A DNA stretch of 64,000 nucleotides from the NCBI GenBank assembly GCA_035495955.1, contig DATJFE010000070.1, positions 29,332 through 93,331 of the forward strand. Reading direction: 5' to 3'. The stretch comes from Vicinamibacterales bacterium (GTDB taxonomy: Bacteria; Acidobacteriota; Vicinamibacteria; Vicinamibacterales; 2-12-FULL-66-21). How positions within the stretch are numbered: the stretch's first letter is position 1; the number at the start of each line of letters is the position of its first letter. Positions 1 through 64,000 of the stretch are shown piece after piece. The position numbers and the translations under genes were made by a program. The notes under the pieces were generated by a model. That model was not told the DNA's origin, did not search any database, and was given only the letters and a program-made list of their open reading frames with translations.

Positions 1-87
1 GCCACATGATCGCGATCATGGACAGTAGGATTGCAGAATTGATGGGAAGTTCCAAGGGTCCGCGGAACCTCGAACTCCAGCAACGGC

Positions 88-2505
88 TTACCGCAGCAAG
101 AAGACCAGCCGCGGGAAGGCGAACTTGCCCGCGATCGAGTCGATGATGTTGATCTGGCAGGTGTAGAAGCCGGGCGCCAGCGAGCCGGCGGGGACTTCGA
201 GCTGGAAGACGGCGGCCTTGCGCGACGGGTCGTCGATCTGCGCGCGCTCGACGACCGGCGTTTCGTACACCTTCACCTTGCCGCGGTAGAACGCCAGGCT
301 CGTGCGGACGTCGGGCTGTGTCTCGGTGGCCGGATCGTAGACTTCGTAGTAGAAGAACATCTTTTGATCCTTGCCGACGATGTGCGTCAGGTTCGGGATC
401 AGTTGTTCGCCGTTGCGGATGAGCGGGTTGTCCCGTGTCTCCTTCGCCGGCTGGAGCTGCGTGCTCAGCAGGACCGAGCTCACCTTCAACGCCGCCTGCT
501 TCAGCTCCGGTACCGTGACCGGTGCCTCGAACGATCCCATCAGGCCGCTCGTGTTCTCCCGCACCACGACCTTGACGGAAAAGCGTCCGGGCGGCAGCGT
601 CACCGGGGACTGATACAGGATCTGCTTCGACGCCACGGTTCCCGTCGATCCCGCCGGCAGCGGCATCGTCTGGCGGATGCGGCCGACCGGCATGCCGCGT
701 TCGTCGCGGACCATGCCGAGGACGTCGAGCACCAGCTTGTCCTTGTCTTTGTCCGCCGGCACCGGAATCGCCGATCCCGGGACGGCCACGGCAATCGGCA
801 CGAAGTACCGATCCGCGGCGAGGCGGAAGAAGCTTGCGGTGACGAGGACGGGAAGGTCCGTGGCCGAGACGGCGGAGAAGAGCTGCTCCTGAAGCTGCGT
901 CTCGCGATCCGCGCGCGCCGTATGCTGGAAGTCGCGATCGGCATAGTACCCGCCGCGGGCTTCCACCTTCACGCTCGGCTTCTTGACGCGCACCTTGATC
1001 GTGCGGAAGCGGCCGTCCTTCGCGAGATTCGATGTCGCGTAGCCGATCAGGTAATAGGCGGACATGTCGCGCTGGACGCGCTCGAAGGCCGGCGCGAAGT
1101 CGTTGGAATCGAGGAACGCGCGCCCGCCGGTGTCGGACGCGAGCGAGCCGAGCGTATCCTGCGAGGCGTTGAGCTGCGCGAACTGCTGGCGCACGTTCGC
1201 CCCCGAGAAGAGCGACGATCCGCGGCCGCTCTGTCGCGAGGCGTCGCCGCCGGGAGCGATCGCCTGCAGCCCGCGCGTATCGACCGGATAGATCTTCACG
1301 TGCGCGCGGACCGCCGCGTTGATCGCCGACCGCAGCTCGACCTGGTTGTCTTCGCCGCTGCGCTGCATGCCCGCGCTGAAATACATGATCGACTTCGTCT
1401 GCTCGATCGACGTGAGCGTCTCGGCGAGCGCCTTGAGCGCGCGCAGGCGGATGTCGTTGTTGAACATGTCCATGTCCGCCGTGTCCTGCGCGCTCGTGTC
1501 GTCCTGGCTCAGCTGCTCGTCGGTGGCCACGGTGTCCGCCGTCGGCGGCGGCGTCGCGGTGCCCTCCTTGTACCCGAGCTGCGCGAGCGCCGCGGACACT
1601 TTCGTCTTGTCGGACGACAAGTCGGACAGCACGTCGAGGCGCGAGCTGATCGTCGCGACGGCCACCATGTCGGCCGGGGTCATGTTCTTGTCCACGAACG
1701 TCGACGCCGAGTCGACCGCGCGCTGTACGTCTTCCGGCTGCATCGAGCTGATGTCGAACAGGAGGATGATCAGCCTCCGTCCGGCGAGCTGCTCCGACGT
1801 CATTGGTTTAACTTCGCTCGGGTCGGCGCTTCGCGGCGATTCCCTCCGGCCCTCGCCTGCCGGCGTCCGCCGCGTTTCTTCCGCGAGCTTCTCCTTCGCG
1901 GCGCCGAGCAGGTCGGCGGTCTCGATGCCGGCGGGCTTGTCCTTGATCTCCTGGAAGCTGAAACTCCGGATCTCCTGCGGCTTGCCGTCCTCGGTGACCT
2001 CGAAATCGGCGGCCGTCAGTCCGCGGACGACGTTGCCCTGGGCGTCGCGGGCGATGACGTCGACGGACACAAGCTGTGTGTTGGCGCGGAAGACGGGCTT
2101 CTTCTGCGGAGTCTGCGACTCCGTGTGTTCCGCGTAATCCGCGGCAGGAGGCGCCGCGTGCTCCGCGTAATCCGCGGCAGGAGGCGCCGCGTCCTCCGCG
2201 TAATCCGCGGCAGAAGGCGCCGCGTGCTCCGCATAATCCGCGGCAGGAAGCGCGGCGTGCTCCGCGTGATCCGCGGCAGGAGGCGCCGCGTGTTCCGCGT
2301 AATCCGCGGCAGGAAGCGCGGCGTGTTCCGCGTAATCCGCGGCAGGAAGCGCAGCGTGCTCCGCGTGATCCGCGGCAGGAGGCGCGGCGTGCTCCGCGTA
2401 ATCGGCGGCAGGAGGCGCGGCGTGCTCCGCGTAATCGGCGGCAGGGAGCGCCGCGAACACCGCCGCGGCGAGGATCGAAACGACGAGGCGTCTGGCGGCA
2501 GGCAT
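88..2505 (-). CDS. VWA-domain protein (acidobacterial VWFA-related type) with signal peptide and N-terminal 11-aa tandem repeats
   Basis: 805-aa ORF. It has a hydrophobic N-terminus (MPAARRLVVSILAAAVFAAL), then about 10 copies of PAADYAEHAAP. The body has VWA-like segments (RRLIILLFDISSM, SIMYFSAGMQRSG) matching the TIGR03436-type architecture as I remember it. Its ATG overlaps the upstream stop (ATGA at 2503-2507). Confidence 0.8.
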   Translation of the reverse strand: MPAARRLVVSILAAAVFAALPAADYAEHAAPPAADYAEHAAPPAADHAEHAALPAADYAEHAALPAADYAEHAAPPAADHAEHAALPAADYAEHAAPSAADYAEDAAPPAADYAEHAAPPAADYAEHTESQTPQKKPVFRANTQLVSVDVIARDAQGNVVRGLTAADFEVTEDGKPQEIRSFSFQEIKDKPAGIETADLLGAAKEKLAEETRRTPAGEGRRESPRSADPSEVKPMTSEQLAGRRLIILLFDISSMQPEDVQRAVDSASTFVDKNMTPADMVAVATISSRLDVLSDLSSDKTKVSAALAQLGYKEGTATPPPTADTVATDEQLSQDDTSAQDTADMDMFNNDIRLRALKALAETLTSIEQTKSIMYFSAGMQRSGEDNQVELRSAINAAVRAHVKIYPVDTRGLQAIAPGGDASRQSGRGSSLFSGANVRQQFAQLNASQDTLGSLASDTGGRAFLDSNDFAPAFERVQRDMSAYYLIGYATSNLAKDGRFRTIKVRVKKPSVKVEARGGYYADRDFQHTARADRETQLQEQLFSAVSATDLPVLVTASFFRLAADRYFVPIAVAVPGSAIPVPADKDKDKLVLDVLGMVRDERGMPVGRIRQTMPLPAGSTGTVASKQILYQSPVTLPPGRFSVKVVVRENTSGLMGSFEAPVTVPELKQAALKVSSVLLSTQLQPAKETRDNPLIRNGEQLIPNLTHIVGKDQKMFFYYEVYDPATETQPDVRTSLAFYRGKVKVYETPVVERAQIDDPSRKAAVFQLEVPAGSLAPGFYTCQINIIDSIAGKFAFPRLVFLLR
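2125..2454 (-). repeat. In-frame 33-bp tandem repeat, 10 copies, encoding (A-E-H-A-A-P-P-A-A-D-Y)n
   Basis: The unit gtgctccgcgtaatccgcggcaggaggcgccgc is repeated head-to-tail 10 times with a few substitutions. The period is 33, a multiple of 3, so the array stays in frame inside the VWA ORF. Confidence 0.95.
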
Positions 2506-5500
2506 CAGAAACGGAACCGCAGATTGAGCTGGGCCGACCGCGCCGCGCCGAAGCGCGTCACCTGGCCGAACTGCGTGGTGTTGACGTTCACGTTGATCGC
2601 GGCGAAGTTTTCCGTGTTGAGAATGTTCGAGAAGTTGGCCTGGAGCGTGAATGCGCGGTTGTTCTTCATCCGGATGTCTCGTGAGAGCTGCGCGTTCAGC
2701 ACGCTGGTGCTCGGTCCCGTGATGCTGTTGCGGCCCGCGTCGCCGAACTGGCCAGGCTGCGGCGCCGTGAAGGCCGCCGGATTGAAGAAATAGGGGAACG
2801 CCAGCCCGCTCGCGAACAGCGGCACGCCGGGCACGACGTCAGCCCGCAGCGATCCGTTGCTGCCGCGCGCGATGTCGGTGATGCCGCCGAGCACGATGGG
2901 CGTGAGCGGCGTGCCCGTCTGGAACGCATAGTTCGCCGCGCCGCGCCAGCCGCCGAGGATCGCGGCCCACACGCCGCCGCCGTGCAGCCACGGCTTGTTC
3001 GGGCCGAAGGGCAGCTCGAACGATAGATTTCCGCTCACCTGGTGCCGGCGATCGAAGCTGGAGAGCGAGTACTCCGCGAGCAGATCCTGATCGTTCTGCG
3101 CGACGGTCGTTCCGCCGCCGCCCGTGGTCGACGCATCGTCCATCGACTTCGCGAGCGTGTAAGTGACGGAGCCGCCGATGCCTTTCACCATGCGGCGCTG
3201 CAGCCGTATGCTGCCGGCGTTGAGCACCGAGACGCCCTGCGATGTCTGATAGGTGAACGCCTGGATCGTCGGGATCTTCAGTCCGGTCGGGGTGCGATTC
3301 GGCGCGCGGACGATGTCGAGGCTGCCGCCGGTCGTGCGCGTGTAGCCGCCGCCGACAAGCCATGCCTGCGTCAGATCCTTCTGCACGTCCGCGTTCCAGG
3401 TCTGGACGCGCCCGAGCTGATAGTTCGGATCGACGCCGTAGTTGTTCTGGAGCACGTTGCTGACGCCCGCCAGCACATTCGCGATCACCAGCGGCGGCGC
3501 GCCCTGCCCCGCCGTGACGGTGTCGGAGAACGCAAACGGCGGCTGGACCGCGAGCTGGCGCGCGATCGTCGAGTACGAGCCGGAGTTGTAGGCGATGCCG
3601 TAGCCGCCGCGGACGACGAGGCCGGGCTGTACGCGGTAGGCGAACGCCAGGCGCGGCCCGACGTTGTTGATATCCGGCCTCAGGATGCCTTTCGGGAAGA
3701 CGCCCGTGAACGGACCCGTCTGTCCGGCCTGAACCGGCGCGACCGCGGTGAATGTCGGGTTGACGTCGAGATCCACGAGCTGCCCGTTCACTTCCGTGAA
3801 CGGATAAATCAGCTCGTAGCGGACACCGAGATTGAATGTGAGCTTCGAATTGAACCGCCAGTCGTCCTGGACGAAGAGGCTGCCGGACTTGCCGCGCAGC
3901 CGCACGTTTTCCGGTCCGTAGTGCTGCGTCACCGACTGCGGCAGGCCGAGCAGGAAGTCGGCGAAGTCGAGCCCGGAGCCCCGCGGCGGCTGGAGGCCGC
4001 CCGCTGAGTAGAGGCCGGAGAACACGAACGAGCCGTTCGGCGATGCGTCCGTCTGGCTGCTCGTGCGATCGAGCCGGAAGTCGCCGCCGGCGCGCAGCAG
4101 ATGCGTCTTCCACGGCTGCGTCCAGGCGTACGACAGCGTCAGGCGCCTGTCGGTCCGGCGCGACGGCGTCAGATCGCGCAGCCCCTGGAAATTCGAGAAC
4201 GACAGGCTCGGCACGCCGTAGTCGAACGGATTGGTGACGCCCGTGTAGATGCCGGCTTCGGTCGCGACATCCTCGATGCCGCTGAAATGATTCGTGGCAC
4301 TCGACGAGGTCGCCGAGAAATTGACGCTGATCGCGTGCATCGTCCGCTTGTGGCGGATGTTGAACGAGATCGGCACGGCCAGGCTGCGGCTCGACGTGTG
4401 GCCGCCCAAAGCGGGCAGGACGTTGATCGAATCGGCGTCGCTGCGGCGGTATTGGAGCTGTGCCGTCATGTTGACGCTCGTGCCGGTGGCATTTGCGTTG
4501 CGGCCGCCCCCGCGGCCGCCGCCGAACCCGCCGCCGCCGCGCCCGCCGCGCCCGCCGCCGCCGGCGACGGCCGGCGTGAAGTTCTGCGTCACGCGCACGT
4601 TGATCGTGTCGTTCGCCGTGCCGTAGTTCGCGACGTTGTGAAAGTTCAGCGTGGAGCCGTCCAGGTTCGGCGCCGGAATGAAGCGCAGCAGCGTCTGCGC
4701 CGCCTGCGAGATCTGCGAGGCCGGTATCTGGTTGTTCGCAAACGGCAGTCCGGTCGAGGGGTCGATGAGCGCCACGCCCGCGGCGGAGAAGTCGCCGGCG
4801 CGTTCCGCCGCCGTCGGTACCGTCGCGTACTGATCGAAGAGGTTGTTGTTGTGCGTCCCGCTGTAGGTCAGGATGAAATTGGTCTTGCGCGTGCCGTCGT
4901 AGACGCCCGGGATCTTGACGGGACCGCCGATCGTCGCGCCGTAGCTGTTCCTGGTGTACGGCTTGACCGTCTGGCCTTCCTGGAGTTGGAACGGCTTCGC
5001 GTCGAGCACCGATCCGCCGAAGCTGTAGTTCGTCGTCCCCGAGTAGCGGTTCTGCTGTCCGCCGCGCCCGCCGAGAAAGAAGCCGCCGCCGTCGCCGCCG
5101 CGCCCGCCGCCGGGTCCGCCCGGTCCTCCGCGTCCGCCGAAACCGCCCGGGCCGCCGCGCCCTTCCTGTCCGCGCCCGCCGGGACCTCCGGGGCCGCCGC
5201 GCCCGCCGGGGCCCTGTCCGTCGCCGAAGCCCGCACCGCCGAGCGCGTTGTTGAATTCGCCGGTCGCGGGATCGAACATGCCGCGGCCGATCGCATCGAA
5301 GCGATCGTTCATCATGCCGCGATCGAGGCTCGCCGCGTTTCCGTTCAGCGCGATGGCGTCAGACGGCGCGTCGCTCGAAAATCCCGGGGGCAGCAAAAGG
5401 CGCGTCGCCGCGGCTTCCTCCGCGGGCGTCGTTTCCGCCGCCTGCGCCGCTGCGGCATCTCCCTGCGGCTGCACCTGCACTCGCTGGCTCCCAGGTTGGG

Positions 5501-5957
5501 CGGCAGGCTGCGCTCCGCGGCCGCCTCCGGGCGCAGCGGCGACCGCGGTCTGCTGGGGCGCGCGCGGATTGGCCGCGAGCGCCTGCCGAGCGGTAAGGTT
5601 CATGGAGATGTTCACCGTCTGTCCGCAGGCGGCATCGGCCGCCACCGTAATCGTCTGCTCGACGCGATCGAAGCCCGTCAGGTCGGCGGTGATCGTGTAT
5701 TGTCCCGCCGGCAGATTGACGGCATAGCCGCCATCCGCGTCGGTCGAGGTCGCGATGCGAAGCGTCTGACCGGTTTTCACCGCAACGGCTACACCCGGAA
5801 GGGGAACCGCGCCGCTGGCGGCATGTCCCGCGATCCGGCAGGTGCCTGGCTGAGATCCCTGCAACGCGTCGGCATCAAAGGGCATAACGCAGGCCAGAAC
5901 GAGCGCCAGGGCCGCGCCGGCGGGCGCAGCACGCCGAAAGGTGTAGGAAGGTATCAC
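2505..5957 (-). CDS. CarboxypepD_reg-domain / TonB-dependent-receptor-like outer-membrane beta-barrel protein
   Basis: 1150-aa ORF with a signal-like N-terminus. The N-terminal domain resembles a carboxypeptidase regulatory domain (GVAVAVKTGQTLRIATSTDADGGYAVNLPAGQYTITADLTGF). A long barrel-like region follows and ends in the typical aromatic terminus (LNLRFRF). Confidence 0.85.
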   Translation of the reverse strand: MIPSYTFRRAAPAGAALALVLACVMPFDADALQGSQPGTCRIAGHAASGAVPLPGVAVAVKTGQTLRIATSTDADGGYAVNLPAGQYTITADLTGFDRVEQTITVAADAACGQTVNISMNLTARQALAANPRAPQQTAVAAAPGGGRGAQPAAQPGSQRVQVQPQGDAAAAQAAETTPAEEAAATRLLLPPGFSSDAPSDAIALNGNAASLDRGMMNDRFDAIGRGMFDPATGEFNNALGGAGFGDGQGPGGRGGPGGPGGRGQEGRGGPGGFGGRGGPGGPGGGRGGDGGGFFLGGRGGQQNRYSGTTNYSFGGSVLDAKPFQLQEGQTVKPYTRNSYGATIGGPVKIPGVYDGTRKTNFILTYSGTHNNNLFDQYATVPTAAERAGDFSAAGVALIDPSTGLPFANNQIPASQISQAAQTLLRFIPAPNLDGSTLNFHNVANYGTANDTINVRVTQNFTPAVAGGGGRGGRGGGGFGGGRGGGRNANATGTSVNMTAQLQYRRSDADSINVLPALGGHTSSRSLAVPISFNIRHKRTMHAISVNFSATSSSATNHFSGIEDVATEAGIYTGVTNPFDYGVPSLSFSNFQGLRDLTPSRRTDRRLTLSYAWTQPWKTHLLRAGGDFRLDRTSSQTDASPNGSFVFSGLYSAGGLQPPRGSGLDFADFLLGLPQSVTQHYGPENVRLRGKSGSLFVQDDWRFNSKLTFNLGVRYELIYPFTEVNGQLVDLDVNPTFTAVAPVQAGQTGPFTGVFPKGILRPDINNVGPRLAFAYRVQPGLVVRGGYGIAYNSGSYSTIARQLAVQPPFAFSDTVTAGQGAPPLVIANVLAGVSNVLQNNYGVDPNYQLGRVQTWNADVQKDLTQAWLVGGGYTRTTGGSLDIVRAPNRTPTGLKIPTIQAFTYQTSQGVSVLNAGSIRLQRRMVKGIGGSVTYTLAKSMDDASTTGGGGTTVAQNDQDLLAEYSLSSFDRRHQVSGNLSFELPFGPNKPWLHGGGVWAAILGGWRGAANYAFQTGTPLTPIVLGGITDIARGSNGSLRADVVPGVPLFASGLAFPYFFNPAAFTAPQPGQFGDAGRNSITGPSTSVLNAQLSRDIRMKNNRAFTLQANFSNILNTENFAAINVNVNTTQFGQVTRFGAARSAQLNLRFRF

Positions 5958-6034
5958 CGTCAGTCTGAATACGCCACCGGACCGCCAGAGGTTTAGCGCA
6001 TAATCCGGGCCACACTATTGTCACAGGAGATGCG

Positions 6035-6817
6035 ATGACGCGCTTGCTACTTTCCACCCTCGCCGCCGCGGCGCTGACGGCTCAGAATCCGGCGCCTGCC
6101 CAGTCTCCGGCGGTCGATACCACGTGTCCGGAGATGGCGGTCGCCGTTCAAGCCGCCGTCCGCGACGCCACGCGACTGCGCGACTGGCCGCAGCTCGGCC
6201 GCTATCGCGAGATGAACCGCGACCTCCCCGCGCCGGCGGCCGGCGCGGCGCGCGTCGTCTTCATGGGCGACTCGATCACCGATCTCTGGCAGCAGCCGCG
6301 CTTCGGCGGCTTCTTCCCCGGCAAGCCCTACGTCGATCGCGGCATCAGCGGACAGACGACGCCCCAGATGCTGATCCGCTTCCGTCCCGACGTGATCGAG
6401 CTGAAGCCGAAGGCTGTCGTGATTCTCGCCGGCACGAACGACATCGCCGGCAACACCGGTCCGATGACCGACGAGGACATCGAGCGCAACCTCGAATCGA
6501 TGGCGGAGCTCGCGAAGGCGCACGGCATCAAAGTGGTCCTCGCCAGCATCACTCCGACCAGCGCCTACCACACGGCCGAACGCGCTGTCCCGCAGACGAC
6601 CTCGCGGCCGATGGAACGCATCACGACGATCAACGACTGGATGAAGCGCTACGCGGCCGCGAACGGCCACGTCTACCTGGATTATTTCTCCGCGATGGTC
6701 GATCAGTCGGGCGTGATGAAGGCGGAGCTGACGGCGGACGATCTGCACCCGAACGCGGCCGGCTACGCCATCATGGGGCCGCTGGCCGAGGCCGCCATCG
6801 CGAAGGCGCTTCGCTGA
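6035..6817 (+). CDS. SGNH/GDSL-family hydrolase (secreted)
   Basis: 260 aa with a signal-like N-terminus. The GDSI block (VVFMGDSITDLW), GTNDIAG block and DDLHPNAAGY block (Asp-x-x-His) are all present. Confidence 0.85.
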   Translation: MTRLLLSTLAAAALTAQNPAPAQSPAVDTTCPEMAVAVQAAVRDATRLRDWPQLGRYREMNRDLPAPAAGAARVVFMGDSITDLWQQPRFGGFFPGKPYVDRGISGQTTPQMLIRFRPDVIELKPKAVVILAGTNDIAGNTGPMTDEDIERNLESMAELAKAHGIKVVLASITPTSAYHTAERAVPQTTSRPMERITTINDWMKRYAAANGHVYLDYFSAMVDQSGVMKAELTADDLHPNAAGYAIMGPLAEAAIAKALR

Positions 6818-6824
6818 GACGCGC

Positions 6825-9548
6825 CTAAGCCCGCAAGACTTTGACGGGGTCGACAGCCGCGGCTCTCCTCGCCGGGACGATGGTCGCGACCGCGGCGACC
6901 CCGAGTAGCAGCGCCGCGACGGCGCCGAAGCTGAGGGCGTCGTGCGCCGTCACGCCGTAGAGGAATCTTTCGAGCGCCTTCGACACCCAGTACGCGGCGA
7001 TCAGTCCTGTCGCGACTCCAACAGAAGCGATCGTCATCGACTGCGCCACGACGAGGCGCACGATGTCGTGCACCTGCGCGCCGAGGGCGGAGCGGACGCC
7101 AATCTCGCGCGCGCGCTGCGCCACGCTGTAGGACAGCACGCCGAAGAGCCCCACGCCCGCGATCGCCAGCGCGAACGCCGCGAAGGTGCCGAGCAACACC
7201 GCGTAGAGCCGCGGTTTCGAGAGACTGTCCGCGACGCGATCGCGCATCGTCATGACGGACTCGAGCGGCGCGCCCGGAGCGGCGCCGGCCACGATCGCGC
7301 GCAGCGACGGGGTCAGCGGACGCGGGTCATCGATCGTGCGGACAATCAGATGGAGATCGCTCGCGAGAATGCGCTGCGTGGAGCTCGCGTCGGGCCGCCG
7401 CGACACCACGTAATAGACCTCGGGCAGCGGCGCGTCCGTCACGTCATGACGGACGGTGTCCTCCACGACGCCGACGATCGGCCGGCCGGTCTCGAGGCGG
7501 ACCTTGTTCTTCAGCGTGAGGGGCAAGCCCCACCCGAGCGCGCGTCCCTCGAGGTACTTGCGCGAGAACTCGCGATTCACGATCACGACTTGCTCTTCGC
7601 CGACCGTGTCCGCGTCGGTGAAGCCGCGGCCCTCGACGACCCGCTGGCCCATGGCGGCGAAGTATCCCGGACTCACCTGGCGGATACCCGTCTGCACCTG
7701 GATGGAGCTGCCATCGCGGCGTTTGACGGGGAACGACGACAATGATTCGCCGCTGGTGAACGGCGTCGAGTTCGCGTATCCGACCTGCCGCACGCCGGGC
7801 GCGGCAGACAGCCGGTGGACGATGTCGTCCAGGATCGCCAGGCGCCGTTCCGGCTTGTAGTCGCCATCCGGCAGCACGAGATGCGCGGTCAACACGTTCG
7901 TCGCGTCGTAACCCAGGTTTGCGTTCAACAGCGAGACGAAACTGCGCGCCAGCAGCAGCGCGCCGACCAGCAGTACCGACGCGATGGCGACCTGGCCCGC
8001 CATGATCGCGGCGCGCGCGCGGGAGGTTCGCGTCCGCAGGCCGCCGCCCGCCGAGGCGAGCGCATCTTCGCCGAGTGCGGGCACGACGCTCGCGCCGGCG
8101 ACGTGCAGCGCGGGCAGCAGGCCGCAGCCGAGGCCCGCGGCGAGCGACATCGCGATCGCGAAGGTCTGGATCCGCCAGTCGAACGCGAGATCCTGCAGTC
8201 TCGGAAAATTCGCGGGGAGGATCGCGGGAAGCACGCGGTGCATCGCCGCCGCGAGCGCCAGGCCCGCGAGGCCGCCGAACGCGCCGAGCACGACGTTCTC
8301 CACGAGCGTCTGTCGGACGAGGCGCGCCCGCGCGGCGCCGAGCGCGGCGCGGATCGCCATCTCGCGGCGCCGTCCGGTCGCCCGCGCCAGTTGCAGGCTC
8401 GCCACGTTGGCCGTCGCCGTCACGAGCAGAAGCACGACGGCCGCCAGCAGGATCAGGATCGCGGGTTTCACATCGCTCGTCAGCGCGTCGAGCATCGGCG
8501 TCACCGTCACGTCGACCGGGCCGTTGCTGCCCCACACGGCCATCGCGACGACGCCGGGATCCGGAACGCTCCGTCCTCGCGCGGTGCCTTCAGAGGCCGC
8601 CTGCTGCGGCGTGGCGCCCGGCCGCAGCCGCCCGATCGCCTGGAAGATGGAGATCATGAAGCCGTCGCGGCCCGGCCGCGTCACGGGCTCGACGTAAAAG
8701 GGCGTCCACGCGCGCGTCTCGCGATCCGGGAACACGAACGAGGCCGGCATCACGCCGACGATCGTGTAGGTGGTCGCGTCGAGTCTCAGCGGCGCGCCAA
8801 TCGCGTCGGGGCGTCCGCCGAACTGCTGCTGCCAGAAACCATATGAAAGAATCACGATCGATGGCTTGCCCGGCTGGCCGTCGCCGGGCGCGAAGCCGCG
8901 GCCGATCGCGGGCGCGACACCGAGCAGCGGAAAGAGCGAGGGCGTGACGTCGGCGATCGTGATTCGCGGCGCGCCGCTGCCCGGGATCGCGACCTGCTCG
9001 ATCGACCATGCGCCGAGGCCGTCGAGCGTAGTGGAAGGCTTTTCTTCCCACGCGCGATACGTCAGGTTGGTCATCGTCGGACGGAGGCGGCGCGTGCTGC
9101 CCTGCCGCGTTTCGTAGAGCCGCACCAGCCGCGGCGCGCCGGCCCACGGGAGCGGCTTCAACAGCACGCCATAGGCGACGCTCCCGAGCACCGTCGTTGC
9201 CGCGATACCCAGCGCCATCGTTGCGATGACGAGGGCGGCGTAGCCGGGCTGCTTGCGGAGCAGGCGCCATGCGTAGCGCGCGTCCTGAAGGACCGATCCG
9301 ACGACGCCGGCGGTGCCCGCGGGAGGCACGACGGCGGGTTCGCGGCGCGGCCGGCGCGTCAGGCTCGCGGGATCGCCGACCCACGCCGCGATTTGCGTGT
9401 CGACGCGCCGCATCGCGTCTACGGCGTCGCAGCCTTCCGCGCGCGCTGCCGCATACGTCGCCGCGGCGTGTTCCGCAAGTTCTTCGAGGACGTCTTCGTC
9501 GAGCTGAGTCGGGCGGAAAGCGTCGTTGAGCCGCGTCTTCCAATTCAT
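6825..9548 (-). CDS. ADOP-type duplicated FtsX/MacB-like ABC permease with N-terminal cytoplasmic prefix domain
   Basis: 907 aa. It has an N-terminal soluble prefix (MNWKTRLNDAFRP...), then a hallmark TM1 (GYAALVIATMALGIAATT) and a large periplasmic domain. Two FtsX-like 4-helix modules each carry an R-x-R-E-I-G/A-I/V-R motif (RRREMAIRAALGA and RAREIGVRSALGA). The gene lies directly downstream of padR. Confidence 0.85.
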   Translation of the reverse strand: MNWKTRLNDAFRPTQLDEDVLEELAEHAAATYAAARAEGCDAVDAMRRVDTQIAAWVGDPASLTRRPRREPAVVPPAGTAGVVGSVLQDARYAWRLLRKQPGYAALVIATMALGIAATTVLGSVAYGVLLKPLPWAGAPRLVRLYETRQGSTRRLRPTMTNLTYRAWEEKPSTTLDGLGAWSIEQVAIPGSGAPRITIADVTPSLFPLLGVAPAIGRGFAPGDGQPGKPSIVILSYGFWQQQFGGRPDAIGAPLRLDATTYTIVGVMPASFVFPDRETRAWTPFYVEPVTRPGRDGFMISIFQAIGRLRPGATPQQAASEGTARGRSVPDPGVVAMAVWGSNGPVDVTVTPMLDALTSDVKPAILILLAAVVLLLVTATANVASLQLARATGRRREMAIRAALGAARARLVRQTLVENVVLGAFGGLAGLALAAAMHRVLPAILPANFPRLQDLAFDWRIQTFAIAMSLAAGLGCGLLPALHVAGASVVPALGEDALASAGGGLRTRTSRARAAIMAGQVAIASVLLVGALLLARSFVSLLNANLGYDATNVLTAHLVLPDGDYKPERRLAILDDIVHRLSAAPGVRQVGYANSTPFTSGESLSSFPVKRRDGSSIQVQTGIRQVSPGYFAAMGQRVVEGRGFTDADTVGEEQVVIVNREFSRKYLEGRALGWGLPLTLKNKVRLETGRPIVGVVEDTVRHDVTDAPLPEVYYVVSRRPDASSTQRILASDLHLIVRTIDDPRPLTPSLRAIVAGAAPGAPLESVMTMRDRVADSLSKPRLYAVLLGTFAAFALAIAGVGLFGVLSYSVAQRAREIGVRSALGAQVHDIVRLVVAQSMTIASVGVATGLIAAYWVSKALERFLYGVTAHDALSFGAVAALLLGVAAVATIVPARRAAAVDPVKVLRA

Positions 9549-9623
9549 GAAAGGTCAGCCTTCATCAGTGCTCGCGAGATCCCACCCCCGCCCGCTCTCG
9601 CGCGTCTTGGGGGTCGGGAGTTG

Positions 9624-9968
9624 TCATGCCGTCCTGATCTTCGCGACGCGATTGAGCGCGGAGAAAAAGTTGTCCCACACGTCTCTCTGGCTCGCGAGCG
9701 TCCGGCGTCCGGCGGGCGTGAGCTTATAGTACCGGCGGCGCCGCTGGCCGGCGCGCTCCACCCAGCGTCCTTCGATCAGGCCGCGATCCTCGAGGCGATA
9801 GAGCGTGGGGTAGAGCGACGTGACGTGGAAGTTGATGGCGCCGTCGGAGCGCCGGGCGATCAACTGGCCGATCTCGTAGCCATGGCGCGGCCGCTCTTCG
9901 AGCAGCGCCAGGATCAACAGTTCCGCGCTGCCGCGCTTCAGCTCGCGTTCGAGCTTGCGAATGGCCAT
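9624..9968 (-). CDS. PadR-family transcriptional regulator
   Basis: 114 aa. The sequence LLILALLEERPRHGYEIGQLI...LYPTLYRLEDRGLIEGRW...RRRYYKLTPAG is a canonical PadR winged helix. Confidence 0.9.
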   Translation of the reverse strand: MAIRKLERELKRGSAELLILALLEERPRHGYEIGQLIARRSDGAINFHVTSLYPTLYRLEDRGLIEGRWVERAGQRRRRYYKLTPAGRRTLASQRDVWDNFFSALNRVAKIRTA

Positions 9969-9975
9969 ATATGGC
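9964..9975. promoter_or_regulatory. 12-bp perfect palindrome GCCATATATGGC overlapping the padR start codon (candidate autoregulatory operator)
   Basis: The palindrome is read directly. It is an AT-rich core in an otherwise GC-rich context and includes the ATG of padR (9968-9966). The function is inferred only. Confidence 0.25.
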
Positions 9976-10016
9976 TACAACAAATATCTCGCCTCATGGC
10001 CGTGTGTCAACTGGAT

Positions 10017-10044
10017 CTTGGGCCTTGGGCCTTAGGCCTTGGGC
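10017..10044. repeat. Heptanucleotide tandem repeat (CTTGGGC x4; family GGCYTTG)
   Basis: Sequence reads cttgggc cttgggc cttaggc cttgggc. The array is intergenic, 8 nt beyond the stop of the C1 peptidase gene. Confidence 0.9.
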
Positions 10045-10052
10045 GTCTCCAC

Positions 10053-10829
10053 CTATTCCACCGTCCTGATCGTCCAGAAGTCATCGCTGAGACCGGGGTC
10101 CAGCAGGTAGTCGTAGGGCATCGTGAAATAGCCGCCGCGGCCCCATGCCGGACCCCACGAATTGCGGACCAGGAACCGGCGTTCGTCGTTGTCGTAGCCG
10201 ACCGCCACGACGGCGTGGCCGCCGAGCAGCGTTTCCGCTGGTCCCGGCATCGGCATGACGCCGGTTTTCGCGACGACGCGGCTCTCGAAGCTTTCGTACA
10301 CGGAGAAGCCGAGCACGAACGGATAGCCCTCGGCAAGACACGCCTGCATCTGGTCGAGCGTACGAGGGACGCGCTGGTATAAGAGCGCCTGGTGGCGGCG
10401 GCCGTCGACATACGCCTCCGCCGAGGGCTTCTTCCGGAACCGCGCGATCACGTACGGCCACAAGGGCTCGTGTGGCGCGCCCTGCCTCGCAACGCTCTTG
10501 ATCCCGTCGCGCAGCGTCGCGCCGGAATCTTCGTCGACGGTGCCCTCGATCGTGCGCTCGTTGTAGTAGATGAAGAGCCGCGACGGAGTGAAAAGGTCCG
10601 TCTGCCGCTGCTTCGCCTGATCGAACTGCAGCGCCCCGGCGATCGCGTTGGCCGTGCAGCTCCCGAGCGCGCCCTGATCGTAGACACGCGGGCACAGCGG
10701 ACCCAGGTCGACGCGCGGCGGCAGCTCGCCGAGCAGCGACGGCCGCCCGGTGAACATCCGATCGCGGCGATCGGGCAGATCCGGAATCCATCCGTAGCGT
10801 TTGATCGTTCGTCGTCGCGGTGCGGACAT
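10053..10829 (-). CDS. Papain-like (C1 family) cysteine peptidase
   Basis: The catalytic Cys context is QGALGSCTANAIAGAL. The His/Asn context is GGHAVVAVGYDNDERRFLVRNSWGPAWGRGGYF. The ORF is open to 10856, but the start was chosen at MSAPRRR (10829). No obvious signal peptide is present. Confidence 0.8.
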   Translation of the reverse strand: MSAPRRRTIKRYGWIPDLPDRRDRMFTGRPSLLGELPPRVDLGPLCPRVYDQGALGSCTANAIAGALQFDQAKQRQTDLFTPSRLFIYYNERTIEGTVDEDSGATLRDGIKSVARQGAPHEPLWPYVIARFRKKPSAEAYVDGRRHQALLYQRVPRTLDQMQACLAEGYPFVLGFSVYESFESRVVAKTGVMPMPGPAETLLGGHAVVAVGYDNDERRFLVRNSWGPAWGRGGYFTMPYDYLLDPGLSDDFWTIRTVE

Positions 10830-10911
10830 GCACCTGAATACGCATCGACCGCGCAACAGGTTCGCGGCGCCGCGCTGCGGAGACGGGTAGGTCGTGCACG
10901 AGATCGCCGCG

Positions 10912-13383
10912 CTACGATTGTCGAAGCGCGATCATCGGATCAATCGCACTCGCGCGCCATGCCGGCAGCATCGCCGCGAGAAGCGCCACCGCACACATGG
11001 ACGCGACGGCGGCGGCGAGCACGCGCGGATCGGTTGACGAGATCCCATACAGCGCGACGCGCAGCGAGCGCAGCAGCCAGAAGCCCGCGATCAGCCCGGC
11101 AGTGCTCCCCGCGATCGCAAGCGCAAGGGCGTGGCGGAGGACGTCGACGCGCAGGTCGGCTGCGGTCGCGCCGAGCGCCATCCGCAGACCCAATTCCTGC
11201 CGCCGCGAAGCGACGGAATACGCCATGACGCCGAAGATCCCGAGCGCCGCGAGCGCGGCCGCCGACGCCGCGAAAAGCGTCGTCACCGTCGCCGTGAACC
11301 GCGCGGGCGCCACCGCGTTCGTCGCCCGCTCGTCGATGCGCTGCACGTCATAGATCGGCATCGCCGGATCGATCTCCGCGACGGCGCGCCTGATGGCGGG
11401 CACCACGGTGGCCGCGTCGTTCGCCTTCACCACATACAGCGAGGATGGATAGGTGAACTGCAGATAGGACGTATAGAAGTCCGGCCCCACGGGCTCGTTG
11501 AGCGGCCAGTATTTCACGTCAGCGACGACTCCCACGACCTCGAGCGGCGTCGAGGGACTCGTGAAGCCGGTCCCGGAGCCGAACCACACGCGCCGGCCGA
11601 TCGGATCCTCGCCGGGCCAGAACCGGCGCGCCGCCGTCTCGTTGATCACCGTGACGAATGGGCGTCCGGCCCGGTCGTCGTCCGTCAGCAGCCGTCCTTT
11701 TCTGAGCGCGACGCCGACGACGTGGAAGTAACCGGGCGATACGTAGTGACGGCCGACCACGGGCGCGTCGGAGGGCGCCGTGGGATGTTCGGGAAAGAAC
11801 GCAATCGTCCGCGCGCAGCTCGCGCCGTACGGCGTGCACCGATTGACCGCGGCTTCGAGAACGCCGGGCACGCGCTGGATGCGCTCGAGTACTCGCTGGA
11901 CGACTGCGGGACCCTCGATGTCGACGTATCGCGACGCGGGCGCGTTGATCCAGAACGCCACGGCGCTTCCGTCGAATCCGGACCGCGCGTCCTGCAGGTG
12001 CATCACGGTGGAGGCGAGCAGCAGCGCGCCGGTCAGGAGCAGGACGGCAATCGCGATCTGAGACGCGACGAGCGCCGAGAACACTCGTTCGCGGCCGCGC
12101 CCGGCGAGCGCGCGCGACGAAGCCGCGAGAGCGGCGGCGGGATCGGTGTTCGTCGACGTCCATGCCGGCGCGAGGCCGGCCGCGATCGTCGCACCGGCCG
12201 CGATCGCGGCGGCGAAGAGCAGCGAGACGGCATCAATCGCCGGCGTCGAAAAGGACGAGATCTGGCCGTAGTTGTTCTGCGCGCTCGGAATGGCCGCAGG
12301 TGCCGCCGTCCGCAGCCATGCCAGACCCCACGACGCCAGGACGACGCCAAGGGCGCCCCCGGCTCCCGCGATCACCGCGCTCTCCGCCAGCAACTGCCGA
12401 ACGAGTCGTCCGCGCGAGGCGCCGAGCGCGAGCCGGACCGCCATTTCGCCGCGCCTCGATCGCGCCCGCGTGAGCAGCAGCAGCGCGACGTTGACGCATG
12501 TAACGAGCAGCAGGCCGCCGGCGCCCGAGAGCAGCAGCGTCAGCGAACGCCGCTCGCGCGGATCGACGCGTGCGTCGCCGAGCGGCACGGCCGTCGCGCT
12601 CCAGCGTGCGGGCGGCGCGCCAGGCGGCACGATAATGGGCAGCCCGGATCCGATCGTCGCGAGCTCGGCGTTCGCCTGCTCGAGCCGCACGCCCTCGCGC
12701 AAGCGCCCGATCAGGTTGATGAAAAGCTGGGGCGTCGTCAGGTATTGGCGATAGGTGAGCGCCGGCGCCATCCCGACTGGAAACCAGAGCGCGGCGCGTC
12801 CGCTGATCCCTTCGAAGCCAGGGGGCATCACGCCGACGATCGTCAACGGCACGCCGTTGACCAGCAGCGTCCGGCCGACGGCGGCAGGATCCGATCCATA
12901 CCGGCGCTTCCAGAGGCTGTCGCTGAGGATCGCAACCGCGTGGCCGGGCGGCTCCTCGTCGGGCGTGAAGAGACGACCGACGGCCGGCGTCAGGCGCAGC
13001 GCTTCGAAGTAGCCGGCGGAGACGACTTCGCCATCGACTTGTTCCGCGGGATCTCCGGCGATGGCGATCCCGACGGTTGTGCGCGAGTACGTTCCGAGGT
13101 GCTCGAACGAGCGCGCGGAGTCGCGGACAGCGCGGGCCGCGGCAACGGACCATCGAAACATTGTCGTCCCGCCCGCCTGGGTCTGGCGCGTCGTGTGCAG
13201 ATAGACGAGGCCATCCGGGTGGTCGAATGGCAATGGGCGCAGCCATGCCGCGTAAACCGCTGAAAACGTGCCGGTCGCCGCGGCGATGCCGAACCCGAGC
13301 GTCGCGATTGACAAGGCGGCGGTGCCGGGAATCCGGCAAAGGGCACGGACGGCCTGCCGGAGCTCGTGAGGGAATGCCCGCAT
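10912..13383 (-). CDS. ADOP-type duplicated FtsX/MacB-like ABC permease
   Basis: 823 aa with the same architecture as 6825-9548 but without the N-terminal prefix. The motifs RRGEMAVRLALGA and RRQELGLRMALGA are present. No adjacent ATPase gene or PadR gene is seen. Confidence 0.85.
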   Translation of the reverse strand: MRAFPHELRQAVRALCRIPGTAALSIATLGFGIAAATGTFSAVYAAWLRPLPFDHPDGLVYLHTTRQTQAGGTTMFRWSVAAARAVRDSARSFEHLGTYSRTTVGIAIAGDPAEQVDGEVVSAGYFEALRLTPAVGRLFTPDEEPPGHAVAILSDSLWKRRYGSDPAAVGRTLLVNGVPLTIVGVMPPGFEGISGRAALWFPVGMAPALTYRQYLTTPQLFINLIGRLREGVRLEQANAELATIGSGLPIIVPPGAPPARWSATAVPLGDARVDPRERRSLTLLLSGAGGLLLVTCVNVALLLLTRARSRRGEMAVRLALGASRGRLVRQLLAESAVIAGAGGALGVVLASWGLAWLRTAAPAAIPSAQNNYGQISSFSTPAIDAVSLLFAAAIAAGATIAAGLAPAWTSTNTDPAAALAASSRALAGRGRERVFSALVASQIAIAVLLLTGALLLASTVMHLQDARSGFDGSAVAFWINAPASRYVDIEGPAVVQRVLERIQRVPGVLEAAVNRCTPYGASCARTIAFFPEHPTAPSDAPVVGRHYVSPGYFHVVGVALRKGRLLTDDDRAGRPFVTVINETAARRFWPGEDPIGRRVWFGSGTGFTSPSTPLEVVGVVADVKYWPLNEPVGPDFYTSYLQFTYPSSLYVVKANDAATVVPAIRRAVAEIDPAMPIYDVQRIDERATNAVAPARFTATVTTLFAASAAALAALGIFGVMAYSVASRRQELGLRMALGATAADLRVDVLRHALALAIAGSTAGLIAGFWLLRSLRVALYGISSTDPRVLAAAVASMCAVALLAAMLPAWRASAIDPMIALRQS

Positions 13384-13445
13384 ATGTGAAGGACGCTCCC
13401 GCGAGTCCTCCGTTAACCGCCTGGGAAAGGATATAGTCCCGCCAT

Positions 13446-13760
13446 ATGCCTGCGTTTGATTTCTGGTCGATGCTCTTCGTGTTCATGCTGGCGACGTTCG
13501 TCGGGTTTCAAGTGATCCAGAACGTCTCCCGCCTTCTGCACACCCCGCTGATGTCCCTGACGAACGCGATCTCGGCGATAGCCGTGGTCGGCTCGATCCT
13601 GATTGCCGGCGAGCGCGAGTCCGATCTCACGACGATCCTCGGCACCGTCGCCGTGGCGGCGTCGATGACGAATATCGTCAGCGGCTTTCTGATCACGGAT
13701 CGCATGCTCAAGATGTTCCGCGAGAAGCAGAGCGCGAAGACGGTCCGGAGCGCGCGATGA
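13446..13760 (+). CDS. pntAB: NAD(P) transhydrogenase subunit alpha, part 2 (membrane dII-alpha piece)
   Basis: 104 aa with three helices. LHTPLMSLTNAISAIAVVGS and NIVSGFLITDRMLKMF are typical of PntAB. Its stop overlaps the pntB start (ATGA). Confidence 0.85.
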   Translation: MPAFDFWSMLFVFMLATFVGFQVIQNVSRLLHTPLMSLTNAISAIAVVGSILIAGERESDLTTILGTVAVAASMTNIVSGFLITDRMLKMFREKQSAKTVRSAR

Positions 13761-15154
13761 ACGAGCATCTCATCCAGCTCAGCTACTTCGCCGCCGCCGT
13801 CCTCTTCATCATGTCGCTGCGGTGGCTGAACCATCCGCGCACGGCGCGCCGCGGCGTGCTCGCCGGCGTGCTCGGCATGACGATGGCGGTCGTCGGCACG
13901 CTGATGGCGCCGGAGATCGTCGACTACAAGTGGGTCGCCGCGGCGGTCGTGGTCGGGTTCGCAGTCGGGATTCCGCTGTCGTGGGTACCGCTGACGGCCG
14001 TCCCGGAACGGACCGCGCTGTCGCATGCGTTCGGCGGCCTTGCGGCCGGCCTGGTCGGCACGGCGAAATACATCATGTGGCGCCAGCAGTCGCAGTTGAC
14101 GACGTTCCGGACGTCCGCGATTGCGCTGGAGGTCATTCTGGGATTTCTGACGTTCACCGGCAGCCTCATGGCGGCCGGGAAGCTGCGCGAGATCATCCCG
14201 ACCCGGCCGATCACCTATCGCAATCAGAACCTGGTCAACCTGTCCCTGCTCGCGCTCGCCGTCGTCGCCGGCATCTATCTCGGCTTCGTCGATCACAACT
14301 ACTGGCAGGCGTACGCGGCGATCGTGGTGCTGTCGCTCATCTTCGGCGTCCTGCTGATCATCCCCATCGGCGGCGCGGACATGCCGACCGTCATCTCGCT
14401 CTTGAACTCATATGCCGGCCTGTCGGCGGTCGCGATGGGCTTCGTGCTCTCGAACAAGCTGCTGATCATCGCCGGCGCGCTCGACGGATCCTCGGGCTTC
14501 ATCCTGTCAGTCATCATGTGCAAGGCGATGAACCGGTCGTTCACGAACGTGCTGTTCGGCGCGTTCGGCCAGGTCCAGGCGAAGGCGGCGGCGGGCGAAG
14601 CGAAGACGGTCAAGAGCGCGACGCCGCAGGACGTCGCCGACATCATGACCGCCGCCGATCGCGTCGTCATCATCCCGGGCTACGGGATGGCGGTGGCGCA
14701 GGCGCAGCACCGCGTGCACGAGCTGTACGACCAGTTGACCAAGCGGGGGATCGACGTGAAGTTCGCCATCCATCCCGTCGCCGGCCGGATGCCCGGGCAC
14801 ATGAACGTCCTGCTCGCCGAGGCGGAGATCCCGTATGAGTCGCTGGTGGAGATGGACGACATCAATCCGGAGATGCCGCAGACCGACGTGTGCCTCGTCG
14901 TGGGGGCCAACGACGTCGTGAATCCGGCGGCGCGGCACGACAAGGGCAGCCCGATCTTCGGGATGCCGATCATCGACGCGGACAAGGCGAAGACGATCAT
15001 CGCGATCAAGCGCTCGATGAACCCCGGGTTCGCGGGAATCGACAACGAGCTGTACTACGACGACAAGACGCTGATGGCCTTCGGCGACGCGAAGCAGGTT
15101 CTCGGCGACGTCGTGAAGGCCGTCGCCGGCGAGGGATCGGCGACGGTGCACTGA
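13757..15154 (+). CDS. pntB: NAD(P) transhydrogenase subunit beta
   Basis: 465 aa. It has a multi-helix N-terminal half and a C-terminal dIII NADP(H) domain (VVIIPGYGMAVAQAQH...HPVAGRMPGHMNVLLAEA...GANDVVNPAA). Confidence 0.9.
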   Translation: MNEHLIQLSYFAAAVLFIMSLRWLNHPRTARRGVLAGVLGMTMAVVGTLMAPEIVDYKWVAAAVVVGFAVGIPLSWVPLTAVPERTALSHAFGGLAAGLVGTAKYIMWRQQSQLTTFRTSAIALEVILGFLTFTGSLMAAGKLREIIPTRPITYRNQNLVNLSLLALAVVAGIYLGFVDHNYWQAYAAIVVLSLIFGVLLIIPIGGADMPTVISLLNSYAGLSAVAMGFVLSNKLLIIAGALDGSSGFILSVIMCKAMNRSFTNVLFGAFGQVQAKAAAGEAKTVKSATPQDVADIMTAADRVVIIPGYGMAVAQAQHRVHELYDQLTKRGIDVKFAIHPVAGRMPGHMNVLLAEAEIPYESLVEMDDINPEMPQTDVCLVVGANDVVNPAARHDKGSPIFGMPIIDADKAKTIIAIKRSMNPGFAGIDNELYYDDKTLMAFGDAKQVLGDVVKAVAGEGSATVH

Positions 15155-15175
15155 GCGGGAGGCTGGAGGCAGGAG
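15155..15175. repeat. Heptanucleotide repeat (GCNGGAG x3) starting immediately after the pntB stop
   Basis: Sequence gcgggag gctggag gcaggag is read directly after TGA (15152-15154). Confidence 0.7.
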
Positions 15176-15316
15176 ACAACGACGACACGGCAGAGGCGGC
15201 TGCAGATTTGGCCCTCCCGGATACGATTCTGTCGTTGAGCCGCCGCTTCGGGGCCGTGGAAAATCGAAGCTTCCGGCGGATCCAGCCCTGGCATCCGTAA
15301 GGCACTGGCCCGACGC

Positions 15317-15748
15317 GTGATCAACTCGTCGCAGGATGACACCGAACCGGTTGAACCCACCCAGCCCCTGATCCTCGTCGTCGACGACTCCGTCGACACC
15401 CGCGCGATCTTCGGGGACTGCCTCGAACACGCGGGATTCCGTGTGACCACCGCCGAAGACGGCGAAGCGGCGATTGCGGCCGCCCGGGCGCATTCGCCCG
15501 CCATGATCATCATGGACCTCGCCATGCCGCGGCTGGACGGGTGGGAGGCGATGCGCCGCCTGCGCGCCGATCCCTTGACCGCAAAGATCCCTATCGTCGT
15601 CGTGAGCGCCTATGCCTTCGGCGACGAACCGGTGCAGGCGCGTGAAGCGGGCGCGGATTTGTGCCTGACCAAACCGTGCCTCCCGTCGCAGGTCGTGCGC
15701 GTCGTGCGTGCGATGCTGGTCCGTCAGCAGTTGGGGCAGACGGTTTAA
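15317..15748 (+). CDS. Stand-alone response-regulator receiver protein (CheY-like)
   Basis: 143 aa with a GTG start. It carries the DD pair (LVVDDSVD), a phospho-acceptor context (IIMDLAMPRLDG) and a conserved Lys (TKPCLP). No output domain or adjacent kinase is present. Confidence 0.8.
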   Translation: MINSSQDDTEPVEPTQPLILVVDDSVDTRAIFGDCLEHAGFRVTTAEDGEAAIAAARAHSPAMIIMDLAMPRLDGWEAMRRLRADPLTAKIPIVVVSAYAFGDEPVQAREAGADLCLTKPCLPSQVVRVVRAMLVRQQLGQTV

Positions 15749-15783
15749 AAGACGGAAGACGGAAGGCGGAAGACGGGAAACGG
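15749..15783. repeat. Heptanucleotide tandem repeat (AAGACGG x5; family AAGRCGG)
   Basis: Sequence aagacgg aagacgg aaggcgg aagacgg gaaacgg begins at the first base after the TAA stop (15746-15748). Confidence 0.9.
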
Positions 15784-15788
15784 AAAGT

Positions 15789-15938
15789 TCAAGGCGCCTT
15801 GCGCTTGGAGGCCTTCACTCGCTCCCGGCGGCCTCTAGCCGTGCTGCGACAGCTCAGAAAGATCTTGGCCAGTTCGTCCGCCTCCTTCCGGAGCGCTGCG
15901 GCAGCTTTCTCTGACGCGATGTTGGAGCGAATCAGCAT
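15789..15938 (-). CDS. Possible 49-aa basic protein (hypothetical)
   Basis: ATG-to-TGA ORF encoding MLIRSNIASEKAAAALRKEADELAKIFLSCRSTARGRRERVKASKRKAP. It lies in the 290-bp gap between two convergent genes and is bracketed by inverted heptamer arrays. No clear SD was seen and no homology was recognised. Confidence 0.25.
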   Translation of the reverse strand: MLIRSNIASEKAAAALRKEADELAKIFLSCRSTARGRRERVKASKRKAP

Positions 15939-16007
15939 GCAGCTTCGACGCGCGTCAAGCAGCGTCGGAGCCGGCCTCTTTTCTTCTCCTTCGTACTTGT
16001 GCCCGAA

Positions 16008-16035
16008 CTTCCGCCTTCCGTCTTCCGCCTTCCGT
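16008..16035. repeat. Heptanucleotide tandem repeat (CTTCCGY x4, the reverse complement of family AAGRCGG)
   Basis: Sequence reads cttccgc cttccgt cttccgc cttccgt. The array ends 3 nt from the stop of the minus-strand ctaG-like gene (16039-16041). Confidence 0.9.
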
Positions 16036-16038
16036 CTT

Positions 16039-17265
16039 TCAGCGAAGCGTATACAAGTACGCAGTGATGTCGCGCGCGTCCTCGTCCGTGACTCCCATTT
16101 CGGGCATCGCGTTCTTCGGATCGATCTTCTGCGGATGCTGGATCCACTGCTCCATGTTGTCCGGCGTGTTGATCAGGTGGCCGCCGAGATACTGACGGAC
16201 AGCGATGTTGGAAAGCGGTGGACCGACGACGGCGGTGGCCCCCGCAATGCCGGGGATGGTGTGGCACGCCGCGCAGCCGTACTTCCCGATGGCGGTTTTG
16301 CCGGCCGCGACGCGGCCGCCGGTGAGGGTTTCCGCGTCGCGTTCGACTGCCGAGCGGCACGCGCAGGACCCGAGCGCGAGGACCAGCACGACCAGCGGCA
16401 GCAGGCGCGACGCGGCGTCGGCGGCGCCGAGGCGGACGCGGCGTTCGGCTTCGCCGAGCCACGCCGCGCACAGCGCCAGGCCCAGGACGATGAACACGAC
16501 GCTCGCGGGGACCCACATAATGACGCCGGCGAGCTGCTGATCGGCCGCCGCCGCGGCGTATGCGGACTGGCCGGCCGCGGAGTACGCGGACTGCGCGGAC
16601 TTGACGTAATGGGGGTACCACACGGACGGCGCGACGGTCAGCAGGGCGCCGAGCGCGCTCGTGTGGACCCCGGTCAAAAACACGTAGAGCACGCCAAGAC
16701 CATATCCGAGCCGGCCGTAGCGTCCGTGGACCATCGCCCACCAGAAGATCGATCCGGCGAAAACGAAGGACAGGTGCTGAAGCGCGTGTATCGCTTCGTT
16801 GCCGAGCGCAGCTTCGTACCACGAGGGGATGTGCCATATCCAGAGTGCCGCGGCCTGGATCAGGAATGCGGCCAGCGGTGCCGTGGCGGCGTGCCATGCC
16901 CGGACCATGGGCGGCCGGCGGAACATCCGCGCGACCCGTTCGCGGTCTGCGTCGCCGAACGCCCAGATCCAGGCGAGGCCCGGATGTCCGAACGTCAGGA
17001 GCGGCGCCGCGACGAGCATCAGCAGCGTGTGCTGCGTCATATGAATAGAGAGCCGGCTCTCGGCGGCCGACGCGATCGGCGACAGCAGAGCGACGGCCAG
17101 GGCGATCCAGCCCGCCGCGAACGATCCCGCCGCCCAGGAAGCGATGCCCCGTCCGATTCCCGCGCGTCGCCATAGTCGGGCAACGCCGACGGCATAGAGT
17201 CCCCCCGCGAGCGCGAGCGGAATGACGACGAGCGGCTCGAATTCCCAGCGGCTCAGCGAGGGCAT
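16039..17265 (-). CDS. Caa3-type cytochrome oxidase assembly factor CtaG-like membrane protein fused to a C-terminal cytochrome c domain
   Basis: The start was chosen at MPSLSRWEFEPL (17265), although the ORF is open to 17556. The N-terminal multi-helix part (SIHMTQHTLLMLVAAPLL...HALQHLSFVFAGSIFWW) resembles PF09678-type CtaG. The C-terminus has CAACH followed by a Met-containing class-I cytochrome c fold. Confidence 0.75.
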   Translation of the reverse strand: MPSLSRWEFEPLVVIPLALAGGLYAVGVARLWRRAGIGRGIASWAAGSFAAGWIALAVALLSPIASAAESRLSIHMTQHTLLMLVAAPLLTFGHPGLAWIWAFGDADRERVARMFRRPPMVRAWHAATAPLAAFLIQAAALWIWHIPSWYEAALGNEAIHALQHLSFVFAGSIFWWAMVHGRYGRLGYGLGVLYVFLTGVHTSALGALLTVAPSVWYPHYVKSAQSAYSAAGQSAYAAAAADQQLAGVIMWVPASVVFIVLGLALCAAWLGEAERRVRLGAADAASRLLPLVVLVLALGSCACRSAVERDAETLTGGRVAAGKTAIGKYGCAACHTIPGIAGATAVVGPPLSNIAVRQYLGGHLINTPDNMEQWIQHPQKIDPKNAMPEMGVTDEDARDITAYLYTLR

Positions 17266-17645
17266 GGGTGGAGCACCAGCACGGGAATCTCGGCCGCCAG
17301 GACAGCGATCGCGAAGAAGCCGCAGAGCGCCAGACCGCCGATCGCCATGAAACGCGCCCGGATCAGTGCGGTTTCGCGCGCCTCGAACGTCGCCGTGTCT
17401 TCGCTTGCCGCGGCCGGCGCCGCGCGCCACGCGCCCAGGGCCGCCAGCGCGATCAGGAGGAGCGCGGCCGCCGTGGCCACGTGCAGCATCCATGTGTGGC
17501 GGCTCTCGCAGGCGACGTACGAAAGGACGTAGTTCGTCTCGAGCAGCGCCGCCCACACGACCGGTCCCGCCAGCACGCCGATCCAGAGCGCCGCGAGTCG
17601 CGGCCCCCAGTCAAGAGATCCGCGGTCCAAAGTAGATGACGGCAT
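17253..17645 (-). CDS. Small integral membrane protein in the cox operon (hypothetical)
   Basis: About 130 aa from MPSSTLDRG with 3-4 hydrophobic helices. It overlaps the coxIII 3' end and the ctaG-like 5' end. The exact start is uncertain. Confidence 0.5.
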   Translation of the reverse strand: MPSSTLDRGSLDWGPRLAALWIGVLAGPVVWAALLETNYVLSYVACESRHTWMLHVATAAALLLIALAALGAWRAAPAAASEDTATFEARETALIRARFMAIGGLALCGFFAIAVLAAEIPVLVLHPCPR

Positions 17646-18219
17646 AGATGGGCAGCCATGTGAACACGACGAAATACCAGTAGAGCGCATTCTCCGACAC
17701 GTCCACGAAGCGGCGTTCGTTGAGATCGGTTCCGACGAAGATCAGCACCGCGAGGACCAGCGAATCGAGAAAGTCGGTGACGACGTGGACGGTGTGCAGG
17801 CCGAGGAGGACCCAGACGACCGAGCCGTACGCGTTGGCGTCCCAGCGCACGTTCAGCGCGCCGAATTCGAGGAACCGCACGACGTTGAATCCGACGGCGA
17901 ACAGCAGGCACACGGCCAGCCAGAGTTTGACGGCCGCGAGGTCGAATCGCTCGGCGGCCTTCTTCGTGAGCGCATTGGGCACGCACGACGCCAGCAGGAT
18001 GATCGTATTGAGCGTCCCCCAGAAGAGCTGCGGCGAGGGTCCGGTCGGCGGCCAGTGCGGGACGCGTCCCTTCAGGTAGAGGTAGCTGACGATCACGATC
18101 GCGAAGACCGAGCCTTCGATGATCATCATGCTCGCCGTCGCCCACCAGAGCAGGCTGCGGTGGCCGAACCCGTATTCCGGGATATCGGAGACGTCGAGCG
18201 CGACACGCGACGACGCCAT
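17611..18219 (-). CDS. ctaE: Cytochrome c oxidase subunit III
   Basis: 202 aa starting at MASSRVALDV. The motifs LHTVHVVTD and YWYFVVFTWLPIY are typical of subunit III. The start overlaps the subunit I stop (ATGA at 18217-18221). Only the C-terminal part of the 827-aa track ORF is the real gene. Confidence 0.85.
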   Translation of the reverse strand: MASSRVALDVSDIPEYGFGHRSLLWWATASMMIIEGSVFAIVIVSYLYLKGRVPHWPPTGPSPQLFWGTLNTIILLASCVPNALTKKAAERFDLAAVKLWLAVCLLFAVGFNVVRFLEFGALNVRWDANAYGSVVWVLLGLHTVHVVTDFLDSLVLAVLIFVGTDLNERRFVDVSENALYWYFVVFTWLPIYAVIYFGPRIS

Positions 18220-20216
18220 CACGACAGGCTTTCCCGCGCGGTGAGCCGGGTCGGCGCGCCGTGCTCCAACGCCTTTTTGCCTTTGGTCGGCCAGAACCAG
18301 CCGACCAGCGCGATGAAGATTGGAATCGATCCCCAGACGACGCCCTGCGCCTGGAAGATCGACCAGACGAACATGGCGCTGGTCGTGATCGCCGTCAGCA
18401 GCGGCCAGAGGGAGGGACCCGGCATCGGGTATCGATGATCCGGTTCGGCGTCGAGCAGGAACGTGACGAGGACCTCGCGCGTGTCGCTCGCGAGTCCGAC
18501 AATCGGGGGCGGCGCGAGTTCGGTGTGCCACAGAGGCTCGCTGCTGGCGACCGTCGGCTGCGGCGAGAAGTTGTAAGCCGGCGGCGGCGACGAGGTCGCC
18601 CATTCGAGCGTGGCGGCGCCCCACGGATTGGGTCCGGCGACCGCGCCGGCACGAAGGCTCACGATAACGTTCACCAGGTAGACGACCAGCGACACGAAGA
18701 TCACCGCGGCCCCCACGCTCGCCAGCAGGTTCAGGCCGTGCCAGCCCATCGACGCCGGGTAGGTGTAGACGCGCCGGGGCATGCCGTCCAGGCCGAGGAG
18801 GTGCATCGGAAAGAACGTCATGTTGAAGCCGACGAACAGGAGCCAGAAGCTCGCGCGGCCAAGCCGGTCGCTCAGCATGCGCCCGGTCATTTTCGGGAAC
18901 CAGAAGAAGATGCCGCCGAGCAGCGGGAAGGTCGAGCCGCCAATCAGCACGTAATGCAGATGCGCGACAACGAAATACGTGTCGTGCACCTGCCGATCGA
19001 CGGGACCGGCCGCGAGCACGACCCCGGTCAGGCCGCCGATGATGAAGATGAAGAACAACGACGCCATGTAGAGGAACGGAACGGTGATCTGCAGGCGCCG
19101 CGCCGACCAGATCGTGGCGATCCAGTTGAAGATCTGGATGCCTGTCGGAATCACGATCATCATGCTCGCGGCGCTGAAGAAGCTCAGGCTGAGCTCCGGA
19201 AGGCCGGTGGCGAACATGTGATGGACCCACACGCCGAAGCCGATGAACGCCGTCGAGAGCATCGAGAGCACCATCGTGAGGTTGCCGACGACGGGCCGGC
19301 GGGCGGATGTCGCAATCACTTCGGACATCATTCCCAGCGCGGGCAGGAAGATGATGTAGACCTCGGGGTGACCGAAGAACCAGAACAGATGCTGCCAGAG
19401 CAGCGGGTCTCCTCCCTCGGCCTGGTTGTAGAAGTGCGTGCTGACCAGGCGATCGAGAATGAGGCACGTGCTCGAGATGACGATCGACGGCATCGCGAAG
19501 ATGACCATGAACGACACGATCAGCATCGCCCAGACGAACAGCGGCATGCGGTTCAGCGACATGCCCGGCGTCCGGAGCTTGAAGATCGTCACGATGAGGC
19601 AGGTCGCGACCACCAGCGCCGAGACCTCGGTGAACGTAATCAGTTGCGCCCATACGTCGGCCCGCTTGCCGTAGCCGTACTCCGGCCCGGCCAGCGGGAG
19701 ATAGCTGAACCACCCGTTGTCGGGGCCGATGTTCAGGAAGAACATCGAATAGAGGAAGATCCCGCCGAAGAGGTACATCCAGTAGCTGAACGCGAGCATC
19801 CTCGGAAACGCCATGCTGCGCGCGCCGACCATCAGCGGCACCAGATAGACGCCCATCGCAAGCACGACCGGCACCGCGAACAGGAACATCATCGTCGTCC
19901 CGTGCGTGGTGAAGATCTGGTTGTACTGATCGGGCGAGAGGAAGGTGTTGTCGGGGCGTGAGAGCTGGATCCGCATGAGCGCCGCGAGGACCCCGCCGAG
20001 CGTGAAGAAGCCGAACGCCGTGACGATGTAGCGCCGGCCGATTGCCTTGTGATCGGTATCGGAGAGCCACGCGACGAGCCCGCGGCCGTTCCACCAGGTC
20101 TTCTCCAGCGCGCGGCGCTCGCGTTCGAGTCCCTCGACCGTCAGGCGCGCGTCGTGGTCCGCCAGCCGCGGGCGGCGCTCGTCGTCTCGTCGCCGCTTCG
20201 TCTCGCCGGGCGTCAC
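18219..20216 (-). CDS. ctaD: Cytochrome c oxidase subunit I (heme-copper, aa3/caa3 type)
   Basis: 665 aa. WFFGHPEVYIIFLPALGMMSEV, VWVHHMFATG and HDTYFVVAHLHYVL are hallmark motifs. The GTG start overlaps the subunit II stop (GTGA). Confidence 0.95.
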   Translation of the reverse strand: MTPGETKRRRDDERRPRLADHDARLTVEGLERERRALEKTWWNGRGLVAWLSDTDHKAIGRRYIVTAFGFFTLGGVLAALMRIQLSRPDNTFLSPDQYNQIFTTHGTTMMFLFAVPVVLAMGVYLVPLMVGARSMAFPRMLAFSYWMYLFGGIFLYSMFFLNIGPDNGWFSYLPLAGPEYGYGKRADVWAQLITFTEVSALVVATCLIVTIFKLRTPGMSLNRMPLFVWAMLIVSFMVIFAMPSIVISSTCLILDRLVSTHFYNQAEGGDPLLWQHLFWFFGHPEVYIIFLPALGMMSEVIATSARRPVVGNLTMVLSMLSTAFIGFGVWVHHMFATGLPELSLSFFSAASMMIVIPTGIQIFNWIATIWSARRLQITVPFLYMASLFFIFIIGGLTGVVLAAGPVDRQVHDTYFVVAHLHYVLIGGSTFPLLGGIFFWFPKMTGRMLSDRLGRASFWLLFVGFNMTFFPMHLLGLDGMPRRVYTYPASMGWHGLNLLASVGAAVIFVSLVVYLVNVIVSLRAGAVAGPNPWGAATLEWATSSPPPAYNFSPQPTVASSEPLWHTELAPPPIVGLASDTREVLVTFLLDAEPDHRYPMPGPSLWPLLTAITTSAMFVWSIFQAQGVVWGSIPIFIALVGWFWPTKGKKALEHGAPTRLTARESLS

Positions 20217-21151
20217 TTCAGCGACTCCAGATAGGCGATGACGGCCTGCAGTTGCTCGTCACTCAAGCCTGGAACCGGCATCCGGTTCCCTGGCTTGACG
20301 TGCTGGGGATCGGCAATCCAGCCGCCGAGGTATCCGCGCGTATTGGGCAGCGTTCCCGCGGCGATCGTGCTGCGGGATCCGATGTGCGTCAGGTCGGGCG
20401 CGCTTCGCGCGCCGGCGAGTGTTCCCGTGATGTTGTGGCACATGGCGCACGGACCACGCTCCACCACCGCCTTGCCCCGCTCCTGTTCTGGCGTCGAGGG
20501 CGGCACAGCCGGTGCGCGATTCGCCGCGAGCCAGCGCTCGAAGGCGTCGGGCGCCTCGGCGACGACCACGAGCGCCATCTTCGCGTGCTGCAGCCCGCAA
20601 TATTCGGCGCACTGCCCCCGGTACACGCCGGCACGGTCTGCCTGGAGCCACAGCTCGTTCAACCGTCCGGGAATCAGATCGACTTTTCCCTGCAGGCTGG
20701 GAATCCAGAGACTGTGGATGACGTCGGTCGAGAGCAGATCGATGCGAACGGGCCGCCCGACAGGAAGATGGATTTCGTTCGCCGTGGTGACGTTCAGCGA
20801 CGGCAGGTCATTGACGTACTGCACATCCCACCACCACTGATTGGCGGTCACCTGCAGGTGCAGGGCGTCAGGCGTACGGATGGCGTCCTCGGCGCGGCCC
20901 GTGAGCACGCTTTCAAACAGGATCGCGATGAGCACGACCGCCGACAGAGCTCCGGCGACGGCGATGTTCGTTCCGAGCTGACGGTCGGTGGCACGCGATG
21001 CGGCACGCCGGCCGGTGCGAATGGCGATGAGCGCCGCCATCGCAACCGCGATCCAGACCGCCGCGCAGATCCCGAAAATGAGCCACCACAGATGGCTCGC
21101 GCGCGCCGCCTCGATTCCCGCCGGATGGATGACGGACTGAACGTGCGGCAT
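20213..21151 (-). CDS. ctaC: Cytochrome c oxidase subunit II with C-terminal cytochrome c domain (caa3 type)
   Basis: The start was chosen at MPHVQSVIHP (21151), where it overlaps the upstream stop (ATGA). The CuA motif is DVIHS...CAEYCGLQHAKM. The C-terminal heme c motif is CAMCH. Confidence 0.9.
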   Translation of the reverse strand: MPHVQSVIHPAGIEAARASHLWWLIFGICAAVWIAVAMAALIAIRTGRRAASRATDRQLGTNIAVAGALSAVVLIAILFESVLTGRAEDAIRTPDALHLQVTANQWWWDVQYVNDLPSLNVTTANEIHLPVGRPVRIDLLSTDVIHSLWIPSLQGKVDLIPGRLNELWLQADRAGVYRGQCAEYCGLQHAKMALVVVAEAPDAFERWLAANRAPAVPPSTPEQERGKAVVERGPCAMCHNITGTLAGARSAPDLTHIGSRSTIAAGTLPNTRGYLGGWIADPQHVKPGNRMPVPGLSDEQLQAVIAYLESLK

Positions 21152-21726
21152 CACCGGTGCCCCGTCTGGACGGGCACCAGCGGCGAACGCCGCGATTCCG
21201 GAGGACCCGTCGCCTGATCGTCGTTGCGGCCGGCCGCGTTGGTCGGCGCCACCTGGCCGGCCATCGACTGCACGTACGCCACCAGTTGCCAGATTTGCTG
21301 CGCCGGAATGTGCCCGCCGAACGACGGCATGCCGTCGGGGCGCCCCTGCGAGATCGTCGCGAAGATCTGATCCGGCTGGCTGCCGTAGATCCACTTCTCG
21401 TCCATCAGCGGCGGTCCGATCGCGCCGCCGCCGTTCGCGCCGTGGCACGGCGCACAGTTATACGCGCCGTACAGCCGCTTGCCTTCGCCGATGCCCCACG
21501 CATTGTCCTGATACGGACTCCTGACGGACGCATTCTGCTGCGGCGCACCCGGCTCGAGCTGGCCGACGCGCACCGCCGTCTCGCGATTCGCCGCCGCCGG
21601 CAGCTCCTGATACCGCCGCGCCTCCCGCTCGCACCCCGCGAGCAGAGCAAGTGCGGCCACCAAAACCAAAAGAGTCCGTGTCGTCCGTGGCCCCTTGATC
21701 CGTCTAGTCCGCGTGGTCCGCGGCAT
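21151..21726 (-). CDS. Monoheme c-type cytochrome lipoprotein (candidate electron carrier between the PQQ dehydrogenase and the oxidase)
   Basis: 191 aa with a lipobox (LLAGC). It has a single CAPCH and a distal Met context (GRPDGMPSFG). Confidence 0.8.
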   Translation of the reverse strand: MPRTTRTRRIKGPRTTRTLLVLVAALALLAGCEREARRYQELPAAANRETAVRVGQLEPGAPQQNASVRSPYQDNAWGIGEGKRLYGAYNCAPCHGANGGGAIGPPLMDEKWIYGSQPDQIFATISQGRPDGMPSFGGHIPAQQIWQLVAYVQSMAGQVAPTNAAGRNDDQATGPPESRRSPLVPVQTGHR

Positions 21727-21727
21727 C

Positions 21728-22534
21728 TCAGTGGCCCTCCGTCCTCGGCACGCCGTAGCCCGCCAGAATCGCGTCGATCTGTCCGCGGCGGCGCGCGATG
21801 AAGTCGTCGAGCTCCTGCTTCAGGGCGACGTCGCCGTGGCGCACGCCCATCGAGATGTCGAACACGAACGGCAGCGACGGCGAGTCGGCCTGCGGGGTGA
21901 CGGGATTGAGCTGCAGGTCGGTGGCACGCGTCTTCGCGAAATAACCCGCCGCCGGTCCCCACACGACGGCCGCGTCGACGTCGCCGCGATCCACGGCGTC
22001 GACGATGCCGGCGAGCGGGCAGGGCCGCGAGTAGTCGCCGAAGACCGAATACCCGACGACGTTTTGGACGATGCCGCGATTGCTGAGCGCGTGCGCCGGC
22101 GGGCTGTTGCTGAAGTCATCGCCGATCAACTGGACGCCGATCCGCAATCGGCGCAGCCGTGGATCGTCGAGCGATCGGAGATCGAGATGCCGGTCGCGCC
22201 TCGCGACGAAGACATAGCTGGACCGGTAGTACGGGTTCGTCGTCTGCGCGAGGTCGAACGCCGTCGGCACTCCCATCAGCACGTCGCACGCGCCGGCCTT
22301 CAGCGTGTGCCGGACGTAGCCGCGCCGCTGTGCCCACCACGTATATTCGAGCGTCGCATGGCGATCCCGGGCGAGCAGTTCGGCGATCTTGTTCTCGAAT
22401 CCTTCGCCCGCGCGATTCGAGAACGGCAGATTATTCGGATCCGAACACACGCGCAGCACCCGCGCCGGCGCCCGATGACACGCGGCGATCGCCATGGCGG
22501 CAACGATGCACGCATACGCCCGAAGGCGGATCAC
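21728..22534 (-). CDS. Quinoprotein-dehydrogenase-associated periplasmic substrate-binding protein (MxaJ/XoxJ-like)
   Basis: The GTG start at 22534 overlaps the dehydrogenase stop (GTGA). LRVCSDPNNLPFSN...GFENKIAELLA...GACDVLMGVP matches the MoxJ/TIGR03871-type family as I recall it. Confidence 0.8.
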   Translation of the reverse strand: MIRLRAYACIVAAMAIAACHRAPARVLRVCSDPNNLPFSNRAGEGFENKIAELLARDRHATLEYTWWAQRRGYVRHTLKAGACDVLMGVPTAFDLAQTTNPYYRSSYVFVARRDRHLDLRSLDDPRLRRLRIGVQLIGDDFSNSPPAHALSNRGIVQNVVGYSVFGDYSRPCPLAGIVDAVDRGDVDAAVVWGPAAGYFAKTRATDLQLNPVTPQADSPSLPFVFDISMGVRHGDVALKQELDDFIARRRGQIDAILAGYGVPRTEGH

Positions 22535-24420
22535 CGTCCGCCTCCAAGCGCGAAGACGTAGAGCATGCCGCCCCTCGTAGTCGCCTTTTTCAGATCGGCC
22601 ATGACTCTGCCGAAGCCGTTGCCCGCGGTGGGATCCCGCGGATCGAGATCGCCGGCAACGATGGCGCCCGCCCATCCGCCGACGCCCGCCTGCACCGCGA
22701 CGTACTCCCGGCCGTCTGGACCCTTATAGGCAATCGGCTGCCCGACGATCCCGGAGCCGCATTTGAACTGCCACAGGAGATCGCCGGTTCTGGCGTTGAC
22801 GGCCTTGAACCAGCCGTCCATCGTCCCGTAGAAGACGAGGTCGCTTGCCGTGACCATCGTCCCGCTCCAGACGGGGAAGTTCTCCTTCACTTCCCATGCG
22901 ACCTTCGCGCCCACGGGATCCCAGGCCGTCACCGCGCCGCGATTGCCGCCCGGCCCGGCCTTGAAGACGACGCTCGCGCCCACATACGGCGTGCCGGCGA
23001 TGTAGCTGGTCGACATGCCTTCGACGTCCTCGCACAGATTCTGGCGAGGGATGTAAAGCAGCCGGGTCGTCGGCGAGAACGAGGACGGCTGCCAGTCCTT
23101 CATCCCCGGCGCCCCGGGGCAGTTGTCGCGCGTCACGACGCCCTGGCGCGTCCCCTTCATTTCCTGATCGCTCGCGTCGATCAGGCGACCCGTCTTGAGA
23201 TCGACGCCATGGTTCGTATTGACGAAGCCGTACGGCGCGGCGGAGAGCACTTCTCCCGTCGAGCGGTCGAGGACGTAGAGCAGACCGTTGCGATCGGGAT
23301 GCATCGCGACTTTTCGCGTCTGGCCGCCCATCTGCAGATCGGCCAGCACCCATTCGTTCACGCCGTCGTGATCGTAGAGATCGTGCGGGCTCGTCTGATA
23401 GGCCCATCGGGCCTCCCCGGTGTCCGCGTCGCGCGCGAAGGTCGTCGCGGTCCACTTGTTGTCGCCCGGCCGCTGGCCGGGATTCCACGGGCCGGGATTC
23501 GAGGTGCCGTAGTAAATCAGGTTCAGGTCCGCGTCGTACGAGATCCAGCCCCAGACGGTGCCGCCGCCGATCCGCCACGCTTCGCCCGGCCACGTCGAGA
23601 TGCCGAGATCCTTGCCGCGGTAATCCGCGTAGAACGGCTTGAAGCTCGGACCGATCAGCACGTCCTTGTCCGGTCCCGTGCTGTAGCCGCGCCACGCGAT
23701 CTTTCCCGAGGCCGCGTCGAGCGCGGTGATCCACCCGCGCACGCCGAACTCGCCGCCGCTGTTGCCGACGAGCACCTTCCCCTTGACGACGAGCGGCGCC
23801 ATCGTGATCGTCTCGCCCTTGTTGATGTCGGCGAGCTGCGCGATCCATTTCGGCTCGCCCGTCGCCGCGTCCACCGCGATCGTGCGGCCGTCGAGGGTGT
23901 TGAAGAAGATGCTGCCGTTCGCGTACGACGCGCCGCGGTTCACGAGGTCGCAGCAGGCCACGCCCTTGGCGGCGCCGAGTGGTTTTGGATCGTAGGACCA
24001 TTTCATCGGCGCGCCCGGCCTGGCCAGATCGAACGCGTAGAGAATGTTCGGGAAGGGCGTCACGAGATACATCGTGTCGCCGACGACGAGCGGCGCCGCC
24101 TCGTGGCCCGAAACCATGCCGGTCGAGAACGTCCACGCAACGCCGAGCTGGCGCACGTTGTCCGTGTTTATCTCTGTCAGACCCGAAAAACGCGTGGACG
24201 CGTAGTTCTTCGCCGGCAGCACCCACTGTCCGTCGTCGTCCTGCAGGGCAGCCGGATCGACCGACGTCATCTGGCCGGATAGAGCTTTCGAAGACGCGGG
24301 TTTCGGGTTCTCAACTTTCTGAGCCTGGCAACCGCCGGCGGCGAGTGCGATTCCCGCCAGCAGGAGCCCTGGTGTCCGGACGCCGTGTGCTCGCATCACG
24401 GTTCCGTAATGCAAAAGCAT
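22531..24420 (-). CDS. PQQ-dependent dehydrogenase, methanol/ethanol family (XoxF/PedH-like, predicted lanthanide type), lipoprotein
   Basis: 629 aa with a lipobox (AAGGC). It has a vicinal Cys-Cys (GVACCDLVNRG) and W-rich propeller repeats. The catalytic region is SPHDLYDHDGVNE, with Asp-x-Asp. An alternative start exists at 24396 (M9). Confidence 0.9.
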   Translation of the reverse strand: MLLHYGTVMRAHGVRTPGLLLAGIALAAGGCQAQKVENPKPASSKALSGQMTSVDPAALQDDDGQWVLPAKNYASTRFSGLTEINTDNVRQLGVAWTFSTGMVSGHEAAPLVVGDTMYLVTPFPNILYAFDLARPGAPMKWSYDPKPLGAAKGVACCDLVNRGASYANGSIFFNTLDGRTIAVDAATGEPKWIAQLADINKGETITMAPLVVKGKVLVGNSGGEFGVRGWITALDAASGKIAWRGYSTGPDKDVLIGPSFKPFYADYRGKDLGISTWPGEAWRIGGGTVWGWISYDADLNLIYYGTSNPGPWNPGQRPGDNKWTATTFARDADTGEARWAYQTSPHDLYDHDGVNEWVLADLQMGGQTRKVAMHPDRNGLLYVLDRSTGEVLSAAPYGFVNTNHGVDLKTGRLIDASDQEMKGTRQGVVTRDNCPGAPGMKDWQPSSFSPTTRLLYIPRQNLCEDVEGMSTSYIAGTPYVGASVVFKAGPGGNRGAVTAWDPVGAKVAWEVKENFPVWSGTMVTASDLVFYGTMDGWFKAVNARTGDLLWQFKCGSGIVGQPIAYKGPDGREYVAVQAGVGGWAGAIVAGDLDPRDPTAGNGFGRVMADLKKATTRGGMLYVFALGGGR

Positions 24421-24750
24421 TTCCGAAGAGTGTTCTGTCTATAATGAACGCGAGCGCTCTCACGCAAATCGCGCAGGATCAAATCGTCGAGAGCCGCTTG
24501 CGATCGGAATAGCTGGTCGCCGAACTCGCGCTGGAGCGCGGGCGGTAATGGCGTCTGTTCGACGAGGCGTCTCAGCGGTATCCAGTCACCGGGCTGGATC
24601 CCGCCCGTGACTCGTTTCACGACGCCTGCACTGTAGGGTCGGCTTCTTTTTATGTAAGGAATCCCATCGCGCTCCGGATTTCAACTCTCAGGCTCAGCCG
24701 GGATGTCGACACCGGACGCGCTGGCACGGCTGTTGATTTACAAGGGAGAT

Positions 24751-24960
24751 ATGGCAAAGAGACGCAAGCGATCGGATACCGCGTCAAGCCCGAACGAGCA
24801 GCCGCCGCCGGCGGTCAACGGCAACCGCGATCGAATCGCGGCGCGCGCGTACGAGCTCTACATCGCGCGCGGCGGCACCCACGGCGCCGACTGGGAAGAC
24901 TGGCTGGCGGCCGAACGCGAATTCGCCAAGGCAGGCGAGTCCAACAAAAGCGAGGAATAG
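24751..24960 (+). CDS. DUF2934-family small protein
   Basis: RIAARAYELYIARGGTHGADWEDWLAAEREF is the DUF2934 signature. An SD (agggaga) precedes the ATG at 24751. The ORF is open from 24703. Confidence 0.7.
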   Translation: MAKRRKRSDTASSPNEQPPPAVNGNRDRIAARAYELYIARGGTHGADWEDWLAAEREFAKAGESNKSEE

Positions 24961-24969
24961 AGCTGGCCG

Positions 24970-25614
24970 ATGGCGCCACCATCCGCGTCCCTGCTCGATC
25001 GGCGCCTTCCGTTCGTGCTCGTCGCCGACGATGACAGGGATACGCGGGAGCTCTATCGGGCCTGCTTCGACACCAGCGGGTACCGCACGGCGGAAGCCGG
25101 CACCGGATCGCAGGCGATCGTGTCGGCCGTCGAAATCGTTCCGGACGTCCTCCTCACGGATTATGTGCTCCCGGATATCGACGGCCTCACGGTGGCCCGT
25201 CGTCTGAAGGCGGACGCACGCACGGCGGGCATCTGTATTCTGATGGTGACGGGCTACGCGAATCCTGATCTCGTTCAGCGGGCGGCCGCGGTCGGCATCG
25301 AACGCGTCCTGCTCAAGCCGTGTCTGCCCCAGGCCGCGTTGCGCGAAGTGTCGCGTGCGCTCGCCAGGAGTCAACACCGCAGGATGGAACTGAGCGCATC
25401 GCCGCCGGCCGGGCTTGCGTCGCCGCGTCCGGACGGAAGTGCCGTTTCGCGCGTGCGCGACGAATACGCCGCGATCCCCGGACTCTCTCTGACTCCGGAG
25501 CAGGCGCGCCTCGTGTTCGACCTCGATGCGGACATGTGCGAGCGCGTGCTCGACGCGCTGGTCGCCGAGGGATTCCTGTCGCGCGCGCCGAACGGAACGC
25601 TCAAGAGACCGTAG
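24970..25614 (+). CDS. Response regulator with non-canonical C-terminal (possible winged-helix) domain
   Basis: Receiver motifs are present: VADDDRD, LLTDYVLPDIDG and LKPCLP. The roughly 90-aa C-terminal tail (LSLTPEQARLVFDLDADMCERVLDALVAEGFLSR) does not match OmpR, NarL or NtrC outputs that I know. Confidence 0.8.
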   Translation: MAPPSASLLDRRLPFVLVADDDRDTRELYRACFDTSGYRTAEAGTGSQAIVSAVEIVPDVLLTDYVLPDIDGLTVARRLKADARTAGICILMVTGYANPDLVQRAAAVGIERVLLKPCLPQAALREVSRALARSQHRRMELSASPPAGLASPRPDGSAVSRVRDEYAAIPGLSLTPEQARLVFDLDADMCERVLDALVAEGFLSRAPNGTLKRP

Positions 25615-25634
25615 CGCGGCCGGATCGGTCCGTT

Positions 25635-25967
25635 CTAGAAGAGCCGGCCACCGAGGGGCACGTCACGCTCGGGAACCGCCAGTATTACCGCGCCTTCGGC
25701 GTCGGGCACGCCCAGCGTCAACACTTCCGACATGAACGGACCGATTTGCCGGGGCGGAAAGTTCACGACGCCGAGCACCAGCCGTCCCTCGAGTTCCGCA
25801 GTCGTGTAATGCCTCGTCAACTGCGCGGACGAGCTGCGAATCCCTATCTCGGCCCCGAAATCGATTCGCAGCTTGTAAGCCGGCTTTCGCGCTTCCGGAA
25901 AGGGATCGGCGCGGACGATCCGTCCGACGCGGATGTCGAGCCGTTCGAAATCGGAAAAGGCGATCAT
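25635..25967 (-). CDS. tRNA-binding domain protein (CsaA/YgjH-like)
   Basis: 110 aa starting at MIAFSDFERLDIRVGRIV. KPAYKLRIDFG...SSAQLT...GRLVLGVVNFPPRQIG is typical. Only the C-terminal part of the 359-aa track ORF is the real gene. Confidence 0.8.
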   Translation of the reverse strand: MIAFSDFERLDIRVGRIVRADPFPEARKPAYKLRIDFGAEIGIRSSSAQLTRHYTTAELEGRLVLGVVNFPPRQIGPFMSEVLTLGVPDAEGAVILAVPERDVPLGGRLF

Positions 25968-26024
25968 GGCGCGGGGATCATACAACCGGGACCACGCCAG
26001 GCACATCGCTTGCGTGGCTGAGCC

Positions 26025-26762
26025 GTGATGGCGCGAGGCCGGGCGCGAGTGGGATGCTCGGGCTGGCAGTACCGACACTGGCGCGGCGACTTCTATCCGG
26101 CGGATCTGCCGCTGGCGCGCTGGTTCGAGTACTACACGGAGAGGTTCGATACCGTCGAGATTAACAACAGTTTCTATCGGCTGCCGGAGCGCGCCACCTT
26201 CGCGTCGTGGGCTCGGAGGGCGCCGCCGAGATTCGAATTTGCCGTGAAGGCGAGCCGGTTTCTGACGCACATGAAGAAGCTGAAGGACCCCGAGGAACCG
26301 CTCGACCGCCTGTTCGCGCGGATGCGCGCCCTCGGTTCCGGCCTCGGTCCCGTGCTGTATCAGTTGCCCCCGGGTTGGAAGGCGGACGTGCCCCGCTTCC
26401 GGCATTTCCTGGAAAGCCTGCCGCGGCGCACGCGCCACGTGATCGAATTCCGAGACAGCAGTTGGTATCACGGCGAGATCCTGGCGTTGATGGAGCGGCA
26501 TCGCGTCGCGCTGTGCCTGCACGACATGGCGGGCTCCGCCGCGGCGCGCGAACGCGTCGGCCCCTTCGTCTACGTGCGGTTTCACGGCGCGACGGCGAAG
26601 TACGGCGGCGGGTACACGGAAGAGCGGCTGCGCGGCTGGGCCGAGTGGCTCGACGCGCAGCGCGCCGACGGCTGCGACGTGTATGCCTATTTCAACAACG
26701 ACGCCGGCGGACATGCGCCGCGCGACGCGGTGACGCTGCGGCGCCTCCTGGAGGATTCATGA
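26025..26762 (+). CDS. DUF72 (YecE/UPF0759) family protein
   Basis: GCSGWQYRHWRGDFYP...FDTVEINNSFYRLP...YVRFHG matches the DUF72 signature. Confidence 0.85.
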   Translation: MMARGRARVGCSGWQYRHWRGDFYPADLPLARWFEYYTERFDTVEINNSFYRLPERATFASWARRAPPRFEFAVKASRFLTHMKKLKDPEEPLDRLFARMRALGSGLGPVLYQLPPGWKADVPRFRHFLESLPRRTRHVIEFRDSSWYHGEILALMERHRVALCLHDMAGSAAARERVGPFVYVRFHGATAKYGGGYTEERLRGWAEWLDAQRADGCDVYAYFNNDAGGHAPRDAVTLRRLLEDS

Positions 26763-27784
26763 CAAGGAAATTCGGGCTCGGGCTGGCTGCGGGCCTTGGC
26801 GCCGCCTTCGTCGCGACGCGGCTCTCGCGCGCGCGCCTCGCCATCTCGTTCGCCGACCGCGTCGTCGTCATCACGGGCGGATCGCGAGGGCTTGGACTGG
26901 TCATGGCGCGGCTGTTCGTCGACGAGGGCGCGCGGGTCGCACTGCTCGCGCGCGATCTCGGCGAGCTCGATCGCGCGAAGGCGGACCTCGAATCGCGCGG
27001 GATGGGCGCCGTCATCACGCTCAGATGCGACGTCCGCCGACGCGGGGAGGTTCGCGCCGCGGCCGAGGCGATCCTCGACCGCTGGCGGACCGTCGACATC
27101 CTGATCAACAACGCCGGCATTATTCAGGTCGGGCCCTTCGAGCACATGTCGTACGACGATTTCGAGAACGCGATGGCGACGCATTTCTGGGGGCCGCTGA
27201 ACCTGATGCTCGAGCTGGTGCCGACGATGATCCACCGGCGCTTCGGGCGCATCGTGAACATCTCGTCCATCGGAGGCAAAGTCGCGGTGCCGCATCTCGG
27301 ACCGTACTGCGCGAGCAAGTTCGCGCTCGTGGGGCTGTCCGACGCCGCGCGCGCCGAGCTCGATCGCTACGGGATCCGTGTAACGACGGTTGCGCCCGGA
27401 CTGATGCGAACGGGATCGCCGATGAATGCGGAGTTCAAAGGGCGGCACGAGGCCGAGTACGCGTGGTTCAAGGTGTCGAGCTCGATTCCGGGAGTGACGG
27501 TTGGGGCCGAGCGGGCGGCGCGCCGGATCCTGGACGCGTGCCGGCACGGCGATCCGTCGCTCACCATTACGCCGCAGGCGCAACTGGCGTCGATCGCCAA
27601 CGCCATCGCGCCGGCGGCGGTCGCGCGCGCCATGATGCTCGTCAGCCGGATGCTGCCGGGGCAGGCCGGACCTCGCGGCAATCAGAACCTGAAGGGACGC
27701 GAGACCGAACTGCCCGCGAGGTGGACGCCGTCGATCGTCACGACGCTGACCAACAAGGCCGCTGTCGCCAACAACGAAACCTGA
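26759..27784 (+). CDS. Short-chain dehydrogenase/reductase (SDR)
   Basis: The start ATG overlaps the DUF72 stop (ATGA). The motifs TGGSRGLG, NNAG and YCASKFAL (YxxxK) are present, preceded by an N-terminal helix. Confidence 0.85.
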   Translation: MTRKFGLGLAAGLGAAFVATRLSRARLAISFADRVVVITGGSRGLGLVMARLFVDEGARVALLARDLGELDRAKADLESRGMGAVITLRCDVRRRGEVRAAAEAILDRWRTVDILINNAGIIQVGPFEHMSYDDFENAMATHFWGPLNLMLELVPTMIHRRFGRIVNISSIGGKVAVPHLGPYCASKFALVGLSDAARAELDRYGIRVTTVAPGLMRTGSPMNAEFKGRHEAEYAWFKVSSSIPGVTVGAERAARRILDACRHGDPSLTITPQAQLASIANAIAPAAVARAMMLVSRMLPGQAGPRGNQNLKGRETELPARWTPSIVTTLTNKAAVANNET

Positions 27785-27787
27785 CGA

Positions 27788-27840
27788 GCCCAAAGGCCCA
27801 AAGCCCAAAGCCTAAGCCTAAGGCTTAAGGCTTAAGGCTC
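27788..27840. repeat. Composite short tandem repeats (GCCCAAA x3, GCCTAA x2, GGCTTAA x3) filling a convergent intergenic gap
   Basis: Read directly. The array starts 3 nt after the SDR stop. It runs across the stop codon (27832-27834) and last codons of the minus-strand SRPBCC gene. Confidence 0.9.
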
Positions 27841-28560
27841 CAGCACTTCCTCGGCTTCGATCTGCTGTTTGAGAAGCCGGAGGTCTTCCCGGATTTCGGT
27901 TTCGGCATCGGCGCCGAAAACGCCGGCGAGCTTCGCGCCGAGCTTGCCCCCTGGCGGACTGTACTGAAGATGGACCGTCACGCGCGTGGCGCCGTCCGCC
28001 GCGGCCCGATCGAAGTTGACGGATCCGGCACTCACGACGTCGGCGCCCTCGAGCGAGCGCCATGCAATCAGCTTCGGCGGGACTTCGTTGAAGACTTCAG
28101 CATCCCATTCGACAATCATCCCGGCCGGGCCTCTGGCACGCCAGTGCGAGATGGTGTCAGTCACCTTCTCGACCGATTCGAGGTGCCGCATGAACTGCGG
28201 CAGGTGTTCGAGATTGCGCCAGAAGCGGTACAGCTCCTCGATGGGCCGGTTGATGGTGACGCTTTCGAGCACGTTCACGCCGCGCGAGCCGCGCAGCGCG
28301 GCGCGGGTGTCGTCCGCCGTGCCGGCCGTGTTGACGCCGAGCGCCTCGTAGACGTCGCAGTGCGCCGTCGCGCCGCGACGGAGCAGCAGTCCGCCCGCGA
28401 GCGCGTACAGCCAGCCGTTCGATCGCAGGCGCAACAGCCCGTACAGGGCTAAGCCCGCGCCGGCCGCCAGGGACGTCCAGCGCTCGATGTCGCTGATGTT
28501 CTGGTTGGTCCGCGCACGCGCTTCGCGTGCATCCTCCGGAAACGTCAACTCCATGTTCAT
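27832..28560 (-). CDS. Membrane-anchored SRPBCC (cyclase/dehydrase, Polyketide_cyc2-like) protein with DUF2892-like N-terminus
   Basis: The N-terminus has two helices (ERWTSLAAGAGLALYGLLRL...). The C-terminal part (RPIEELYRFWRNLEHLPQFMRHLESV...) resembles the SRPBCC fold family. Confidence 0.75.
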   Translation of the reverse strand: MNMELTFPEDAREARARTNQNISDIERWTSLAAGAGLALYGLLRLRSNGWLYALAGGLLLRRGATAHCDVYEALGVNTAGTADDTRAALRGSRGVNVLESVTINRPIEELYRFWRNLEHLPQFMRHLESVEKVTDTISHWRARGPAGMIVEWDAEVFNEVPPKLIAWRSLEGADVVSAGSVNFDRAAADGATRVTVHLQYSPPGGKLGAKLAGVFGADAETEIREDLRLLKQQIEAEEVLEP

Positions 28561-28679
28561 TGTTCACTCCACTCGGCGGGCCCCTTCAGCGTTCCCCACC
28601 TCGCTGCGCGCTCGGGGTCGCCTTTCGGCGACTTCCCTCCGGCGCTCGCTTGCGGCCGCAGGCGCTGTCCATCGGGTCT

Positions 28680-29048
28680 TCAACGCCGACCGGTTCCAGC
28701 GGTCGGGGTCCATGACGGGGAGTCGCTCGCCGGGAACGACTCGTCGGACGCGTCGTGCACGATGTCCTTCGCGTGCCAGCCGCGCTGGCGGATCGTGTCG
28801 TTCAACCAGTGGCGCGCGACGCGGAAGTCGTGATGCCCGATCGCGGCGCGTACCGTGATCGCCGCGCCGAGCGTGGCGAGCAGGCCGCCGCCGAATCCGC
28901 CGCGGCGCGCGCCGATCATCGTGAGCGCGCTGCCCCATGCGGCGGCAATCCATCGCTCCTGGTCGTACGCCTGCAGTGCGGAGCTCTGGCGGTCCCAGAC
29001 GTTCTCCGGACCGCGCGCGACCATCAGGTTCTTGGAAGCTTCGGGCAT
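28680..29048 (-). CDS. Small membrane protein (hypothetical) with C-terminal SFPASDSPSW motif
   Basis: 122 aa starting at MPEASKNL. It has one or two hydrophobic segments. The gene lies upstream of, and co-oriented with, the SRPBCC gene. Confidence 0.5.
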   Translation of the reverse strand: MPEASKNLMVARGPENVWDRQSSALQAYDQERWIAAAWGSALTMIGARRGGFGGGLLATLGAAITVRAAIGHHDFRVARHWLNDTIRQRGWHAKDIVHDASDESFPASDSPSWTPTAGTGRR

Positions 29049-29094
29049 GTGTCCTCCGCCCTGGCGGCTGCACAAGCTGTGCCGGCTCACTACA

Positions 29095-30609
29095 ATGGCC
29101 GTCATGCGGAAATTCGTCCTTCTCCTCTGCGTCTGCGGGGCAGCCGCCACGGTTGAGCCGGTCCGTTTCGACGTCTTGATTCGCAACGGGCGCGTTCTGG
29201 ATGGCACGGGCACTCCGGCGCAGACGATCGACCTGGGCATTACCGGCGACCGCATCGTGGCGGTCGGCACTCTCGCGGGCGCCACCGCGGCGCGCACGAT
29301 CGACGCGCGCAATCGGATCGTCGCGCCCGGATTCATCGACGTGCACTCGCACGCCGCGGAAGGTATCCGCAACTCCACGCTGCGCCAGGCGCGGCCGCTG
29401 CTCGCTCAGGGCGTCACGACGTTCGTCGCGAACCCTGACGGCGGAGGACCGGTGGACCTGGCCGCGCAGCGGGCCGCCATCGAAAAGGCGGGCGTCGGTC
29501 CGAACGTCGCGCTCCTCATCGGCCACGGATCCGTCCGGAGCGCAGTGATGGGGAATGCCGCGCGGGCCCCCACGCCAGAGGAGCTGCAGAAGATGGAGGA
29601 ACTCGTGCGCCGCGGGATGGCCGACGGCGCGTACGGCTTGTCCTCCGGATTGTTTTATGTGCCCGGCAGCTTCGCGACGACTGAAGAGGTGATCGAGCTG
29701 GCGAAAGCGGCCGCCGAGTCGGGGGGACTGTACACGAGCCACATCCGCGACGAAGGCAACTACGACGTCGGCGTGCGCGCCTCCGTGCGCGAGGTCATCC
29801 GGATCGCCGAAGAGGCGAAAACGACCGGCATCGTCAGTCACATGAAGGCGCTCGGCCGGGACAGTTGGGGCCTCGCACCCATCCTGCTGGAAGACATTGC
29901 CGCAGCGCGGGCGCGGGGCGTGCGCGTCTTCGCGGATCAGTACCCGTACGACGCCTCGTCGACGTCGCTGCGCGCCGCCCTCGCGCCCGGCGGAGCACCG
30001 CCGACCGAGGCAGTCGTCGCCGAAAACCTCCGCCGCCGTAATGGACCGGAAGCGATCCTCATCGCGTTCTACCAGACGGATAAATCGCTCGAAGGACAGA
30101 CGCTGGCGGAGATTGCGCGGGCGCGCGACGTGACGCCGGTGAAGGCCGCGATCGACCTGATGGCCGCGGGCAACGCGTCGATCGTGTCGTTCAACATGTC
30201 GGAGAAGGACATCGAGGCCATCATGAAAGCGCCGTTCACGATGGCGTCGAGCGACGGCGCGCTCGTGCCGATCGGATCGGGACATCCCCATCCGCGAGAC
30301 TACGGCGCATTCGCGCGGCGTCTTGCCGTGTATGTGCGCGAGCGGAAAGTCGTCAGTCTGGAATTCGCCATCCATTCGATGACAAGCCTGCCGGCGTCGG
30401 TGTTCGGGATCAAGGATCGCGGCCTCATCCGTCCCGGGGCATTCGCCGACGTCGTGGTGTTCGATCCCGCCGCGATCAAGGACATGGCAACTTACGCGGA
30501 TCCCCAGGTCCTCGCTACGGGGGTATCCGACGTGCTGGTCAATGGCGTGCCGGTCCGGCTGTCGGGCGCCTTTACCGATGCCCTTCCCGGGCGCGTGCTG
30601 CGGAAGTAG
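29095..30609 (+). CDS. N-acyl-D-amino-acid deacylase (D-aminoacylase) family amidohydrolase, secreted
   Basis: The start is at MAVMRKFVLLLCV, a signal-like segment. FDVLIRNGRVLDGTG...APGFIDVHSHA...YTSHIRDEG match the D-aminoacylase family. Confidence 0.85.
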   Translation: MAVMRKFVLLLCVCGAAATVEPVRFDVLIRNGRVLDGTGTPAQTIDLGITGDRIVAVGTLAGATAARTIDARNRIVAPGFIDVHSHAAEGIRNSTLRQARPLLAQGVTTFVANPDGGGPVDLAAQRAAIEKAGVGPNVALLIGHGSVRSAVMGNAARAPTPEELQKMEELVRRGMADGAYGLSSGLFYVPGSFATTEEVIELAKAAAESGGLYTSHIRDEGNYDVGVRASVREVIRIAEEAKTTGIVSHMKALGRDSWGLAPILLEDIAAARARGVRVFADQYPYDASSTSLRAALAPGGAPPTEAVVAENLRRRNGPEAILIAFYQTDKSLEGQTLAEIARARDVTPVKAAIDLMAAGNASIVSFNMSEKDIEAIMKAPFTMASSDGALVPIGSGHPHPRDYGAFARRLAVYVRERKVVSLEFAIHSMTSLPASVFGIKDRGLIRPGAFADVVVFDPAAIKDMATYADPQVLATGVSDVLVNGVPVRLSGAFTDALPGRVLRK

Positions 30610-30627
30610 CGCCTGCGACCGGCAGCA

Positions 30628-30656
30628 TTGACAGGATCGGCCGCGGCATGTAACAC
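30628..30656 (+). promoter_or_regulatory. Sigma-70-like promoter candidate (TTGACA-N17-TAACAC) for the SahR-like gene
   Basis: The hexamers are read directly. The -10 element ends only 17 nt before the ATG at 30674. The palindrome ATCCGGAT and TATCC-N12-GGATA lie between them. Confidence 0.35.
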
Positions 30657-30673
30657 TATATCCGGATTTACGG

Positions 30674-31615
30674 ATGGATAGCGCGGCCGCGATTTTCGAC
30701 GATCTCAGCACGCTCTCCGATGCGACGAGGAGCCGCATGCTCCTCCTCCTCGAGCGCAACGAATTGACCGTGACGGAGCTGTGCGCCGTCCTGCAGCTCC
30801 CGCAATCGACGGTCAGCCGGCACTTGAAGACGCTCTCGGACGCGAGCTGGGTGTCCTCGCGGCGCGATGGGACGAGCCGGTACTACACCCTGGCCGTGAA
30901 CGACAGGGACGCCCACACGCGGCGTCTGTGGTCGCTGCTGCGCGAGCAAATCGGCTCGACGGCGGGCGCGGACCAGGATGCGCGACGCTTGAAAGGCGTA
31001 CTCGGCCGCCGGCAGACCAAATCGGAGGAGTTCTTCGCGTCGGCGGCGGGACAATGGGATCGGCTTCGCCGGGAGCTGTTCGGCGCGGGGTCCGCGCTTC
31101 ACGCGCTGCCGGCGCTCCTCGATTCGCGCTGGACCGTCGGCGATCTCGGCTGCGGCACCGGCGAGACGAGCGCCGCCCTCGCGCCGTTCGTGTCGCGGAC
31201 CATTGCCGTCGACCGCAGCGGCGAGATGCTGCAGGCCGCACGGCGAAGACTTCGGGATTTTCCGAATGCCGATGTCCGGCGGGGCGAGCTCGCCTCGCTG
31301 CCGATTGCCGACGCGGAGCTCGATGCCGCAATCATGGTGCTCGTGCTGCACCACGTGCCCGATCCGGCGGACGTGCTGCGCGAGGCGGCGCGAACCGTCA
31401 GGGCAAAGGGCCGCTTCGTCCTCTGCGACATGCTGCCGCACGATCGGGAGGAGTACAAGCAGCAGATGGGGCATGTCTGGCTCGGCTTCGCCGACGATCA
31501 GCTCCGCCGGCTGCTCGGCGGCGCTGGATTCGAAGATGTCCGGATCGTCCCGCTGCCCGTCGACTCGTCCGCCAAAGGTCCGGCGTTGTTTGTCGCGTCA
31601 GGGGTGAAGGCGTAA
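30674..31615 (+). CDS. ArsR-type HTH fused to a SAM-methyltransferase-like domain (SahR-like regulator)
   Basis: The N-terminus is an ArsR/SmtB wHTH (RMLLLLERNELTVTELCAVLQLPQSTVSRHLKTL). The C-terminus is a class I MTase fold (VGDLGCGTGE...VLHHVPDP). The gene lies directly upstream of ahcY. Confidence 0.8.
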   Translation: MDSAAAIFDDLSTLSDATRSRMLLLLERNELTVTELCAVLQLPQSTVSRHLKTLSDASWVSSRRDGTSRYYTLAVNDRDAHTRRLWSLLREQIGSTAGADQDARRLKGVLGRRQTKSEEFFASAAGQWDRLRRELFGAGSALHALPALLDSRWTVGDLGCGTGETSAALAPFVSRTIAVDRSGEMLQAARRRLRDFPNADVRRGELASLPIADAELDAAIMVLVLHHVPDPADVLREAARTVRAKGRFVLCDMLPHDREEYKQQMGHVWLGFADDQLRRLLGGAGFEDVRIVPLPVDSSAKGPALFVASGVKA

Positions 31616-31618
31616 GAA

Positions 31619-31646
31619 GTTACCGTTTACCGTTTACCGTTAACGG
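31619..31646. repeat. Heptanucleotide tandem repeat (TTTACCG x4)
   Basis: Sequence gttaccg tttaccg tttaccg ttaacgg starts 3 nt after the TAA of the SahR-like gene. It ends just before the ahcY SD (aaggag). Confidence 0.9.
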
Positions 31647-31661
31647 CTCCAAGGAGTAGTG

Positions 31662-33161
<1,500 letters not shown>

Positions 33162-33167
33162 GGCAGA

Positions 33168-33188
33168 AAGACGGAAGGCGGAAGGCGA
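33168..33188. repeat. Heptanucleotide repeat (AAGRCGG x3)
   Basis: Sequence aagacgg aaggcgg aaggcga lies 6 nt after the ahcY stop. The unit family is the same as at 15749 and 16008. Confidence 0.8.
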
Positions 33189-33212
33189 AAGGGGCGGATG
33201 TAGACTTCACGT

Positions 33213-35519
33213 ATGCATCCGCCCCGTAGTGTGTACGCGATTGCCGCGCTGGTCGTCGGGCTTGTTTCTTCGCCGCGCGCGCAGCAGGCCGACGTCGCGG
33301 CCGCGCTTCGCGCGCGGATCGACCGCATCTACACCGAGCATGCGTACGACGCACCGCGGTTCGGCCCGGCGCGGTGGCTGCCCGACGGCACGGCCTACGC
33401 GATCGTCGAGCGCTCAGACACCGTGGCCGAGATCGCGCGATACGACGCCGCCACCGGCGCGCGGAGCGTCCTGGCGAGCACGACGCTCGACGTCGGCGAT
33501 TACGCCTGGTCGTCCGACGGCCGCCGGCTCTTGATCTTCACCAACACGAAAAAAGTCTGGCGGCAGAACACGCGGGGCGACTACTGGGTGCTCGACGTCG
33601 CCGGTCCGCCTTCGCTCCAGAGTTCCGGCGCGGCGAGCGCGCCGAAGAAACTCGGCGGCTCCGCGCCGGAGGCGTCGCTGATGTTCGCGAAGTTCTCGCC
33701 GGATGCCACCCGGGTCGCCTACGTGCGCCAGAACAATATTTATGTCGAGCGCCTCGACACCGGCGCGATCGTGCAACTGACGAAGGACGGGCAAGCCGGT
33801 GCCGCCTGGGCCCCCGCGACGTCGGGCACGATCGTCAACGGCACCTCGGACTGGGTGAACGAGGAGGAGCTCGGTATCCGCGACGGTTTCCGCTGGAGCC
33901 CTGACGGCCGCCGCATCGCGTATTGGCAGTTCGACACCACCGGCGTCGGCAATTACACCTTGATCGACGACACCGACACGCTCTATCCGACGACGAGAGT
34001 GTTTGCGTATCCCAAACCGGGGACGACGAACTCCGCCGTGCGGTGCGGCGTTGTCGCGGCGGACGGCGGCGCGACGATCTGGGTCAAGGCGCCCGGCGAT
34101 CCGCGAAACACCTACATCGCCAGCCTCGAGTGGATCGATGGCTCGACGCTGGCCCTGCAGCAGTTGAACCGGCTGCAGACCGAGAACGACTACCTGCTCG
34201 CGGACGCGTCGACCGGCAATGTGACGCGCGCCTTTCACGATGCCGCGCTTGCCGACACCGGACACCTGACCCTCGACACCCGCGGCTGGGTCGACGTGCA
34301 GGGCGACGTCACCTGGGTGGACAACGGGCGCGCGTTTCTGTGGCTCAGCGAGCGCGACGGCTGGCGGCATCTCTATCGCGTTGCGCGCGCCGGCGGAGCG
34401 AAGCTGCTGACGAACTTCCAGGCCGATGTCATCGGCCTCGAGGGCGTCGACGCGAGCGCGGCGTACGTCCTCGCGTCGCCCTCGAACGCGACCCAGCGCT
34501 ATCTGTTCCGCGTCCCGCTCGACGGCTCGGCGCCGCCGCGCCGCGTGACACCCGAAGACGCGCCGGGGTGGCACGATTACACATTCGCGCCGGGCGGGAA
34601 GATGGCGTTCCACACCTACTCGTCGTTCGAGCGGCCGGCGAGCATGGACGTCGTGTCGCTGCCCGACCACCGGTCGCTCCGGCAGCTGCTCGATCCGTCC
34701 GTCGTCCGGAAAAAGGTTGCGGGCGTCGTCGGCCAGCGGACGGACTTTCTGACCGTGCGCGTCGCGGACGGAGTCACGCTCGACGGGTGGATGATGCGTC
34801 CCTCGTCATTCGACGGATCGAAGACGTATCCGGTCATCGTCTTCGTGTATGGCGAGCCCGCGTCGCAGACCGTTACCGATGCGTGGAGCGGCGGGCATCT
34901 GTTCTATCGCGCGCTCGCCGACGCCGGCTACGTCGTCGTCAGCTTCGACAATCGCGGCACGCCGGCGCCGAAGGGAGCGGCGTGGCGCAAAGTGATTTAC
35001 GGCGCCGTCGGCGTGCTGTCGTCGCAGGACCAGGCGGCCGCGATCGAGGCGCTCGCCGCCACGCACTCGTTCATCGATCTCTCGCGCGTCGGGATCTGGG
35101 GCTGGAGCGGCGGCGGATCGAACACGCTCAATTGCATGTTCCGGTTTCCCGACGTCTACAAAGTCGGCGTCTCCGTTGCGCCGGTGCCGGATCAGAAGCT
35201 GTACGACACGATCTACCAGGAACGCTACATGGGGGTGCCCGAGCAGAACGCGGAAGGCTACCGGGCGGGCTCACCAATCAACTTCGCGGAAGGCTTGAAG
35301 GGCAATCTGCTGATCGTGCACGGCTCGGGCGACGACAACGTCCACTACCAGGGCACGGAGCGTCTGGTGAACCGGCTCGTCGAGCTCGGCAAACCGTTCG
35401 ATCTCATGGTCTACCCGAACCGTACGCATGCGATCTCGGAAGGGACGGGTACGACGGCTCATGTCTATCAATTGATCGGACGCTACTTTCTGGAACACTT
35501 GCCGCCCGGCCCTCGGTGA
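33213..35519 (+). CDS. S9-family serine peptidase, dipeptidyl-peptidase IV-like
   Basis: 768 aa with a signal-like N-terminus and a DPPIV-type propeller (SPDGRRIAYWQFD). The catalytic triad contexts are GWSGGG, GSGDDNVH and YPNRTHAI. Confidence 0.9.
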   Translation: MHPPRSVYAIAALVVGLVSSPRAQQADVAAALRARIDRIYTEHAYDAPRFGPARWLPDGTAYAIVERSDTVAEIARYDAATGARSVLASTTLDVGDYAWSSDGRRLLIFTNTKKVWRQNTRGDYWVLDVAGPPSLQSSGAASAPKKLGGSAPEASLMFAKFSPDATRVAYVRQNNIYVERLDTGAIVQLTKDGQAGAAWAPATSGTIVNGTSDWVNEEELGIRDGFRWSPDGRRIAYWQFDTTGVGNYTLIDDTDTLYPTTRVFAYPKPGTTNSAVRCGVVAADGGATIWVKAPGDPRNTYIASLEWIDGSTLALQQLNRLQTENDYLLADASTGNVTRAFHDAALADTGHLTLDTRGWVDVQGDVTWVDNGRAFLWLSERDGWRHLYRVARAGGAKLLTNFQADVIGLEGVDASAAYVLASPSNATQRYLFRVPLDGSAPPRRVTPEDAPGWHDYTFAPGGKMAFHTYSSFERPASMDVVSLPDHRSLRQLLDPSVVRKKVAGVVGQRTDFLTVRVADGVTLDGWMMRPSSFDGSKTYPVIVFVYGEPASQTVTDAWSGGHLFYRALADAGYVVVSFDNRGTPAPKGAAWRKVIYGAVGVLSSQDQAAAIEALAATHSFIDLSRVGIWGWSGGGSNTLNCMFRFPDVYKVGVSVAPVPDQKLYDTIYQERYMGVPEQNAEGYRAGSPINFAEGLKGNLLIVHGSGDDNVHYQGTERLVNRLVELGKPFDLMVYPNRTHAISEGTGTTAHVYQLIGRYFLEHLPPGPR

Positions 35520-36180
35520 GCGGCGCGTTGAGAAACCGCACAAGAGGCATCAGCGTCTTGAACGTGGCGAGCAGCGTCGGATAGAAGGTCCGGCTGTGCG
35601 CCAGGGCGGCGGGGAACTCGGCGCCGGCGTAGAACTGGCGATGCTTCAGGTACTGCGCGGCCGGGTGGTCGCTGGGGTAGCCGCGAGGCGTGCGGGTCAT
35701 GGTTTCGCCGGCCAGGTCACCGAGCCGCCGCCGGAAAGCGCGCTCGCGGACGATCGCCTGCATTTCCGGCCAGGTCTCTGCGATGTGCCCGCGGAGGCGG
35801 ACCAGCTCGTGCGGCTCCGGGCGCCACATCCCGCCGCCGATCCACACCCAGCCCGGCGCGATCTCGAAATAGAGGCCGGCGCCCTCCGGCCTGGGCAGCC
35901 CTCGCCAGCGGAAGACGGCCGCGGCGTGGGTCTTCAAAGGCTTCTTGTCGTCGCTGAATCGCGTGTCGCGATACACGCGAAACAGGGAGAACTTCGGGGA
36001 CGCGACAAGCTCGGGCGCGAACCGCTGGAAGTCCCGGGCGAGCTGTTCGACGACGGCGATCATCGGACCGCGGACGTGGCGCTCGTAGTGCTCGCGCCGC
36101 GCCCTGAACCAATCGCGATTGTTGTGGCGTTTGAGGGAGCGAAGAAACGAGAGCGTCTTCGTACTGAACGGAGTCGTCAT
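35404..36180 (-). CDS. DUF2461 (TIGR02453) family protein
   Basis: FLRSLKRHNNRDWFRARREHYE...FRVYRDTRFSDDKKPLKTH matches the family signature. The last roughly 40 aa overlap the convergent peptidase gene. Confidence 0.8.
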   Translation of the reverse strand: MTTPFSTKTLSFLRSLKRHNNRDWFRARREHYERHVRGPMIAVVEQLARDFQRFAPELVASPKFSLFRVYRDTRFSDDKKPLKTHAAAVFRWRGLPRPEGAGLYFEIAPGWVWIGGGMWRPEPHELVRLRGHIAETWPEMQAIVRERAFRRRLGDLAGETMTRTPRGYPSDHPAAQYLKHRQFYAGAEFPAALAHSRTFYPTLLATFKTLMPLVRFLNAPLTEGRAASVPESSVRSIDRHEPSYPSLPRSHAYGSGRP

Positions 36181-36223
36181 CGCCGGGATCCGTGAAAAAG
36201 CTCAGTCTATCCTAGTCGACCGG

Positions 36224-36300
36224 CACCCGACACCCGACACCCGACACCCAACATCCGACACCCGACACCCGGCACCCGACACCCGACACCCGACATCCGA
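36224..36300. repeat. Heptanucleotide tandem repeat (CACCCGA x11)
   Basis: 11 head-to-tail 7-bp units with 4 variant units (cacccaa, catccga twice, cacccgg). The array lies in the divergent intergenic region between DUF2461 and padR. Confidence 0.95.
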
Positions 36301-36314
36301 AGGTTCAGTTGCAG

Positions 36315-36338
36315 CTATATAGAATTTGATGTATATAG
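36315..36338. promoter_or_regulatory. AT-rich element with two (C/G)TATATAG octamers, candidate promoter or PadR operator
   Basis: Sequence is ctatatag aatttgat gtatatag. It is the only AT-rich patch in the intergenic region and ends 14 nt upstream of the padR GTG (36352). Confidence 0.3.
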
Positions 36339-36351
36339 AGTTCAATCAGCC

Positions 36352-36654
36352 GTGCGCTATATCACGTTTCCCACGACGCTCGTGCTGCAGGCCGTCGACG
36401 AGGGCGTCCGCTACGGCTTCGACATTGCCGACCGGACCGGTCTGAAGACCGGGACCGTGTACCCCGCGCTCCGCCGTCTCGAGACGCTCGGGTTCGTGCG
36501 ATCGAACTGGGAGCGCGAGAAGATCGCCCGCCGCGAACAGCGTCCCGCCCGGCGCTACTACGAGATCACCCGCGCCGGCGCCGATGCCCTCGAGATCGCC
36601 GTCCGCCGCTTCGAGAACCTCGGTCGCGTGAAGTCCCGTCCCCGCCATGCCTGA
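36352..36654 (+). CDS. PadR-family transcriptional regulator
   Basis: 100 aa with a GTG start. VLQAVDEGVRYGFDIADRTGLKTGTVYPALRRLETLGFVRS...RRYYEITRAG matches PadR. It overlaps the downstream permease gene by 8 nt. Confidence 0.85.
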   Translation: MRYITFPTTLVLQAVDEGVRYGFDIADRTGLKTGTVYPALRRLETLGFVRSNWEREKIARREQRPARRYYEITRAGADALEIAVRRFENLGRVKSRPRHA

Positions 36655-39268
36655 GCTGCTCCGGCGGTTCATCGCGCTCGTGTCGCGGCTCGCGCCGCGC
36701 TGGGCGCGCCGCGAGTTCAGGGCCGAATGGGAAGCGGAGTTGTCCGCCGCCTGGCCGAGCCGGGCGGACCCGGGTTGGCGCACGCGGGGGACCGTCGCGC
36801 TCAAGGCTGCGGGCTCGATTGCCGACGCCTGGTATCTCTTCCGGCAGCAATGGAGCCTCGACGTGGTGATGCAGGACGTCCGCTACGCGCTGCGCCTCGT
36901 GCGACAGCGGCCGGGATACGCGGCGCTCGTGATCCTGATGCTGGCAATCGGGATCGGCGCCAACACGGCCGTGTTCGGCGTCATCGACGGGGTCCTGCTG
37001 CGGCCGCTGCCGTTCAAGGATCCATCCTCGCTCGTGATGGTGTGGGAAAACGATCGCGTCGATCGAAAGCCCCGGTATCCCGTCGCGCCGGCCAACTACC
37101 ACGACTGGACCGACCAAACGCGGACGATCCAGCCCATGGCCGCGTTCATCCAGGGGACGATGAATCTGACGGGCGTCGGCGAGCCCGTGCGGCTGCACTC
37201 CACGGTCGCAACCGCGCGCCTGTTCGACGTCCTCGGTGTTCGGCCCGCGCTCGGCCGCACGTTTACCGAGGCGGACGCCGTCCCCCCGCGCCACCGGGTG
37301 GCCGTCCTCAGCGATCGGGTCTGGCAACAGCGGTTCGGGAGCGACCGCGCAATCGTGGGGCGCCGCATCACCCTCGAAGGCAACGCCTACGAAGTCATCG
37401 GCGTCATGCCGCGCGGCTTCGCGTTTCCAGACCGGGACGTGGACCTCTGGCGCCCCGCGGCGATTTCGCCGCAGGTCCTGCAGACCCGCGCGACCCACTT
37501 TTTTTCGGTCGTCGGCCGGCTCGCGCCGGGCGCGACGCTGGATGCCGCGCGCACGGATTTCGAGGCGGTCGCCCTCCGCCTGCAGCGGCAGTACCCCGCG
37601 ACCAACGATCAGCGCGGCGTCACCATCGTCCCGCTGCACGAGCAGGTGGTCGGGGACGTGCGGAAGGCGCTGTATCTGCTCGCCGCCGCCGTTGCGCTGG
37701 TGCTCCTGATCGGCTGCGCGAATGTGGCGAATCTCATGCTCGTGCGCGCGACGTCGCGCCGCCGTGAGCTGGCCGTGCGGGCCGCGCTCGGCGCCGATCG
37801 CGCCAGGCTGGTACGGCAGATGGTGATTGAAGGGGTCGTCCTCGCCGGCGCCGCGGGCGTGGTCGGAGTGCTCCTGGCCGCCTGGCTCACATCGGTGCTG
37901 TCGGTGATGGCGGCCGACTATCTGCCGCGCGCGTCCGAGGTCCATCTCCATCTCCGCGTTCTGCTGTTTGCGACCGTCCTCTCGATGGGCACCGGTGTCC
38001 TCTTCGCGCTGGCGCCCGGATGGCTGTCGTCGCAGCCCGACGTTCAGGAAGCGCTGCGCCAGGGATCGCGGGCGGCCGGCGCACGTCCCGCCGCCAGGCG
38101 GCTTCGATCGATTCTCGTGATCGCCGAGCTCGCGATCGCCGTCGCGCTGCTGGTCGCGGCGGCGCTTGTCGGCCGCAGCTTCCTCGAAGTGCTGCGCGTG
38201 GAGCCCGGGTTCAGCACGGACCACGTCGTCACCGGCAGCATCGCCCTCCCGGGATCGCGGTACAGCGACGATCCACCGGTTATCCAGTACTACGACACGC
38301 TGCTGGCGCGGGTCCGCGGCCTGCCGGGCGTACGTGCGGCGGGCGCCGTGAACGCCCTGCCGCTCGACGGATCGGGCCCGACGGCATGGATCACCGTCGA
38401 GGGAATACCAAGGCCGGCAGGCGAGCCGCCCGAAGTCAATTACCGCGCGGCGACGCCGGGATACTTCGAGGCGATGGCCGTGCCGATCGTCGCCGGTCGC
38501 GCCTTCAACGCCACCGACAACGGCGAGCTGAAAGTTGCGATCGTCAACCGGGCGCTGGCGGAGCGCTTCTTCGCGGGCGTGAATCCGATCGCGCGGCGCA
38601 TCCGCCTCGGGCCGAATCCGAAAGCGCCCTGGCGAACGATCGTCGGCGTGGTTGCCGACATCCACGAGGAAGGGCCCGACCTGCCGCCGAGGCCGCAGGC
38701 GTATCTGCCGCTCGCGCAGGATGCGTTCTCCGACATGACGCTGGCGGTGCGTGCGGACGGCGATCCGGGAGCGTTGCGCGCGGCGATGGCCGCCGTCGCC
38801 CGCTCGATCGATCGCGACGTCCCGCTGTCGCGCATCCGAAGCCTGGATGAGGTTCTGCAGGCCTACGTGGCGCCGCGGCGCCTTGCGATGCTCCTGCTCG
38901 CCGCATTCGCGGGCGTCGCACTGCTGCTGTCGGCGCTCGGCGTGACGGGCGTGATGGCGTATACGGTGTCGCAGCGCACCAACGAGATCGGCGTCCGCAT
39001 GGCGCTCGGCGCGCAGCGTTCGGAGATCCTGCGGATGGTGCTGCGCGAGGGCGCGCGGCTGGGCGCAACCGGGCTTGCGCTCGGCGTCGGCCTCTCGCTG
39101 GCGGCCACGCGACTGCTCGGGGCGTGGCTGTTCGGCGTCACGGCAACCGACGCGCCGACGTTCGCGGCCGTTGCCGCGTTCATGCTGGCCATCAGCCTGA
39201 TCGCGTGCTACCTCCCCGCACGCCGCGCCGCAGGCGTGGATCCGTTGAGCGCGATCCGAACCGAGTAG
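36647..39268 (+). CDS. ADOP-type duplicated FtsX/MacB-like ABC permease with N-terminal prefix
   Basis: 873 aa. The prefix is MPELLRRFIALVSRLAPRWARREFRAEWEAEL. The motifs RRRELAVRAALGA and RTNEIGVRMALGA mark the two FtsX modules. Confidence 0.85.
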   Translation: MPELLRRFIALVSRLAPRWARREFRAEWEAELSAAWPSRADPGWRTRGTVALKAAGSIADAWYLFRQQWSLDVVMQDVRYALRLVRQRPGYAALVILMLAIGIGANTAVFGVIDGVLLRPLPFKDPSSLVMVWENDRVDRKPRYPVAPANYHDWTDQTRTIQPMAAFIQGTMNLTGVGEPVRLHSTVATARLFDVLGVRPALGRTFTEADAVPPRHRVAVLSDRVWQQRFGSDRAIVGRRITLEGNAYEVIGVMPRGFAFPDRDVDLWRPAAISPQVLQTRATHFFSVVGRLAPGATLDAARTDFEAVALRLQRQYPATNDQRGVTIVPLHEQVVGDVRKALYLLAAAVALVLLIGCANVANLMLVRATSRRRELAVRAALGADRARLVRQMVIEGVVLAGAAGVVGVLLAAWLTSVLSVMAADYLPRASEVHLHLRVLLFATVLSMGTGVLFALAPGWLSSQPDVQEALRQGSRAAGARPAARRLRSILVIAELAIAVALLVAAALVGRSFLEVLRVEPGFSTDHVVTGSIALPGSRYSDDPPVIQYYDTLLARVRGLPGVRAAGAVNALPLDGSGPTAWITVEGIPRPAGEPPEVNYRAATPGYFEAMAVPIVAGRAFNATDNGELKVAIVNRALAERFFAGVNPIARRIRLGPNPKAPWRTIVGVVADIHEEGPDLPPRPQAYLPLAQDAFSDMTLAVRADGDPGALRAAMAAVARSIDRDVPLSRIRSLDEVLQAYVAPRRLAMLLLAAFAGVALLLSALGVTGVMAYTVSQRTNEIGVRMALGAQRSEILRMVLREGARLGATGLALGVGLSLAATRLLGAWLFGVTATDAPTFAAVAAFMLAISLIACYLPARRAAGVDPLSAIRTE

Positions 39269-39311
39269 CACGCCCCGCCACCGGCGCCCGACGCATAATG
39301 GGACGCTGCGG

Positions 39312-40268
39312 ATGCTGCACATCACGAACGGCGATTCGGCGCGCCTCGGACTCGAGAAGTCCGGCGTGCCGGGCACGTTCGTCGCGTGGCCGGATCTGCT
39401 GTACGAAGGACCGACCCCGCTGCTGTTCGGCCGCGACTGGATCGCCGTCCGGAGCGCGTACTTCGCGTCGAGCGGCTACGGTCCGACGGACGAGACGTAC
39501 CGCGGTCCCGAGGCAAATGACAGCCAATTCGATGGACACGAGGAGCTCGTGTTCTGGTTCGAGCACGATCTGTACGACCAACTCCTGCTGATTCGATGCT
39601 TATGGTGGCTGCATGGTCGCCGCCGCGGCGGATCCGCGGTCGCTCAGGCGCGTCAGAGTCTGGTGTGCATTGATCAGTACCTCGGACTGCTCGAGCCGCA
39701 GGCGTTTCCGCCGCTGTTCGCAGCGCGAACGCCGATCGACGACGGGCTGATGGGAGCGGGTGCCGAAGCCTGGACGGCGTTCTGTGGATCGGATCCGACC
39801 CGCCTCGTCCCTCTCGCCACGGCCCCTTCGATCGATCTGCCTTTTCTTCCGGGAGCGCTCTGGCGCCATCTCGAGGAGTTTCCCTCCGTCGAGAACGGCC
39901 TCGCGCGCAGCGAAGCGCGCATCCTCGAGATTCTGTCGACAGGCGAGCGTTCGCCGGAGGAGCTCTTCAGCTCGCTGCAGCACACCGAAGAGCGCATCTT
40001 CATGGGCGATCTGAGCTGCTGGGTGATCGTGCGGCGGCTCGCCGCAGGGCCGCATCCGCTCCTCACCTTCGACGTCGCGGAACGGCCCGGCCGTCTTCCG
40101 ACGGGCCGCGTACGAATCGCGGACGACGGCCGCCGCGTGCTCGCGTGTGAGCGGGACTACGTCGCCCTCAATGGGATCGACCGCTGGCTGGGCGGGGTGC
40201 ATCTGACGCCGGCCGCCTGCTGGCGATGGGGCGGCCGAGGTCTGTCGATCGAGAATGACGAATGCTGA
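39312..40268 (+). CDS. DUF1835 (plus DUF3658-like) domain protein
   Basis: The MLHITNGDSA N-terminus is typical of DUF1835 as I recall it. 318 aa. The function is unknown. Confidence 0.7.
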   Translation: MLHITNGDSARLGLEKSGVPGTFVAWPDLLYEGPTPLLFGRDWIAVRSAYFASSGYGPTDETYRGPEANDSQFDGHEELVFWFEHDLYDQLLLIRCLWWLHGRRRGGSAVAQARQSLVCIDQYLGLLEPQAFPPLFAARTPIDDGLMGAGAEAWTAFCGSDPTRLVPLATAPSIDLPFLPGALWRHLEEFPSVENGLARSEARILEILSTGERSPEELFSSLQHTEERIFMGDLSCWVIVRRLAAGPHPLLTFDVAERPGRLPTGRVRIADDGRRVLACERDYVALNGIDRWLGGVHLTPAACWRWGGRGLSIENDEC

Positions 40269-40287
40269 ACGCTGAATGCTGAATGCC
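40253..40287. repeat. Heptanucleotide tandem repeat (GAATGCT x5) spanning the stop codon of the DUF1835 gene
   Basis: Sequence reads gaatgac gaatgct gaacgct gaatgct gaatgcc. The first two units encode the last codons (N-D-E-C-stop). Confidence 0.9.
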
Positions 40288-40292
40288 GACGA

Positions 40293-40445
40293 TCAGGTCT
40301 TGGCGGGCTTTGTGCTCGCGGCTTTCTCCTGGGATGCCTTTCGTGCCTTCACGGCCTCCAGCAGTTGCCTGATCTTGGCGCGGCGGTGGACGCCGCGCTT
40401 GCGGTTGATCTGGTGGCGTGACTTGTCGCCGTTGATTGCGGACAT
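40293..40445 (-). CDS. Possible 50-aa highly basic protein (hypothetical)
   Basis: The ORF encodes MSAINGDKSRHQINRKRGVHRRAKIRQLLEAVKARKASQEKAASTKPAKT. Its ATG abuts the left arm of the 26-bp inverted repeat. No SD was seen. Confidence 0.3.
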   Translation of the reverse strand: MSAINGDKSRHQINRKRGVHRRAKIRQLLEAVKARKASQEKAASTKPAKT

Positions 40446-40538
40446 ATAGGCTTTGGGCTGTGGGCTTTGGGCAATCCAAAGCGCAATCCCTCTAGCGTAG
40501 TCTAAAAGCTGCCCCAAAGCCCACAGCCCAAAGCCTAT
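40446..40538. repeat. Perfect 26-bp inverted repeat (ATAGGCTTTGGGCTGTGGGCTTTGGG / reverse complement) with 41-nt spacer
   Basis: The arms are 40446-40471 and 40513-40538 and were verified base by base. Each arm is built of GGCTKTG heptamers. The right arm covers the stop codon (40535-40537) of the ADOP gene. Confidence 0.95.
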
Positions 40539-42979
40539 TCCGCGCGGAGCGCGATCATCGGATCGACGCGCGCGGCGCGGCGCGCGGGAAGATAGCTCGC
40601 CCCGAGTGCCACCAGCCCGAAGATCGCCGCGGCGGCGCCGAAGGCAATCGGATCGAGGGCGCTGACGCCGAAGAGGAGGCTCCGCAGCGCCTGCGATCCG
40701 GCCGCGGCCAGCGCCAGCCCGATCGCCACGCCGCTCAGCGTGAGCCAGACGCCTTGCCACAGGACGAGCGACACGACGCGGCCGCGATCCGCGCCGAGCG
40801 CCATCCGGATCCCGATCTCGCGCGTGCGGCGCCCGACGGAGAACGACGTGACGCCGTAGATTCCCATCGCGGCAAGCAGGAGGCCGACTACGCCGAGCGT
40901 GCCCGCGACGGCCGCGGCGATCCGCTGTGGGACCAGGCCGATCGCCGTGATGTCGCGAAGCGGCATCGCCTCGACGACGGGCAGATTCGGATTCATCTGG
41001 CGCACGAGCGCGCGCACGGCCGGGACGACGCTCGCCCCGCTCGTTCTGATCAAGAGCGTCACCCGCGGATGGTACTGCTGCGCCAGCGGCGCATACACGT
41101 AGGGCGTGCGTTCGCCGAGGAAGACGAACTGCGCATCGGCGGCAACGCCTACGACCGTCGCCACACGCTGGGCCGACGACAGTCCGGGATCGATCGCCAC
41201 TTGCCGTCCAATCGGATCGGCATCGCCCCAGAGCTGGCGGCCGAGCGTGGCGTTGACGATCACGACCGGCGCCGACGCGGCGGTGTCGCGCGGCGTGAAA
41301 TCACGGCCGCGCAGCAGCCCCACGCGCATCGTCGAGAAGAAACCCGGCGTGACGACGTTCCAGTCCACCGGCGGCGTATCGTGGGAAGCCGTGCGCGACG
41401 CGCCAGGCAGCCGGACGTCGCCGAATGCCATGCGGTCGCCGTCGAGCGGAAGATCGGTCGCGGTCACGACGCCGCTGACTCCCGGGAGCGCGCGAACGCG
41501 CGACTCCAGGGCGTCGACGAACGCCATCCCGTCCGCTTCCCGCAGTCCCGCGAGCGACAGGTTGACCGTCACCGTGTCGACGCCAGTTTGATCGAAGCCC
41601 GGATCGATGCGCCCGGCATGCTGGAGCGCTCGCACGAACAGGCCGCCGGCGACGACGAGCAGGAGGGAGAGTGCGATCTGGCCCACCAGGAATGCGCTGC
41701 GCAGCCGCAGCTTCACCGGTCCGCCGCCGGCTGCGTCGATTTTGAGGGAGGGGACGAGCGCCGCGTTCGAGACGTGCAGCGCTGGAACGAGGCCGCACAA
41801 GCCAGCGGTCACCGCCGACAGGCCGATCGCGAACGCCGTCACTCTCCAGTCGATCGCGACGTGCATGCCGATCGGGACGGGGAGCTGGGGCAGAAGCTGC
41901 ATCAGCAGCGCGATGAACCACCGGCCGATCACGAGGCCGGCGGCGCAGCCAGCCGCGAACAGGACGCCGGTTTCCGTCAGCAATTGCCGCACGAGCCGTC
42001 CGCGAGCCGCGCCGATCGCCATGCGCACGGCGATCTCGCGGCGCCGCGCCGCGGCGCGCGCCAGCAGCATCCCGGCGAGATTGACACAGGCGATGATCAG
42101 GACGAGACCCACGATCGCCATGAGCAATCCGATGAATCCACCGATGATGTTGATGCGGCCGGGAAAGATCGAGACGGGCGCGATCCGCAGGCCACGATCG
42201 GCGTTCTCGCGCGGGTAGTCGTGCGCGAGCGTGCGGCCGATCGCGCCGACTTCAGCGTCCGCCTGGGCGAGGGTGACGCCCGGCTTGAGCCTTCCGCCCA
42301 TCACGAGCCACATGATTCGCCGATCGGTGAACATGCCGGAGCTCGCCCCGCCAGAGCCCTGCGTCGAAAGCGGCAGCCACAGATCGCTTCGCAGGATGGT
42401 CGTTCCCTGAAAATCGCGCGGCGCCACGCCGACGACGACGTACGGGCGGTTCGTGATGGTGATCGTGGATCCGACGACTGTCTCGTCGGCGCCGAAGCGG
42501 CTGCGCCACAGCGCATCGCTGAGCACCGTCACATCGTCGTGGCCGGGGCGGTCGTCGGCATCCGTGAAGACCCGTCCGCGCTGCGCGCGAGCACCGACGA
42601 TCGAGAAATAGTTTCCGCTGACGCGGGTGCCGTAGATACGATCGGCCCCGCCGGTGCCGGCGAGGCTCATCGGTTCCGGCTCGACGCGCCACGCGTAGAC
42701 GCCCGCGAGGGTCGTCGTCCGTTCGCGCAGGTCCTTGTAGTTCGGATACGACGTGGTGTCGAAGCCCCGTCCGTTCTGGGTGCGCCCGATGTCCACGAGG
42801 CGACCCCGGTCCGCGAGGCCGGGAAGCGGGCGGATCAGCAAGGCCGTCGCGACGGAGAAAATCGTGACGTTCGCGCCGATCCCGATCGCGAGCGACAACG
42901 CGGCGGTCAGCGTGAACAGCGGGCTGCGCGCGAGCAGCCGCACGCCGTATCGAACGTCCTGCCACAAGGTCTCGAGCAC
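40535..42979 (-). CDS. ADOP-type duplicated FtsX/MacB-like ABC permease
   Basis: 814 aa with a GTG start. MLETLWQDVRYGVRLLARSPLFTL is a typical N-terminus. The motifs RRREIAVRMAIGA and RTREIGIRMALGA are present. Confidence 0.85.
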   Translation of the reverse strand: MLETLWQDVRYGVRLLARSPLFTLTAALSLAIGIGANVTIFSVATALLIRPLPGLADRGRLVDIGRTQNGRGFDTTSYPNYKDLRERTTTLAGVYAWRVEPEPMSLAGTGGADRIYGTRVSGNYFSIVGARAQRGRVFTDADDRPGHDDVTVLSDALWRSRFGADETVVGSTITITNRPYVVVGVAPRDFQGTTILRSDLWLPLSTQGSGGASSGMFTDRRIMWLVMGGRLKPGVTLAQADAEVGAIGRTLAHDYPRENADRGLRIAPVSIFPGRINIIGGFIGLLMAIVGLVLIIACVNLAGMLLARAAARRREIAVRMAIGAARGRLVRQLLTETGVLFAAGCAAGLVIGRWFIALLMQLLPQLPVPIGMHVAIDWRVTAFAIGLSAVTAGLCGLVPALHVSNAALVPSLKIDAAGGGPVKLRLRSAFLVGQIALSLLLVVAGGLFVRALQHAGRIDPGFDQTGVDTVTVNLSLAGLREADGMAFVDALESRVRALPGVSGVVTATDLPLDGDRMAFGDVRLPGASRTASHDTPPVDWNVVTPGFFSTMRVGLLRGRDFTPRDTAASAPVVIVNATLGRQLWGDADPIGRQVAIDPGLSSAQRVATVVGVAADAQFVFLGERTPYVYAPLAQQYHPRVTLLIRTSGASVVPAVRALVRQMNPNLPVVEAMPLRDITAIGLVPQRIAAAVAGTLGVVGLLLAAMGIYGVTSFSVGRRTREIGIRMALGADRGRVVSLVLWQGVWLTLSGVAIGLALAAAGSQALRSLLFGVSALDPIAFGAAAAIFGLVALGASYLPARRAARVDPMIALRAE

Positions 42980-43014
42980 GGGGTCCCTCCAGTACGGATC
43001 GTCGGGTTTCTCTA

Positions 43015-43024
43015 CGTAATTACG
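43015..43024. promoter_or_regulatory. 10-bp palindrome CGTAATTACG in the divergent ADOP/copA intergenic region
   Basis: Read directly. It is an AT-rich core in a 76-bp divergent promoter region. The operator role is speculative. Confidence 0.2.
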
Positions 43025-43055
43025 CGGCGCGATGTTCGGGAGTTAACATGCGGCC

Positions 43056-45368
43056 ATGACATCCGCAACCGCGATCGATCCCGTTTGCGGCATGACGGTC
43101 GACACCTCCACGCCGCTGAAGACCGATTACCGGGGCGCGACCTACTACTTCTGCAACCCGGGCTGCCTCGCGAAGTTCGAGGCCGACCCGACGCGGTACC
43201 TGGACGCGGCGGACGCTCCCGGTGGAAAGCGCCCCGAGCCAGCCGCGAGCCCTGACGCGATCTACACGTGCCCGATGCACCCGGAGATCCGGCAGAAAGG
43301 GCCGGGCGCCTGCCCGATTTGCGGGATGGCGCTCGAGCCCGCGATGGTCACGCTGGACGCAGCGCCGAACGCCGAGCTCGTCGACATGACGCGCCGCTTC
43401 TGGATCGCGGCGGCACTCGGATTCCCCGTGATGGCGTTCGCGATGGCGGAGATGCTCGCGCCCGACGCCGCGCACCGCGCGATCGCGCCTCAGGCGGCGA
43501 ACTGGATCCAGTTGCTCCTCGCCACGCCCGTCGTTCTCTGGGCCGGATGGCCGTTCTTCGTGCGGGCGTGGGACTCGATCCTCAACCGCAGCCCCAACAT
43601 GTTCACGCTGATCGGGGCGGGCGTGGCCGCGGCTTACGGCTACAGCGCAGCCGCGACCGCGGCGCCGGGCATCTTTCCCGACGGCTTCCGCATGCACGGC
43701 CGGGTCGAGCCGTACTTCGATACGGCGGTCGTCATCACCGTGCTCGTGCTGCTCGGCCAGGTGCTCGAGCTCCGGGCGCGCGGCCGCACCTCCCTGGCGC
43801 TGAAGGGGCTGCTCGGGCTCGCACCGAAGACGGCGCGCCGAGTCGCAGGGCTGCTCGAAAACGACGTCCCGATTGCCGACGTGCGCGTCGGCGATCGGCT
43901 GCGCGTCCGCCCCGGCGAAAAAGTTCCCGTTGACGGCGTCGTCGTCAAGGGCCGCACGGCCGTGGACGAGTCGATGGTGACAGGCGAGCCGATTCCCGCG
44001 CCAAAGGAGATCGGCAGCCGCGTGACCGGCGGAACGGTGAACGGCACGGGCAGCATCGTGATACAAGCCGAACGCGTCGGCCGCGACACGCTCCTCGCGC
44101 AGATCGTGCAGATGGTCGCCGAGGCGCAGCGCACGCGCGCGCCCGTGCAACGGCTGGCCGATCGAATCGCGGCGTGGTTCGTCCCCGCGGTGATCGCCGT
44201 GGCCGTGGTGGCGTTCGCGGGCTGGGGACTCTGGGGTCCGGAGCCGCGCCTCGCCCACGCGCTGGTCAGCGCCGTCGCGGTATTGATCATCGCGTGCCCC
44301 TGCGCGCTGGGACTCGCGACGCCCATGGCAATCATGGTCGGCACGGGCCGCGGTGCGGCCGCCGGCGTCCTCGTGCGGAACGCCGAGACGCTCGAACGGT
44401 TCGAGCGGGTGGACACCCTCGTCATCGACAAGACGGGCACCTTGACGGAAGGCCGTCCGGCCGTGGTCGCCGTCCACGCGCTCGGCGGAAACGAGGACGA
44501 CGTGCTGCGCGCCGCCGCGGCGGTCGAACAGGGCAGCGAACATCCGCTGGCGTCGGCGATTGTGAAGGCCGCGCGCGATCGCGGTCTGACGTGGCCGGAG
44601 AGCGGCAGCTTCGAGTCCGTGACGGGCACCGGCGTCCGCGGCCGCGTCGGCGCTTCCGACGTCCTCGTCGGCAGCGAAGCGATGATGCGCGAGTCTCGCA
44701 TCGACACGTCCGCGACGCGCGCGGTCGTCGCCGGCATGCGTGCGCAGGCGCAGACCGCGGTCTTCGTCGCCAGCGGCGGACGCCTGATTGGCGCGATCGC
44801 CGTCGCCGACCCAATCAAGCCGCAGACGCGCGACGCGCTCACGGCCTTGCGGGCCGCCGGGCTGCGCGTGGTGATGCTGACCGGCGACGCTGGCGAGACC
44901 GCGCAGGCCGTCGGACGGGAGCTTGGATTCGCCGCGGCGGACGTCCGCGCCGAAGTGCTGCCGGCCGCGAAGCGCGAGGTGGTTCGCGAGCTCCAGTCGC
45001 GCGGCGCACGGGTCGCGATGGCCGGCGACGGCATCAACGACGCGCCGGCGCTCGCGGAGGCGACGGTGGGAATCGCGATGGGAACGGGCACCGACGTCGC
45101 CATGGAGAGCGCCGGAATCACGCTGGTCAACGGCGATCTGCGCGGACTGATCCGAGCCCGGCGCCTGAGTCGCGCGACGATGAGAAACATCCGCCAGAAC
45201 CTGTTTCTCGCCTTTGCCTACAATGCGATCGGCGTTCCCGTCGCCGCAGGCGTGCTCTATCCGGCGCTCGGAATCCTCGTGAGCCCGATCTGGGCGAGCG
45301 CGGCCATGACCTTCAGTTCGGTCTCGGTGATCGCCAACGCGCTGCGGCTGCGGCGGGCCGCGCTATGA
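43056..45368 (+). CDS. copA: Heavy-metal (Cu+-type, P1B) translocating P-type ATPase with YHS/TRASH-like and YTCPMHPE-type N-terminal metal-binding modules
   Basis: The motifs CPC ([13 protein letters not shown]), DKTGTLT and GDGINDAP are present. The N-terminus has DPVCGM...YYFCNPGC and IYTCPMHPE...CPICGM. No GMTCxxC HMA domain is seen. Confidence 0.9.
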
Positions 45369-45722
45369 CGACTTCAGCCGCTCGATGTGCGGGTTCGCGC
45401 GGTCGCGGAGCAGCGTGACGAGCTCGGGATCGAGGAATGCATACTTGTCGTCGATGTCCAGGCAGATCGCCCGCCGCGCGGCTTCGTGCGCGGGGAACAG
45501 GTGCTCGAGCGCAAGGCGCTGTGCCTCGTCCATGATGAAGACCACGTCCGCCCAGTCGAGCATGCGCTCGTTGACCTGCACGAGAGCGTCCACGCTGGTG
45601 CCGGCAGACCGGACGTCGAGCGACGGATCTTTCGCGAACACCCGCTCCGCCGTCGCGCTCCGCTTGCGATTGAACTGGCAGATGAAGAGCACTCTGATGG
45701 GACGAGACCCGCTCGACGTCAT
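45363..45722 (-). CDS. Low-molecular-weight phosphotyrosine phosphatase-like protein
   Basis: 119 aa. The CX5R(S) P-loop is [16 protein letters not shown]. It overlaps the copA 3' end by 6 nt in convergent orientation. Confidence 0.75.
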
Positions 45723-45760
45723 GGATGTCGGCCCGATGTTACTGCAGTAATCTTACGGAC

Positions 45761-46786
45761 ATGACGCGACTGTTTTCGATCGCGGCCCTTCTTTTGTTGG
45801 GCCTCGGCGCCGCGCCCGCAAAGGCGCCGCAGCCGGAACGCCATCTTCGCAATATCCGGCAACTGACTTTCGGCGGCGAGAACGCCGAGGCGTATTTTTC
45901 GCCGGACGGCACCCACCTGATTTTCCAGTCGACGCGGGCGGGCTACCCCTGCGATCAGATCTATACGATGAAGATCGACGGCACCGACGTGAAGCGCGTC
46001 AGCACCGGCGAAGGCCGGACGACGTGCGGCTACTACTATCCGGGCGGCAAGGAGATCCTGTTCGCGTCCACCCACCGAGCGGGCGCGGCCTGTCCGCCGA
46101 AGCCGAGTTACGAGCGCGGCTACGTGTGGCCAGTCTACGAGGCGTACGACATCTATCGCGCGAACGCCGACGGCTCCAACCTCCGTCCGCTGACGACGAC
46201 GCCCGGGTACGATGCGGAGGCGACGATCGCGCCGGACGGCGTGATCGCCTTCACCAGCGTGCGCGACGGCGACATGGAGATCTACACGATGCAGGCCGAC
46301 GGCACGAACGTCCGCCGGCTGACGCACAGTCCCGGCCCCGACGGCGGGCCGTTTTTCTCGTGGGACGGAAAGCGCATCGCGTATCGCGCGCGTCCGCTCC
46401 AGCCGGGCCCGGAGCTCGCCGACTATCTGGCGCTCCTGAAAGACCACATCTGGCGGCCGACGAAGCTCGAGATTTACGTCATGGATCGCGACGGCCGGAA
46501 CGCGCGCAAACTGACGTCGCTCGACGCCGCGAGCTTCGCGCCGTCATGGCATCCCGACGGCAGGCGGCTGGTCTTCGCCTCGAACTACAAGGACCCGACG
46601 CAGCGCAACTTCGATATCTACCTGATCAACCTGGACGGATCGGGACTCGAGCAGGTGACCTTCAACGACACGTTCGACGGGTTCCCGATGTTCTCGCCCG
46701 ACGGCCGGCGCCTGGTGTTCGCGTCGAATCGCAACGGGAAGATCGAAGGGGAGACGAATGTGTTCATCGCCGACTGGGTGAACTGA
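45761..46786 (+). CDS. TolB-like PD40/WD40 beta-propeller repeat protein, secreted
   Basis: It has a signal peptide (MTRLFSIAALLLLGLGAAPA). The (F/W)SPDG...(I/V)(A/F)... PD40 motif recurs at least 5 times. Confidence 0.8.
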   Translation: MTRLFSIAALLLLGLGAAPAKAPQPERHLRNIRQLTFGGENAEAYFSPDGTHLIFQSTRAGYPCDQIYTMKIDGTDVKRVSTGEGRTTCGYYYPGGKEILFASTHRAGAACPPKPSYERGYVWPVYEAYDIYRANADGSNLRPLTTTPGYDAEATIAPDGVIAFTSVRDGDMEIYTMQADGTNVRRLTHSPGPDGGPFFSWDGKRIAYRARPLQPGPELADYLALLKDHIWRPTKLEIYVMDRDGRNARKLTSLDAASFAPSWHPDGRRLVFASNYKDPTQRNFDIYLINLDGSGLEQVTFNDTFDGFPMFSPDGRRLVFASNRNGKIEGETNVFIADWVN

Positions 46787-48092
46787 TCCGCATCGACCGC
46801 CGCAGCATCGGGACGCCGGCGGCGCTGAACCACGTGACGCCTTCCTCGACCAGATCCACCGCGAGCGTGTAGCGTCCGGGCCGATCGGGCGCGGTGACGC
46901 GCAGCGTCATGACGCAATCCATACCGGGCTGAACGGGCCGCGGCAGCGGCGTTCGCGTCCCGTCCTGCACGGCGATCCCGCCGCGCGCGTCCAGCCAATG
47001 ATAGCTCGCGAAGACGGGCGCCGCGCCGGCGCTGTCGAGCGTGCGCCAGCTTCGATTCCGCAGCGTCAGCTCGCAGAGCAGCATCGCGCCGGTCTCGGCG
47101 CCGGTCGGGGCTTCCAATCCTGTGTACTCGACGTCGTACCCGCCGGCGATCGGCGGCGGGTCGCCGAGACGCCGCAGCGGCGCGGGTTGCCGGAGGCGAT
47201 CGGGCGCGCCGCGCTCGGCGTAAATGATCCAATGCTTGGCGTGCAGATCGAGATCGCGGGCGCGCAGCGCCTCCTCGATCGAGACGAGCGCATCGTACGT
47301 CGTCCGCCCGAACGTCTCGCGGAGCGGCGGCCGGCCGTACGGATCGGGAGGGTAACGATCGAATCCCGCGATCGTCCCGGCGACGTCGAGTCCGAAACCG
47401 GCGAAGAACCGCCTGAAGTCGTCGAGGGGATAGCGGTGCTCGACGGCGCGGCCGGCGGGGGACGCCTCCGCCGCCCGCTCGGCGGCAGGGGCGCGCTCGC
47501 CGATCTCCCAGAGCAGCCGCGCGCGGATGTCGTCGAGCGCGCCGGCGATCCAATCGAGGTCGAGCGTCCGCTGCCAGCCGCCGGTCCAGGTGCCGGCGGG
47601 CTCGACCAGCAGAAACCGATCGACGCCGCTCGCGCGGACGAAGGCCGCGGGATCGAGCAGATGATGAAAGGCGTCGAACATCAGCACGATGTCGGCCCCG
47701 CCGGCCGCGCCTGGGCGCGCGATGTCGCCTGCCTCGAACGCGACGTTGTGCACGCCGAGCGCCGCCGCGTGCGCGCGGGCGCGCTCGATGGCGGCGGGGC
47801 TGTGATCGATTCCGGTGAAGCGGATCCCGGGATGCCGGCGCGCCAGCTCGCAGGTGATTTCACCGGGCCCGCAGCCGAGATCCGCCGCGCGGGCCGCGCC
47901 GCGCAGGCGTTCGGAGGCCAGATCGGCGAAGCGGCGGATCGTGGTGTATCCGGGATACGCGAATGTGAACGGGTCGTAGTGCTGCGGAGAGAAAAGCGCG
48001 TCGTGAAAATCGCGGTCGGCGTCGGCCGACCACCGGGATGCCCGCCAGCGGGCCCGGCGCAGCAGCGCGCCGAGGCGCGGACGCGGCGGCAC
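46764..48092 (-). CDS. Class I SAM-dependent methyltransferase with extended C-terminal domains
   Basis: The SAM motif is ADLGCGPGEITCEL...GIDHSP...VLMFDAFHH. No in-frame ATG lies upstream of the motif. A GTG at 48092, 1 nt after the stop of the small upstream ORF, is proposed as the start. Confidence 0.7.
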   Translation of the reverse strand: MPPRPRLGALLRRARWRASRWSADADRDFHDALFSPQHYDPFTFAYPGYTTIRRFADLASERLRGAARAADLGCGPGEITCELARRHPGIRFTGIDHSPAAIERARAHAAALGVHNVAFEAGDIARPGAAGGADIVLMFDAFHHLLDPAAFVRASGVDRFLLVEPAGTWTGGWQRTLDLDWIAGALDDIRARLLWEIGERAPAAERAAEASPAGRAVEHRYPLDDFRRFFAGFGLDVAGTIAGFDRYPPDPYGRPPLRETFGRTTYDALVSIEEALRARDLDLHAKHWIIYAERGAPDRLRQPAPLRRLGDPPPIAGGYDVEYTGLEAPTGAETGAMLLCELTLRNRSWRTLDSAGAAPVFASYHWLDARGGIAVQDGTRTPLPRPVQPGMDCVMTLRVTAPDRPGRYTLAVDLVEEGVTWFSAAGVPMLRRSMRISSPSRR

Positions 48093-48093
48093 C

Positions 48094-48306
48094 TCAGCCT
48101 TCTTCGTCGGTCTCGATCTGCCAGTCGGCGAGAGGCTGCGGCCCCGGTCGGATATCGGCGATGTCGGGATCGACCCCTGCGGGAAGGTCGGGGCGCTCGG
48201 CGCCGCGCTTTCGATCGGCCAGCCGCGCGGCCTTGTCGTTTCGCTTGGCGATCCGCGCCTGCTCGCGCTGCCGCTTGTTCGTGGTGGGTCGTGATCGATG
48301 TGCCAT
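48094..48306 (-). CDS. 70-aa basic/acidic bipartite small protein (hypothetical)
   Basis: The N-terminus is MAHRSRPTTNKRQREQARIAKRNDKAARLADRKRG. The tail is acidic (DWQIETDEEG). A strong SD (ggaggagag) sits upstream of the ATG. The ORF is coupled to the downstream MTase. Confidence 0.5.
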   Translation of the reverse strand: MAHRSRPTTNKRQREQARIAKRNDKAARLADRKRGAERPDLPAGVDPDIADIRPGPQPLADWQIETDEEG

Positions 48307-48462
48307 GGTTTCTCTCCTCCCGCCGCGCTCCGGCGGGGGAACGTCCGGAACTGTATGCGCGTCAATATGATACTGCACCAGGCGCGCGGCGGAAAAGACG
48401 GCCGACGTGATCAGCGTTGTGTCGAACGACGGGAGCCAATCGGCACATCGTGTAGGCTGCGC

Positions 48463-50337
48463 ATGATGCACGGAGCTTCTCTCGTCGTCCGTCTGCTATT
48501 CATCGGCAACAGCCTCACGGCCGCCAACAATCTGCCCGCCACGATTGAGGCGATGGGCCGCGCCTCGGGCGTCGACGTCGAGTGCGCGGCGATCGCGAAG
48601 CCCAATTTCAGCCTCGAGGATCATTGGGCCAACGGCGAAGCGCGCCGCGCCATCGCGCGGGGCGGATGGTCGTACGTCGTCCTACAGCAGGGTCCGTCGG
48701 CGCTGCCCGAATCTCGAGCGCTGCTGAACGACTACGTCCGTCGATTCGACGGAGAGATCCGCCGCGCGGGCGCGAGGACGGCGATCTTCATGGCGTGGCC
48801 GGCGACGTCGCGGCGCGCGGATTTCGATGCGGTCAGCGCGTCGTACGCCGGCGCGGCGAATCTCGTCGGCGGCGTCCTGCTGCCGGTCGGCGATGCCTGG
48901 CGTGCCGCGTGGGCCCGCGATCCCGCGCTGGCGTTGTATGGCGCCGACGGATTCCATCCGTCCCGCTCGGGCAGCTATCTGGCGGCGCTCGTGATCTTCC
49001 GGACCCTCATCGGACGGCTTCCAGCGGATCGTCCGTCGGAAGGCGTTGCGGCCGCGGATTCGACGCTGCTGCGTTCGGTGGCGGCGCAGGGATCGCGCGA
49101 CCGTCTTTTCGTCGAGGACGTGCGGGTGATTCGCGAGTGGGACGGCGACGCCGCCGGCGATCAGTTCGGATGGATCGCGCGCAACGCGGGCGACGTCGAC
49201 GGCGACGGCATTCCCGACGTGGTCACATCCGCGCCGACGGCGCGATCGAAGTCCGGATTGGAGAAGGCCGGACGCGTGTATGTGTTTTCGACGAAGACCG
49301 GCAAGCTGCTGTGGACGGCGGAGGGCGGCGCAGCCGGCGATCAGCTCGGGAGCGGCGTCGAGGCGGCGGGCGATACGAACAAGGATGGCATCCCCGATGT
49401 CATTGCGAGCGCGCCGGGGGGCGGCTACGCGAACGTCTATTCGGGCCGTGACGGCCGCCTGCTCCTCACGCTTCGCGGGGAAAAGGCGGGAGACAATTTC
49501 GGGATGCACGCCGCGGGCGCCGGCGACGTGAATCACGACGGCTATGCGGACCTGATCGTCGGCGCGCCGACCAACGGCGCGGCAGGAGCGGCCGCCGGGC
49601 GCGCGTACGTCTTTTCCGGGAAGGACGGCAGCGTTCTCCTCACGCTGTCCGGCGAGCGCGAGGGCGATCGCTTCGGCAACGCCGTCGCGGGCTTCGCCGA
49701 TCGTACGCGCACGCTTCTCATCGTCGGCGCGCCGCGGGGCGGCTCGAAGCACACCGGCCGCGCCTATATCTATGACGCGCTGGCGACACACCCGAAGTTC
49801 GTCATCGATGCGGACGAAACGGGGGCGGCGCTCGGCGGCATGTTCCTCTCCGTCCCCGGCGACATGGACGGCGACGGCGTGCCCGACGTGTACGTGTCGG
49901 ACTGGCGGAACAACGCGAAGGGACCGTCCACCGGACGCGTCTACGTTCACTCGGGCGCGGACGGCCGTCGGATCTTCACGCTCACCGGCGAGACGGCGGG
50001 TGAAGGCTTCGGGACCAGTCCGTCGGTCGCCGGCGACGTCGACGGAGACGGCCGCCCCGATCTCATCGTCGGCGCGTGGCAATACAGCGGCGGCGCAAAG
50101 GGCGCGGGCCGCGCGTACCTGTATTCAGGCAAATCCGGGCGGCTGCTGAAGACCTACACGTCCCGGATCGCGGGCGACGCGTTCGGGTTCGATGCCGTCT
50201 CGCTGGGGGATCTCGACGGCGATGGCACGATCGACTTGCTGATCACGGCCGCCTGGAGCGGCGTCCACGGCGAGCACTCGGGACGCATCTTCATCATCTC
50301 GAGCGGGATCGATCGTCACGCCGCGCCTCCGCGGTAA
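48463..50337 (+). CDS. SGNH-hydrolase-like domain fused to FG-GAP/VCBS (integrin-alpha-type) repeats
   Basis: The N-terminus is LLFIGNSLTAANNLP...DGFHPSRSGSYLAA. At least 7 repeats of the type D(V/T/M)(D/N)(G/K/H)DG(I/V/Y)(P/A)D(V/L)(I/V) carry FG/GD motifs. Confidence 0.75.
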   Translation: MMHGASLVVRLLFIGNSLTAANNLPATIEAMGRASGVDVECAAIAKPNFSLEDHWANGEARRAIARGGWSYVVLQQGPSALPESRALLNDYVRRFDGEIRRAGARTAIFMAWPATSRRADFDAVSASYAGAANLVGGVLLPVGDAWRAAWARDPALALYGADGFHPSRSGSYLAALVIFRTLIGRLPADRPSEGVAAADSTLLRSVAAQGSRDRLFVEDVRVIREWDGDAAGDQFGWIARNAGDVDGDGIPDVVTSAPTARSKSGLEKAGRVYVFSTKTGKLLWTAEGGAAGDQLGSGVEAAGDTNKDGIPDVIASAPGGGYANVYSGRDGRLLLTLRGEKAGDNFGMHAAGAGDVNHDGYADLIVGAPTNGAAGAAAGRAYVFSGKDGSVLLTLSGEREGDRFGNAVAGFADRTRTLLIVGAPRGGSKHTGRAYIYDALATHPKFVIDADETGAALGGMFLSVPGDMDGDGVPDVYVSDWRNNAKGPSTGRVYVHSGADGRRIFTLTGETAGEGFGTSPSVAGDVDGDGRPDLIVGAWQYSGGAKGAGRAYLYSGKSGRLLKTYTSRIAGDAFGFDAVSLGDLDGDGTIDLLITAAWSGVHGEHSGRIFIISSGIDRHAAPPR

Positions 50338-50521
50338 CAGCCGCGCTTCCTGAAATCGAGTCCGTAAAATCGTCCATTTCCTTTTGACACCCGGACAGCA
50401 CAGCCCTGCGAAAACTCGCGCCGTCGCGATGGTCTCCGATGGCATCACCCTTGCCGCTCTTGATCGCGTCGTCTCTGACGTCGCTCACAAATCAACCACA
50501 TCCATTGCTGGAAGGTGACAC

Positions 50522-51100
50522 GTGCGTCTGAATGGAAGACTTGCGCGAATTCAAACAGCCGCGCTGCTCGTCGCGTTCGCCGTGCCCTCGCCTGTATGGG
50601 CTCGGCCGAGCGTCGACCTCTCCAGTATCCGAATCGACAATTTCGGCCAGGTGAACGACCACTACTATCGTGGCGCCCAGCCGCAGGGCCACGACTACGC
50701 TGACCTGGCTGCGCTCGGCGTCAAGACGATTATCGATCTCACGAAAGACGGCGATCCCGCGGAGGCATCGCTCGCGCGCGCGGCCGGAATGCATTTCTTC
50801 CGCATTCCGATGACGACCCACGAGCGGCCGTCGGTGGAAGCGATCGCGCAGTTCCTGAGTCTCGTCAACAATCCGGCGAACGCGCCCGTCTACGTGCACT
50901 GTCAGGGCGGACGCCATCGCACGGGCGTGATGACCGCGATTTACCGGATGACGGATGATGGCTGGACGCCGGATCGCGCCTTCGCGGAGATGAAGCAGTA
51001 CAAGTTCGGCGCCGACTATCTGCATCGCGAGTTCAAGGAATTCGTGTACGGGTTTCACCCGTCCGCGGGCGCGGTGGCGGCGGGCCCCGGTAGCCGCTGA
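50522..51100 (+). CDS. Secreted dual-specificity/tyrosine phosphatase family protein
   Basis: It has a signal-like N-terminus and the P-loop VHCQGGRHRTG (HCX5R). The start is GTG. Confidence 0.75.
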   Translation: MRLNGRLARIQTAALLVAFAVPSPVWARPSVDLSSIRIDNFGQVNDHYYRGAQPQGHDYADLAALGVKTIIDLTKDGDPAEASLARAAGMHFFRIPMTTHERPSVEAIAQFLSLVNNPANAPVYVHCQGGRHRTGVMTAIYRMTDDGWTPDRAFAEMKQYKFGADYLHREFKEFVYGFHPSAGAVAAGPGSR

Positions 51101-51180
51101 TCATTTTCCGGCTCGCCGCCGAACTCGTCGGTTGCGCAGTTTCCCGGTGTGCCGCTTGCAAGCAAGTACGATTTGGAGGA

Positions 51181-51579
51181 ATGCACATGAGACTCATACT
51201 CAGCACTATGCTTGCCGCCGCGCTTGCGGTGACGCTCTCGGCGGCGCGGACCGACGCGGCCTCGAAGCCTCATCAGAAAAAGGCCGCGGCAGCCCATTCG
51301 ATGACCGGCTGTCTCGCCAAAGGCGATGAGGCCAACACCTACAAGCTGACGAACGTCGCGGGCAAGGGCCCGAAAACCGTCGAGCTGATCGAGGCGCCGT
51401 CGACCATCGACCTGAACGCGCACGTGGGCCACAAAGTGACCATCACGGGCACGACCGTAAGTCCCAAAGCCGCCGCGAAGGCGGAAGGGACAACGGGGAA
51501 GGCGAACGTGAAGGGGGAAGCGACCGAGCACCACATGAAGGTCACTGGCCTCAAGATGGTGTCGGAATCCTGCTCCTAG
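51181..51579 (+). CDS. Small secreted protein (hypothetical)
   Basis: 132 aa. An SD (ggagga) precedes the ATG. It has a signal peptide (MLAAALAVTLSAARTDAA) and two Cys residues, one near each end of the mature part. Confidence 0.6.
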   Translation: MHMRLILSTMLAAALAVTLSAARTDAASKPHQKKAAAAHSMTGCLAKGDEANTYKLTNVAGKGPKTVELIEAPSTIDLNAHVGHKVTITGTTVSPKAAAKAEGTTGKANVKGEATEHHMKVTGLKMVSESCS

Positions 51580-51596
51580 CGGTGACAGTCTGAAGG

Positions 51597-51619
51597 CCGG
51601 GCGGGGATTCCCCGTCCGG
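51597..51619 (+). terminator. GC-rich hairpin after the small secreted protein gene (possible terminator, no U-tract)
   Basis: Sequence ccgggcgggg-att-ccccgtccgg forms a 10-bp stem with one G-T pair. It lies 18 nt after the stop codon. Confidence 0.35.
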
Positions 51620-51660
51620 CGCGTTGCGCCCGGCTGAGGCCGCTCTTAGAATCCACCGGA

Positions 51661-52971
51661 GTGGTGACAGCCCCCGCGACGCTCTCCGAGCGCGAGCATC
51701 GACGACACCTCCGGCGGGCGGTCCTGGCGAGCACGATCGGCACCGCGATCGAGTGGTACGACTTCTTCCTGTACGGCACGGTCACCGGCCTCGTCTTCGC
51801 GCGGCTGTATTTCCCCCATTCGGATCCGCTCGTCGGCACGCTCGAAGCGTTCGGCGTCTATGCGGTCGGCTTCGTCGCGCGGCCGATCGGCGCGGCGATC
51901 TTCGGGCACTACGGCGATCGTCTGGGCAGGAAGTCCGCGCTCATTGCGACGCTTCTGCTGATGGGCGTCGCCACGTTTCTCGTGGCGCTCGTGCCCGCCT
52001 ACCAGCGCATCGGCATCTGGGGCGCGGTCATCCTCACCGTGCTGCGTTTCGTCCAGGGCATCGGCGTCGGCGGCGAGTGGGGCGGGTCGGTCCTGCTGTC
52101 CATGGAATGGGCGCGGTCGAATCGTCATCGCGGTTTCATCGCGTCGTGGCCGCAGTTCGGCGTGCCGGCGGGGTTGTTTCTGTCGAATCTCGCGGTGCTG
52201 GGATCCAGCGCGATCTCGGGCGATCGTTTTCTGGAGTGGGGCTGGCGCGTGCCCTTTCTGCTCAGCGCCTTCCTGATCGCACTCGGCCTCTACATCCGCC
52301 TCGGCATTCTCGAAACGCCTGTCTTTGCGCGCCTGGTCGCGGAAAAGCGGATCGAGCGCGCGCCCGTCCTGGAAGTGATTCGGCGTCAACCGAAAGAGAT
52401 CGTGCTCACGGCGCTCTGCCGGATGGGCGAGCAGGCGCCGTTCTACGTGTCGACCGCGTTCGTGTTCGCGTACGGGACCGGTACGCTGCACATCGCGCGG
52501 AACTTTCTTCTGGGCGCCGTGCTGACCGCGACCGTCATCTCGTTTGCCGCGATCCCATTCTTCGGCCATCTGTCGGATCGGTTCGGCCGGAAGCGCGTCT
52601 ACACGCTCGGCGCGGCGGTGACGGGCCTGTATTTCTTCGCCTACTTCGCCATGCTCGACACGAGGACGCCGGCCCTCGTCTTCCTGGCGATCGCGCTGTC
52701 GCTGATTCCGCACGACATGATGTACGGGCCGCAGGCGGCGCTGATCGCGGAGTCGTTCGCCGGGCGGCTGCGCTACAGCGGCGCGTCGCTCGGGTATCAG
52801 CTCTCGTCGATCATCGCGGGCGGGCCGGCGCCGATCGTCGCGACGTGGCTGCTGGCGAGAGATCGGTCGGGAATGACAATCGCCGTCTTCGTCCTTGGAT
52901 GCGCCCTCGTCAGCATCGCCGCGACCGCGATGCTGACCGATTACACCAATAAGGACGTGCGTCCGGACTGA
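51661..52971 (+). CDS. MFS transporter, metabolite:H+ symporter (MHS) family
   Basis: 436 aa with about 12 helices. AIEWYDFFLYG and GHYGDRLGRK are MHS hallmarks. Confidence 0.9.
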   Translation: MVTAPATLSEREHRRHLRRAVLASTIGTAIEWYDFFLYGTVTGLVFARLYFPHSDPLVGTLEAFGVYAVGFVARPIGAAIFGHYGDRLGRKSALIATLLLMGVATFLVALVPAYQRIGIWGAVILTVLRFVQGIGVGGEWGGSVLLSMEWARSNRHRGFIASWPQFGVPAGLFLSNLAVLGSSAISGDRFLEWGWRVPFLLSAFLIALGLYIRLGILETPVFARLVAEKRIERAPVLEVIRRQPKEIVLTALCRMGEQAPFYVSTAFVFAYGTGTLHIARNFLLGAVLTATVISFAAIPFFGHLSDRFGRKRVYTLGAAVTGLYFFAYFAMLDTRTPALVFLAIALSLIPHDMMYGPQAALIAESFAGRLRYSGASLGYQLSSIIAGGPAPIVATWLLARDRSGMTIAVFVLGCALVSIAATAMLTDYTNKDVRPD

Positions 52972-52984
52972 GCGCCGTCTGCCC

Positions 52985-53014
52985 TTGACCCTCGTCCCGG
53001 TTCGTGCATAGAAT
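52985..53014 (+). promoter_or_regulatory. Sigma-70-like promoter candidate (TTGACC-N18-TAGAAT) upstream of the ACIII-like operon
   Basis: The hexamers are read directly, about 135 nt upstream of the first gene. Confidence 0.35.
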
Positions 53015-53032
53015 CGCGGCCTCGATCGACGG

Positions 53033-53063
53033 GAATTTTTTGATCGTTCCCAGGGAAAAATTC
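53033..53063. promoter_or_regulatory. AT-rich inverted repeat GAATTTTT-N15-AAAAATTC in the leader of the ACIII-like operon
   Basis: Read directly. The T6 and A5 runs are highly unusual in this GC-rich window. Confidence 0.25.
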
Positions 53064-53147
53064 GTTGGGGCGCGAGGATGTGGCACCACGACTCCGTCGC
53101 GGACTCACGGCTTGGGCAACTGTCCTCGGCGCCCCGGAGTCTAGCCA

Positions 53148-53792
53148 TTGGCCCAGATCTTCCCGCCGTGGTGGAACAAGCTGCCGATCGCGGCCGCCAT
53201 CGCGGGCAGCCTCGGTCCGGCGCTCGCTGTCGCGGGGGTCTGGTACTATTTTTCGCCGTGGTACACGGACGTGGGCTACCGCCCCGTCCAGCCCGTCCCT
53301 TACAGTCATAGGCTCCACGTCGGCGAGCTCGGTCTCGATTGCCGCTATTGCCACGCCTCGGTCGAAACCTCCGCGGTCGCGAACATTCCGCCGACGCGGA
53401 CCTGCATGAACTGCCATCAGTTCGTGAAGAAGGACAGCGAGGCCCTCGCACCGATTCGGGCCAGCGCCCAGAGCGGCCGGCCGATGCGGTGGATTCGCGT
53501 CCACAAGCTTCCCGACTACGCCTATTTCACTCACAAGGCGCACGTAGCGGCCGGCATCGGCTGCGTCACCTGTCACGGCCGCATCGACGAAATGGAGACG
53601 GTCACGCAGATGACGCCTCTCAGCATGAGCTGGTGCCTCGACTGCCACCGCAACCCCGGTCCCAACAGGCGCCCCGTCTCGGAAGTCACGAACATGAAAT
53701 GGACGCCTCCCCGGGACGCCCAGGCGCGCGCCGCGCTCGATCGCGAGCGGCCCGTCAATCCGCCGACTGACTGTTCAGGGTGCCATCGGTGA
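53148..53792 (+). CDS. Pentaheme c-type cytochrome, Alternative Complex III ActA-like
   Basis: 214 aa. The TTG start follows an SD (ggag) and immediately follows an in-frame stop. It has an N-terminal anchor helix. Five CXXCH motifs are present (CRYCH, CMNCH, CVTCH, CLDCH, CSGCH). Confidence 0.85.
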   Translation: MAQIFPPWWNKLPIAAAIAGSLGPALAVAGVWYYFSPWYTDVGYRPVQPVPYSHRLHVGELGLDCRYCHASVETSAVANIPPTRTCMNCHQFVKKDSEALAPIRASAQSGRPMRWIRVHKLPDYAYFTHKAHVAAGIGCVTCHGRIDEMETVTQMTPLSMSWCLDCHRNPGPNRRPVSEVTNMKWTPPRDAQARAALDRERPVNPPTDCSGCHR

Positions 53793-56746
53793 GCCGAACC
53801 TACTGGCGAAGCCTCGCCCAGATCGAGGACCGTCCCGAATTCCGCGCCGCCCTCGAACGCGAGTTCCCCGAGGGCGCCTCCGAGCTGCCCGAAGGCATCA
53901 CGCGGCGCGAAATGATGATGCTCCTGGGCGCCTCGCTGTCGCTCGCCGGGCTCGCCGGGTGCCGCCGACCGGTCGAAGAGATTGTGCCGTTTGCCACCGC
54001 GCCCGAGGACATCGTCCCCGGGATCCCTCTTTACTACGCGACGACCATGCCGTTCCGCCGGAGCGCTTACGGTCTGATCGTCGAGAGCCACGAAGGACGG
54101 CCGACGAAGATCGAGGGAAACCCTTCGCATCCTTCGACGCTCGGGGCGTCGAGCTCCCTCGTGCAGGCGTCCGTGCTCGGTCTCTACGACCCCGACCGCT
54201 CGCAGTCGGTCATGCTGCGGGGGGCGCGAAAGGCCTGGAGCGATTTCGTCGCGGCGTGGGCACCGCTGGCCCAGGCTCACGCGGCTGACGGCGGCGCCGG
54301 TCTTGCGATTCTGTCGGAGTCGTTCTCGTCGCCGACGCTCGCACGGCTGGCCTCCGAGCTGCGCGCCCGCTATCCCCGGTTGCAGTGGGCGACCTACGAG
54401 GCCGTCAGCGACGAGAACCGCCTCGCGGGCCTGCGTTCGGCCACGGGGCGCGACGTCGATCTGATGCTCCGCTTCGATCGGGCGTCCGTCATCCTCGCGC
54501 TCGACGCCGACCCGCTTCTCGCAGACCCGGAGATGATCCGTCACGCGCGAGGTTTCGCGGCCGGAAGGCGCGCGGGGCCGTCCGGTGGCGTCATGAACCG
54601 CCTCTACGCGGTTGAAGGCGTCTATTCGCTGACGGGTGCGATGGCCGATCATCGGCTCCGCCTCGAGAGCCGGCAGATCGCTTCCTTCGTCGCGGCGCTT
54701 GCGGCGCGGATTGGCGTCTCCGGAGGCGCGAGCTCCGCGGGAACCGCCGTGCCGGGCGTCGATGCGCGTTGGATCGACGCCGTGGCCAAAGATCTTGCGG
54801 CGAACCGCGGCAAGGGACTGATCGTGGCCGGAGAGCGGCAGCCGCCCGCCGTCCACGCGGCGGTCTGCGCGCTGAACACGCATCTCGGCAACACGGGCAA
54901 GACGGTCAGCTACTACGAGACGAAGGACGCCGCGCTTCCAAGCTCCGGCTCGCTCGCCTCGCTCGTCTCCGCGATGAACGCGGGCACGATCAAGACGCTC
55001 GTCGTGCTGGGCGGCAATCCGGTCTTCGACGCGCCCGTCGACCTCGACTTCGCGTCGGCCATGGCGAAGATCCCCCATACGATCGCCCTCGGTCACGCGG
55101 TCGACGAAACCTCCGCCAGGGCGGAGTGGCACATCCCCCGCGCCCACTACCTCGAATCGTGGGGAGACGCGCGCGCCGTCGGCGGCACCCTCAGCATCGT
55201 CCAGCCGCTGATCCTCCCGCTGTTCGGCGGACGAAGCATCGTCGAAGTCCTGGGGCTGATGGTCGGCGGCCAGGATCGTCCCGGCTACGACGCCGTGCGG
55301 GACACCTGGAAGACGATCCTGGGCGAAGCCGACTTCGACAAGAAGTGGAACCGCGTCCTCAATGACGGAATCCTCGCCGGCAGCGAACTTCCGGAAGTCG
55401 TCCCAGGGAGTGCCGGGCAGCCGCAGGCAGAGCCTGCCCGAGCGTCGGGATCTCCGGACGATCTGGAGATCGTATTCCTCTCGTCACCGTCTCTTCACGA
55501 CGGCCGTTTCGCGAACAACGGATGGCTGCAGGAGCTTCCGGACCCCCTCACCAAGCTCACGTGGGACAACCCCGCGCAGATGAGCCCGAAGACCGCCGAG
55601 AAACTGGGCCTCGACAACGAAGACGTGGTCCGTATCGATTACGCGGGGCGTTCGCTCGAGATTCCGGTCTGGGTTCTTCCGGGAATGGCGGACGGCGTGG
55701 TCGCCCTGACGCTCGGCTACGGGCGTTCGCACGCGGGGCGGATCGGCTCGGGCGTCGGCTTCGACGCGTTCACGCTCCGAACCGCAAGGGCCCTGGGCTT
55801 CGACGACGGCGTCAGACTGACCAAGCTCGGACGCACGTATCCGCTCTCGGCGACCCAGCATCACGGCAGCATGGAAGGGCGGCCTCTGGTTCGCGAGTCG
55901 GCCCTGAACGAGCTTCGATCGGAATCGGCCGCGAAACGGGAAGCCGTGCCGGGCCCGCTCGGCGTCTTCGAGGAGGAGCCGCAACACTTCTCGCTCTTCA
56001 AGGAGCGTGTCTACGATCAGGGGCACCAGTGGGGGATGACGATCGATCTGAACGCGTGCATCGGGTGCAACGCGTGCATGGTCGCCTGCCAGAGCGAGAA
56101 CAACGTGCCGGTCGTCGGCAAGATCCAGGTCAGCAAGAGCCGCGAGATGCACTGGCTCCGTGTGGATCGGTACTTTTCCGGCGAGCCCTCCGGCAGTCCC
56201 GAGGTCGTCTTTCAGCCGATTCCCTGCATGCAGTGCGAGGACGCCCCGTGCGAGCAGGTCTGCCCGGTGGCCGCGACCGTTCACGACGCGCAGGGCCTCA
56301 ACGTGATGGTCTACAACCGGTGCATCGGAACGCGCTACTGCTCGAACAACTGTCCGTACAAGGTGCGCCACTTCAACTTCTTCAACTACACCAAGGACAC
56401 GCCCGACATTCTCAAGCTCGCGATGAACCCCGACGTGACGGTTCGCGCGAGGGGCGTCATGGAGAAGTGCACGTACTGCACGCAGCGGATCAATCGCGCG
56501 AAGATCGACGCGAAGCTGGCGGGCCGCGCGCTGCGTGACGGCGACGTCAAGACCGCCTGCCAGCAGGTTTGTCCCGCGTCGGCCATCGAGTTCGGCGATC
56601 TTCAGGACCGTTCGAGCCGGGTCGTCCAGGCGAAGGCCGATTCGCGCAACTACGCGCTCCTCGAGGAGCTGAACACCAAGCCGAGGACGACCTATCTGAC
56701 GAAGGTGCGCAACCCGAACCCCGATCTCAAGGGCCTGCCGGGATGA
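53780..56746 (+). CDS. ActB-like subunit: Tat-type molybdopterin-oxidoreductase fold fused to a 4-cluster Fe-S ferredoxin domain
   Basis: The N-terminus is YWRSLAQIEDRPEF...ITRREMMMLLGASLSLAG. The Cys clusters are CIGCNACMVAC, CMQCEDAPCEQVCP, CIGTRYCSNNCP and CTYC...CQQVCP. The GTG start is at 53780 or 53789, the latter forming GTGA with the actA-like stop. Confidence 0.9.
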   Translation: MPSVSRTYWRSLAQIEDRPEFRAALEREFPEGASELPEGITRREMMMLLGASLSLAGLAGCRRPVEEIVPFATAPEDIVPGIPLYYATTMPFRRSAYGLIVESHEGRPTKIEGNPSHPSTLGASSSLVQASVLGLYDPDRSQSVMLRGARKAWSDFVAAWAPLAQAHAADGGAGLAILSESFSSPTLARLASELRARYPRLQWATYEAVSDENRLAGLRSATGRDVDLMLRFDRASVILALDADPLLADPEMIRHARGFAAGRRAGPSGGVMNRLYAVEGVYSLTGAMADHRLRLESRQIASFVAALAARIGVSGGASSAGTAVPGVDARWIDAVAKDLAANRGKGLIVAGERQPPAVHAAVCALNTHLGNTGKTVSYYETKDAALPSSGSLASLVSAMNAGTIKTLVVLGGNPVFDAPVDLDFASAMAKIPHTIALGHAVDETSARAEWHIPRAHYLESWGDARAVGGTLSIVQPLILPLFGGRSIVEVLGLMVGGQDRPGYDAVRDTWKTILGEADFDKKWNRVLNDGILAGSELPEVVPGSAGQPQAEPARASGSPDDLEIVFLSSPSLHDGRFANNGWLQELPDPLTKLTWDNPAQMSPKTAEKLGLDNEDVVRIDYAGRSLEIPVWVLPGMADGVVALTLGYGRSHAGRIGSGVGFDAFTLRTARALGFDDGVRLTKLGRTYPLSATQHHGSMEGRPLVRESALNELRSESAAKREAVPGPLGVFEEEPQHFSLFKERVYDQGHQWGMTIDLNACIGCNACMVACQSENNVPVVGKIQVSKSREMHWLRVDRYFSGEPSGSPEVVFQPIPCMQCEDAPCEQVCPVAATVHDAQGLNVMVYNRCIGTRYCSNNCPYKVRHFNFFNYTKDTPDILKLAMNPDVTVRARGVMEKCTYCTQRINRAKIDAKLAGRALRDGDVKTACQQVCPASAIEFGDLQDRSSRVVQAKADSRNYALLEELNTKPRTTYLTKVRNPNPDLKGLPG

Positions 56747-57366
56747 CTCGCAGGCCTGGTGTGGTCGGCATCCTCGCGCTCACGGCCGTTGTGGGCCTCA
56801 CCGGCTGCGCGCGCGGCTGCACGTCGAGCCGTCCGCCCATCCATCCCAATCCGAGCATGGACGACCAGCCGAAAGTGCTCCCCCAGGCGGCCAGCACCTT
56901 CTTCTATGACGGCGCCGGCATGCGCGCGCCCGTTCCAGGGACGATCCCGATCGGCGGGCTGAAAGAGGATACGGCGTACTTCACGGGCAAGGGCGCGGAC
57001 GGACAATTCGTCGCCACGATCCCCGTGCCGGTAGACGATGCGCTCCGGGAGCGCGGACGACAGCGGTATTCGATTTATTGCCAGCCTTGCCACGACGCGC
57101 GTGGAGACGGCAAGGGGATCCTGTTCCAGCGCGGCAACGTTCCCACGGCCTCCTTCCACCAGGAGAAGATCCTGAAGTATCCGGACGGACAGATCTTCGA
57201 CGTCATTACGAATGGGACCGGGTTCATGTCCGGCTACCGCTGGCCGATCCCTCCCGCGGACAGGTGGGCGATCATCTCGTACGTGCGGGAGCTCGAGCGC
57301 AAGCGGCTCGCCAGCGCCTCCACCTCCGCTGAAGCGACGGCGGCCAAGCCCGCGGGGAACAAATGA
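56743..57366 (+). CDS. Monoheme cytochrome c lipoprotein, ActE-like
   Basis: The ATG overlaps the upstream stop (ATGA). It has a lipobox (LTGC) and a single CQPCH. DRWAIISYVRELE is typical of ActE as I recall it. Confidence 0.8.
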   Translation: MTRRPGVVGILALTAVVGLTGCARGCTSSRPPIHPNPSMDDQPKVLPQAASTFFYDGAGMRAPVPGTIPIGGLKEDTAYFTGKGADGQFVATIPVPVDDALRERGRQRYSIYCQPCHDARGDGKGILFQRGNVPTASFHQEKILKYPDGQIFDVITNGTGFMSGYRWPIPPADRWAIISYVRELERKRLASASTSAEATAAKPAGNK

Positions 57367-57376
57367 GGGTGGCATC

Positions 57377-59245
57377 GTGAGCAACGGCGTAATGGACGGC
57401 CGGATCAACCGGAAGGTGCTGTTCCTTCTGGGCCCCGTCGCCGGCATCGCGATGTTCCTCGGCGTCGTCTGGGCGGCGTCGCTCTTCGTGCGGCACTACG
57501 AATACAAGGAGCCGTACCGGGCGCCGGCGGCGGCGGCCGACGCCACGCCCCGCACGGAAGGCGTCGCCGCGGAGAAGGCGGACGCGGAGACCAAGGCGAA
57601 GGCGACGCCCTACGCCGAGGCTGAGTACCGCAGGTTCCCCGGCGTCGGAAGCCGCGTGGCGATCTGGTCGGTCGCGCAGCTTCACCTGCTGTTCGCCGCG
57701 TTCGTCCTTGCCGTGCCCATGTTCGCGTTCATCATCGAGGTGATCGGCTACAAGACCGGAGATCTCCGATACGACCGGCTCGCGCACGAGTTCACGAAGC
57801 TTCTCTCGGTGTCGTTCTCGCTCACCGCGACCTTCGGCGCGTTTCTGACCTTCATGCTCATCATCCTGTATCCGAAGTTCACGAACTACCTGATGAGCGT
57901 GTTCTCGCCGACGTTTCTTCCGTACGTCCTGCTCTTCTTCTTCGAGGCGTTCTTCCTCTACACGTATTACTACGGCTGGGGGAAGTTCCATCCGCTGGTG
58001 CATCTCGGCCTGGGGCTGGGACTGAACCTGGTGGGCACGGCGATCATGATGATCGCCAACGCCTGGCTCACGTTCATGACCTCGCCGCGCGGAATCTCGG
58101 ATCAGGGGGCGGTCATCTCCGTCTGGGACGCGATCAACAACTACACGTGGATGCCGATCAACGTCCACCGGTTCATCGCGAACATCGCGTTCGGCGGATC
58201 GGTGGCCGCCGCGTACGCGGCCTTCAAGTTCCTGCAGGCCGAGACCGACGAAGAGCGCGCGCACTACGACTGGATGGGATACATCGGCAACTTCGTGGCG
58301 ATCAGCGCCTTCCTGCCGCTGCCGTTCGCCGGCTACTGGCTCGCGAAGGAGATTTACGCCTTCTCGCAGACGCTGGGACTCACGCTGATGGGCGGCGCCT
58401 TCTCCTGGCTGTTCATCATCCAGGCCGTTCTGATCGGGAATCTCTTCCTCGCCGCCAACTACTACCTCTGGCTCGGGATGGGCCGCGTCGAGGGCGTGCA
58501 GCCGCTCCAGAAGTTCATCAAGTACCTGCTCTTCGCGATCACGCTCTGCTTCATGGTCTGGGCCACGCCGCGATCGATTATCGCCACCGTGTCCGAGCTG
58601 CGGGCGATGGGCGGAGGGGCGCACCCGGTTCTCGGCTACCTCGGCGTCATGTCCGCCAAGAACACCGCCGTGAACATCCTGATCCTGACGACGTTCATGA
58701 GCTTTCTTCTGTATCGACGGACGGGAAAAGTCGCGACCGTGTCGTGGGCGAAGACGGGCCACGCCGTGCAGCTCGCGATCTTCGCGGCCGCGGCCTTCGT
58801 CGTGATCTTCCTCGGCATCTACGGGTACTTCGTCGAGGCGACCGTCCGCATCCGCCTCTCGGTGCCGCAGGTCAGCTCCGTCCTCATCGCCATGATCTCG
58901 ATCACCATCGTCGACGTCTTTCTGTTTCACGGCGCGACGAGGACCGGCGAGGTGCGGTGGGGGCACATCCCGAGGGTCTCGCAGTACGTCCTGATCTTCA
59001 TCGCGGTCACGTTCACCTGGCTCATGGGGCTCATGGGCTACGTCAGGTCCGGCCTCCGTCAGCACTGGCACGTGTACGGCGTCATGCGGGATCGGTCGCC
59101 CGACGCGTTCACGCCCACCCTGGGCTTCGCGACGAAGGTCGTCTCGGTGACCGTCCTCATGTTCTTCCTCCTGATCGGGGTCGTGTTCTGGATCTCGAGC
59201 CTGCACGACAAGCCCGACTTCGAAAGGAGGACGGGGACGTCATGA
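57377..59245 (+). CDS. Cytochrome bd ubiquinol-oxidase subunit I (CydA)-like membrane protein, roughly 14 helices, no Q-loop
   Basis: Homology-like blocks to CydA are SVAQLHLLFAAF (His19 position), LLFFFEAFFLYTYYYGW (Glu99 position), IMMIANAWLTFMTSPRG and NVHRFIANIAFGG (His186 position). An extra N-terminal helix and about 5 extra C-terminal helices are present. The start is GTG 57377 or ATG 57392. Confidence 0.8.
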   Translation: MSNGVMDGRINRKVLFLLGPVAGIAMFLGVVWAASLFVRHYEYKEPYRAPAAAADATPRTEGVAAEKADAETKAKATPYAEAEYRRFPGVGSRVAIWSVAQLHLLFAAFVLAVPMFAFIIEVIGYKTGDLRYDRLAHEFTKLLSVSFSLTATFGAFLTFMLIILYPKFTNYLMSVFSPTFLPYVLLFFFEAFFLYTYYYGWGKFHPLVHLGLGLGLNLVGTAIMMIANAWLTFMTSPRGISDQGAVISVWDAINNYTWMPINVHRFIANIAFGGSVAAAYAAFKFLQAETDEERAHYDWMGYIGNFVAISAFLPLPFAGYWLAKEIYAFSQTLGLTLMGGAFSWLFIIQAVLIGNLFLAANYYLWLGMGRVEGVQPLQKFIKYLLFAITLCFMVWATPRSIIATVSELRAMGGGAHPVLGYLGVMSAKNTAVNILILTTFMSFLLYRRTGKVATVSWAKTGHAVQLAIFAAAAFVVIFLGIYGYFVEATVRIRLSVPQVSSVLIAMISITIVDVFLFHGATRTGEVRWGHIPRVSQYVLIFIAVTFTWLMGLMGYVRSGLRQHWHVYGVMRDRSPDAFTPTLGFATKVVSVTVLMFFLLIGVVFWISSLHDKPDFERRTGTS

Positions 59246-59808
59246 AGATCCCCCTCATCCTTCGCATCGGCGCCCTCGTCGTCGCGACGACCGGGTTCTA
59301 TACGTATGTCGGCCAGATGGTGCCGCAGAAGGAAGTGCAGCCTCCCGCCGAAATCGTCCTCAGAACGGATCTGACGACGGCGGACATGGTGAAGGTGGGC
59401 CGGGAGATCATGGAGGGCAAGGGGCTCTGCTTTACCTGCCACACGATAGGCAAGACCGGGGCGCTCCGGTTCCCGGATCTGGCGGGAGTCGATACTCGCG
59501 CGAAGACCCGCAAGCCGGGCTTCACTGACGTCCAGTACTTCGCCGAGACGCTGTACGAACCGAACGCTTTCATCGTGCCTGGCTTCAATCCGGGGATGCC
59601 GACCATCAACAAGCCTCCGATCGGCCTCACCGATCAGGAGATCCTCTGCGTCATCGCGTACCTGCAGACGCTGGGCGGCACACCGACGGTCACGCTCCAG
59701 ACGAAACACCAGTACAACGCCGGCACGGCGACCCCGACGACGCCATCCTCGGGCGTCTCGCCGGGTGGAGCGCAGCCTGAAGCGACAATCAAGAAAGAGA
59801 AAGGATGA
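59242..59808 (+). CDS. Membrane-anchored monoheme c-type cytochrome
   Basis: The ATG overlaps the upstream stop (ATGA), and an SD (aaggagga) precedes it. It has an N-terminal helix, a single CFTCH and a Pro/Thr-rich tail. Confidence 0.75.
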   Translation: MKIPLILRIGALVVATTGFYTYVGQMVPQKEVQPPAEIVLRTDLTTADMVKVGREIMEGKGLCFTCHTIGKTGALRFPDLAGVDTRAKTRKPGFTDVQYFAETLYEPNAFIVPGFNPGMPTINKPPIGLTDQEILCVIAYLQTLGGTPTVTLQTKHQYNAGTATPTTPSSGVSPGGAQPEATIKKEKG

Positions 59809-60623
59809 AGCTCCTCATCGTTCTCGTCGTGGCGGTCGTCTTCGCGGTGCTCCGCTTCATGCGGGTCAATCTGCTGATATGGGCTGGCGCATGGTGGATC
59901 GGCATCTACGTCCTCCTGCGATTCGGCTTCACGGCGCCGATTCCCTCGTCGGTCATCACGATCTACATGGGGATCGTCTCGCTCGCGATCCTGGCCTACG
60001 TATCGTCCAGCCAGCAACGCCGCGAGGAAGTCTCGGGTCCGCTCGTCCGGTTCATGACGGACAAGCGGTACACAGTGTTGCTTGCCGCGACCGTCGTCGC
60101 CATCCCGGCGATCGCGGCGGCCAACGTCTACGTGCGGATGAACGTTCCCATCGAGCCTCCGCTCTTCTCGCGGACCGTGCATCCCGCGTCGCCGGCGGAC
60201 GTCACGGTTCACGGCAAGCGGATCGATCTCGATGCCGGCGAAAACCCCTTCCGTCATCTCGAGACGTCGGATGCCCAGGAGTTCCGCAAACACGTCGAGA
60301 ACGGGCGCCGCGTCTACTACCAGAATTGCGTCTTCTGCCACGGCGACAACCTGGCCGGCAACGGCATGTTCGTCCACGGACTGGATCCGATTCCCACGAA
60401 TTTCAGCGACAAGGGCACGATCCCGATGCTTCGCGAGACCTTTCTGTTCTGGCGAATCTCGAAAGGAGGGCCCGGGCTGCCCGATGAAGGCGGGCCGTGG
60501 GACACGGCGATGCCGCCGTGGGAGAAGTTCCTGAAAGAGGACGAGATGTGGGACGCGATTCTCTTCCTCTACGACTTCACGGGGTCCAGGCCTCGCGCCA
60601 GGGAGGAGACCGCGGCGAAATGA
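59805..60623 (+). CDS. Four-helix membrane protein fused to a C-terminal monoheme cytochrome c domain
   Basis: The ATG overlaps the upstream stop (ATGA). It has four hydrophobic helices, then CVFCH and GGPWDTAMPPWEKFL. Confidence 0.75.
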   Translation: MKLLIVLVVAVVFAVLRFMRVNLLIWAGAWWIGIYVLLRFGFTAPIPSSVITIYMGIVSLAILAYVSSSQQRREEVSGPLVRFMTDKRYTVLLAATVVAIPAIAAANVYVRMNVPIEPPLFSRTVHPASPADVTVHGKRIDLDAGENPFRHLETSDAQEFRKHVENGRRVYYQNCVFCHGDNLAGNGMFVHGLDPIPTNFSDKGTIPMLRETFLFWRISKGGPGLPDEGGPWDTAMPPWEKFLKEDEMWDAILFLYDFTGSRPRAREETAAK

Positions 60624-62362
60624 GCTTCTCCCGGATAGGTTTGCGCGCGTGTCTCGCGGCCTTCATCGTCTGGGTGTGTGCCCTGCTGACAGGACTGACC
60701 GGATCGGTGCGCGCGGCGGCTCCCGACATCGGAACCGACGCGCAGCGAACGGCGGGCAAGACGCTCTACTTCAAGTACTGCTCGCAGTGCCACGGCGAGA
60801 AGGGTGACGGCGAAGGCTACGCCGCGCCGCATCTGCGTCCGCGGCCCCGCAACTTCACCGCGGGGAAGTTCAAGATCCGCACGACGCCCAACGGCGCGCT
60901 CCCGACCCATCAGGATCTCGTCAACATCATCAGGCGCGGCATGCCCTACACGTCGATGCCCGCCTGGTCCAATTTCTCCGACTCGGAAGTGTCGGACCTC
61001 GCGTACTTCCTGACGACCTTCTCGGCGGACTTCTCGGATCCCGAAAAAGTTCCGAAGCCCGTTTCGCTCCCGAGCGCGCCGAAATCGACGAAAGAGTCGA
61101 TCGAGCTGGGGAAAAAACTCTACGAGGAAAACGGCTGCGTGAAGTGCCACGGCACGCTCGGCCGGGGCGACGGACCGTCGGCGCCGACGCTGGTCGACGA
61201 GTGGGGGCATCCGATACGCCCGGCGGACCTCACGCAGCGCTGGACGTTCCGCGGAGGCTCGTCCCGCGAGGACATCTTCCGGACGATGAGCACGGGACTG
61301 AACGGCACGCCCATGCCGTCGTTCGCCGATGCGCTGAAGGACGATCAGCGATGGGCGATCACCAACTTCATCGATTCTCTCTCGAGCAGCAACGGTCCAG
61401 GCTATACGAATCTGGTGATCGCCAAGCACGTCGACGATCCGATCGATCTGTCCAAGGGGGCGGCGAACTTCGAATCCGCGCGGATCGCACGCTTTCCGAT
61501 CATCGGACAGATTACCGAGCCCGTCCGCGAGTTCCATCCTCCGGCGACGTCGGTGACGGTGCAGGCCGTCTACGATGCCGACTCGATCGCGCTGCTCGTG
61601 CGATGGCATGACATGAGCGCGCAGAAGACCGGGAAGAACGGACCCTCGCTGCCCGTGCCGCAGACGGAGGAGGAGGAACCGGCCGCCGCCGCCGGCCCGA
61701 CGTCGCAAAACCCCTTCGGCGAGGCGGAAGTCACGCCGACGCCGGCCGGGCAGCCGCCAGCCGGCGCCCAGCCGCCCGCGGCGAACCCGTTTGCCGAGGA
61801 GGCGGCGCCAACCGCCCCCCCGTCCGAGTTCTCCGACGCGGTGGCGATCCAGATTCCATCGCAGGTGCCGACAGGTGCCCGCAAGCCGTACTTCATCTTC
61901 GGCGATTCGCAGAACTCGGTGGATCTCTGGTTCTTCGATCTGGCGCGCCCGGCTCCCCTTCAGTTCACCGGGAAGGGAAGCGGCGACATCGCGCCGAACG
62001 ACACGGGGGATATCACCGGCGTCGCCAGCTACGACCAGGGAGAATGGTCGGTGATTTTCAAGCGGCCGCTGCGCGCCGGCTCGGGCGCCCCGCTCTCCTC
62101 CGGACAGTTCATGCCGATCGCGTTCTCGGTCTGGGATGGGCTCTCGCGCGAGCGCGGCAACCGGCGCGGTCTCTCGGTGTGGTACTCGCTCTACCTCGGG
62201 CCCGAAGAAGTGCCGTCGGTTGTCGGGCCGATGATCGAGACGGCGCTCGTCATTCTCGCCATCGAGCTGGCCGTCATCGGCTGGGTGCGGTGGCGCTACG
62301 GCTCTCGCGCGCGCAAAACGCTCGGCGGAGAACCGAGCGAACCGGCCCCCACGAGAGCATGA
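60620..62362 (+). CDS. Diheme cytochrome c fused to an EB_dh/DOMON-like heme-binding domain with C-terminal anchor helix
   Basis: The ATG overlaps the upstream stop (ATGA). It has CSQCH and CVKCH. The C-terminal half (SDAVAIQIP...VDLWFFD...WSVIFKRPL...PIAFSVWDGLSRERGNRRGLSVWYSLYL) resembles the ethylbenzene-dehydrogenase gamma-type domain, recalled from memory. Confidence 0.7.
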   Translation: MSFSRIGLRACLAAFIVWVCALLTGLTGSVRAAAPDIGTDAQRTAGKTLYFKYCSQCHGEKGDGEGYAAPHLRPRPRNFTAGKFKIRTTPNGALPTHQDLVNIIRRGMPYTSMPAWSNFSDSEVSDLAYFLTTFSADFSDPEKVPKPVSLPSAPKSTKESIELGKKLYEENGCVKCHGTLGRGDGPSAPTLVDEWGHPIRPADLTQRWTFRGGSSREDIFRTMSTGLNGTPMPSFADALKDDQRWAITNFIDSLSSSNGPGYTNLVIAKHVDDPIDLSKGAANFESARIARFPIIGQITEPVREFHPPATSVTVQAVYDADSIALLVRWHDMSAQKTGKNGPSLPVPQTEEEEPAAAAGPTSQNPFGEAEVTPTPAGQPPAGAQPPAANPFAEEAAPTAPPSEFSDAVAIQIPSQVPTGARKPYFIFGDSQNSVDLWFFDLARPAPLQFTGKGSGDIAPNDTGDITGVASYDQGEWSVIFKRPLRAGSGAPLSSGQFMPIAFSVWDGLSRERGNRRGLSVWYSLYLGPEEVPSVVGPMIETALVILAIELAVIGWVRWRYGSRARKTLGGEPSEPAPTRA

Positions 62363-62376
62363 AGGCGTGTAAACCC

Positions 62377-64000
62377 ATGTACAAGAGCATCTACGTTCCC
62401 GTCGATAACTCGGACCACTCCAACCGCGCCGTCGTCTGCGCCCTCGGACTGGGCAAGGCGTATTCGGCCAAACTGGTCGGCTGCCACGTCTACGCCGCAA
62501 AGCTGCACGACTATCGCTTCCGGCAGATGGAGTACACGCTGCCCGAGGAATACATCGACGAAGTGGAGCTGGAGCGGCAGCGGAAGATCCACGACAGCCT
62601 GATCACGATGGGGCTCAAGCTCATCTCCGACAGCTATCTCGACGGCATGTCGCGTCTGTGCGGGGAATCCGGGCTCGAATTCGAGCCGCGGATGATGGAT
62701 GGAAAACATCACACCGAGATCCTGAAGGACCTCGCCGGATCGCAGCACGACCTGGTCGTGATCGGCGCGCTCGGGATCGGCCGCGCCCGCGACAGCGTCA
62801 TCGGATCCGTGTGTGAACGCGTCGCCCGCCAGGCCGACCGCGACGTCTGGGTGGTCAAGCACGTGCCCGAGCCGGACGAGCCCGACCGCGACACGATTCT
62901 GGTCGGCGTCGACGGCAGTCCGCAGTCGTTCGGCGCGCTGATGACGGCGATCGATCTGGCGCGGACGTTCGGCAAGAAGGTCGAAACGATCGCCGTGTAC
63001 GATCCCTATCTCCACTACTCCGTCTTCAACGGCATCGTCAACGTCCTGACCGAGCAGGCGGCGAAGGTGTTCCGCTTCGAGGAGCAGAATCAGCTCCACG
63101 AAGAGATCATCGACACCGGACTCGCGCAGATCTACCAGTCGCATCTCGAGGTCAGCGAGAAGATGGCGAACGAGGCGGGCGTCGAAGTCAAGAAGACGCT
63201 CCTCGACGGCAAGCCCTTCCAGAAGATTCTCGACCACGCGCGCAAGACGAATCCCTGGCTCATCGTGCTGGGGCGGATCGGCGTCCACAGCCCGAAGAAC
63301 GAGACCGGGCTGGGCAGCAACGTCGAGAACATCCTTCGCGGGGCGCCATGCGACGTGCTCCTCTCCACGCGCATCGAAGTCCCGCGGCTCGACGTGCGCG
63401 CCGAGGAAACGGTCCGGTGGACCCCCGAGGCCGAGGCGCGGATGAAGAACGTGCCGGAGCAGGTCAAGGGGATCGCGCGCACCGGCGTGCTGCGGCTCGC
63501 GCTCGAAAAGGGGCACTCGGTGATCACGAGCGCCGTGATCGACGAAGCGATGGATCGGTTCATGCCGAAGAGCGCGTCGGCCGCCACCAAGGCGCTCGCC
63601 GAGGCCGTGGCGCTCGAACGCGCGAAGTCCGGCCCGGTGTCGATCTGCCGGTCGTGCGGCGTCGCCGCCACGCAGAGCGGGGCCGTCACGTGCACCGTGT
63701 GCGGGTCCACCGACTTCGACGTGATCTCGCAGGAGATGATCGAGAAGATCGCCGCCGTCGAGGGCGGGCTCGAGGAGGAGACGACCTACGACGGCCGGAA
63801 GCTGCGCTGGTCCGAGGAGGCGCGGAAGGGACTCTGGACGATGAAGAACGCGTACCAGCGGCGCCGCGTCAAGGCGCGCGTCGAGAAGCGCGCGCGCATG
63901 ATGAAGCTCGACGCGATCACGCTCGACTTCGCGCGACAGGTGATCGAGGAGGAGACCGGTGCGCCATTGGAGATCGCCGGAGGGGAGCGGGGCTTTGGGG
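62377..64000 (+). CDS. Tandem universal-stress-protein (Usp) domains fused to two PCP-reductase-like domains and a Cys4 ribbon (3' partial, runs off the window)
   Basis: My own translation gives MYKSIYVPVDNSDHS...VVIGALGIGR (Usp 1) and ILVGVDGSPQS...LIVLGRIGVHS (Usp 2). Then come VRWTPEAEARMKNVPEQVKGIARTGV, CRSCG-x13-CTVCG and LRWSEEARKGLWTMKNAYQRRRVKARVEK. The ORF is not in the supplied track because it has no stop inside the window. Confidence 0.75.
   Translation, partial: MYKSIYVPVDNSDHSNRAVVCALGLGKAYSAKLVGCHVYAAKLHDYRFRQMEYTLPEEYIDEVELERQRKIHDSLITMGLKLISDSYLDGMSRLCGESGLEFEPRMMDGKHHTEILKDLAGSQHDLVVIGALGIGRARDSVIGSVCERVARQADRDVWVVKHVPEPDEPDRDTILVGVDGSPQSFGALMTAIDLARTFGKKVETIAVYDPYLHYSVFNGIVNVLTEQAAKVFRFEEQNQLHEEIIDTGLAQIYQSHLEVSEKMANEAGVEVKKTLLDGKPFQKILDHARKTNPWLIVLGRIGVHSPKNETGLGSNVENILRGAPCDVLLSTRIEVPRLDVRAEETVRWTPEAEARMKNVPEQVKGIARTGVLRLALEKGHSVITSAVIDEAMDRFMPKSASAATKALAEAVALERAKSGPVSICRSCGVAATQSGAVTCTVCGSTDFDVISQEMIEKIAAVEGGLEEETTYDGRKLRWSEEARKGLWTMKNAYQRRRVKARVEKRARMMKLDAITLDFARQVIEEETGAPLEIAGGERGFG

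What the first reader, a model, noticed from the sequence alone, without database searches (positions are those of the whole stretch)
16039..24420. PQQ alcohol dehydrogenase, XoxJ-like protein and cytochrome c fused into one operon with a complete caa3-type oxidase
**Seen in sequence.** Nine co-directional minus-strand genes have no intergenic space:
- dehydrogenase / XoxJ-like: GTGA overlap at 22531-22534
- XoxJ-like / cytochrome c: 1-nt gap
- cytochrome c / CoxII: ATGA at 21149-21153
- CoxII / CoxI: GTGA at 20213-20216
- CoxI / CoxIII: ATGA at 18217-18221
- CoxIII / small membrane protein / CtaG-like: overlapping

**Established knowledge.** PQQ methanol/ethanol dehydrogenases pass electrons to a dedicated c-type cytochrome and then to a terminal oxidase. 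The xoxFJG or pedEH clusters I know of are not physically joined to cox genes.

**Inference.** This looks like a self-contained periplasmic alcohol-to-O2 electron transfer chain expressed as one unit. It has three c-heme stations: a soluble lipoprotein cytochrome, the CoxII c-domain and the CtaG c-domain. No pqq biosynthesis genes are present in the window.
Basis: partly seen in the sequence, partly recalled or inferred. Interest (0 to 1): 0.7.

Follow-up and report, generated by a model that had tools for sequence, protein, structure and literature searches.

The report
Alcohol dehydrogenase operon joined to oxidase
A soil bacterium carries a lanthanide-type alcohol dehydrogenase in one tightly packed operon with its own cytochrome c oxidase; the layout is real and widely conserved, but it is already described as the XoxF3 system or COX operon type a-II, so it is not new.

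Summary
Eight, not nine, co-directional minus-strand genes at 16039-24420 are joined by start/stop overlaps or a 1-nt gap:
- PQQ methanol/ethanol-family dehydrogenase
- MoxJ-like binding protein
- lipoprotein cytochrome c
- CoxII with a cytochrome c domain
- CoxI
- a 5-helix CoxIII
- a 3-helix membrane protein
- CtaG fused to a cytochrome c

The linkage is not chance. Of 73 judgeable orthologous loci from at least six phyla, 67 keep cox genes beside the dehydrogenase. The same cluster sits on plasmids of cultured rhizobia and methanotrophs.

It is already published. Degli Esposti 2014 named "COX operon type a-II", which often contains PQQ dehydrogenases. Voutsinos 2024 described XoxF3 systems with CoxI/II/III, CtaG, CytC and the small hypothetical protein. 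Transcriptome data for Methylocella tundrae T4 show xoxF3JG and the neighbouring oxidase genes moving together.

- The cytochrome c belongs to the oxidase module, which also occurs without XoxF3.
- The CtaG-fused haem is not shown to be an electron-transfer station.
- The oxidase lacks the canonical K-channel lysine (Gln in 53/53) and the D-channel entrance residues, so "complete caa3 proton pump" is unproven.

Novelty: already known. Interest is about 0.3.

The parts
22531..24420 (-). xoxF3-type PQQ, predicted lanthanide-dependent, alcohol/methanol dehydrogenase (629 aa). It has a probable lipoprotein signal (Cys31), the vicinal Cys156-Cys157 pair, Glu203, Asn308, the catalytic Asp350 and the lanthanide-ligand Asp352.
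   Evidence: - TIGR03075 scores 620 bits.
- The best solved-structure match is XoxF of M. fumariolicum SolV (4MAE, 656 bits). The YDHDG motif aligns to its WDYDG, whereas MxaF has WDYAG.
- In a neighbour-joining tree it falls in one clade with M. tundrae T4 XoxF3.
21728..22534 (-). XoxJ-like periplasmic binding protein (268 aa) with a lipobox (IAAC) and a GTG start inside a GTGA overlap
   Evidence: TIGR03871 (MoxJ_2) scores 304 bits against a cutoff of 212. The MoxJ equivalog TIGR03870 scores 147 bits against 258 and is not met. The junction was read.
21151..21726 (-). Lipoprotein class-I cytochrome c (191 aa) with lipobox LAGC, haem motif CAPCH and a Met ligand in GMPSF. It is the probable electron acceptor of the dehydrogenase and donor to CoxII. 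It is part of the oxidase module.
   Evidence: - Pfam Cytochrome_CBB3 and Cytochrom_C.
- It is not cytochrome cL: TIGR03872 scores 34.7 bits against 147.8.
- Its homologue lies directly upstream of coxB in XoxF3-less modules.
20213..21151 (-). CoxII (312 aa) with the CuA site (His in DVIHS; CAEYCGLQHAKM) and a C-terminal cytochrome c domain (CAMCH; about nt 20216-20488)
   Evidence: TIGR02866 scores 154.6 bits against a cutoff of 147.7. Pfam finds COX2 and Cytochrom_C. The sequence was read.
18219..20216 (-). CoxI (665 aa). All six His ligands, the cross-link Tyr and the Glu of GHPEVY are present. The K-channel Lys is Gln (PTGIQIF). The D-channel residues N121, D132 and N139 are Val, Ser and Leu. 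It carries a C-terminal extension of about 100 aa with two helices.
   Evidence: - TIGR02891 scores 679.9 bits against a cutoff of 670.75.
- Residue mapping uses the alignment to mycobacterial CtaD.
- Conservation was counted in 53 linked CoxI sequences.
- The extension gives only a weak hit to Cyt_c_ox_IV, E 0.4.
17611..18219 (-). CoxIII, the short 5-helix form (202 aa)
   Evidence: Pfam COX3 matches profile positions 112-255 of 258.
17253..17645 (-). Conserved 3-helix membrane protein (about 130 aa; the start is ATG 17645 or ATG 17690). It has two invariant Cys, one at the end of helix 1 and one at the C-terminus. It belongs to no known family.
   Evidence: - It is found after coxIII in more than 50 related loci.
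- The invariant Cys pair comes from alignment A1.
- It has no Pfam or PDB match.
- It matches the '~110-130 aa hypothetical between CoxIII and CtaG' of Voutsinos 2024.
16039..17265 (-). Caa3_CtaG-type copper assembly factor fused to a C-terminal cytochrome c domain (CAACH; about nt 16042-16311). A lipobox-like LGSC lies at the fusion point.
   Evidence: Pfam Caa3_CtaG scores 180 bits, with a Cytochrom_C domain as well. The ORF is continuous. The two parts are separate genes in many relatives.
24421..24702 (.). Divergent intergenic region upstream of the dehydrogenase. It is the only non-coding gap of the unit and is the presumed promoter region.
   Evidence: The sequence was read. Genes for a DUF2934 protein and a response regulator diverge on the + strand. 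The scan found no sigma-70 consensus, which is not informative for this phylum.

Best explanation
This is an instance of the XoxF3 system, also called COX operon type a-II. The host is an uncultured soil Acidobacteriota-like bacterium.

**Composition.** Two genes, xoxF3 and xoxJ, encode a periplasmic PQQ alcohol dehydrogenase with the lanthanide-type active site and its binding protein. They are docked in front of a portable six-gene cytochrome c oxidase module:
- lipoprotein cytochrome c
- CoxII with a cytochrome c domain
- CoxI
- 5-helix CoxIII
- 3-helix protein with two conserved cysteines
- CtaG fused to cytochrome c

**Shown.**
- The gene identities.
- The intact redox ligands.
- The gapless, translationally coupled layout.
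- Conservation of the linkage across phyla and on plasmids.
- Co-regulation in one cultured relative.

**Inferred.**
- The eight genes form one transcript.
- Electrons from alcohol oxidation (methanol is the usual assumption; the substrate is unknown) pass from PQQ to the membrane-tethered cytochrome c.
- They then pass to the CoxII haem c, CuA, the low-spin haem and the haem-CuB centre, and finally to O2.
- This route bypasses the quinone pool and the bc1 complex.
- CtaG, and perhaps the two-cysteine protein, serve copper insertion rather than electron transfer.
For: **Identities and ligands.**

**Layout.** Junction overlaps were read. No terminator-like site lies at any junction, and there is no Rfam element.

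**Conservation of the linkage.**
- 59 loci have cox downstream and 9 have it upstream (one locus has both), giving 67 linked of 73 judgeable loci.
- These come from Acidobacteriota, Gemmatimonadota, Methylomirabilota, Verrucomicrobiota, Bacteroidota and Alpha-, Beta- and Gammaproteobacteria.
- In Sphingomonas-type loci the cox module sits between xoxF and xoxJ.
- The same cluster is annotated on plasmids of M. ciceri, S. medicae WSM419 (conjugative), Bradyrhizobium sp. 195, Methylocystis iwaonis and M. tundrae T4.
- Pairwise identities of the dehydrogenase and CoxI correlate: r = 0.85, Mantel p = 0.001.

**Clade assignment.** The window dehydrogenase clusters with M. tundrae T4_00353, which Awala 2024 labels xoxF3. 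The mapping to the plasmid locus is confirmed through WP_134492881.1.

**Co-regulation in T4.** The two log2 fold changes are for MeOH+N2O against MeOH+O2, and for CH4+O2+N2O against CH4+O2.

| Genes | Comparison 1 | Comparison 2 |
|---|---|---|
| xoxF3 / xoxJ3 / xoxG3 | +3.3 / +3.7 / +2.9 | -2.7 / -1.7 / -2.3 |
| adjacent ctaE / ctaD / ctaC | +4.1 / +4.8 / +5.9 | -2.7 / -2.2 / -3.8 |
| housekeeping aa3 | +1.0 / -0.2 / -1.2 | +0.7 / +2.4 / +2.1 |

**Literature.** PMC4013037 and PMC10875860.
Against: - There are no transcript, protein or activity data for this organism or for any XoxF3 enzyme (Voutsinos 2024 says so).
- The oxidase module, with its own cytochrome c, also occurs without XoxF3. 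The wiring is therefore not exclusive, and an internal promoter upstream of the cytochrome c gene cannot be excluded.
- In M. tundrae the cox genes are on the opposite strand, so one transcript is not obligatory.
- Six of the 73 judgeable orthologous loci lack cox nearby.
- CoxI lacks the K-channel Lys and the D-channel entrance residues, so normal A-type energy conservation is uncertain.
- xoxF3 was barely expressed and unresponsive to lanthanum in M. silvestris BL2 (PMC9291206).
- No genes for PQQ synthesis, haem A synthesis or lanthanide uptake are in the window.
Confidence: 0.72

Rival explanations
1. The oxidase is a generic portable module, and functional specificity is loose. It is a mobile, stress- or low-oxygen-induced cytochrome c oxidase cassette that lands beside various genes, XoxF3 being one partner among several. 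It accepts electrons from the general periplasmic cytochrome c pool. The adjacency reflects shared regulation rather than a dedicated wire.
For: - Near-identical modules (about 59-60% CoxI identity, with the same cytochrome c, small protein and CtaG) occur without XoxF3 on plasmids of R. etli, M. japonicum, B. barranii and C. grimmiae.
- These copies often lie near FdhF/YdeP-family oxidoreductases and stress-type genes such as Ku, LigD, Hsp20, ferritin-like and Mn catalase.
- More listed plasmids carry this CoxI than carry the XoxF3-type dehydrogenase.
- The cluster is induced under anoxic N2O growth in T4.
Against: - The linkage to XoxF3 holds in 67 of 73 loci across phyla.
- The module is inserted between xoxF and xoxJ in Sphingomonas-type loci.
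- The start/stop overlaps are tight.
- The dehydrogenase and oxidase are co-regulated in T4.
Confidence: 0.18
2. The oxidase is not a conventional proton-pumping caa3 enzyme. It may be a non-pumping or alternatively gated terminal oxidase that serves as an electron sink, for oxygen scavenging or for redox balancing during periplasmic alcohol oxidation.
For: - Position K362 is Gln in 53 of 53 linked CoxI sequences.
- Position N121 is Val, Ile or Leu in 50 of 53.
- Position D132 is Asp in only 6 of 53.
- A second variant has GHPWVY (E286 replaced by Trp) and Ala at K362.
- From established knowledge of R. sphaeroides and P. denitrificans aa3, K362 and D132 mutants are severely impaired.
Against: - All metal ligands, the cross-link Tyr and, in this window, Glu286 are conserved under evident purifying selection.
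- B- and C-family oxidases work with other channel residues.
- No functional data exist.
Confidence: 0.08
3. The arrangement is a chance juxtaposition of an alcohol dehydrogenase operon and a housekeeping cox operon in this genome.
Against: The arrangement is conserved in dozens of genomes from at least six phyla and on plasmids. All seven junctions are overlapping or nearly so.
Confidence: 0.01

Closest known systems
XoxF3 systems of Acidobacteria, Gemmatimonadetes and Verrucomicrobia (Voutsinos et al. 2024, BMC Biol, PMC10875860; cox and ctaG in xoxF3 operons first noted by Keltjens et al. 2014 according to that paper)
   Same: - The gene set matches: XoxF3, XoxJ, a c-type cytochrome called XoxG, CoxII, CoxI, CoxIII, a hypothetical protein of about 110-130 aa between CoxIII and CtaG, CtaG and CytC.
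- The phyla are the same.
- The lanthanide-ligand Asp is present.
   Different: - Here CtaG and CytC are fused into one ORF.
- No NRAMP or TonB-dependent receptor gene lies nearby in the window.
COX operon type a-II, later called A1 oxidase subtype a (Degli Esposti et al. 2014, PLoS One, PMC4013037; Degli Esposti et al. 2019, PMC6431628)
   Same: - COX1 has a C-terminal fused extension.
- COX3 is the 5-helix form.
- CtaG is of the Caa3_CtaG type.
- COX2 is fused to cytochrome c.
- The operon 'often contains PQQ-dependent dehydrogenases'.
- It is present in Rhizobium, Sinorhizobium and Mesorhizobium.
   Different: That work covered Alpha- and Betaproteobacteria. This window is from an Acidobacteriota-like soil bacterium, and the survey here extends the type to at least six phyla.
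Canonical xoxFGJ / mxaFJGI methanol oxidation clusters (for example M. extorquens XoxF5 with XoxG cytochrome cL and XoxJ)
   Same: Both have a PQQ dehydrogenase of the same TIGR03075 family, a MoxJ-like binding protein and a dedicated c-type cytochrome encoded next to it.
   Different: - In the canonical clusters the cytochrome is cL/XoxG (TIGR03872). It passes electrons through cytochrome cH to an unlinked aa3 oxidase.
- Here the cytochrome is a CcoP-like class-I lipoprotein, and the oxidase is encoded in the same unit.
The rus operon of Acidithiobacillus ferrooxidans (cyc2-cyc1-ORF-coxBACD-rus; Appia-Ayme 1999, cited within PMC8239418). This comparison rests on prior knowledge.
   Same: It follows the same design principle: one operon encodes a periplasmic electron-donor branch together with its own A-type cytochrome c oxidase.
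   Different: The donor is Fe(II) through an outer-membrane cytochrome and rusticyanin, not a quinoprotein dehydrogenase. The donor proteins are unrelated.
Bacillus subtilis ctaCDEF-ctaG (caa3). This comparison rests on prior knowledge.
   Same: - The gene order matches: CoxII-c, CoxI, CoxIII, a small membrane protein and Caa3_CtaG.
- CoxII carries a fused cytochrome c.
   Different: - The small protein here is not CtaF/COX4_pro (no Pfam hit).
- The K- and D-channel residues differ.
- A quinoprotein dehydrogenase is attached.

Membership tests
PQQ methanol/ethanol-family dehydrogenase, XoxF (lanthanide) type, clade XoxF3 | Membership of the methanol/ethanol PQQ dehydrogenase family (TIGR03075) | tested here: met
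   620.5 bits against a cutoff of 480
PQQ methanol/ethanol-family dehydrogenase, XoxF (lanthanide) type, clade XoxF3 | Active-site set: the vicinal Cys-Cys pair, Glu, Asn and the catalytic Asp, plus the extra Asp two residues later that distinguishes lanthanide from calcium enzymes | tested here: met
   Cys156-Cys157, Glu203, Asn308 and Asp350-His-Asp352 align to SolV XoxF. MxaF has Ala at the last position.
PQQ methanol/ethanol-family dehydrogenase, XoxF (lanthanide) type, clade XoxF3 | Phylogenetic placement with a reference sequence labelled XoxF3 | tested here: met
   A neighbour-joining tree places it in one clade with M. tundrae T4_00353 (xoxF3 in Awala 2024). Identity is 64% to that sequence, against 54.5% to XoxF2 (4MAE), 48.9% to a XoxF5-like sequence and 48.2% to MxaF. 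Only one labelled reference was used, and the tree has no bootstrap support.
PQQ methanol/ethanol-family dehydrogenase, XoxF (lanthanide) type, clade XoxF3 | Lanthanide-dependent oxidation of methanol or another alcohol | not testable with these tools
   No XoxF3 enzyme has been characterised biochemically (PMC10875860).
XoxJ/MoxJ periplasmic binding protein | Match to the quinoprotein-dehydrogenase-associated binding-protein model | tested here: met
   TIGR03871 scores 304 bits against 212. The MoxJ equivalog TIGR03870 scores 147 bits against 258 and is not met.
XoxG / cytochrome cL | Match to the cytochrome cL (MoxG) equivalog model | tested here: not met
   TIGR03872 scores 34.7 bits against 147.8. 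The best resemblance is to CcoP-type class-I domains. The protein is homologous to the cytochrome that precedes coxB in XoxF3-less modules.
A-family (aa3/caa3) haem-copper cytochrome c oxidase | Subunit I with six His ligands, the His-Tyr cross-link Tyr and the Glu of the GHPEV motif (A1 signature) | tested here: met
   TIGR02891 scores 679.9 bits against 670.75. H102, H284, H333, H334, H419, H421, Y288 and E286 are invariant in 53 of 53 sequences.
A-family (aa3/caa3) haem-copper cytochrome c oxidase | K-channel lysine (K362 in R. sphaeroides numbering) | tested here: not met
   PTGIQIF aligns to PTGIKFF of mycobacterial CtaD. The residue is Gln in 53 of 53 linked CoxI sequences.
A-family (aa3/caa3) haem-copper cytochrome c oxidase | D-channel entrance residues (D132, N121, N139) | tested here: not met
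   The window has Ser, Val and Leu at these positions. In the family, D132 is Asp in 6 of 53 and N121 is hydrophobic in 50 of 53.
A-family (aa3/caa3) haem-copper cytochrome c oxidase | Subunit II with a CuA site and a fused cytochrome c (the 'c' of caa3) | tested here: met
   The CuA motif is CAEYCGLQHAKM, with His in DVIHS. The haem c motif is CAMCH.
A-family (aa3/caa3) haem-copper cytochrome c oxidase | Haem A in both haem sites | not testable with these tools
   No ctaA or ctaB gene is in the window. The haem type cannot be read from sequence.
COX operon type a-II (Degli Esposti 2014) | COX1 with a C-terminal fused extension, a 5-helix COX3, Caa3_CtaG in the operon, and frequent association with a PQQ dehydrogenase | tested here: met
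   CoxI is 665 aa with a two-helix tail. COX3 matches profile positions 112-255 only. PF09678 scores 180 bits. The dehydrogenase lies upstream. The description is in PMC4013037.
Caa3_CtaG copper assembly factor | Pfam PF09678 domain | tested here: met
   180 bits against a cutoff of 27.7. The Bacillus equivalog TIGR02737 scores 49.7 bits against 279 and is not met.
Prokaryotic oxidase subunit IV (CtaF/COX4_pro, Cyt_c_ox_IV) | Sequence match of the small protein between coxIII and ctaG | tested here: not met
   There is no Pfam hit for the window protein or for 39 homologues, and no PDB hit with a profile. It is equivalent by position only.

The most novel reading that the evidence does not exclude
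The oxidase attached to XoxF3 (type a-II) may be a mechanistically distinct branch of the A family.

- It has an invariant Gln in place of the K-channel lysine.
- Its D-channel entrance is hydrophobic or variable.
- It carries an uncharacterised 3-helix subunit with two invariant cysteines predicted to face the periplasm.
- It has a cytochrome c-tagged copper chaperone.

Together with three lipid-anchored periplasmic partners, it could form a tethered alcohol:O2 oxidoreductase supercomplex. That complex would take up protons by a new route, or would not pump at all. I did not find this residue pattern discussed in the papers I could search.
Probability: 0.25. Interest if true: 0.6.

Novelty: already known. 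Interest (0 to 1): 0.3.

Why it matters
XoxF3 is reported as the most abundant lanthanide-type alcohol dehydrogenase clade in several soil and weathered-rock metagenomes, yet no member has been studied biochemically.

A dehydrogenase hard-wired to its own terminal oxidase would give soil Acidobacteria, Gemmatimonadetes and rhizobia a short respiratory route for methanol and other volatile alcohols. That route would be independent of the quinone pool. It bears on soil trace-gas turnover and on biological demand for lanthanides.

The practical value of this check has two parts:
- It shows that the arrangement is established, not new.
- It points to cultured, genetically tractable carriers (S. 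medicae WSM419 pSMED03, M. ciceri plasmids, M. tundrae T4) in which the coupling, and the odd proton-channel residues of the oxidase, can be tested.

Tried and rejected
- **Start of the small protein.** I first placed it at a TTG in a 'TTGA' overlap at 17614. A frame check showed this is out of frame (the error). The in-frame starts are ATG 17645 and ATG 17690.
- **Promoters and terminators.** The sigma-70 scan found no promoter. It found only weak intragenic hairpins, none at a junction. The region after ctaG folds no better than shuffled sequence, z = +1.1. Neither result is informative for this phylum.
- **RNA families.** The Rfam scan of 15500-25200 found nothing.
- **Small membrane protein.** The protein and a 39-sequence profile matched no Pfam family and no PDB chain. 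I did not predict its structure, because fold matches for a 3-helix bundle would be unspecific.
- **CoxI C-terminal extension.** It gave only E = 0.4 to Cyt_c_ox_IV. The alignment to the Thermus subunit I+III fusion runs to residue 650. Whether the tail is COX4-like or COX3-like is unresolved.
- **Flanking genes.** The flanking response regulators, DUF2934, DUF72, SDR and PntB genes are not conserved next to the cluster in relatives. I rejected them as parts of the system.
- **Literature access.** Keltjens 2014 is not held in the library. Its content is cited only through Voutsinos 2024. The Voutsinos supplements hold clade labels but no sequences. Clade placement therefore used M. tundrae T4 XoxF3 as the reference.
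- **Apparent broken ORFs.** High-GC3 ORFs at 26692-27681 and 60946-61569 on the minus strand are antisense artefacts of plus-strand genes.

Full report
**1. What is in the sequence**

The minus strand between 24420 and 16039 carries eight ORFs. Pfam and NCBIfam identify them as follows:
- a PQQ dehydrogenase of the methanol/ethanol family (TIGR03075, 620 bits)
- a MoxJ_2-type periplasmic binding protein (TIGR03871, 304 bits)
- a class-I c-type cytochrome
- CoxII with a C-terminal cytochrome c domain
- CoxI
- a short CoxIII that matches only the last five helices of the COX3 profile
- a small membrane protein with no family
- a Caa3_CtaG assembly factor fused to a cytochrome c domain

I read the junctions base by base:
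- GTGA at 22534-22531
- a 1-nt gap at 21727
- TGATG at 21153-21149
- GTGA at 20216-20213
- TGATG at 18221-18217
- a 35-nt overlap of the small protein (ATG 17645) with coxIII
- a 13-nt overlap of ctaG (ATG 17265) with the small protein

The count of nine should be eight, because CtaG and its cytochrome c are one ORF here. Two of the 'ATGA' labels are really TGATG. Upstream lies a 282-nt divergent intergenic region. No promoter-like or terminator-like site falls at any junction, and no Rfam family matches.

**2. Sequence-level checks**

*Dehydrogenase.* It aligns best to the lanthanide enzyme XoxF of Methylacidiphilum fumariolicum SolV (4MAE, 656 bits). It keeps the Cys-Cys pair, the Glu, the Asn, the catalytic Asp and the extra Asp (YDHDG against WDYDG; MxaF has WDYAG).

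*Lipoprotein signals.* The dehydrogenase, the binding protein and the cytochrome c all begin with lipoprotein-type signal sequences (AGGC, IAAC, LAGC; read). This suggests membrane tethering.

*CoxII.* It has a complete CuA motif and a CxxCH haem motif.

*CoxI.* It has all six His ligands, the cross-link Tyr and the GHPEVY Glu. Alignment to mycobacterial CtaD shows three replacements:
- The K-channel Lys is Gln (PTGIQIF against PTGIKFF).
- The D-channel entrance Asp is Ser.
- The two Asn are Val and Leu (AMGVYLVPLMVGARSMAFPRMLA against [23 protein letters not shown]).

**3. Surroundings**

Pfam scans of the rest of the window and a PqqA motif search found no PQQ biosynthesis genes, no haem A synthesis genes and no other A-type oxidase. 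The flanking genes are not conserved next to the cluster in relatives.

The exact dehydrogenase protein occurs on three short JGI soil-metagenome contigs. The closest genome hit is a Vicinamibacterales MAG at 74% identity. The source is therefore probably an uncultured soil Acidobacteriota.

**4. Is the linkage conserved?**

A scan of one genome per species returned 80 loci with dehydrogenase orthologues of 61-74% identity. I compared all eight window proteins with these loci by tblastn and classified the results.

| Class | Loci |
|---|---|
| Too short to judge | 7 |
| Judgeable | 73 |
| cox cluster directly downstream, same strand | 59 |
| cox cluster directly upstream, same strand | 9 |
| Both arrangements (one locus, included in the two rows above) | 1 |
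| Linked in total | 67 |
| No cox within reach | 6 |

The unlinked loci are mostly Phenylobacterium, where a YncE-like propeller follows the dehydrogenase instead.

The linked loci come from several classes of Acidobacteriota and from Gemmatimonadota, Methylomirabilota, Verrucomicrobiota (Opitutus), a Bacteroidota MAG, Sphingomonadales, Caulobacterales, Burkholderiales and Xanthomonadales.

In Sphingomonas-type loci the whole cox module sits between xoxF and xoxJ. Pairwise identities of the dehydrogenase and CoxI are correlated (r = 0.85, Mantel p = 0.001). This fits joint inheritance, although vertical descent alone would also produce a correlation.

**5. Cultured carriers**

The same cluster is annotated in RefSeq on plasmids of five cultured strains:
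- Mesorhizobium ciceri (nine genes, with CtaG and the cytochrome c separate)
- Sinorhizobium medicae WSM419 pSMED03 (a conjugative plasmid)
- Bradyrhizobium sp. 195
- Methylocystis iwaonis
- Methylocella tundrae T4 p1, where the cox genes are convergent

**6. Clade**

Awala et al. 2024 (PMC11102522) label M. tundrae T4_00353-5 as xoxF3, xoxJ3 and xoxG3. They label T4_00356 and T4_00359-61 as 'Complex IV (A2-caa3-type)'. The protein accession of T4_00356 (WP_134492881.1) is the ctaG gene of my plasmid locus, so the mapping is certain.

In a neighbour-joining tree the window dehydrogenase and all loci form one clade with this XoxF3. That clade is separate from XoxF2 (54.5% identity), a XoxF5-like sequence (48.9%) and MxaF (48.2%).

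**7. Published knowledge**

- Degli Esposti et al. 2014 (PMC4013037) defined 'COX operon type a-II'. It has COX1 with a C-terminal fusion and a 5-helix COX3. [quoted passage not shown]
- Voutsinos et al. [quoted passage not shown] They say Keltjens et al. 2014 had already seen cox and ctaG in a few xoxF3 operons. I could not read Keltjens 2014.

The finding is already known at the genomic level. No XoxF3 enzyme or type a-II oxidase has been characterised, as far as the searched papers show.

**8. Evidence on function from a relative**

Supplementary Dataset 6 of Awala 2024 gives two transcriptome comparisons for T4. Values are log2 fold changes.

| Genes | MeOH+N2O (anoxic) vs MeOH+O2 | CH4+O2+N2O vs CH4+O2 |
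|---|---|---|
| xoxF3 / xoxJ3 / xoxG3 | +3.3 / +3.7 / +2.9 | -2.7 / -1.7 / -2.3 |
| neighbouring ctaG | +3.0 | -1.2 |
| ctaE_1 / ctaD_1 / ctaC_2 | +4.1 / +4.8 / +5.9 | -2.7 / -2.2 / -3.8 |
| housekeeping aa3 (T4_00953, T4_00957, T4_00958) | +1.0 / -0.2 / -1.2 | +0.7 / +2.4 / +2.1 |

The dehydrogenase and its neighbouring oxidase move together in both comparisons, and the housekeeping aa3 does not follow them. This supports functional coupling even where the genes are on opposite strands.

Other reports are mixed. xoxF3 was barely expressed and unresponsive to lanthanum in M. silvestris BL2 (PMC9291206). It was strongly induced by cerium in M. trichosporium OB3b (PMC12482762). I did not verify that the OB3b gene has a cox neighbour.

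**9.

*(a) The oxidase is a portable module.* A tblastn search with CoxI against plasmids found many records at about 59-60% identity. In R. etli CIAT 652 pC, M. japonicum pMLb, B. barranii and C. grimmiae the same set is present without any XoxF3, often near an FdhF/YdeP-family oxidoreductase. That set is cytochrome c, coxB, ctaD, cox3, the small protein, ctaG and a second cytochrome c.

The cytochrome c upstream of coxB is clearly homologous in modules with and without XoxF3. It is not a cytochrome cL (TIGR03872, 34.7 bits against 147.8). So the 'XoxG3' of the literature is better seen as the oxidase module's own entry cytochrome.

*(b) The channel residues are atypical throughout.* In 53 linked CoxI sequences:
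- K362 is Gln in all 53.
- N121 is Val, Ile or Leu in 50.
- D132 is Asp in only 6.
- All redox ligands and E286 are invariant.

The XoxF3-less plasmid copies share this pattern. A second variant is found where cox lies upstream or convergent (Caulobacterales, M. tundrae) and in Methylocystis. It has GHPWVY (E286 replaced by Trp) and Ala at K362. I found no discussion of this in the papers searched. One relevant review, Degli Esposti 2020, is not held, so I do not claim priority.

*(c) The small protein has two invariant cysteines.* One lies at the end of helix 1 and one at the C-terminus. By the positive-inside rule both face the periplasm (the topology is inferred).

**10. Mechanism**

The best-supported reading is a short respiratory branch:
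- alcohol is oxidised at the lanthanide/PQQ site in the periplasm
- electrons pass to the lipid-anchored cytochrome c
- then to the CoxII haem c and CuA
- then to the low-spin haem
- then to the haem-CuB centre, and finally to O2

This branch is encoded and probably transcribed as one unit.

What is shown:
- the gene identities
- the intact ligands
- the gapless layout
- the conservation of the linkage
- co-regulation in one relative

What is inferred:
- a single transcript
- the electron path
- the substrate
- lanthanide dependence
- the haem type
- energy conservation

The CtaG-fused cytochrome c is more likely linked to assembly or to redox control of copper insertion than to the main path. 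It is attached to an assembly factor, it is a separate gene in many genomes, and it carries a lipobox-like LGSC at the fusion point.

**11. Verdict**

- Novelty: already known.
- Interest is low to moderate (0.3). The arrangement is published and present in annotated reference genomes, but it remains untested experimentally.
- The proton-channel signature of the attached oxidase is a concrete lead, and cultured strains are available in which to test it.

Noticed in passing
window 18219-20216 (CoxI); also L005-L094: CoxI of this oxidase family has Gln in place of the K-channel Lys in 53 of 53 sequences. It has hydrophobic or variable residues at D-channel positions N121, D132 and N139. All metal ligands, Tyr288 and Glu286 are invariant. 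XoxF3-less plasmid copies share the pattern.
   Followed up: partly
L012 (383-3400), L013, L023, L025, L029, L060, L072, L073, L079, L085, L088: There is a second oxidase variant linked to XoxF3. Its cox genes lie mostly upstream of, or convergent with, the dehydrogenase. Its CoxI has GHPWVY or AHPWVY (Glu286 replaced by Trp) and Ala or Ser at the K362 position, with D132 retained. Identity to the window CoxI is about 46-50%.
   Followed up: partly
window 17253-17645; alignment A1: The 3-helix protein between coxIII and ctaG has exactly two invariant residues in 39 homologues. Both are Cys, one at the end of helix 1 and one at the C-terminus, and both probably face the periplasm. It has no Pfam or PDB relative.
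   Followed up: partly
L091 (R. etli pC), L092 (M. japonicum pMLb), L093 (B. barranii), L094 (C. grimmiae): The same oxidase module occurs without XoxF3 on rhizobial and Burkholderiaceae plasmids. It is repeatedly next to an FdhF/YdeP-family molybdoenzyme and to stress-type genes (Ku, LigD, Hsp20, ferritin-like, hemerythrin).
   Followed up: partly
L012 (Gemmatimonadales) and L077 (Opitutus): L012 has two oxidase modules flanking the dehydrogenase, one of each variant. L077 has a tandem duplication of CoxI-CoxIII inside the cluster.
   Followed up: no
L020, L045, L080 (Sphingomonadaceae): xoxJ lies about 6.8 kb downstream of xoxF, after the whole cox module. The oxidase genes are therefore inserted between xoxF and xoxJ.
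   Followed up: no
window 53145-60623 (+): A second respiratory cluster is present. It encodes a multihaem cytochrome c7-like protein, a large molybdopterin-like protein with 4Fe-4S domains, a 689-aa protein with a weak cytochrome bd subunit I match (85 bits) and a class-I cytochrome c. It resembles an Alternative Complex III-like or bd-like module.
   Followed up: no
window 6825-9554, 10912-13383, 36632-39268, 40535-43042; PadR genes at 9624-9974 and about 36196-36654: The window holds four large MacB/FtsX-type permease genes. Two of them each lie near a PadR-family regulator.
   Followed up: no
window 43047-45368 (+): A P1B-type ATPase with N-terminal YHS and HMBD metal-binding domains, probably a copper exporter, lies about 19 kb from the oxidase operon. 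A link to oxidase copper supply is speculative.
   Followed up: no
window 16009-16036 (-): A tandem 14-nt direct repeat, GACGGAAGGCGGAA in two copies, follows the ctaG stop codon 2 nt downstream. The region has no significant secondary structure.
   Followed up: partly
window 16380-16350 (-), inside ctaG-cytochrome c: A lipobox-like LALGSC lies at the junction of the CtaG and cytochrome c domains. This suggests that the fusion arose from a once-separate lipoprotein cytochrome gene, as is still seen in many relatives.
   Followed up: no

Follow-up and report, generated by a model that had tools for sequence, protein, structure and literature searches.

The stretch of DNA that was analysed (64 kb, hereafter the window) derives from a Vicinamibacterales soil acidobacterium and contains seven ORFs on the forward strand, g1 to g7, which are followed by an eighth gene, g8 (Table 1). 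The seven ORFs lie where a preliminary description of the locus had placed them, and ORF coordinates and motif counts also bear out its gene content and its total of ten CXXCH motifs, five of which are present in g1, two in g7 and one each in g3, g5 and g6, while g2 and g4 have none.

Table 1. Genes and promoter-like site of the operon, with positions in the window.
Feature	Position	Strand	Assignment	Remarks
Promoter-like site	52985..53014	+	TTGACC-18 nt-TAGAAT	lies between g1 and the MFS transporter gene upstream, which are 176 nt apart
g1	53148..53792	+	ActA paralogue, 214 aa; cytochrome c with five haems, anchored by an N-terminal TM segment	PDB, Pfam and NCBIfam matches
g2	53780..56746	+	ActB paralogue; Tat-exported, molybdopterin-like B1 plus four-cluster Fe-S B2, 985-988 aa	
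g3	56743..57366	+	ActE paralogue; monohaem cytochrome c lipoprotein, 207 aa	LTGC lipobox, one CXXCH
g4	57377..59245	+	CydA-like membrane subunit of the OR-N2 cytochrome bd-like type; 617-622 aa with about 14-15 TM helices and without c-haem	
g5	59242..59808	+	membrane-anchored monohaem cytochrome c, 188 aa	Pfam Cytochrom_C, one CXXCH
g6	59805..60623	+	3-4 TM helices plus C-terminal monohaem cytochrome c domain, 272 aa	
g7	60620..62362	+	dihaem cytochrome c plus EB_dh-like (DMSO-reductase type II gamma-like) domain plus C-terminal TM helix, 580 aa	
g8	62359..64000	+	tandem Usp plus PCP_red domain(s), cut by the window end	ATGA overlap with the g7 stop

The genes are tightly packed. Four-nucleotide ATGA overlaps are found at 56743, 59242, 59805 and 60620, and the overlap of g1 and g2 is 13 nt long with the GTG at 53780 as the g2 start, or 4 nt long with the GTG at 53789; all of these junctions had been described correctly. 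The gap between g3 and g4 is 10 nt (GTG start at 57377, with GAGGGTGG just before it) or 25 nt (ATG start at 57392). The operon had been proposed to end at 62362, but a fifth ATGA overlap at 62359 links the g7 stop to the g8 start. Because of these five ATGA overlaps and the 4- or 13-nt overlap of g1 and g2, and because no convincing terminator was found inside the operon, the gene arrangement most likely reflects a single transcription unit of at least eight genes. The promoter-like site is the sole sigma-70-like match in positions 52600-64000, in which 0.9 matches are expected by chance, and its position is a weak hint at the operon start. The same gene order is repeated in dozens of species-level genomes and thus goes far beyond chance.

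The ACIII-related proteins g1 to g3

The first three proteins are closely related to subunits of alternative complex III (ACIII). The g1 protein aligns over its full length (residues 1-213) with the PDB chain 6f0k_A (E 6.6e-73), contains a TM segment at residues 14-32 and matches Pfam Cytochrome_C7 and NCBIfam QrcA. For g2, E-values between 0 and 1e-162 were obtained against the ActB chains of ACIII (8k9e_B, 6f0k_B, 6lod_B and 6btm_B), and between 0 and 1e-284 against the first three of them. The protein carries a Tat-variant signal (TIGR04519) and matches QrcC (1.3e-63), and its Cys motifs, as read from the sequence, suit three [4Fe-4S] clusters and one [3Fe-4S] cluster, including the three-Cys motif CIGTRYCSNNCP. 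The g3 protein matches 6f0k_E (E 1.6e-53) and shares 45% identity with the canonical ActE at locus L027. Taken against ACIII, g1, g2 and g3 each qualify as ActA, ActB and ActE, respectively, and are referred to below as ActA', ActB' and ActE'.

The membrane subunits of ACIII were searched for by several approaches. Pfam gave no match to NrfD, ActD (PF11821) or Cyt_bd_oxida_II in g1 to g7, and none to NrfD in any of the eight proteins. Small profiles of ActC, ActD and ActF had no match among the eight proteins, and tblastn with queries from L027 detected no ActC, ActD or ActF homologue in the whole window. The same ActD tests do detect ActD in the loci L027, L052, L054 and L057. Among the eight operon genes, there is neither a Cyt_bd_oxida_II match, as expected for CydB, nor a second Cyt_bd_oxida_I match. 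The earlier statement that the operon encodes neither NrfD-type subunits nor CydB is therefore upheld.

The operon shares with the structurally characterized ACIII (6F0K, 6BTM, 6LOD, 8K9E) full-length and high-scoring ActA, ActB and ActE and the corresponding cofactor motifs (five plus one c-haems, one [3Fe-4S] and three [4Fe-4S] clusters). In contrast to ACIII, operon and window lack ActD as well as ActC and ActF, which provide the NrfD/PsrC fold, the quinol site and the proton channels. As this quinol-oxidising and ion-translocating module defines ACIII, the operon does not encode an ACIII. A second relative is Qrc (QrcABCD), the menaquinone reductase of sulfate reducers, in which the redox domains are likewise all periplasmic and from which g1 and g2 draw their best NCBIfam matches (QrcA-, QrcB- and QrcC-like). 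However, these scores stay far under the equivalog cut-offs, the NrfD-like QrcD is absent, and g1 and g2 are much closer to ActA and ActB of ACIII.

The CydA-like subunit and its cytochrome partners

The g4 protein matches Pfam Cyt_bd_oxida_I with an E-value of 3.2e-24 only in residues 87-322 (profile positions 2-238 of 418). Its AF2 model (pLDDT 75, pTM 0.77) contains 15 long helices, and all ten Foldseek matches of this model in the PDB with E <= 0.001 are CydA; chains of NrfD, PsrC or ActC do not occur among its 50 best matches. The 622-aa protein had been called CydA-like from the start, and this assignment has held. A classification of g4 as an NrfD/ActC-type subunit was ruled out, since both sequence and predicted-fold comparisons lead to CydA.

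The residues H98, Y178, E185, Y192, Y194, H204, H259, M420/N424, S553 and W559 of g4 constitute the OR-N2 signature and differ by constant offsets from the Nitrospira numbering (H99, Y183, E190, Y197, Y199, H213, H269, M430/N434, S563 and W569; Supplementary Table 6, 10.1101/2021.01.16.426971). They are invariant in 33 g4 homologues, except for W559, which is replaced by Tyr in one of them. Invariant in the g4 family are also the counterparts of E. coli His19, Glu107, His126, His186 and Met393, and these haem and proton-path residues, in combination with the CydA fold, suggest that bd-type chemistry is retained. The four helices around the oxygen-reduction site are kept by OR-N proteins (10.1101/2021.01.16.426971). 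In contrast to canonical CydAB[X], E. coli Glu99 is replaced by Tyr and the b595 ligand Glu445 by Ser, identical to the OR-N2 tabulation (10.1101/2021.01.16.426971). The active site of g4 therefore differs from that of a true bd oxidase, which counts against a bd-type terminal reductase. Further differences from the canonical enzyme are about five extra TM helices, c-type cytochrome partners and the lack of both CydB and an alignable Q-loop: alignments to CydA chains end at residue 277-322, and the Q-loop region of the model is occupied by TM helices, in agreement with PMC3578206.

The g5 and g6 proteins contribute one cytochrome c domain each and have N-terminal membrane segments. The g7 protein is of the 'alt_NxrC_2' type; it contains two Pfam Cytochrom_C domains and an EB_dh domain (PF09459, 57.3 bits versus a cut-off of 33.3), and matches TIGR03477 with an E-value of 2.4e-19 at a score under the cut-off. 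Its dihaem part is related to PDB 6h5l_B (1.5e-57) and its EB_dh part to 2ivf_C and 7b04_C. In g7, Phe and Arg take the places of Met108 and Lys201, the haem-b ligands of EbdC, and Phe that of the NxrC Met, as judged solely from pairwise and multiple alignments. The Met ligand is retained in the g7 homologues of Rokubacteria, NC10 and Nitrospirae. Type II alpha and beta catalytic partners (NarG/NarH-type) are not encoded in the operon, in which ActB' is the only CISM-type protein. Gene fusions connect these subunits: several homologues (P0121, P0122, P0136, P0283, P0323, P0327) carry g5 as a C-terminal extension of g4, and g6 and g7 form a single ORF in the NC10 loci L070, L071 and L074. Based on these fusions and on the g4-g7 synteny in all nine groups that were sampled, the g4-g7 core probably behaves as one complex.

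The full-length homologue of g8 comprises 743 aa and directly follows g7 in most acidobacterial loci; Rhodothermales and two NC10 loci likewise have it close to the module. The genes downstream of g7 encode this Usp-PCP_red protein, a GNAT-domain protein, an Mrp-type Fe-S carrier and an AhbD/NirJ-like radical-SAM protein with PCP_red. The latter, a radical-SAM/SPASM protein, has its best NCBIfam matches to AhbD and NirJ2. Together with the Mrp-like protein it recurs near the module in Acidobacteriota, Rhodothermales and NC10, and in a Gemmatimonadaceae locus the radical-SAM gene alone adjoins g4. These downstream genes probably encode dedicated maturation factors for a haem cofactor.

Distribution and related systems

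The comparison of gene neighbourhoods that the preliminary description had suggested revealed ActA-ActB-ActE directly upstream of g4 in 33 of the 57 informative loci, i.e., those with at least 4.5 kb of upstream sequence, and in five additional shorter loci. All trio-carrying loci belong to three acidobacterial classes, Vicinamibacteria, Polarisedimenticolia or Thermoanaerobaculia, and the trio-associated g4 proteins form one clade with four nested losses in a neighbour-joining tree. Thermoanaerobaculia include metal reducers. In four acidobacterial loci, the module is found without ActA'B'E' upstream; thus, the trio is either dispensable or encoded elsewhere in these cases, which counts against a one-complex reading. 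No act genes at all accompany g4-g7 in Rhodothermales, Fibrobacteria, Myxococcota, Rokubacteria, NC10, Nitrospinae, Nitrospirae and Gemmatimonadaceae. The context of cytochromes c and an EbdC homologue, with no second CydA-like gene, is kept in every locus with enough downstream sequence. Close homologues number more than 7,800, and aerobic soil Vicinamibacteria carry the module extremely often.

In L027, a canonical ActB-ActC(NrfD)-ActD(PF11821)-ActE-ActF set lies immediately upstream of ActA'B'E'-g4 in the same direction, and this genome with a canonical ACIII next door identifies the trio as a recruited paralogue. In the Rhodothermales loci L052, L054 and L057, canonical ACIII genes are located at most 10 kb upstream of the module, and in L052 caa3 genes were confirmed between the ACIII genes and the module. 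Thus, a paralogue of the ACIII electron-transfer module was recruited in front of g4-g7 in one acidobacterial clade. This bears on the modular swap that had been suggested earlier: a trio without ActC, ActD and ActF is indeed joined to a CydA-like protein, but the insertion of a CydA-like protein into the ActC/D/F slot is not the best description, because g4-g7 is a self-standing module that is conserved without act genes and the trio is the recruited part.

That bd-like families without a quinol site have already been catalogued, as the preliminary description had stated, was confirmed (bioRxiv 10.1101/2021.01.16.426971). One of them, OR-N2, corresponds to the Nitrospira 'bd-like_3 + two membrane cytochromes c + alt_NxrC_2' (Murali, Gennis & Hemp 2021, bioRxiv 10.1101/2021.01.16.426971; PMC6606698; PMC9040806; PMC3578206), and apparently also to the 'TO_1' cluster of Ca. 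Manganitrophus. Phylogenomic work places modules of the g4-g7 type in Nitrospira, Nitrospina and anammox bacteria. The likeness to OR-N2 covers a 14-TM CydA-like protein without Q-loop but with every signature residue and, after it, two anchored cytochromes c plus a dihaem protein of the EbdC/NxrC type that bears a TM helix; this four-gene order is kept in a Nitrospirae MAG, in Nitrospinae and in NC10. In nitrite oxidisers and anammox bacteria, the module is reported to stand beside NXR, whereas only the acidobacterial clade has ActA-ActB-ActE ahead of it; in addition, the EB_dh domain described here has Phe and Arg instead of the Met and Lys of EbdC/NxrC. The g4-g7 module was already known, and the actA-actB-actE trio directly upstream is apparently the new element. 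None of the OR-N2-type complexes is known to have been purified. In line with the earlier supposition that no complex of the present composition has been purified, no solved structure or published description of such a complex was found.

ActA, ActB and ActE constitute the electron-transfer module of ACIII, and oxygen reductase genes typically follow ACIII operons (PMC5928083). In Nitrospirales, the genes of OR-N5 bd-like oxidases come after actABCDE clusters (PMC12342949), and this actAB1B2CDE + OR-N5 arrangement, like 'TO_3' of Ca. Manganitrophus (PMC12342949; PMC9040806), resembles the operon in having ACIII-type genes directly upstream of bd-like OR-N genes. This suggests a recurrent functional pairing of ACIII-type and OR-N family genes. 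These clusters retain ActC and ActD and encode two 10-TM proteins, OR-N5a and OR-N5b, whereas the acidobacterial operon lacks ActC, ActD and ActF and has only one 14-TM OR-N2 protein, which is accompanied by c-type and EB_dh subunits.

Possible routes of electron transfer

With high confidence, the operon is a composite of two pre-existing modules, an ActA/B/E wire and an OR-N2 bd-like module. Its gene content most likely specifies a single membrane-bound complex, in which all predicted redox domains would face the periplasm. The identities of the parts and their conserved linkage are established by the comparisons above; the physical assembly, the electron donor, the direction of electron flow and the substrate are inferred.

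The best reading, which we hold tentatively and at somewhat less than an even chance, is a bd-type terminal reductase that is fed by an ACIII-derived wire. Electrons would enter via the haem and Fe-S wire of ActA'/ActB'/ActE' and the c-haems of g5-g7, would pass to the low-spin haem b of g4, near the periplasmic face (ligands His259 and Met420), and would then reach the His98 haem site, where O2 or another small oxidant would be reduced. Cytoplasmic protons could be drawn via the retained Glu185 position (E. coli Glu107), and the result would be a charge-separating terminal reductase that needs neither CydB nor a Q-loop. The missing Met and Lys haem-b ligands in the EB_dh domain of g7 count against this electron-wire mechanism. 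The potentials of ActB-type Fe-S clusters are normally at the quinol level, and such clusters work with a quinone site as partner. The operon proteins contain no recognisable quinone site, and its absence beside ActB-type clusters is another point against a bd-type terminal reductase. Orthologous modules stand beside nitrite oxidoreductase in strictly anaerobic anammox bacteria, where quinone interaction and reverse electron transport have been proposed instead of O2 reduction (PMC3578206, PMC6606698); this proposal counts against an O2 reductase.

Clearly less probable, but ahead of the other alternatives, is a quinone-coupled function, in which the bd-like subunit, perhaps together with g6, would be the quinone-interacting membrane partner of the ActB' wire, i.e., a haem-containing stand-in for the NrfD-type ActC or QrcD. 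The complex would then act as an ACIII-like menaquinol:periplasmic-acceptor oxidoreductase or, in the reverse direction, as a Qrc-like cytochrome c:menaquinone reductase for reverse electron transport. All characterized relatives of ActB, QrcC, PsrB and NrfC exchange electrons with the quinone site of a membrane partner (PMC8076601), the top NCBIfam scores of g1 and g2 are to QrcA and QrcC, and the NXR-adjacent module of Nitrospira, Nitrospina and anammox bacteria has been proposed to be a quinone-pool partner 'like an alternative complex III' (PMC3578206; PMC6606698); the reported anaerobic anammox carriers also speak against an exclusive O2 role. Nonetheless, g4 has no Q-loop or known quinol-binding residues, its Pfam and PDB alignments stop at residue 322, the literature describes the quinol-binding residues as all lacking, and an NrfD-like fold is absent, whereas the residues that are conserved belong to the haem/oxygen-reduction site and the cytoplasmic proton path.

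It is rather unlikely that one transcript serves two machines, with the ActA'B'E' head sitting on ActC/D/F encoded elsewhere in the genome. Such an ACIII isoform would pass quinol electrons via ActE' to a separate OR-N2 bd-like oxidase, in a super-operon or supercomplex analogous to ACIII-caa3. The co-directional ActB-C-D-E-F set of L027, the ACIII genes near the Rhodothermales modules and the Nitrospirales pairing of actABCDE with OR-N5 would fit this arrangement, and in Acidobacteria as well as in other groups ACIII and oxidase genes form super-operons as a rule (PMC8407424, PMC5928083). However, a canonical ACIII is within reach in only one of the 33 ActA'B'E' loci and nowhere in the 64-kb window, the identity of ActE' proteins to the canonical L027 ActE is no more than 40-51%, so that the interfaces may have diverged, and a head encoded apart from its membrane arm would be unusual for such complexes.

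Improbable is a role other than energy-conserving O2 respiration, such as the detoxification or reduction of NO, of peroxide or of other reactive species, or electron exchange with extracellular or insoluble acceptors through a multihaem conduit in the periplasm: ten c-haems and four Fe-S clusters are a long wire for a simple oxidase, metal reducers exist among the Thermoanaerobaculia, and the module occurs in the nitrogen-cycle specialists NC10, Nitrospinae and Nitrospirae and, according to the literature, anammox bacteria, but the neighbourhoods examined contain no outer-membrane porin-cytochrome genes or NO-reductase signatures, and the abundance of the module in aerobic soil Vicinamibacteria argues against such a role, even though canonical bd oxidases have known NO- and peroxide-related functions (PMC8407424).

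A bolder and rather doubtful proposal is that the membrane partner of a CISM-type Fe-S protein, usually an NrfD-type subunit without cofactors, has here been replaced by the haem-containing bd-like subunit. In a single assembly, the quinone pool or a low-potential periplasmic donor would then supply electrons that run via Fe-S clusters and ten c-haems to a bd-type site. If so, the operon would represent a previously unknown class of respiratory complex, which would join the roles of 'complex III' and 'complex IV' without NrfD, Rieske/b or haem-copper components, and its bd-type site might hold a modified haem provided by the co-conserved AhbD/NirJ-like radical-SAM enzyme.

Operon architecture and its ACIII-type genes

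The ORF list and our own translation give seven co-directional plus-strand ORFs, as the preliminary description had claimed, and its counts of four ATGA overlaps and ten CXXCH motifs are reproduced in the sequence. The motifs number 5, 0, 1, 0, 1, 1 and 2 in g1 to g7. The g1/g2 overlap of 4 or 13 nt that it reported is also seen, and g3 and g4 are separated by 10 or 25 nt, depending on the start codon. Its operon end at 62362 has to be withdrawn, because g8 starts by an ATGA overlap with g7 and runs off the window. Inside the window, g8 codes for two Usp domains and one PCP_red domain, and the full form, found in the related locus L051 (15059-17290), is a protein of about 743 aa with the arrangement Usp-Usp-PCP_red(x2) plus a zinc-ribbon-like stretch.

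Coordinates of the operon genes (window numbering) and of the accessory gene set in related loci (numbering of each locus)
Feature	Position	Strand	Remarks
g1 (ActA')	53148-53792	+	214 aa
g2 (ActB')	53780 or 53789-56746	+	988 or 985 aa
g3 (ActE')	56743-57366	+	207 aa
g4 (CydA-like)	57377 or 57392-59245	+	622 or 617 aa
g5 (cytochrome)	59242-59808	+	188 aa
g6 (cytochrome)	59805-60623	+	272 aa
g7 (cytochrome)	60620-62362	+	580 aa
g8 (Usp-PCP_red)	62359-64000, continues past window end	+	ATG at 62359; ATGA overlap with g7 stop
Accessory set, locus L001	17195-21468		
Accessory set, locus L052	14899-16203		
Accessory set, locus L038	14944-16224		
Accessory set, locus L074	6578-9224		
Accessory set, locus L073	338-1588		

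The GC content is even over the region (63-68%) and therefore gives no sign of a recent insertion. As weak evidence for a promoter, a promoter-like hexamer pair lies upstream of g1 in the sole sizeable intergenic gap, and the preceding gene encodes an MFS transporter without obvious respiratory role. The window derives from a Vicinamibacterales MAG, and exact copies of g3, g6 and g7 are present in NCBI (HTM26585.1, HTM26588.1 and HTM26589.1). Elsewhere in the window, two cytochrome c-like stretches on the minus strand (20219-20476 and 21244-21492) are weakly matched by g5 and g7 in tblastn, with 30-32% identity.

Judged by sequence comparison, g1, g2 and g3 are homologous over their full length to ActA, ActB and ActE from solved ACIII complexes, which bears out their earlier assignment: g1 matches the ActA chain 6f0k_A (E 6.6e-73), g2 the ActB chains 8k9e_B, 6f0k_B and 6lod_B (E 0 to 1e-284) and g3 the ActE chain 6f0k_E (E 1.6e-53). 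The g2 protein matches the Tat-variant signal model TIGR04519, and g3 bears an LTGC lipobox. Read directly from the sequence, g2 contains three four-Cys motifs and one three-Cys motif (CIGTRYCSNNCP), a set that matches the three [4Fe-4S] and one [3Fe-4S] clusters of ACIII ActB (PMC5928083). The structure of the R. marinus complex revealed two modules, of which ActA/B/E(/H) form the electron-transfer module (PMC5928083). The window operon encodes just this module, and the second module is wholly absent. No operon gene matches NrfD, ActD or Cyt_bd_oxida_II, in agreement with the earlier claim that NrfD-type subunits and CydB are missing. Small profiles of ActC, ActD and ActF match none of the eight operon proteins, which speaks against g4 as an ActC-type protein and leaves g6 without support as an ActD-like one. 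A tblastn search of the whole window with the canonical set from locus L027 found ActE alone, corresponding to g3, so that ActC/D/F hidden elsewhere in the window are ruled out as well.

The bd-like module g4-g7

The match of g4 to Pfam Cyt_bd_oxida_I (E 3.2e-24) covers residues 87-322 only, and its best PDB sequence match is mycobacterial CydA (E 2e-15). In a structure predicted from a 33-sequence alignment (pLDDT 75, pTM 0.77), g4 has 15 long helices. The ten best Foldseek matches of this model in the PDB are CydA chains (E 1.4e-8 to 2.2e-5), the next ones are mostly CydB chains, and no NrfD, PsrC or ActC chain is found among the 50 best. Judged by these matches, g4 is CydA-like over its whole length. 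An NrfD/ActC-type protein, or one with an NrfD-like C-terminal half, is ruled out, as only CydA and CydB reach useful fold-search scores. The preliminary description had read g4 as CydA-like rather than NrfD/ActC-type and had let this reading depend on an HMM or structure comparison; the predicted fold answers CydA.

The bd superfamily has been split into qOR, OR-C and OR-N families; members of OR-N2 possess 14 helices but lack a quinol site (Murali, Gennis and Hemp, bioRxiv 10.1101/2021.01.16.426971), in keeping with the earlier statement that bd-like families without this site have been catalogued. The characteristic OR-N2 residues in Nitrospira numbering, H99, Y183, E190, Y197, Y199, H213, H269, M430/N434, S563 and W569 (Supplementary Table 6, bioRxiv 10.1101/2021.01.16.426971), correspond at constant offsets to H98, Y178, E185, Y192, Y194, H204, H259, M420/N424, S553 and W559 of g4. 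All are invariant in the 33-sequence alignment, except that W559 is Tyr in one sequence. Like E. coli CydA, g4 keeps the His19-haem and b558 (His186/Met393) ligands and Glu107 of the cytoplasmic proton path; different from canonical CydA, membrane helices take the place of the Q-loop. Despite the absent quinol-binding loop, g4 homologues are publicly annotated as 'cytochrome bd/d ubiquinol oxidase subunit I'.

Both g5 and g6 are membrane-anchored monohaem cytochromes c. The g7 protein starts with a dihaem cytochrome c domain strongly resembling 6h5l_B (E 1.5e-57), continues with an EB_dh domain matching 2ivf_C and 7b04_C, and ends with a C-terminal TM helix. In EbdC and NxrC the haem b ligands are Met and Lys, whereas Phe and Arg stand at these positions in the g7 EB_dh domain (residues ~408-493, window 61841-62100). 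The Met is kept in the Rokubacteria, NC10 and Nitrospirae homologues and is also replaced in the examined homologues from Rhodothermales, Fibrobacteria and Myxococcota. In the acidobacterial clade, this domain may serve as a docking scaffold rather than as a cytochrome b. The g4 protein is fused to a g5-like cytochrome c in homologues from several lineages (P0121, P0122, P0136, P0283, P0323 and P0327, the last one a close relative with 83% identity to the window g4), and g6 and g7 form a single ORF in the NC10 loci L070, L071 and L074. These fusions support a single complex of the g4-g7 core.

The four genes are the known OR-N2 module. OR-N modules rank among the gene sets that Nitrospira transcribes most strongly. 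Two roles have been under discussion since 2010, that of the missing terminal oxidase and that of a membrane link for nitrite oxidoreductase; to our knowledge, the function of these modules has never been measured, and a search for a solved structure of them gave none. The highly transcribed bd-like cluster is kept beside nitrite oxidoreductase (NXR) in Nitrospina and anammox bacteria, and its role has been called enigmatic; proposals were either that it anchors NXR or interacts with quinone for reverse electron flow, or that it reduces O2 (PMC6606698, PMC3578206). TO_1 of Ca. Manganitrophus resembles g4-g7 in composition, as it combines a single bd-like protein with two cytochromes c and a cytochrome b located in the periplasm (PMC9040806 and preprint). 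Pairings with ACIII are represented by TO_3 of the same organism, an ACIII with two bd-like proteins (PMC9040806), and by Nitrospirales, in which actABCDE is followed by OR-N5 bd-like genes (PMC12342949).

Distribution, origin and accessory genes

A locus scan with one genome per species yielded at least 596 confirmed relatives, of which the best 80, all from MAGs, were analysed with up to 10 kb of flank on each side by tblastn with the eight window proteins. Among these 80, the order g4-g5-g6-g7 is kept in every locus with enough downstream sequence. Carriers of the module belong to Acidobacteriota, Rhodothermales, Fibrobacteria, Myxococcota, Rokubacteria, NC10/Methylomirabilota, Nitrospinae, Nitrospirae and Gemmatimonadaceae. 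Of the 57 loci whose upstream sequence reaches 4.5 kb or more, 33 have ActA-ActB-ActE, the trio, immediately before g4, as do five shorter loci. Within the same 80 loci, the trio is confined to Vicinamibacteria, Polarisedimenticolia and Thermoanaerobaculia, save for a few implausible MAG labels, and it was not found directly upstream of g4 in other phyla. Five loci with a typical acidobacterial trio-bd-like operon and a g4 69-89% identical to the window (L008, L009, L022, L032 and L041) come from MAGs labelled as cyanobacterium, Patescibacteria, delta proteobacterium, Thermodesulfobacteriota or Gemmatimonadaceae, and are likely mis-binned or mislabelled. With more than 7,800 close homologues of g4, the trio-bd-like operon is found very often in soil metagenomes.

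In a neighbour-joining tree of p-distances, the trio-associated g4 proteins form one clade, sister to a Rhodothermales/Fibrobacteria clade. Four loci without the trio are nested within it (L012, L016, L021 and L053), two of which (L016 and L021) have unrelated upstream genes, e.g., an RND efflux system. This pattern fits one acquisition of the trio, long vertical retention and occasional loss or relocation. Immediately upstream of the trio and g4, and co-directional with them, locus L027 (1-5054) carries a canonical ACIII segment consisting of the ActB C-terminus, ActC (Pfam NrfD, 2e-15), ActD (PF11821, 6e-65), ActE and, in the ActF position, a 392-aa ORF without Pfam match; among the 33 trio loci in the best 80, it is the only one with canonical ACIII directly upstream. 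The ActE' proteins of the operons are only 40-51% identical to this canonical ActE. The trio is a paralogue and not a degraded ACIII. The preliminary description had proposed that a CydA-like protein was swapped into the slot of ActC/D/F; instead, a paralogous trio was added upstream of a stand-alone module. The trio-OR-N2 architecture is real and ancient within the phylum.

In the Rhodothermales loci L052, L054 and L057, canonical ACIII genes lie within 10 kb upstream of the bd-like module; in L052, caa3 genes (COX2, COX1) are confirmed between the two, and a divergent gene separates them from the module. The Myxococcota MAG locus L043 contains two divergent, head-to-head four-gene modules, at 3949-8765 (-) and 10001-14828 (+), the second copy being only 29-48% identical to the window proteins. 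In L013 (8408-10762), ActE' is fused in frame to g4, with the ActE' C-terminus and the first ~11 g4 residues deleted. The topology looks wrong, because a periplasmic ActE' would precede an in-to-out helix, and this fusion may be an assembly artefact or a pseudogene; it was set aside as proof of physical contact. Long ActA-ActB and ActE-g4 ORFs in L017, L025 and L029 are artefacts of crude ORF calling.

Acidobacteriota keep g8 beside the module, whereas in Rhodothermales and two NC10 loci a few kb separate the two. In acidobacterial loci g8 is followed by genes for a GNAT-domain protein, a MrpORP-like Fe-S carrier of the Mrp/NUBPL type (1e-43) and a radical-SAM/SPASM protein that ends in a PCP_red domain. 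The best NCBIfam matches of this radical-SAM protein are AhbD haem b synthase (5e-88) and NirJ2 (3e-82), both under the equivalog cut-offs. The radical-SAM gene directly follows g7 in Rhodothermales, is near g4 in NC10 and adjoins g4 in one Gemmatimonadaceae locus. In the 10-kb flanks of the best 80 loci, the radical-SAM gene is present in 29 cases, the Mrp gene in 32 and the GNAT gene in 30. Because the B subunit of protochlorophyllide reductase has PCP_red as its C-terminal domain, we infer tetrapyrrole handling and dedicated haem maturation: the accessory set may be a haem-modifying maturation system for the bd-like complex. No paper combining this set with the bd-like module was found in the literature searched. 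The co-conservation of a haem-type radical-SAM gene suggests an unrecognised cofactor.

Possible electron routes and implications

In addition to the parts, their cofactor motifs and the conserved linkage, the periplasmic orientation is established from the signal, anchor and lipobox features. The complex is most likely a bd-type terminal reductase, in which electrons would pass from the c-haems to haem b (His259/Met420), on to the His98 site and finally to O2 or another small oxidant. This path is the simplest, because the haem and proton residues are retained, the Q-loop is replaced and the g5-type cytochrome is sometimes fused to g4. Protons would be taken from the cytoplasm, generating membrane potential, and ActA'B'E' would be an added input wire, with FeS4 or ActE' delivering electrons to g7, g5 or g6.

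The donor is the weak point of this mechanism, because ActB-type Fe-S clusters normally communicate with a quinone site and none is recognisable in the operon. This keeps two rival explanations alive. The g4 protein may replace ActC/QrcD as a haem-bearing subunit in contact with quinone, a role already suggested for its NXR-linked homologues and compatible with their reported presence in anaerobic anammox bacteria. Alternatively, ActA'B'E' may join ActC/D/F subunits whose genes lie at another site and supply electrons to a bd-like oxidase that is a separate machine; such a two-machine arrangement is hinted at by L027 with its upstream canonical set.

The bd-like family, its operon context and its pairings with ACIII are already known, and the core module and its missing quinol site are already catalogued. 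Apparently undescribed is the translational coupling of an ACIII electron-transfer module without ActC/D/F to an OR-N2 module and a Usp-PCP_red gene: full-text searches gave no publication in which ActABE, lacking ActC, is combined with a bd-like module. In line with the preliminary description, neither a solved nor a purified complex of such composition was found in the PDB or the literature searched.

Acidobacteriota are among the most abundant soil bacteria, and in this phylum the bd-like module is stably wired to the electron-transfer half of ACIII. It follows that the module is a membrane unit of general use. Its periplasmic Fe-S partner is NxrAB in nitrite oxidisers but ActB in the operon described here, which narrows its possible function. 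Since g4 genes routinely carry the name 'cytochrome bd ubiquinol oxidase subunit I', the genome-based inference of a high-affinity quinol oxidase in Vicinamibacteria may be wrong. The heterotrophic lineages may be easier to cultivate than nitrite oxidisers and offer a source for purification, and the unexpected coupling to ActABE makes the long-standing question of what the bd-like complex does more tractable.
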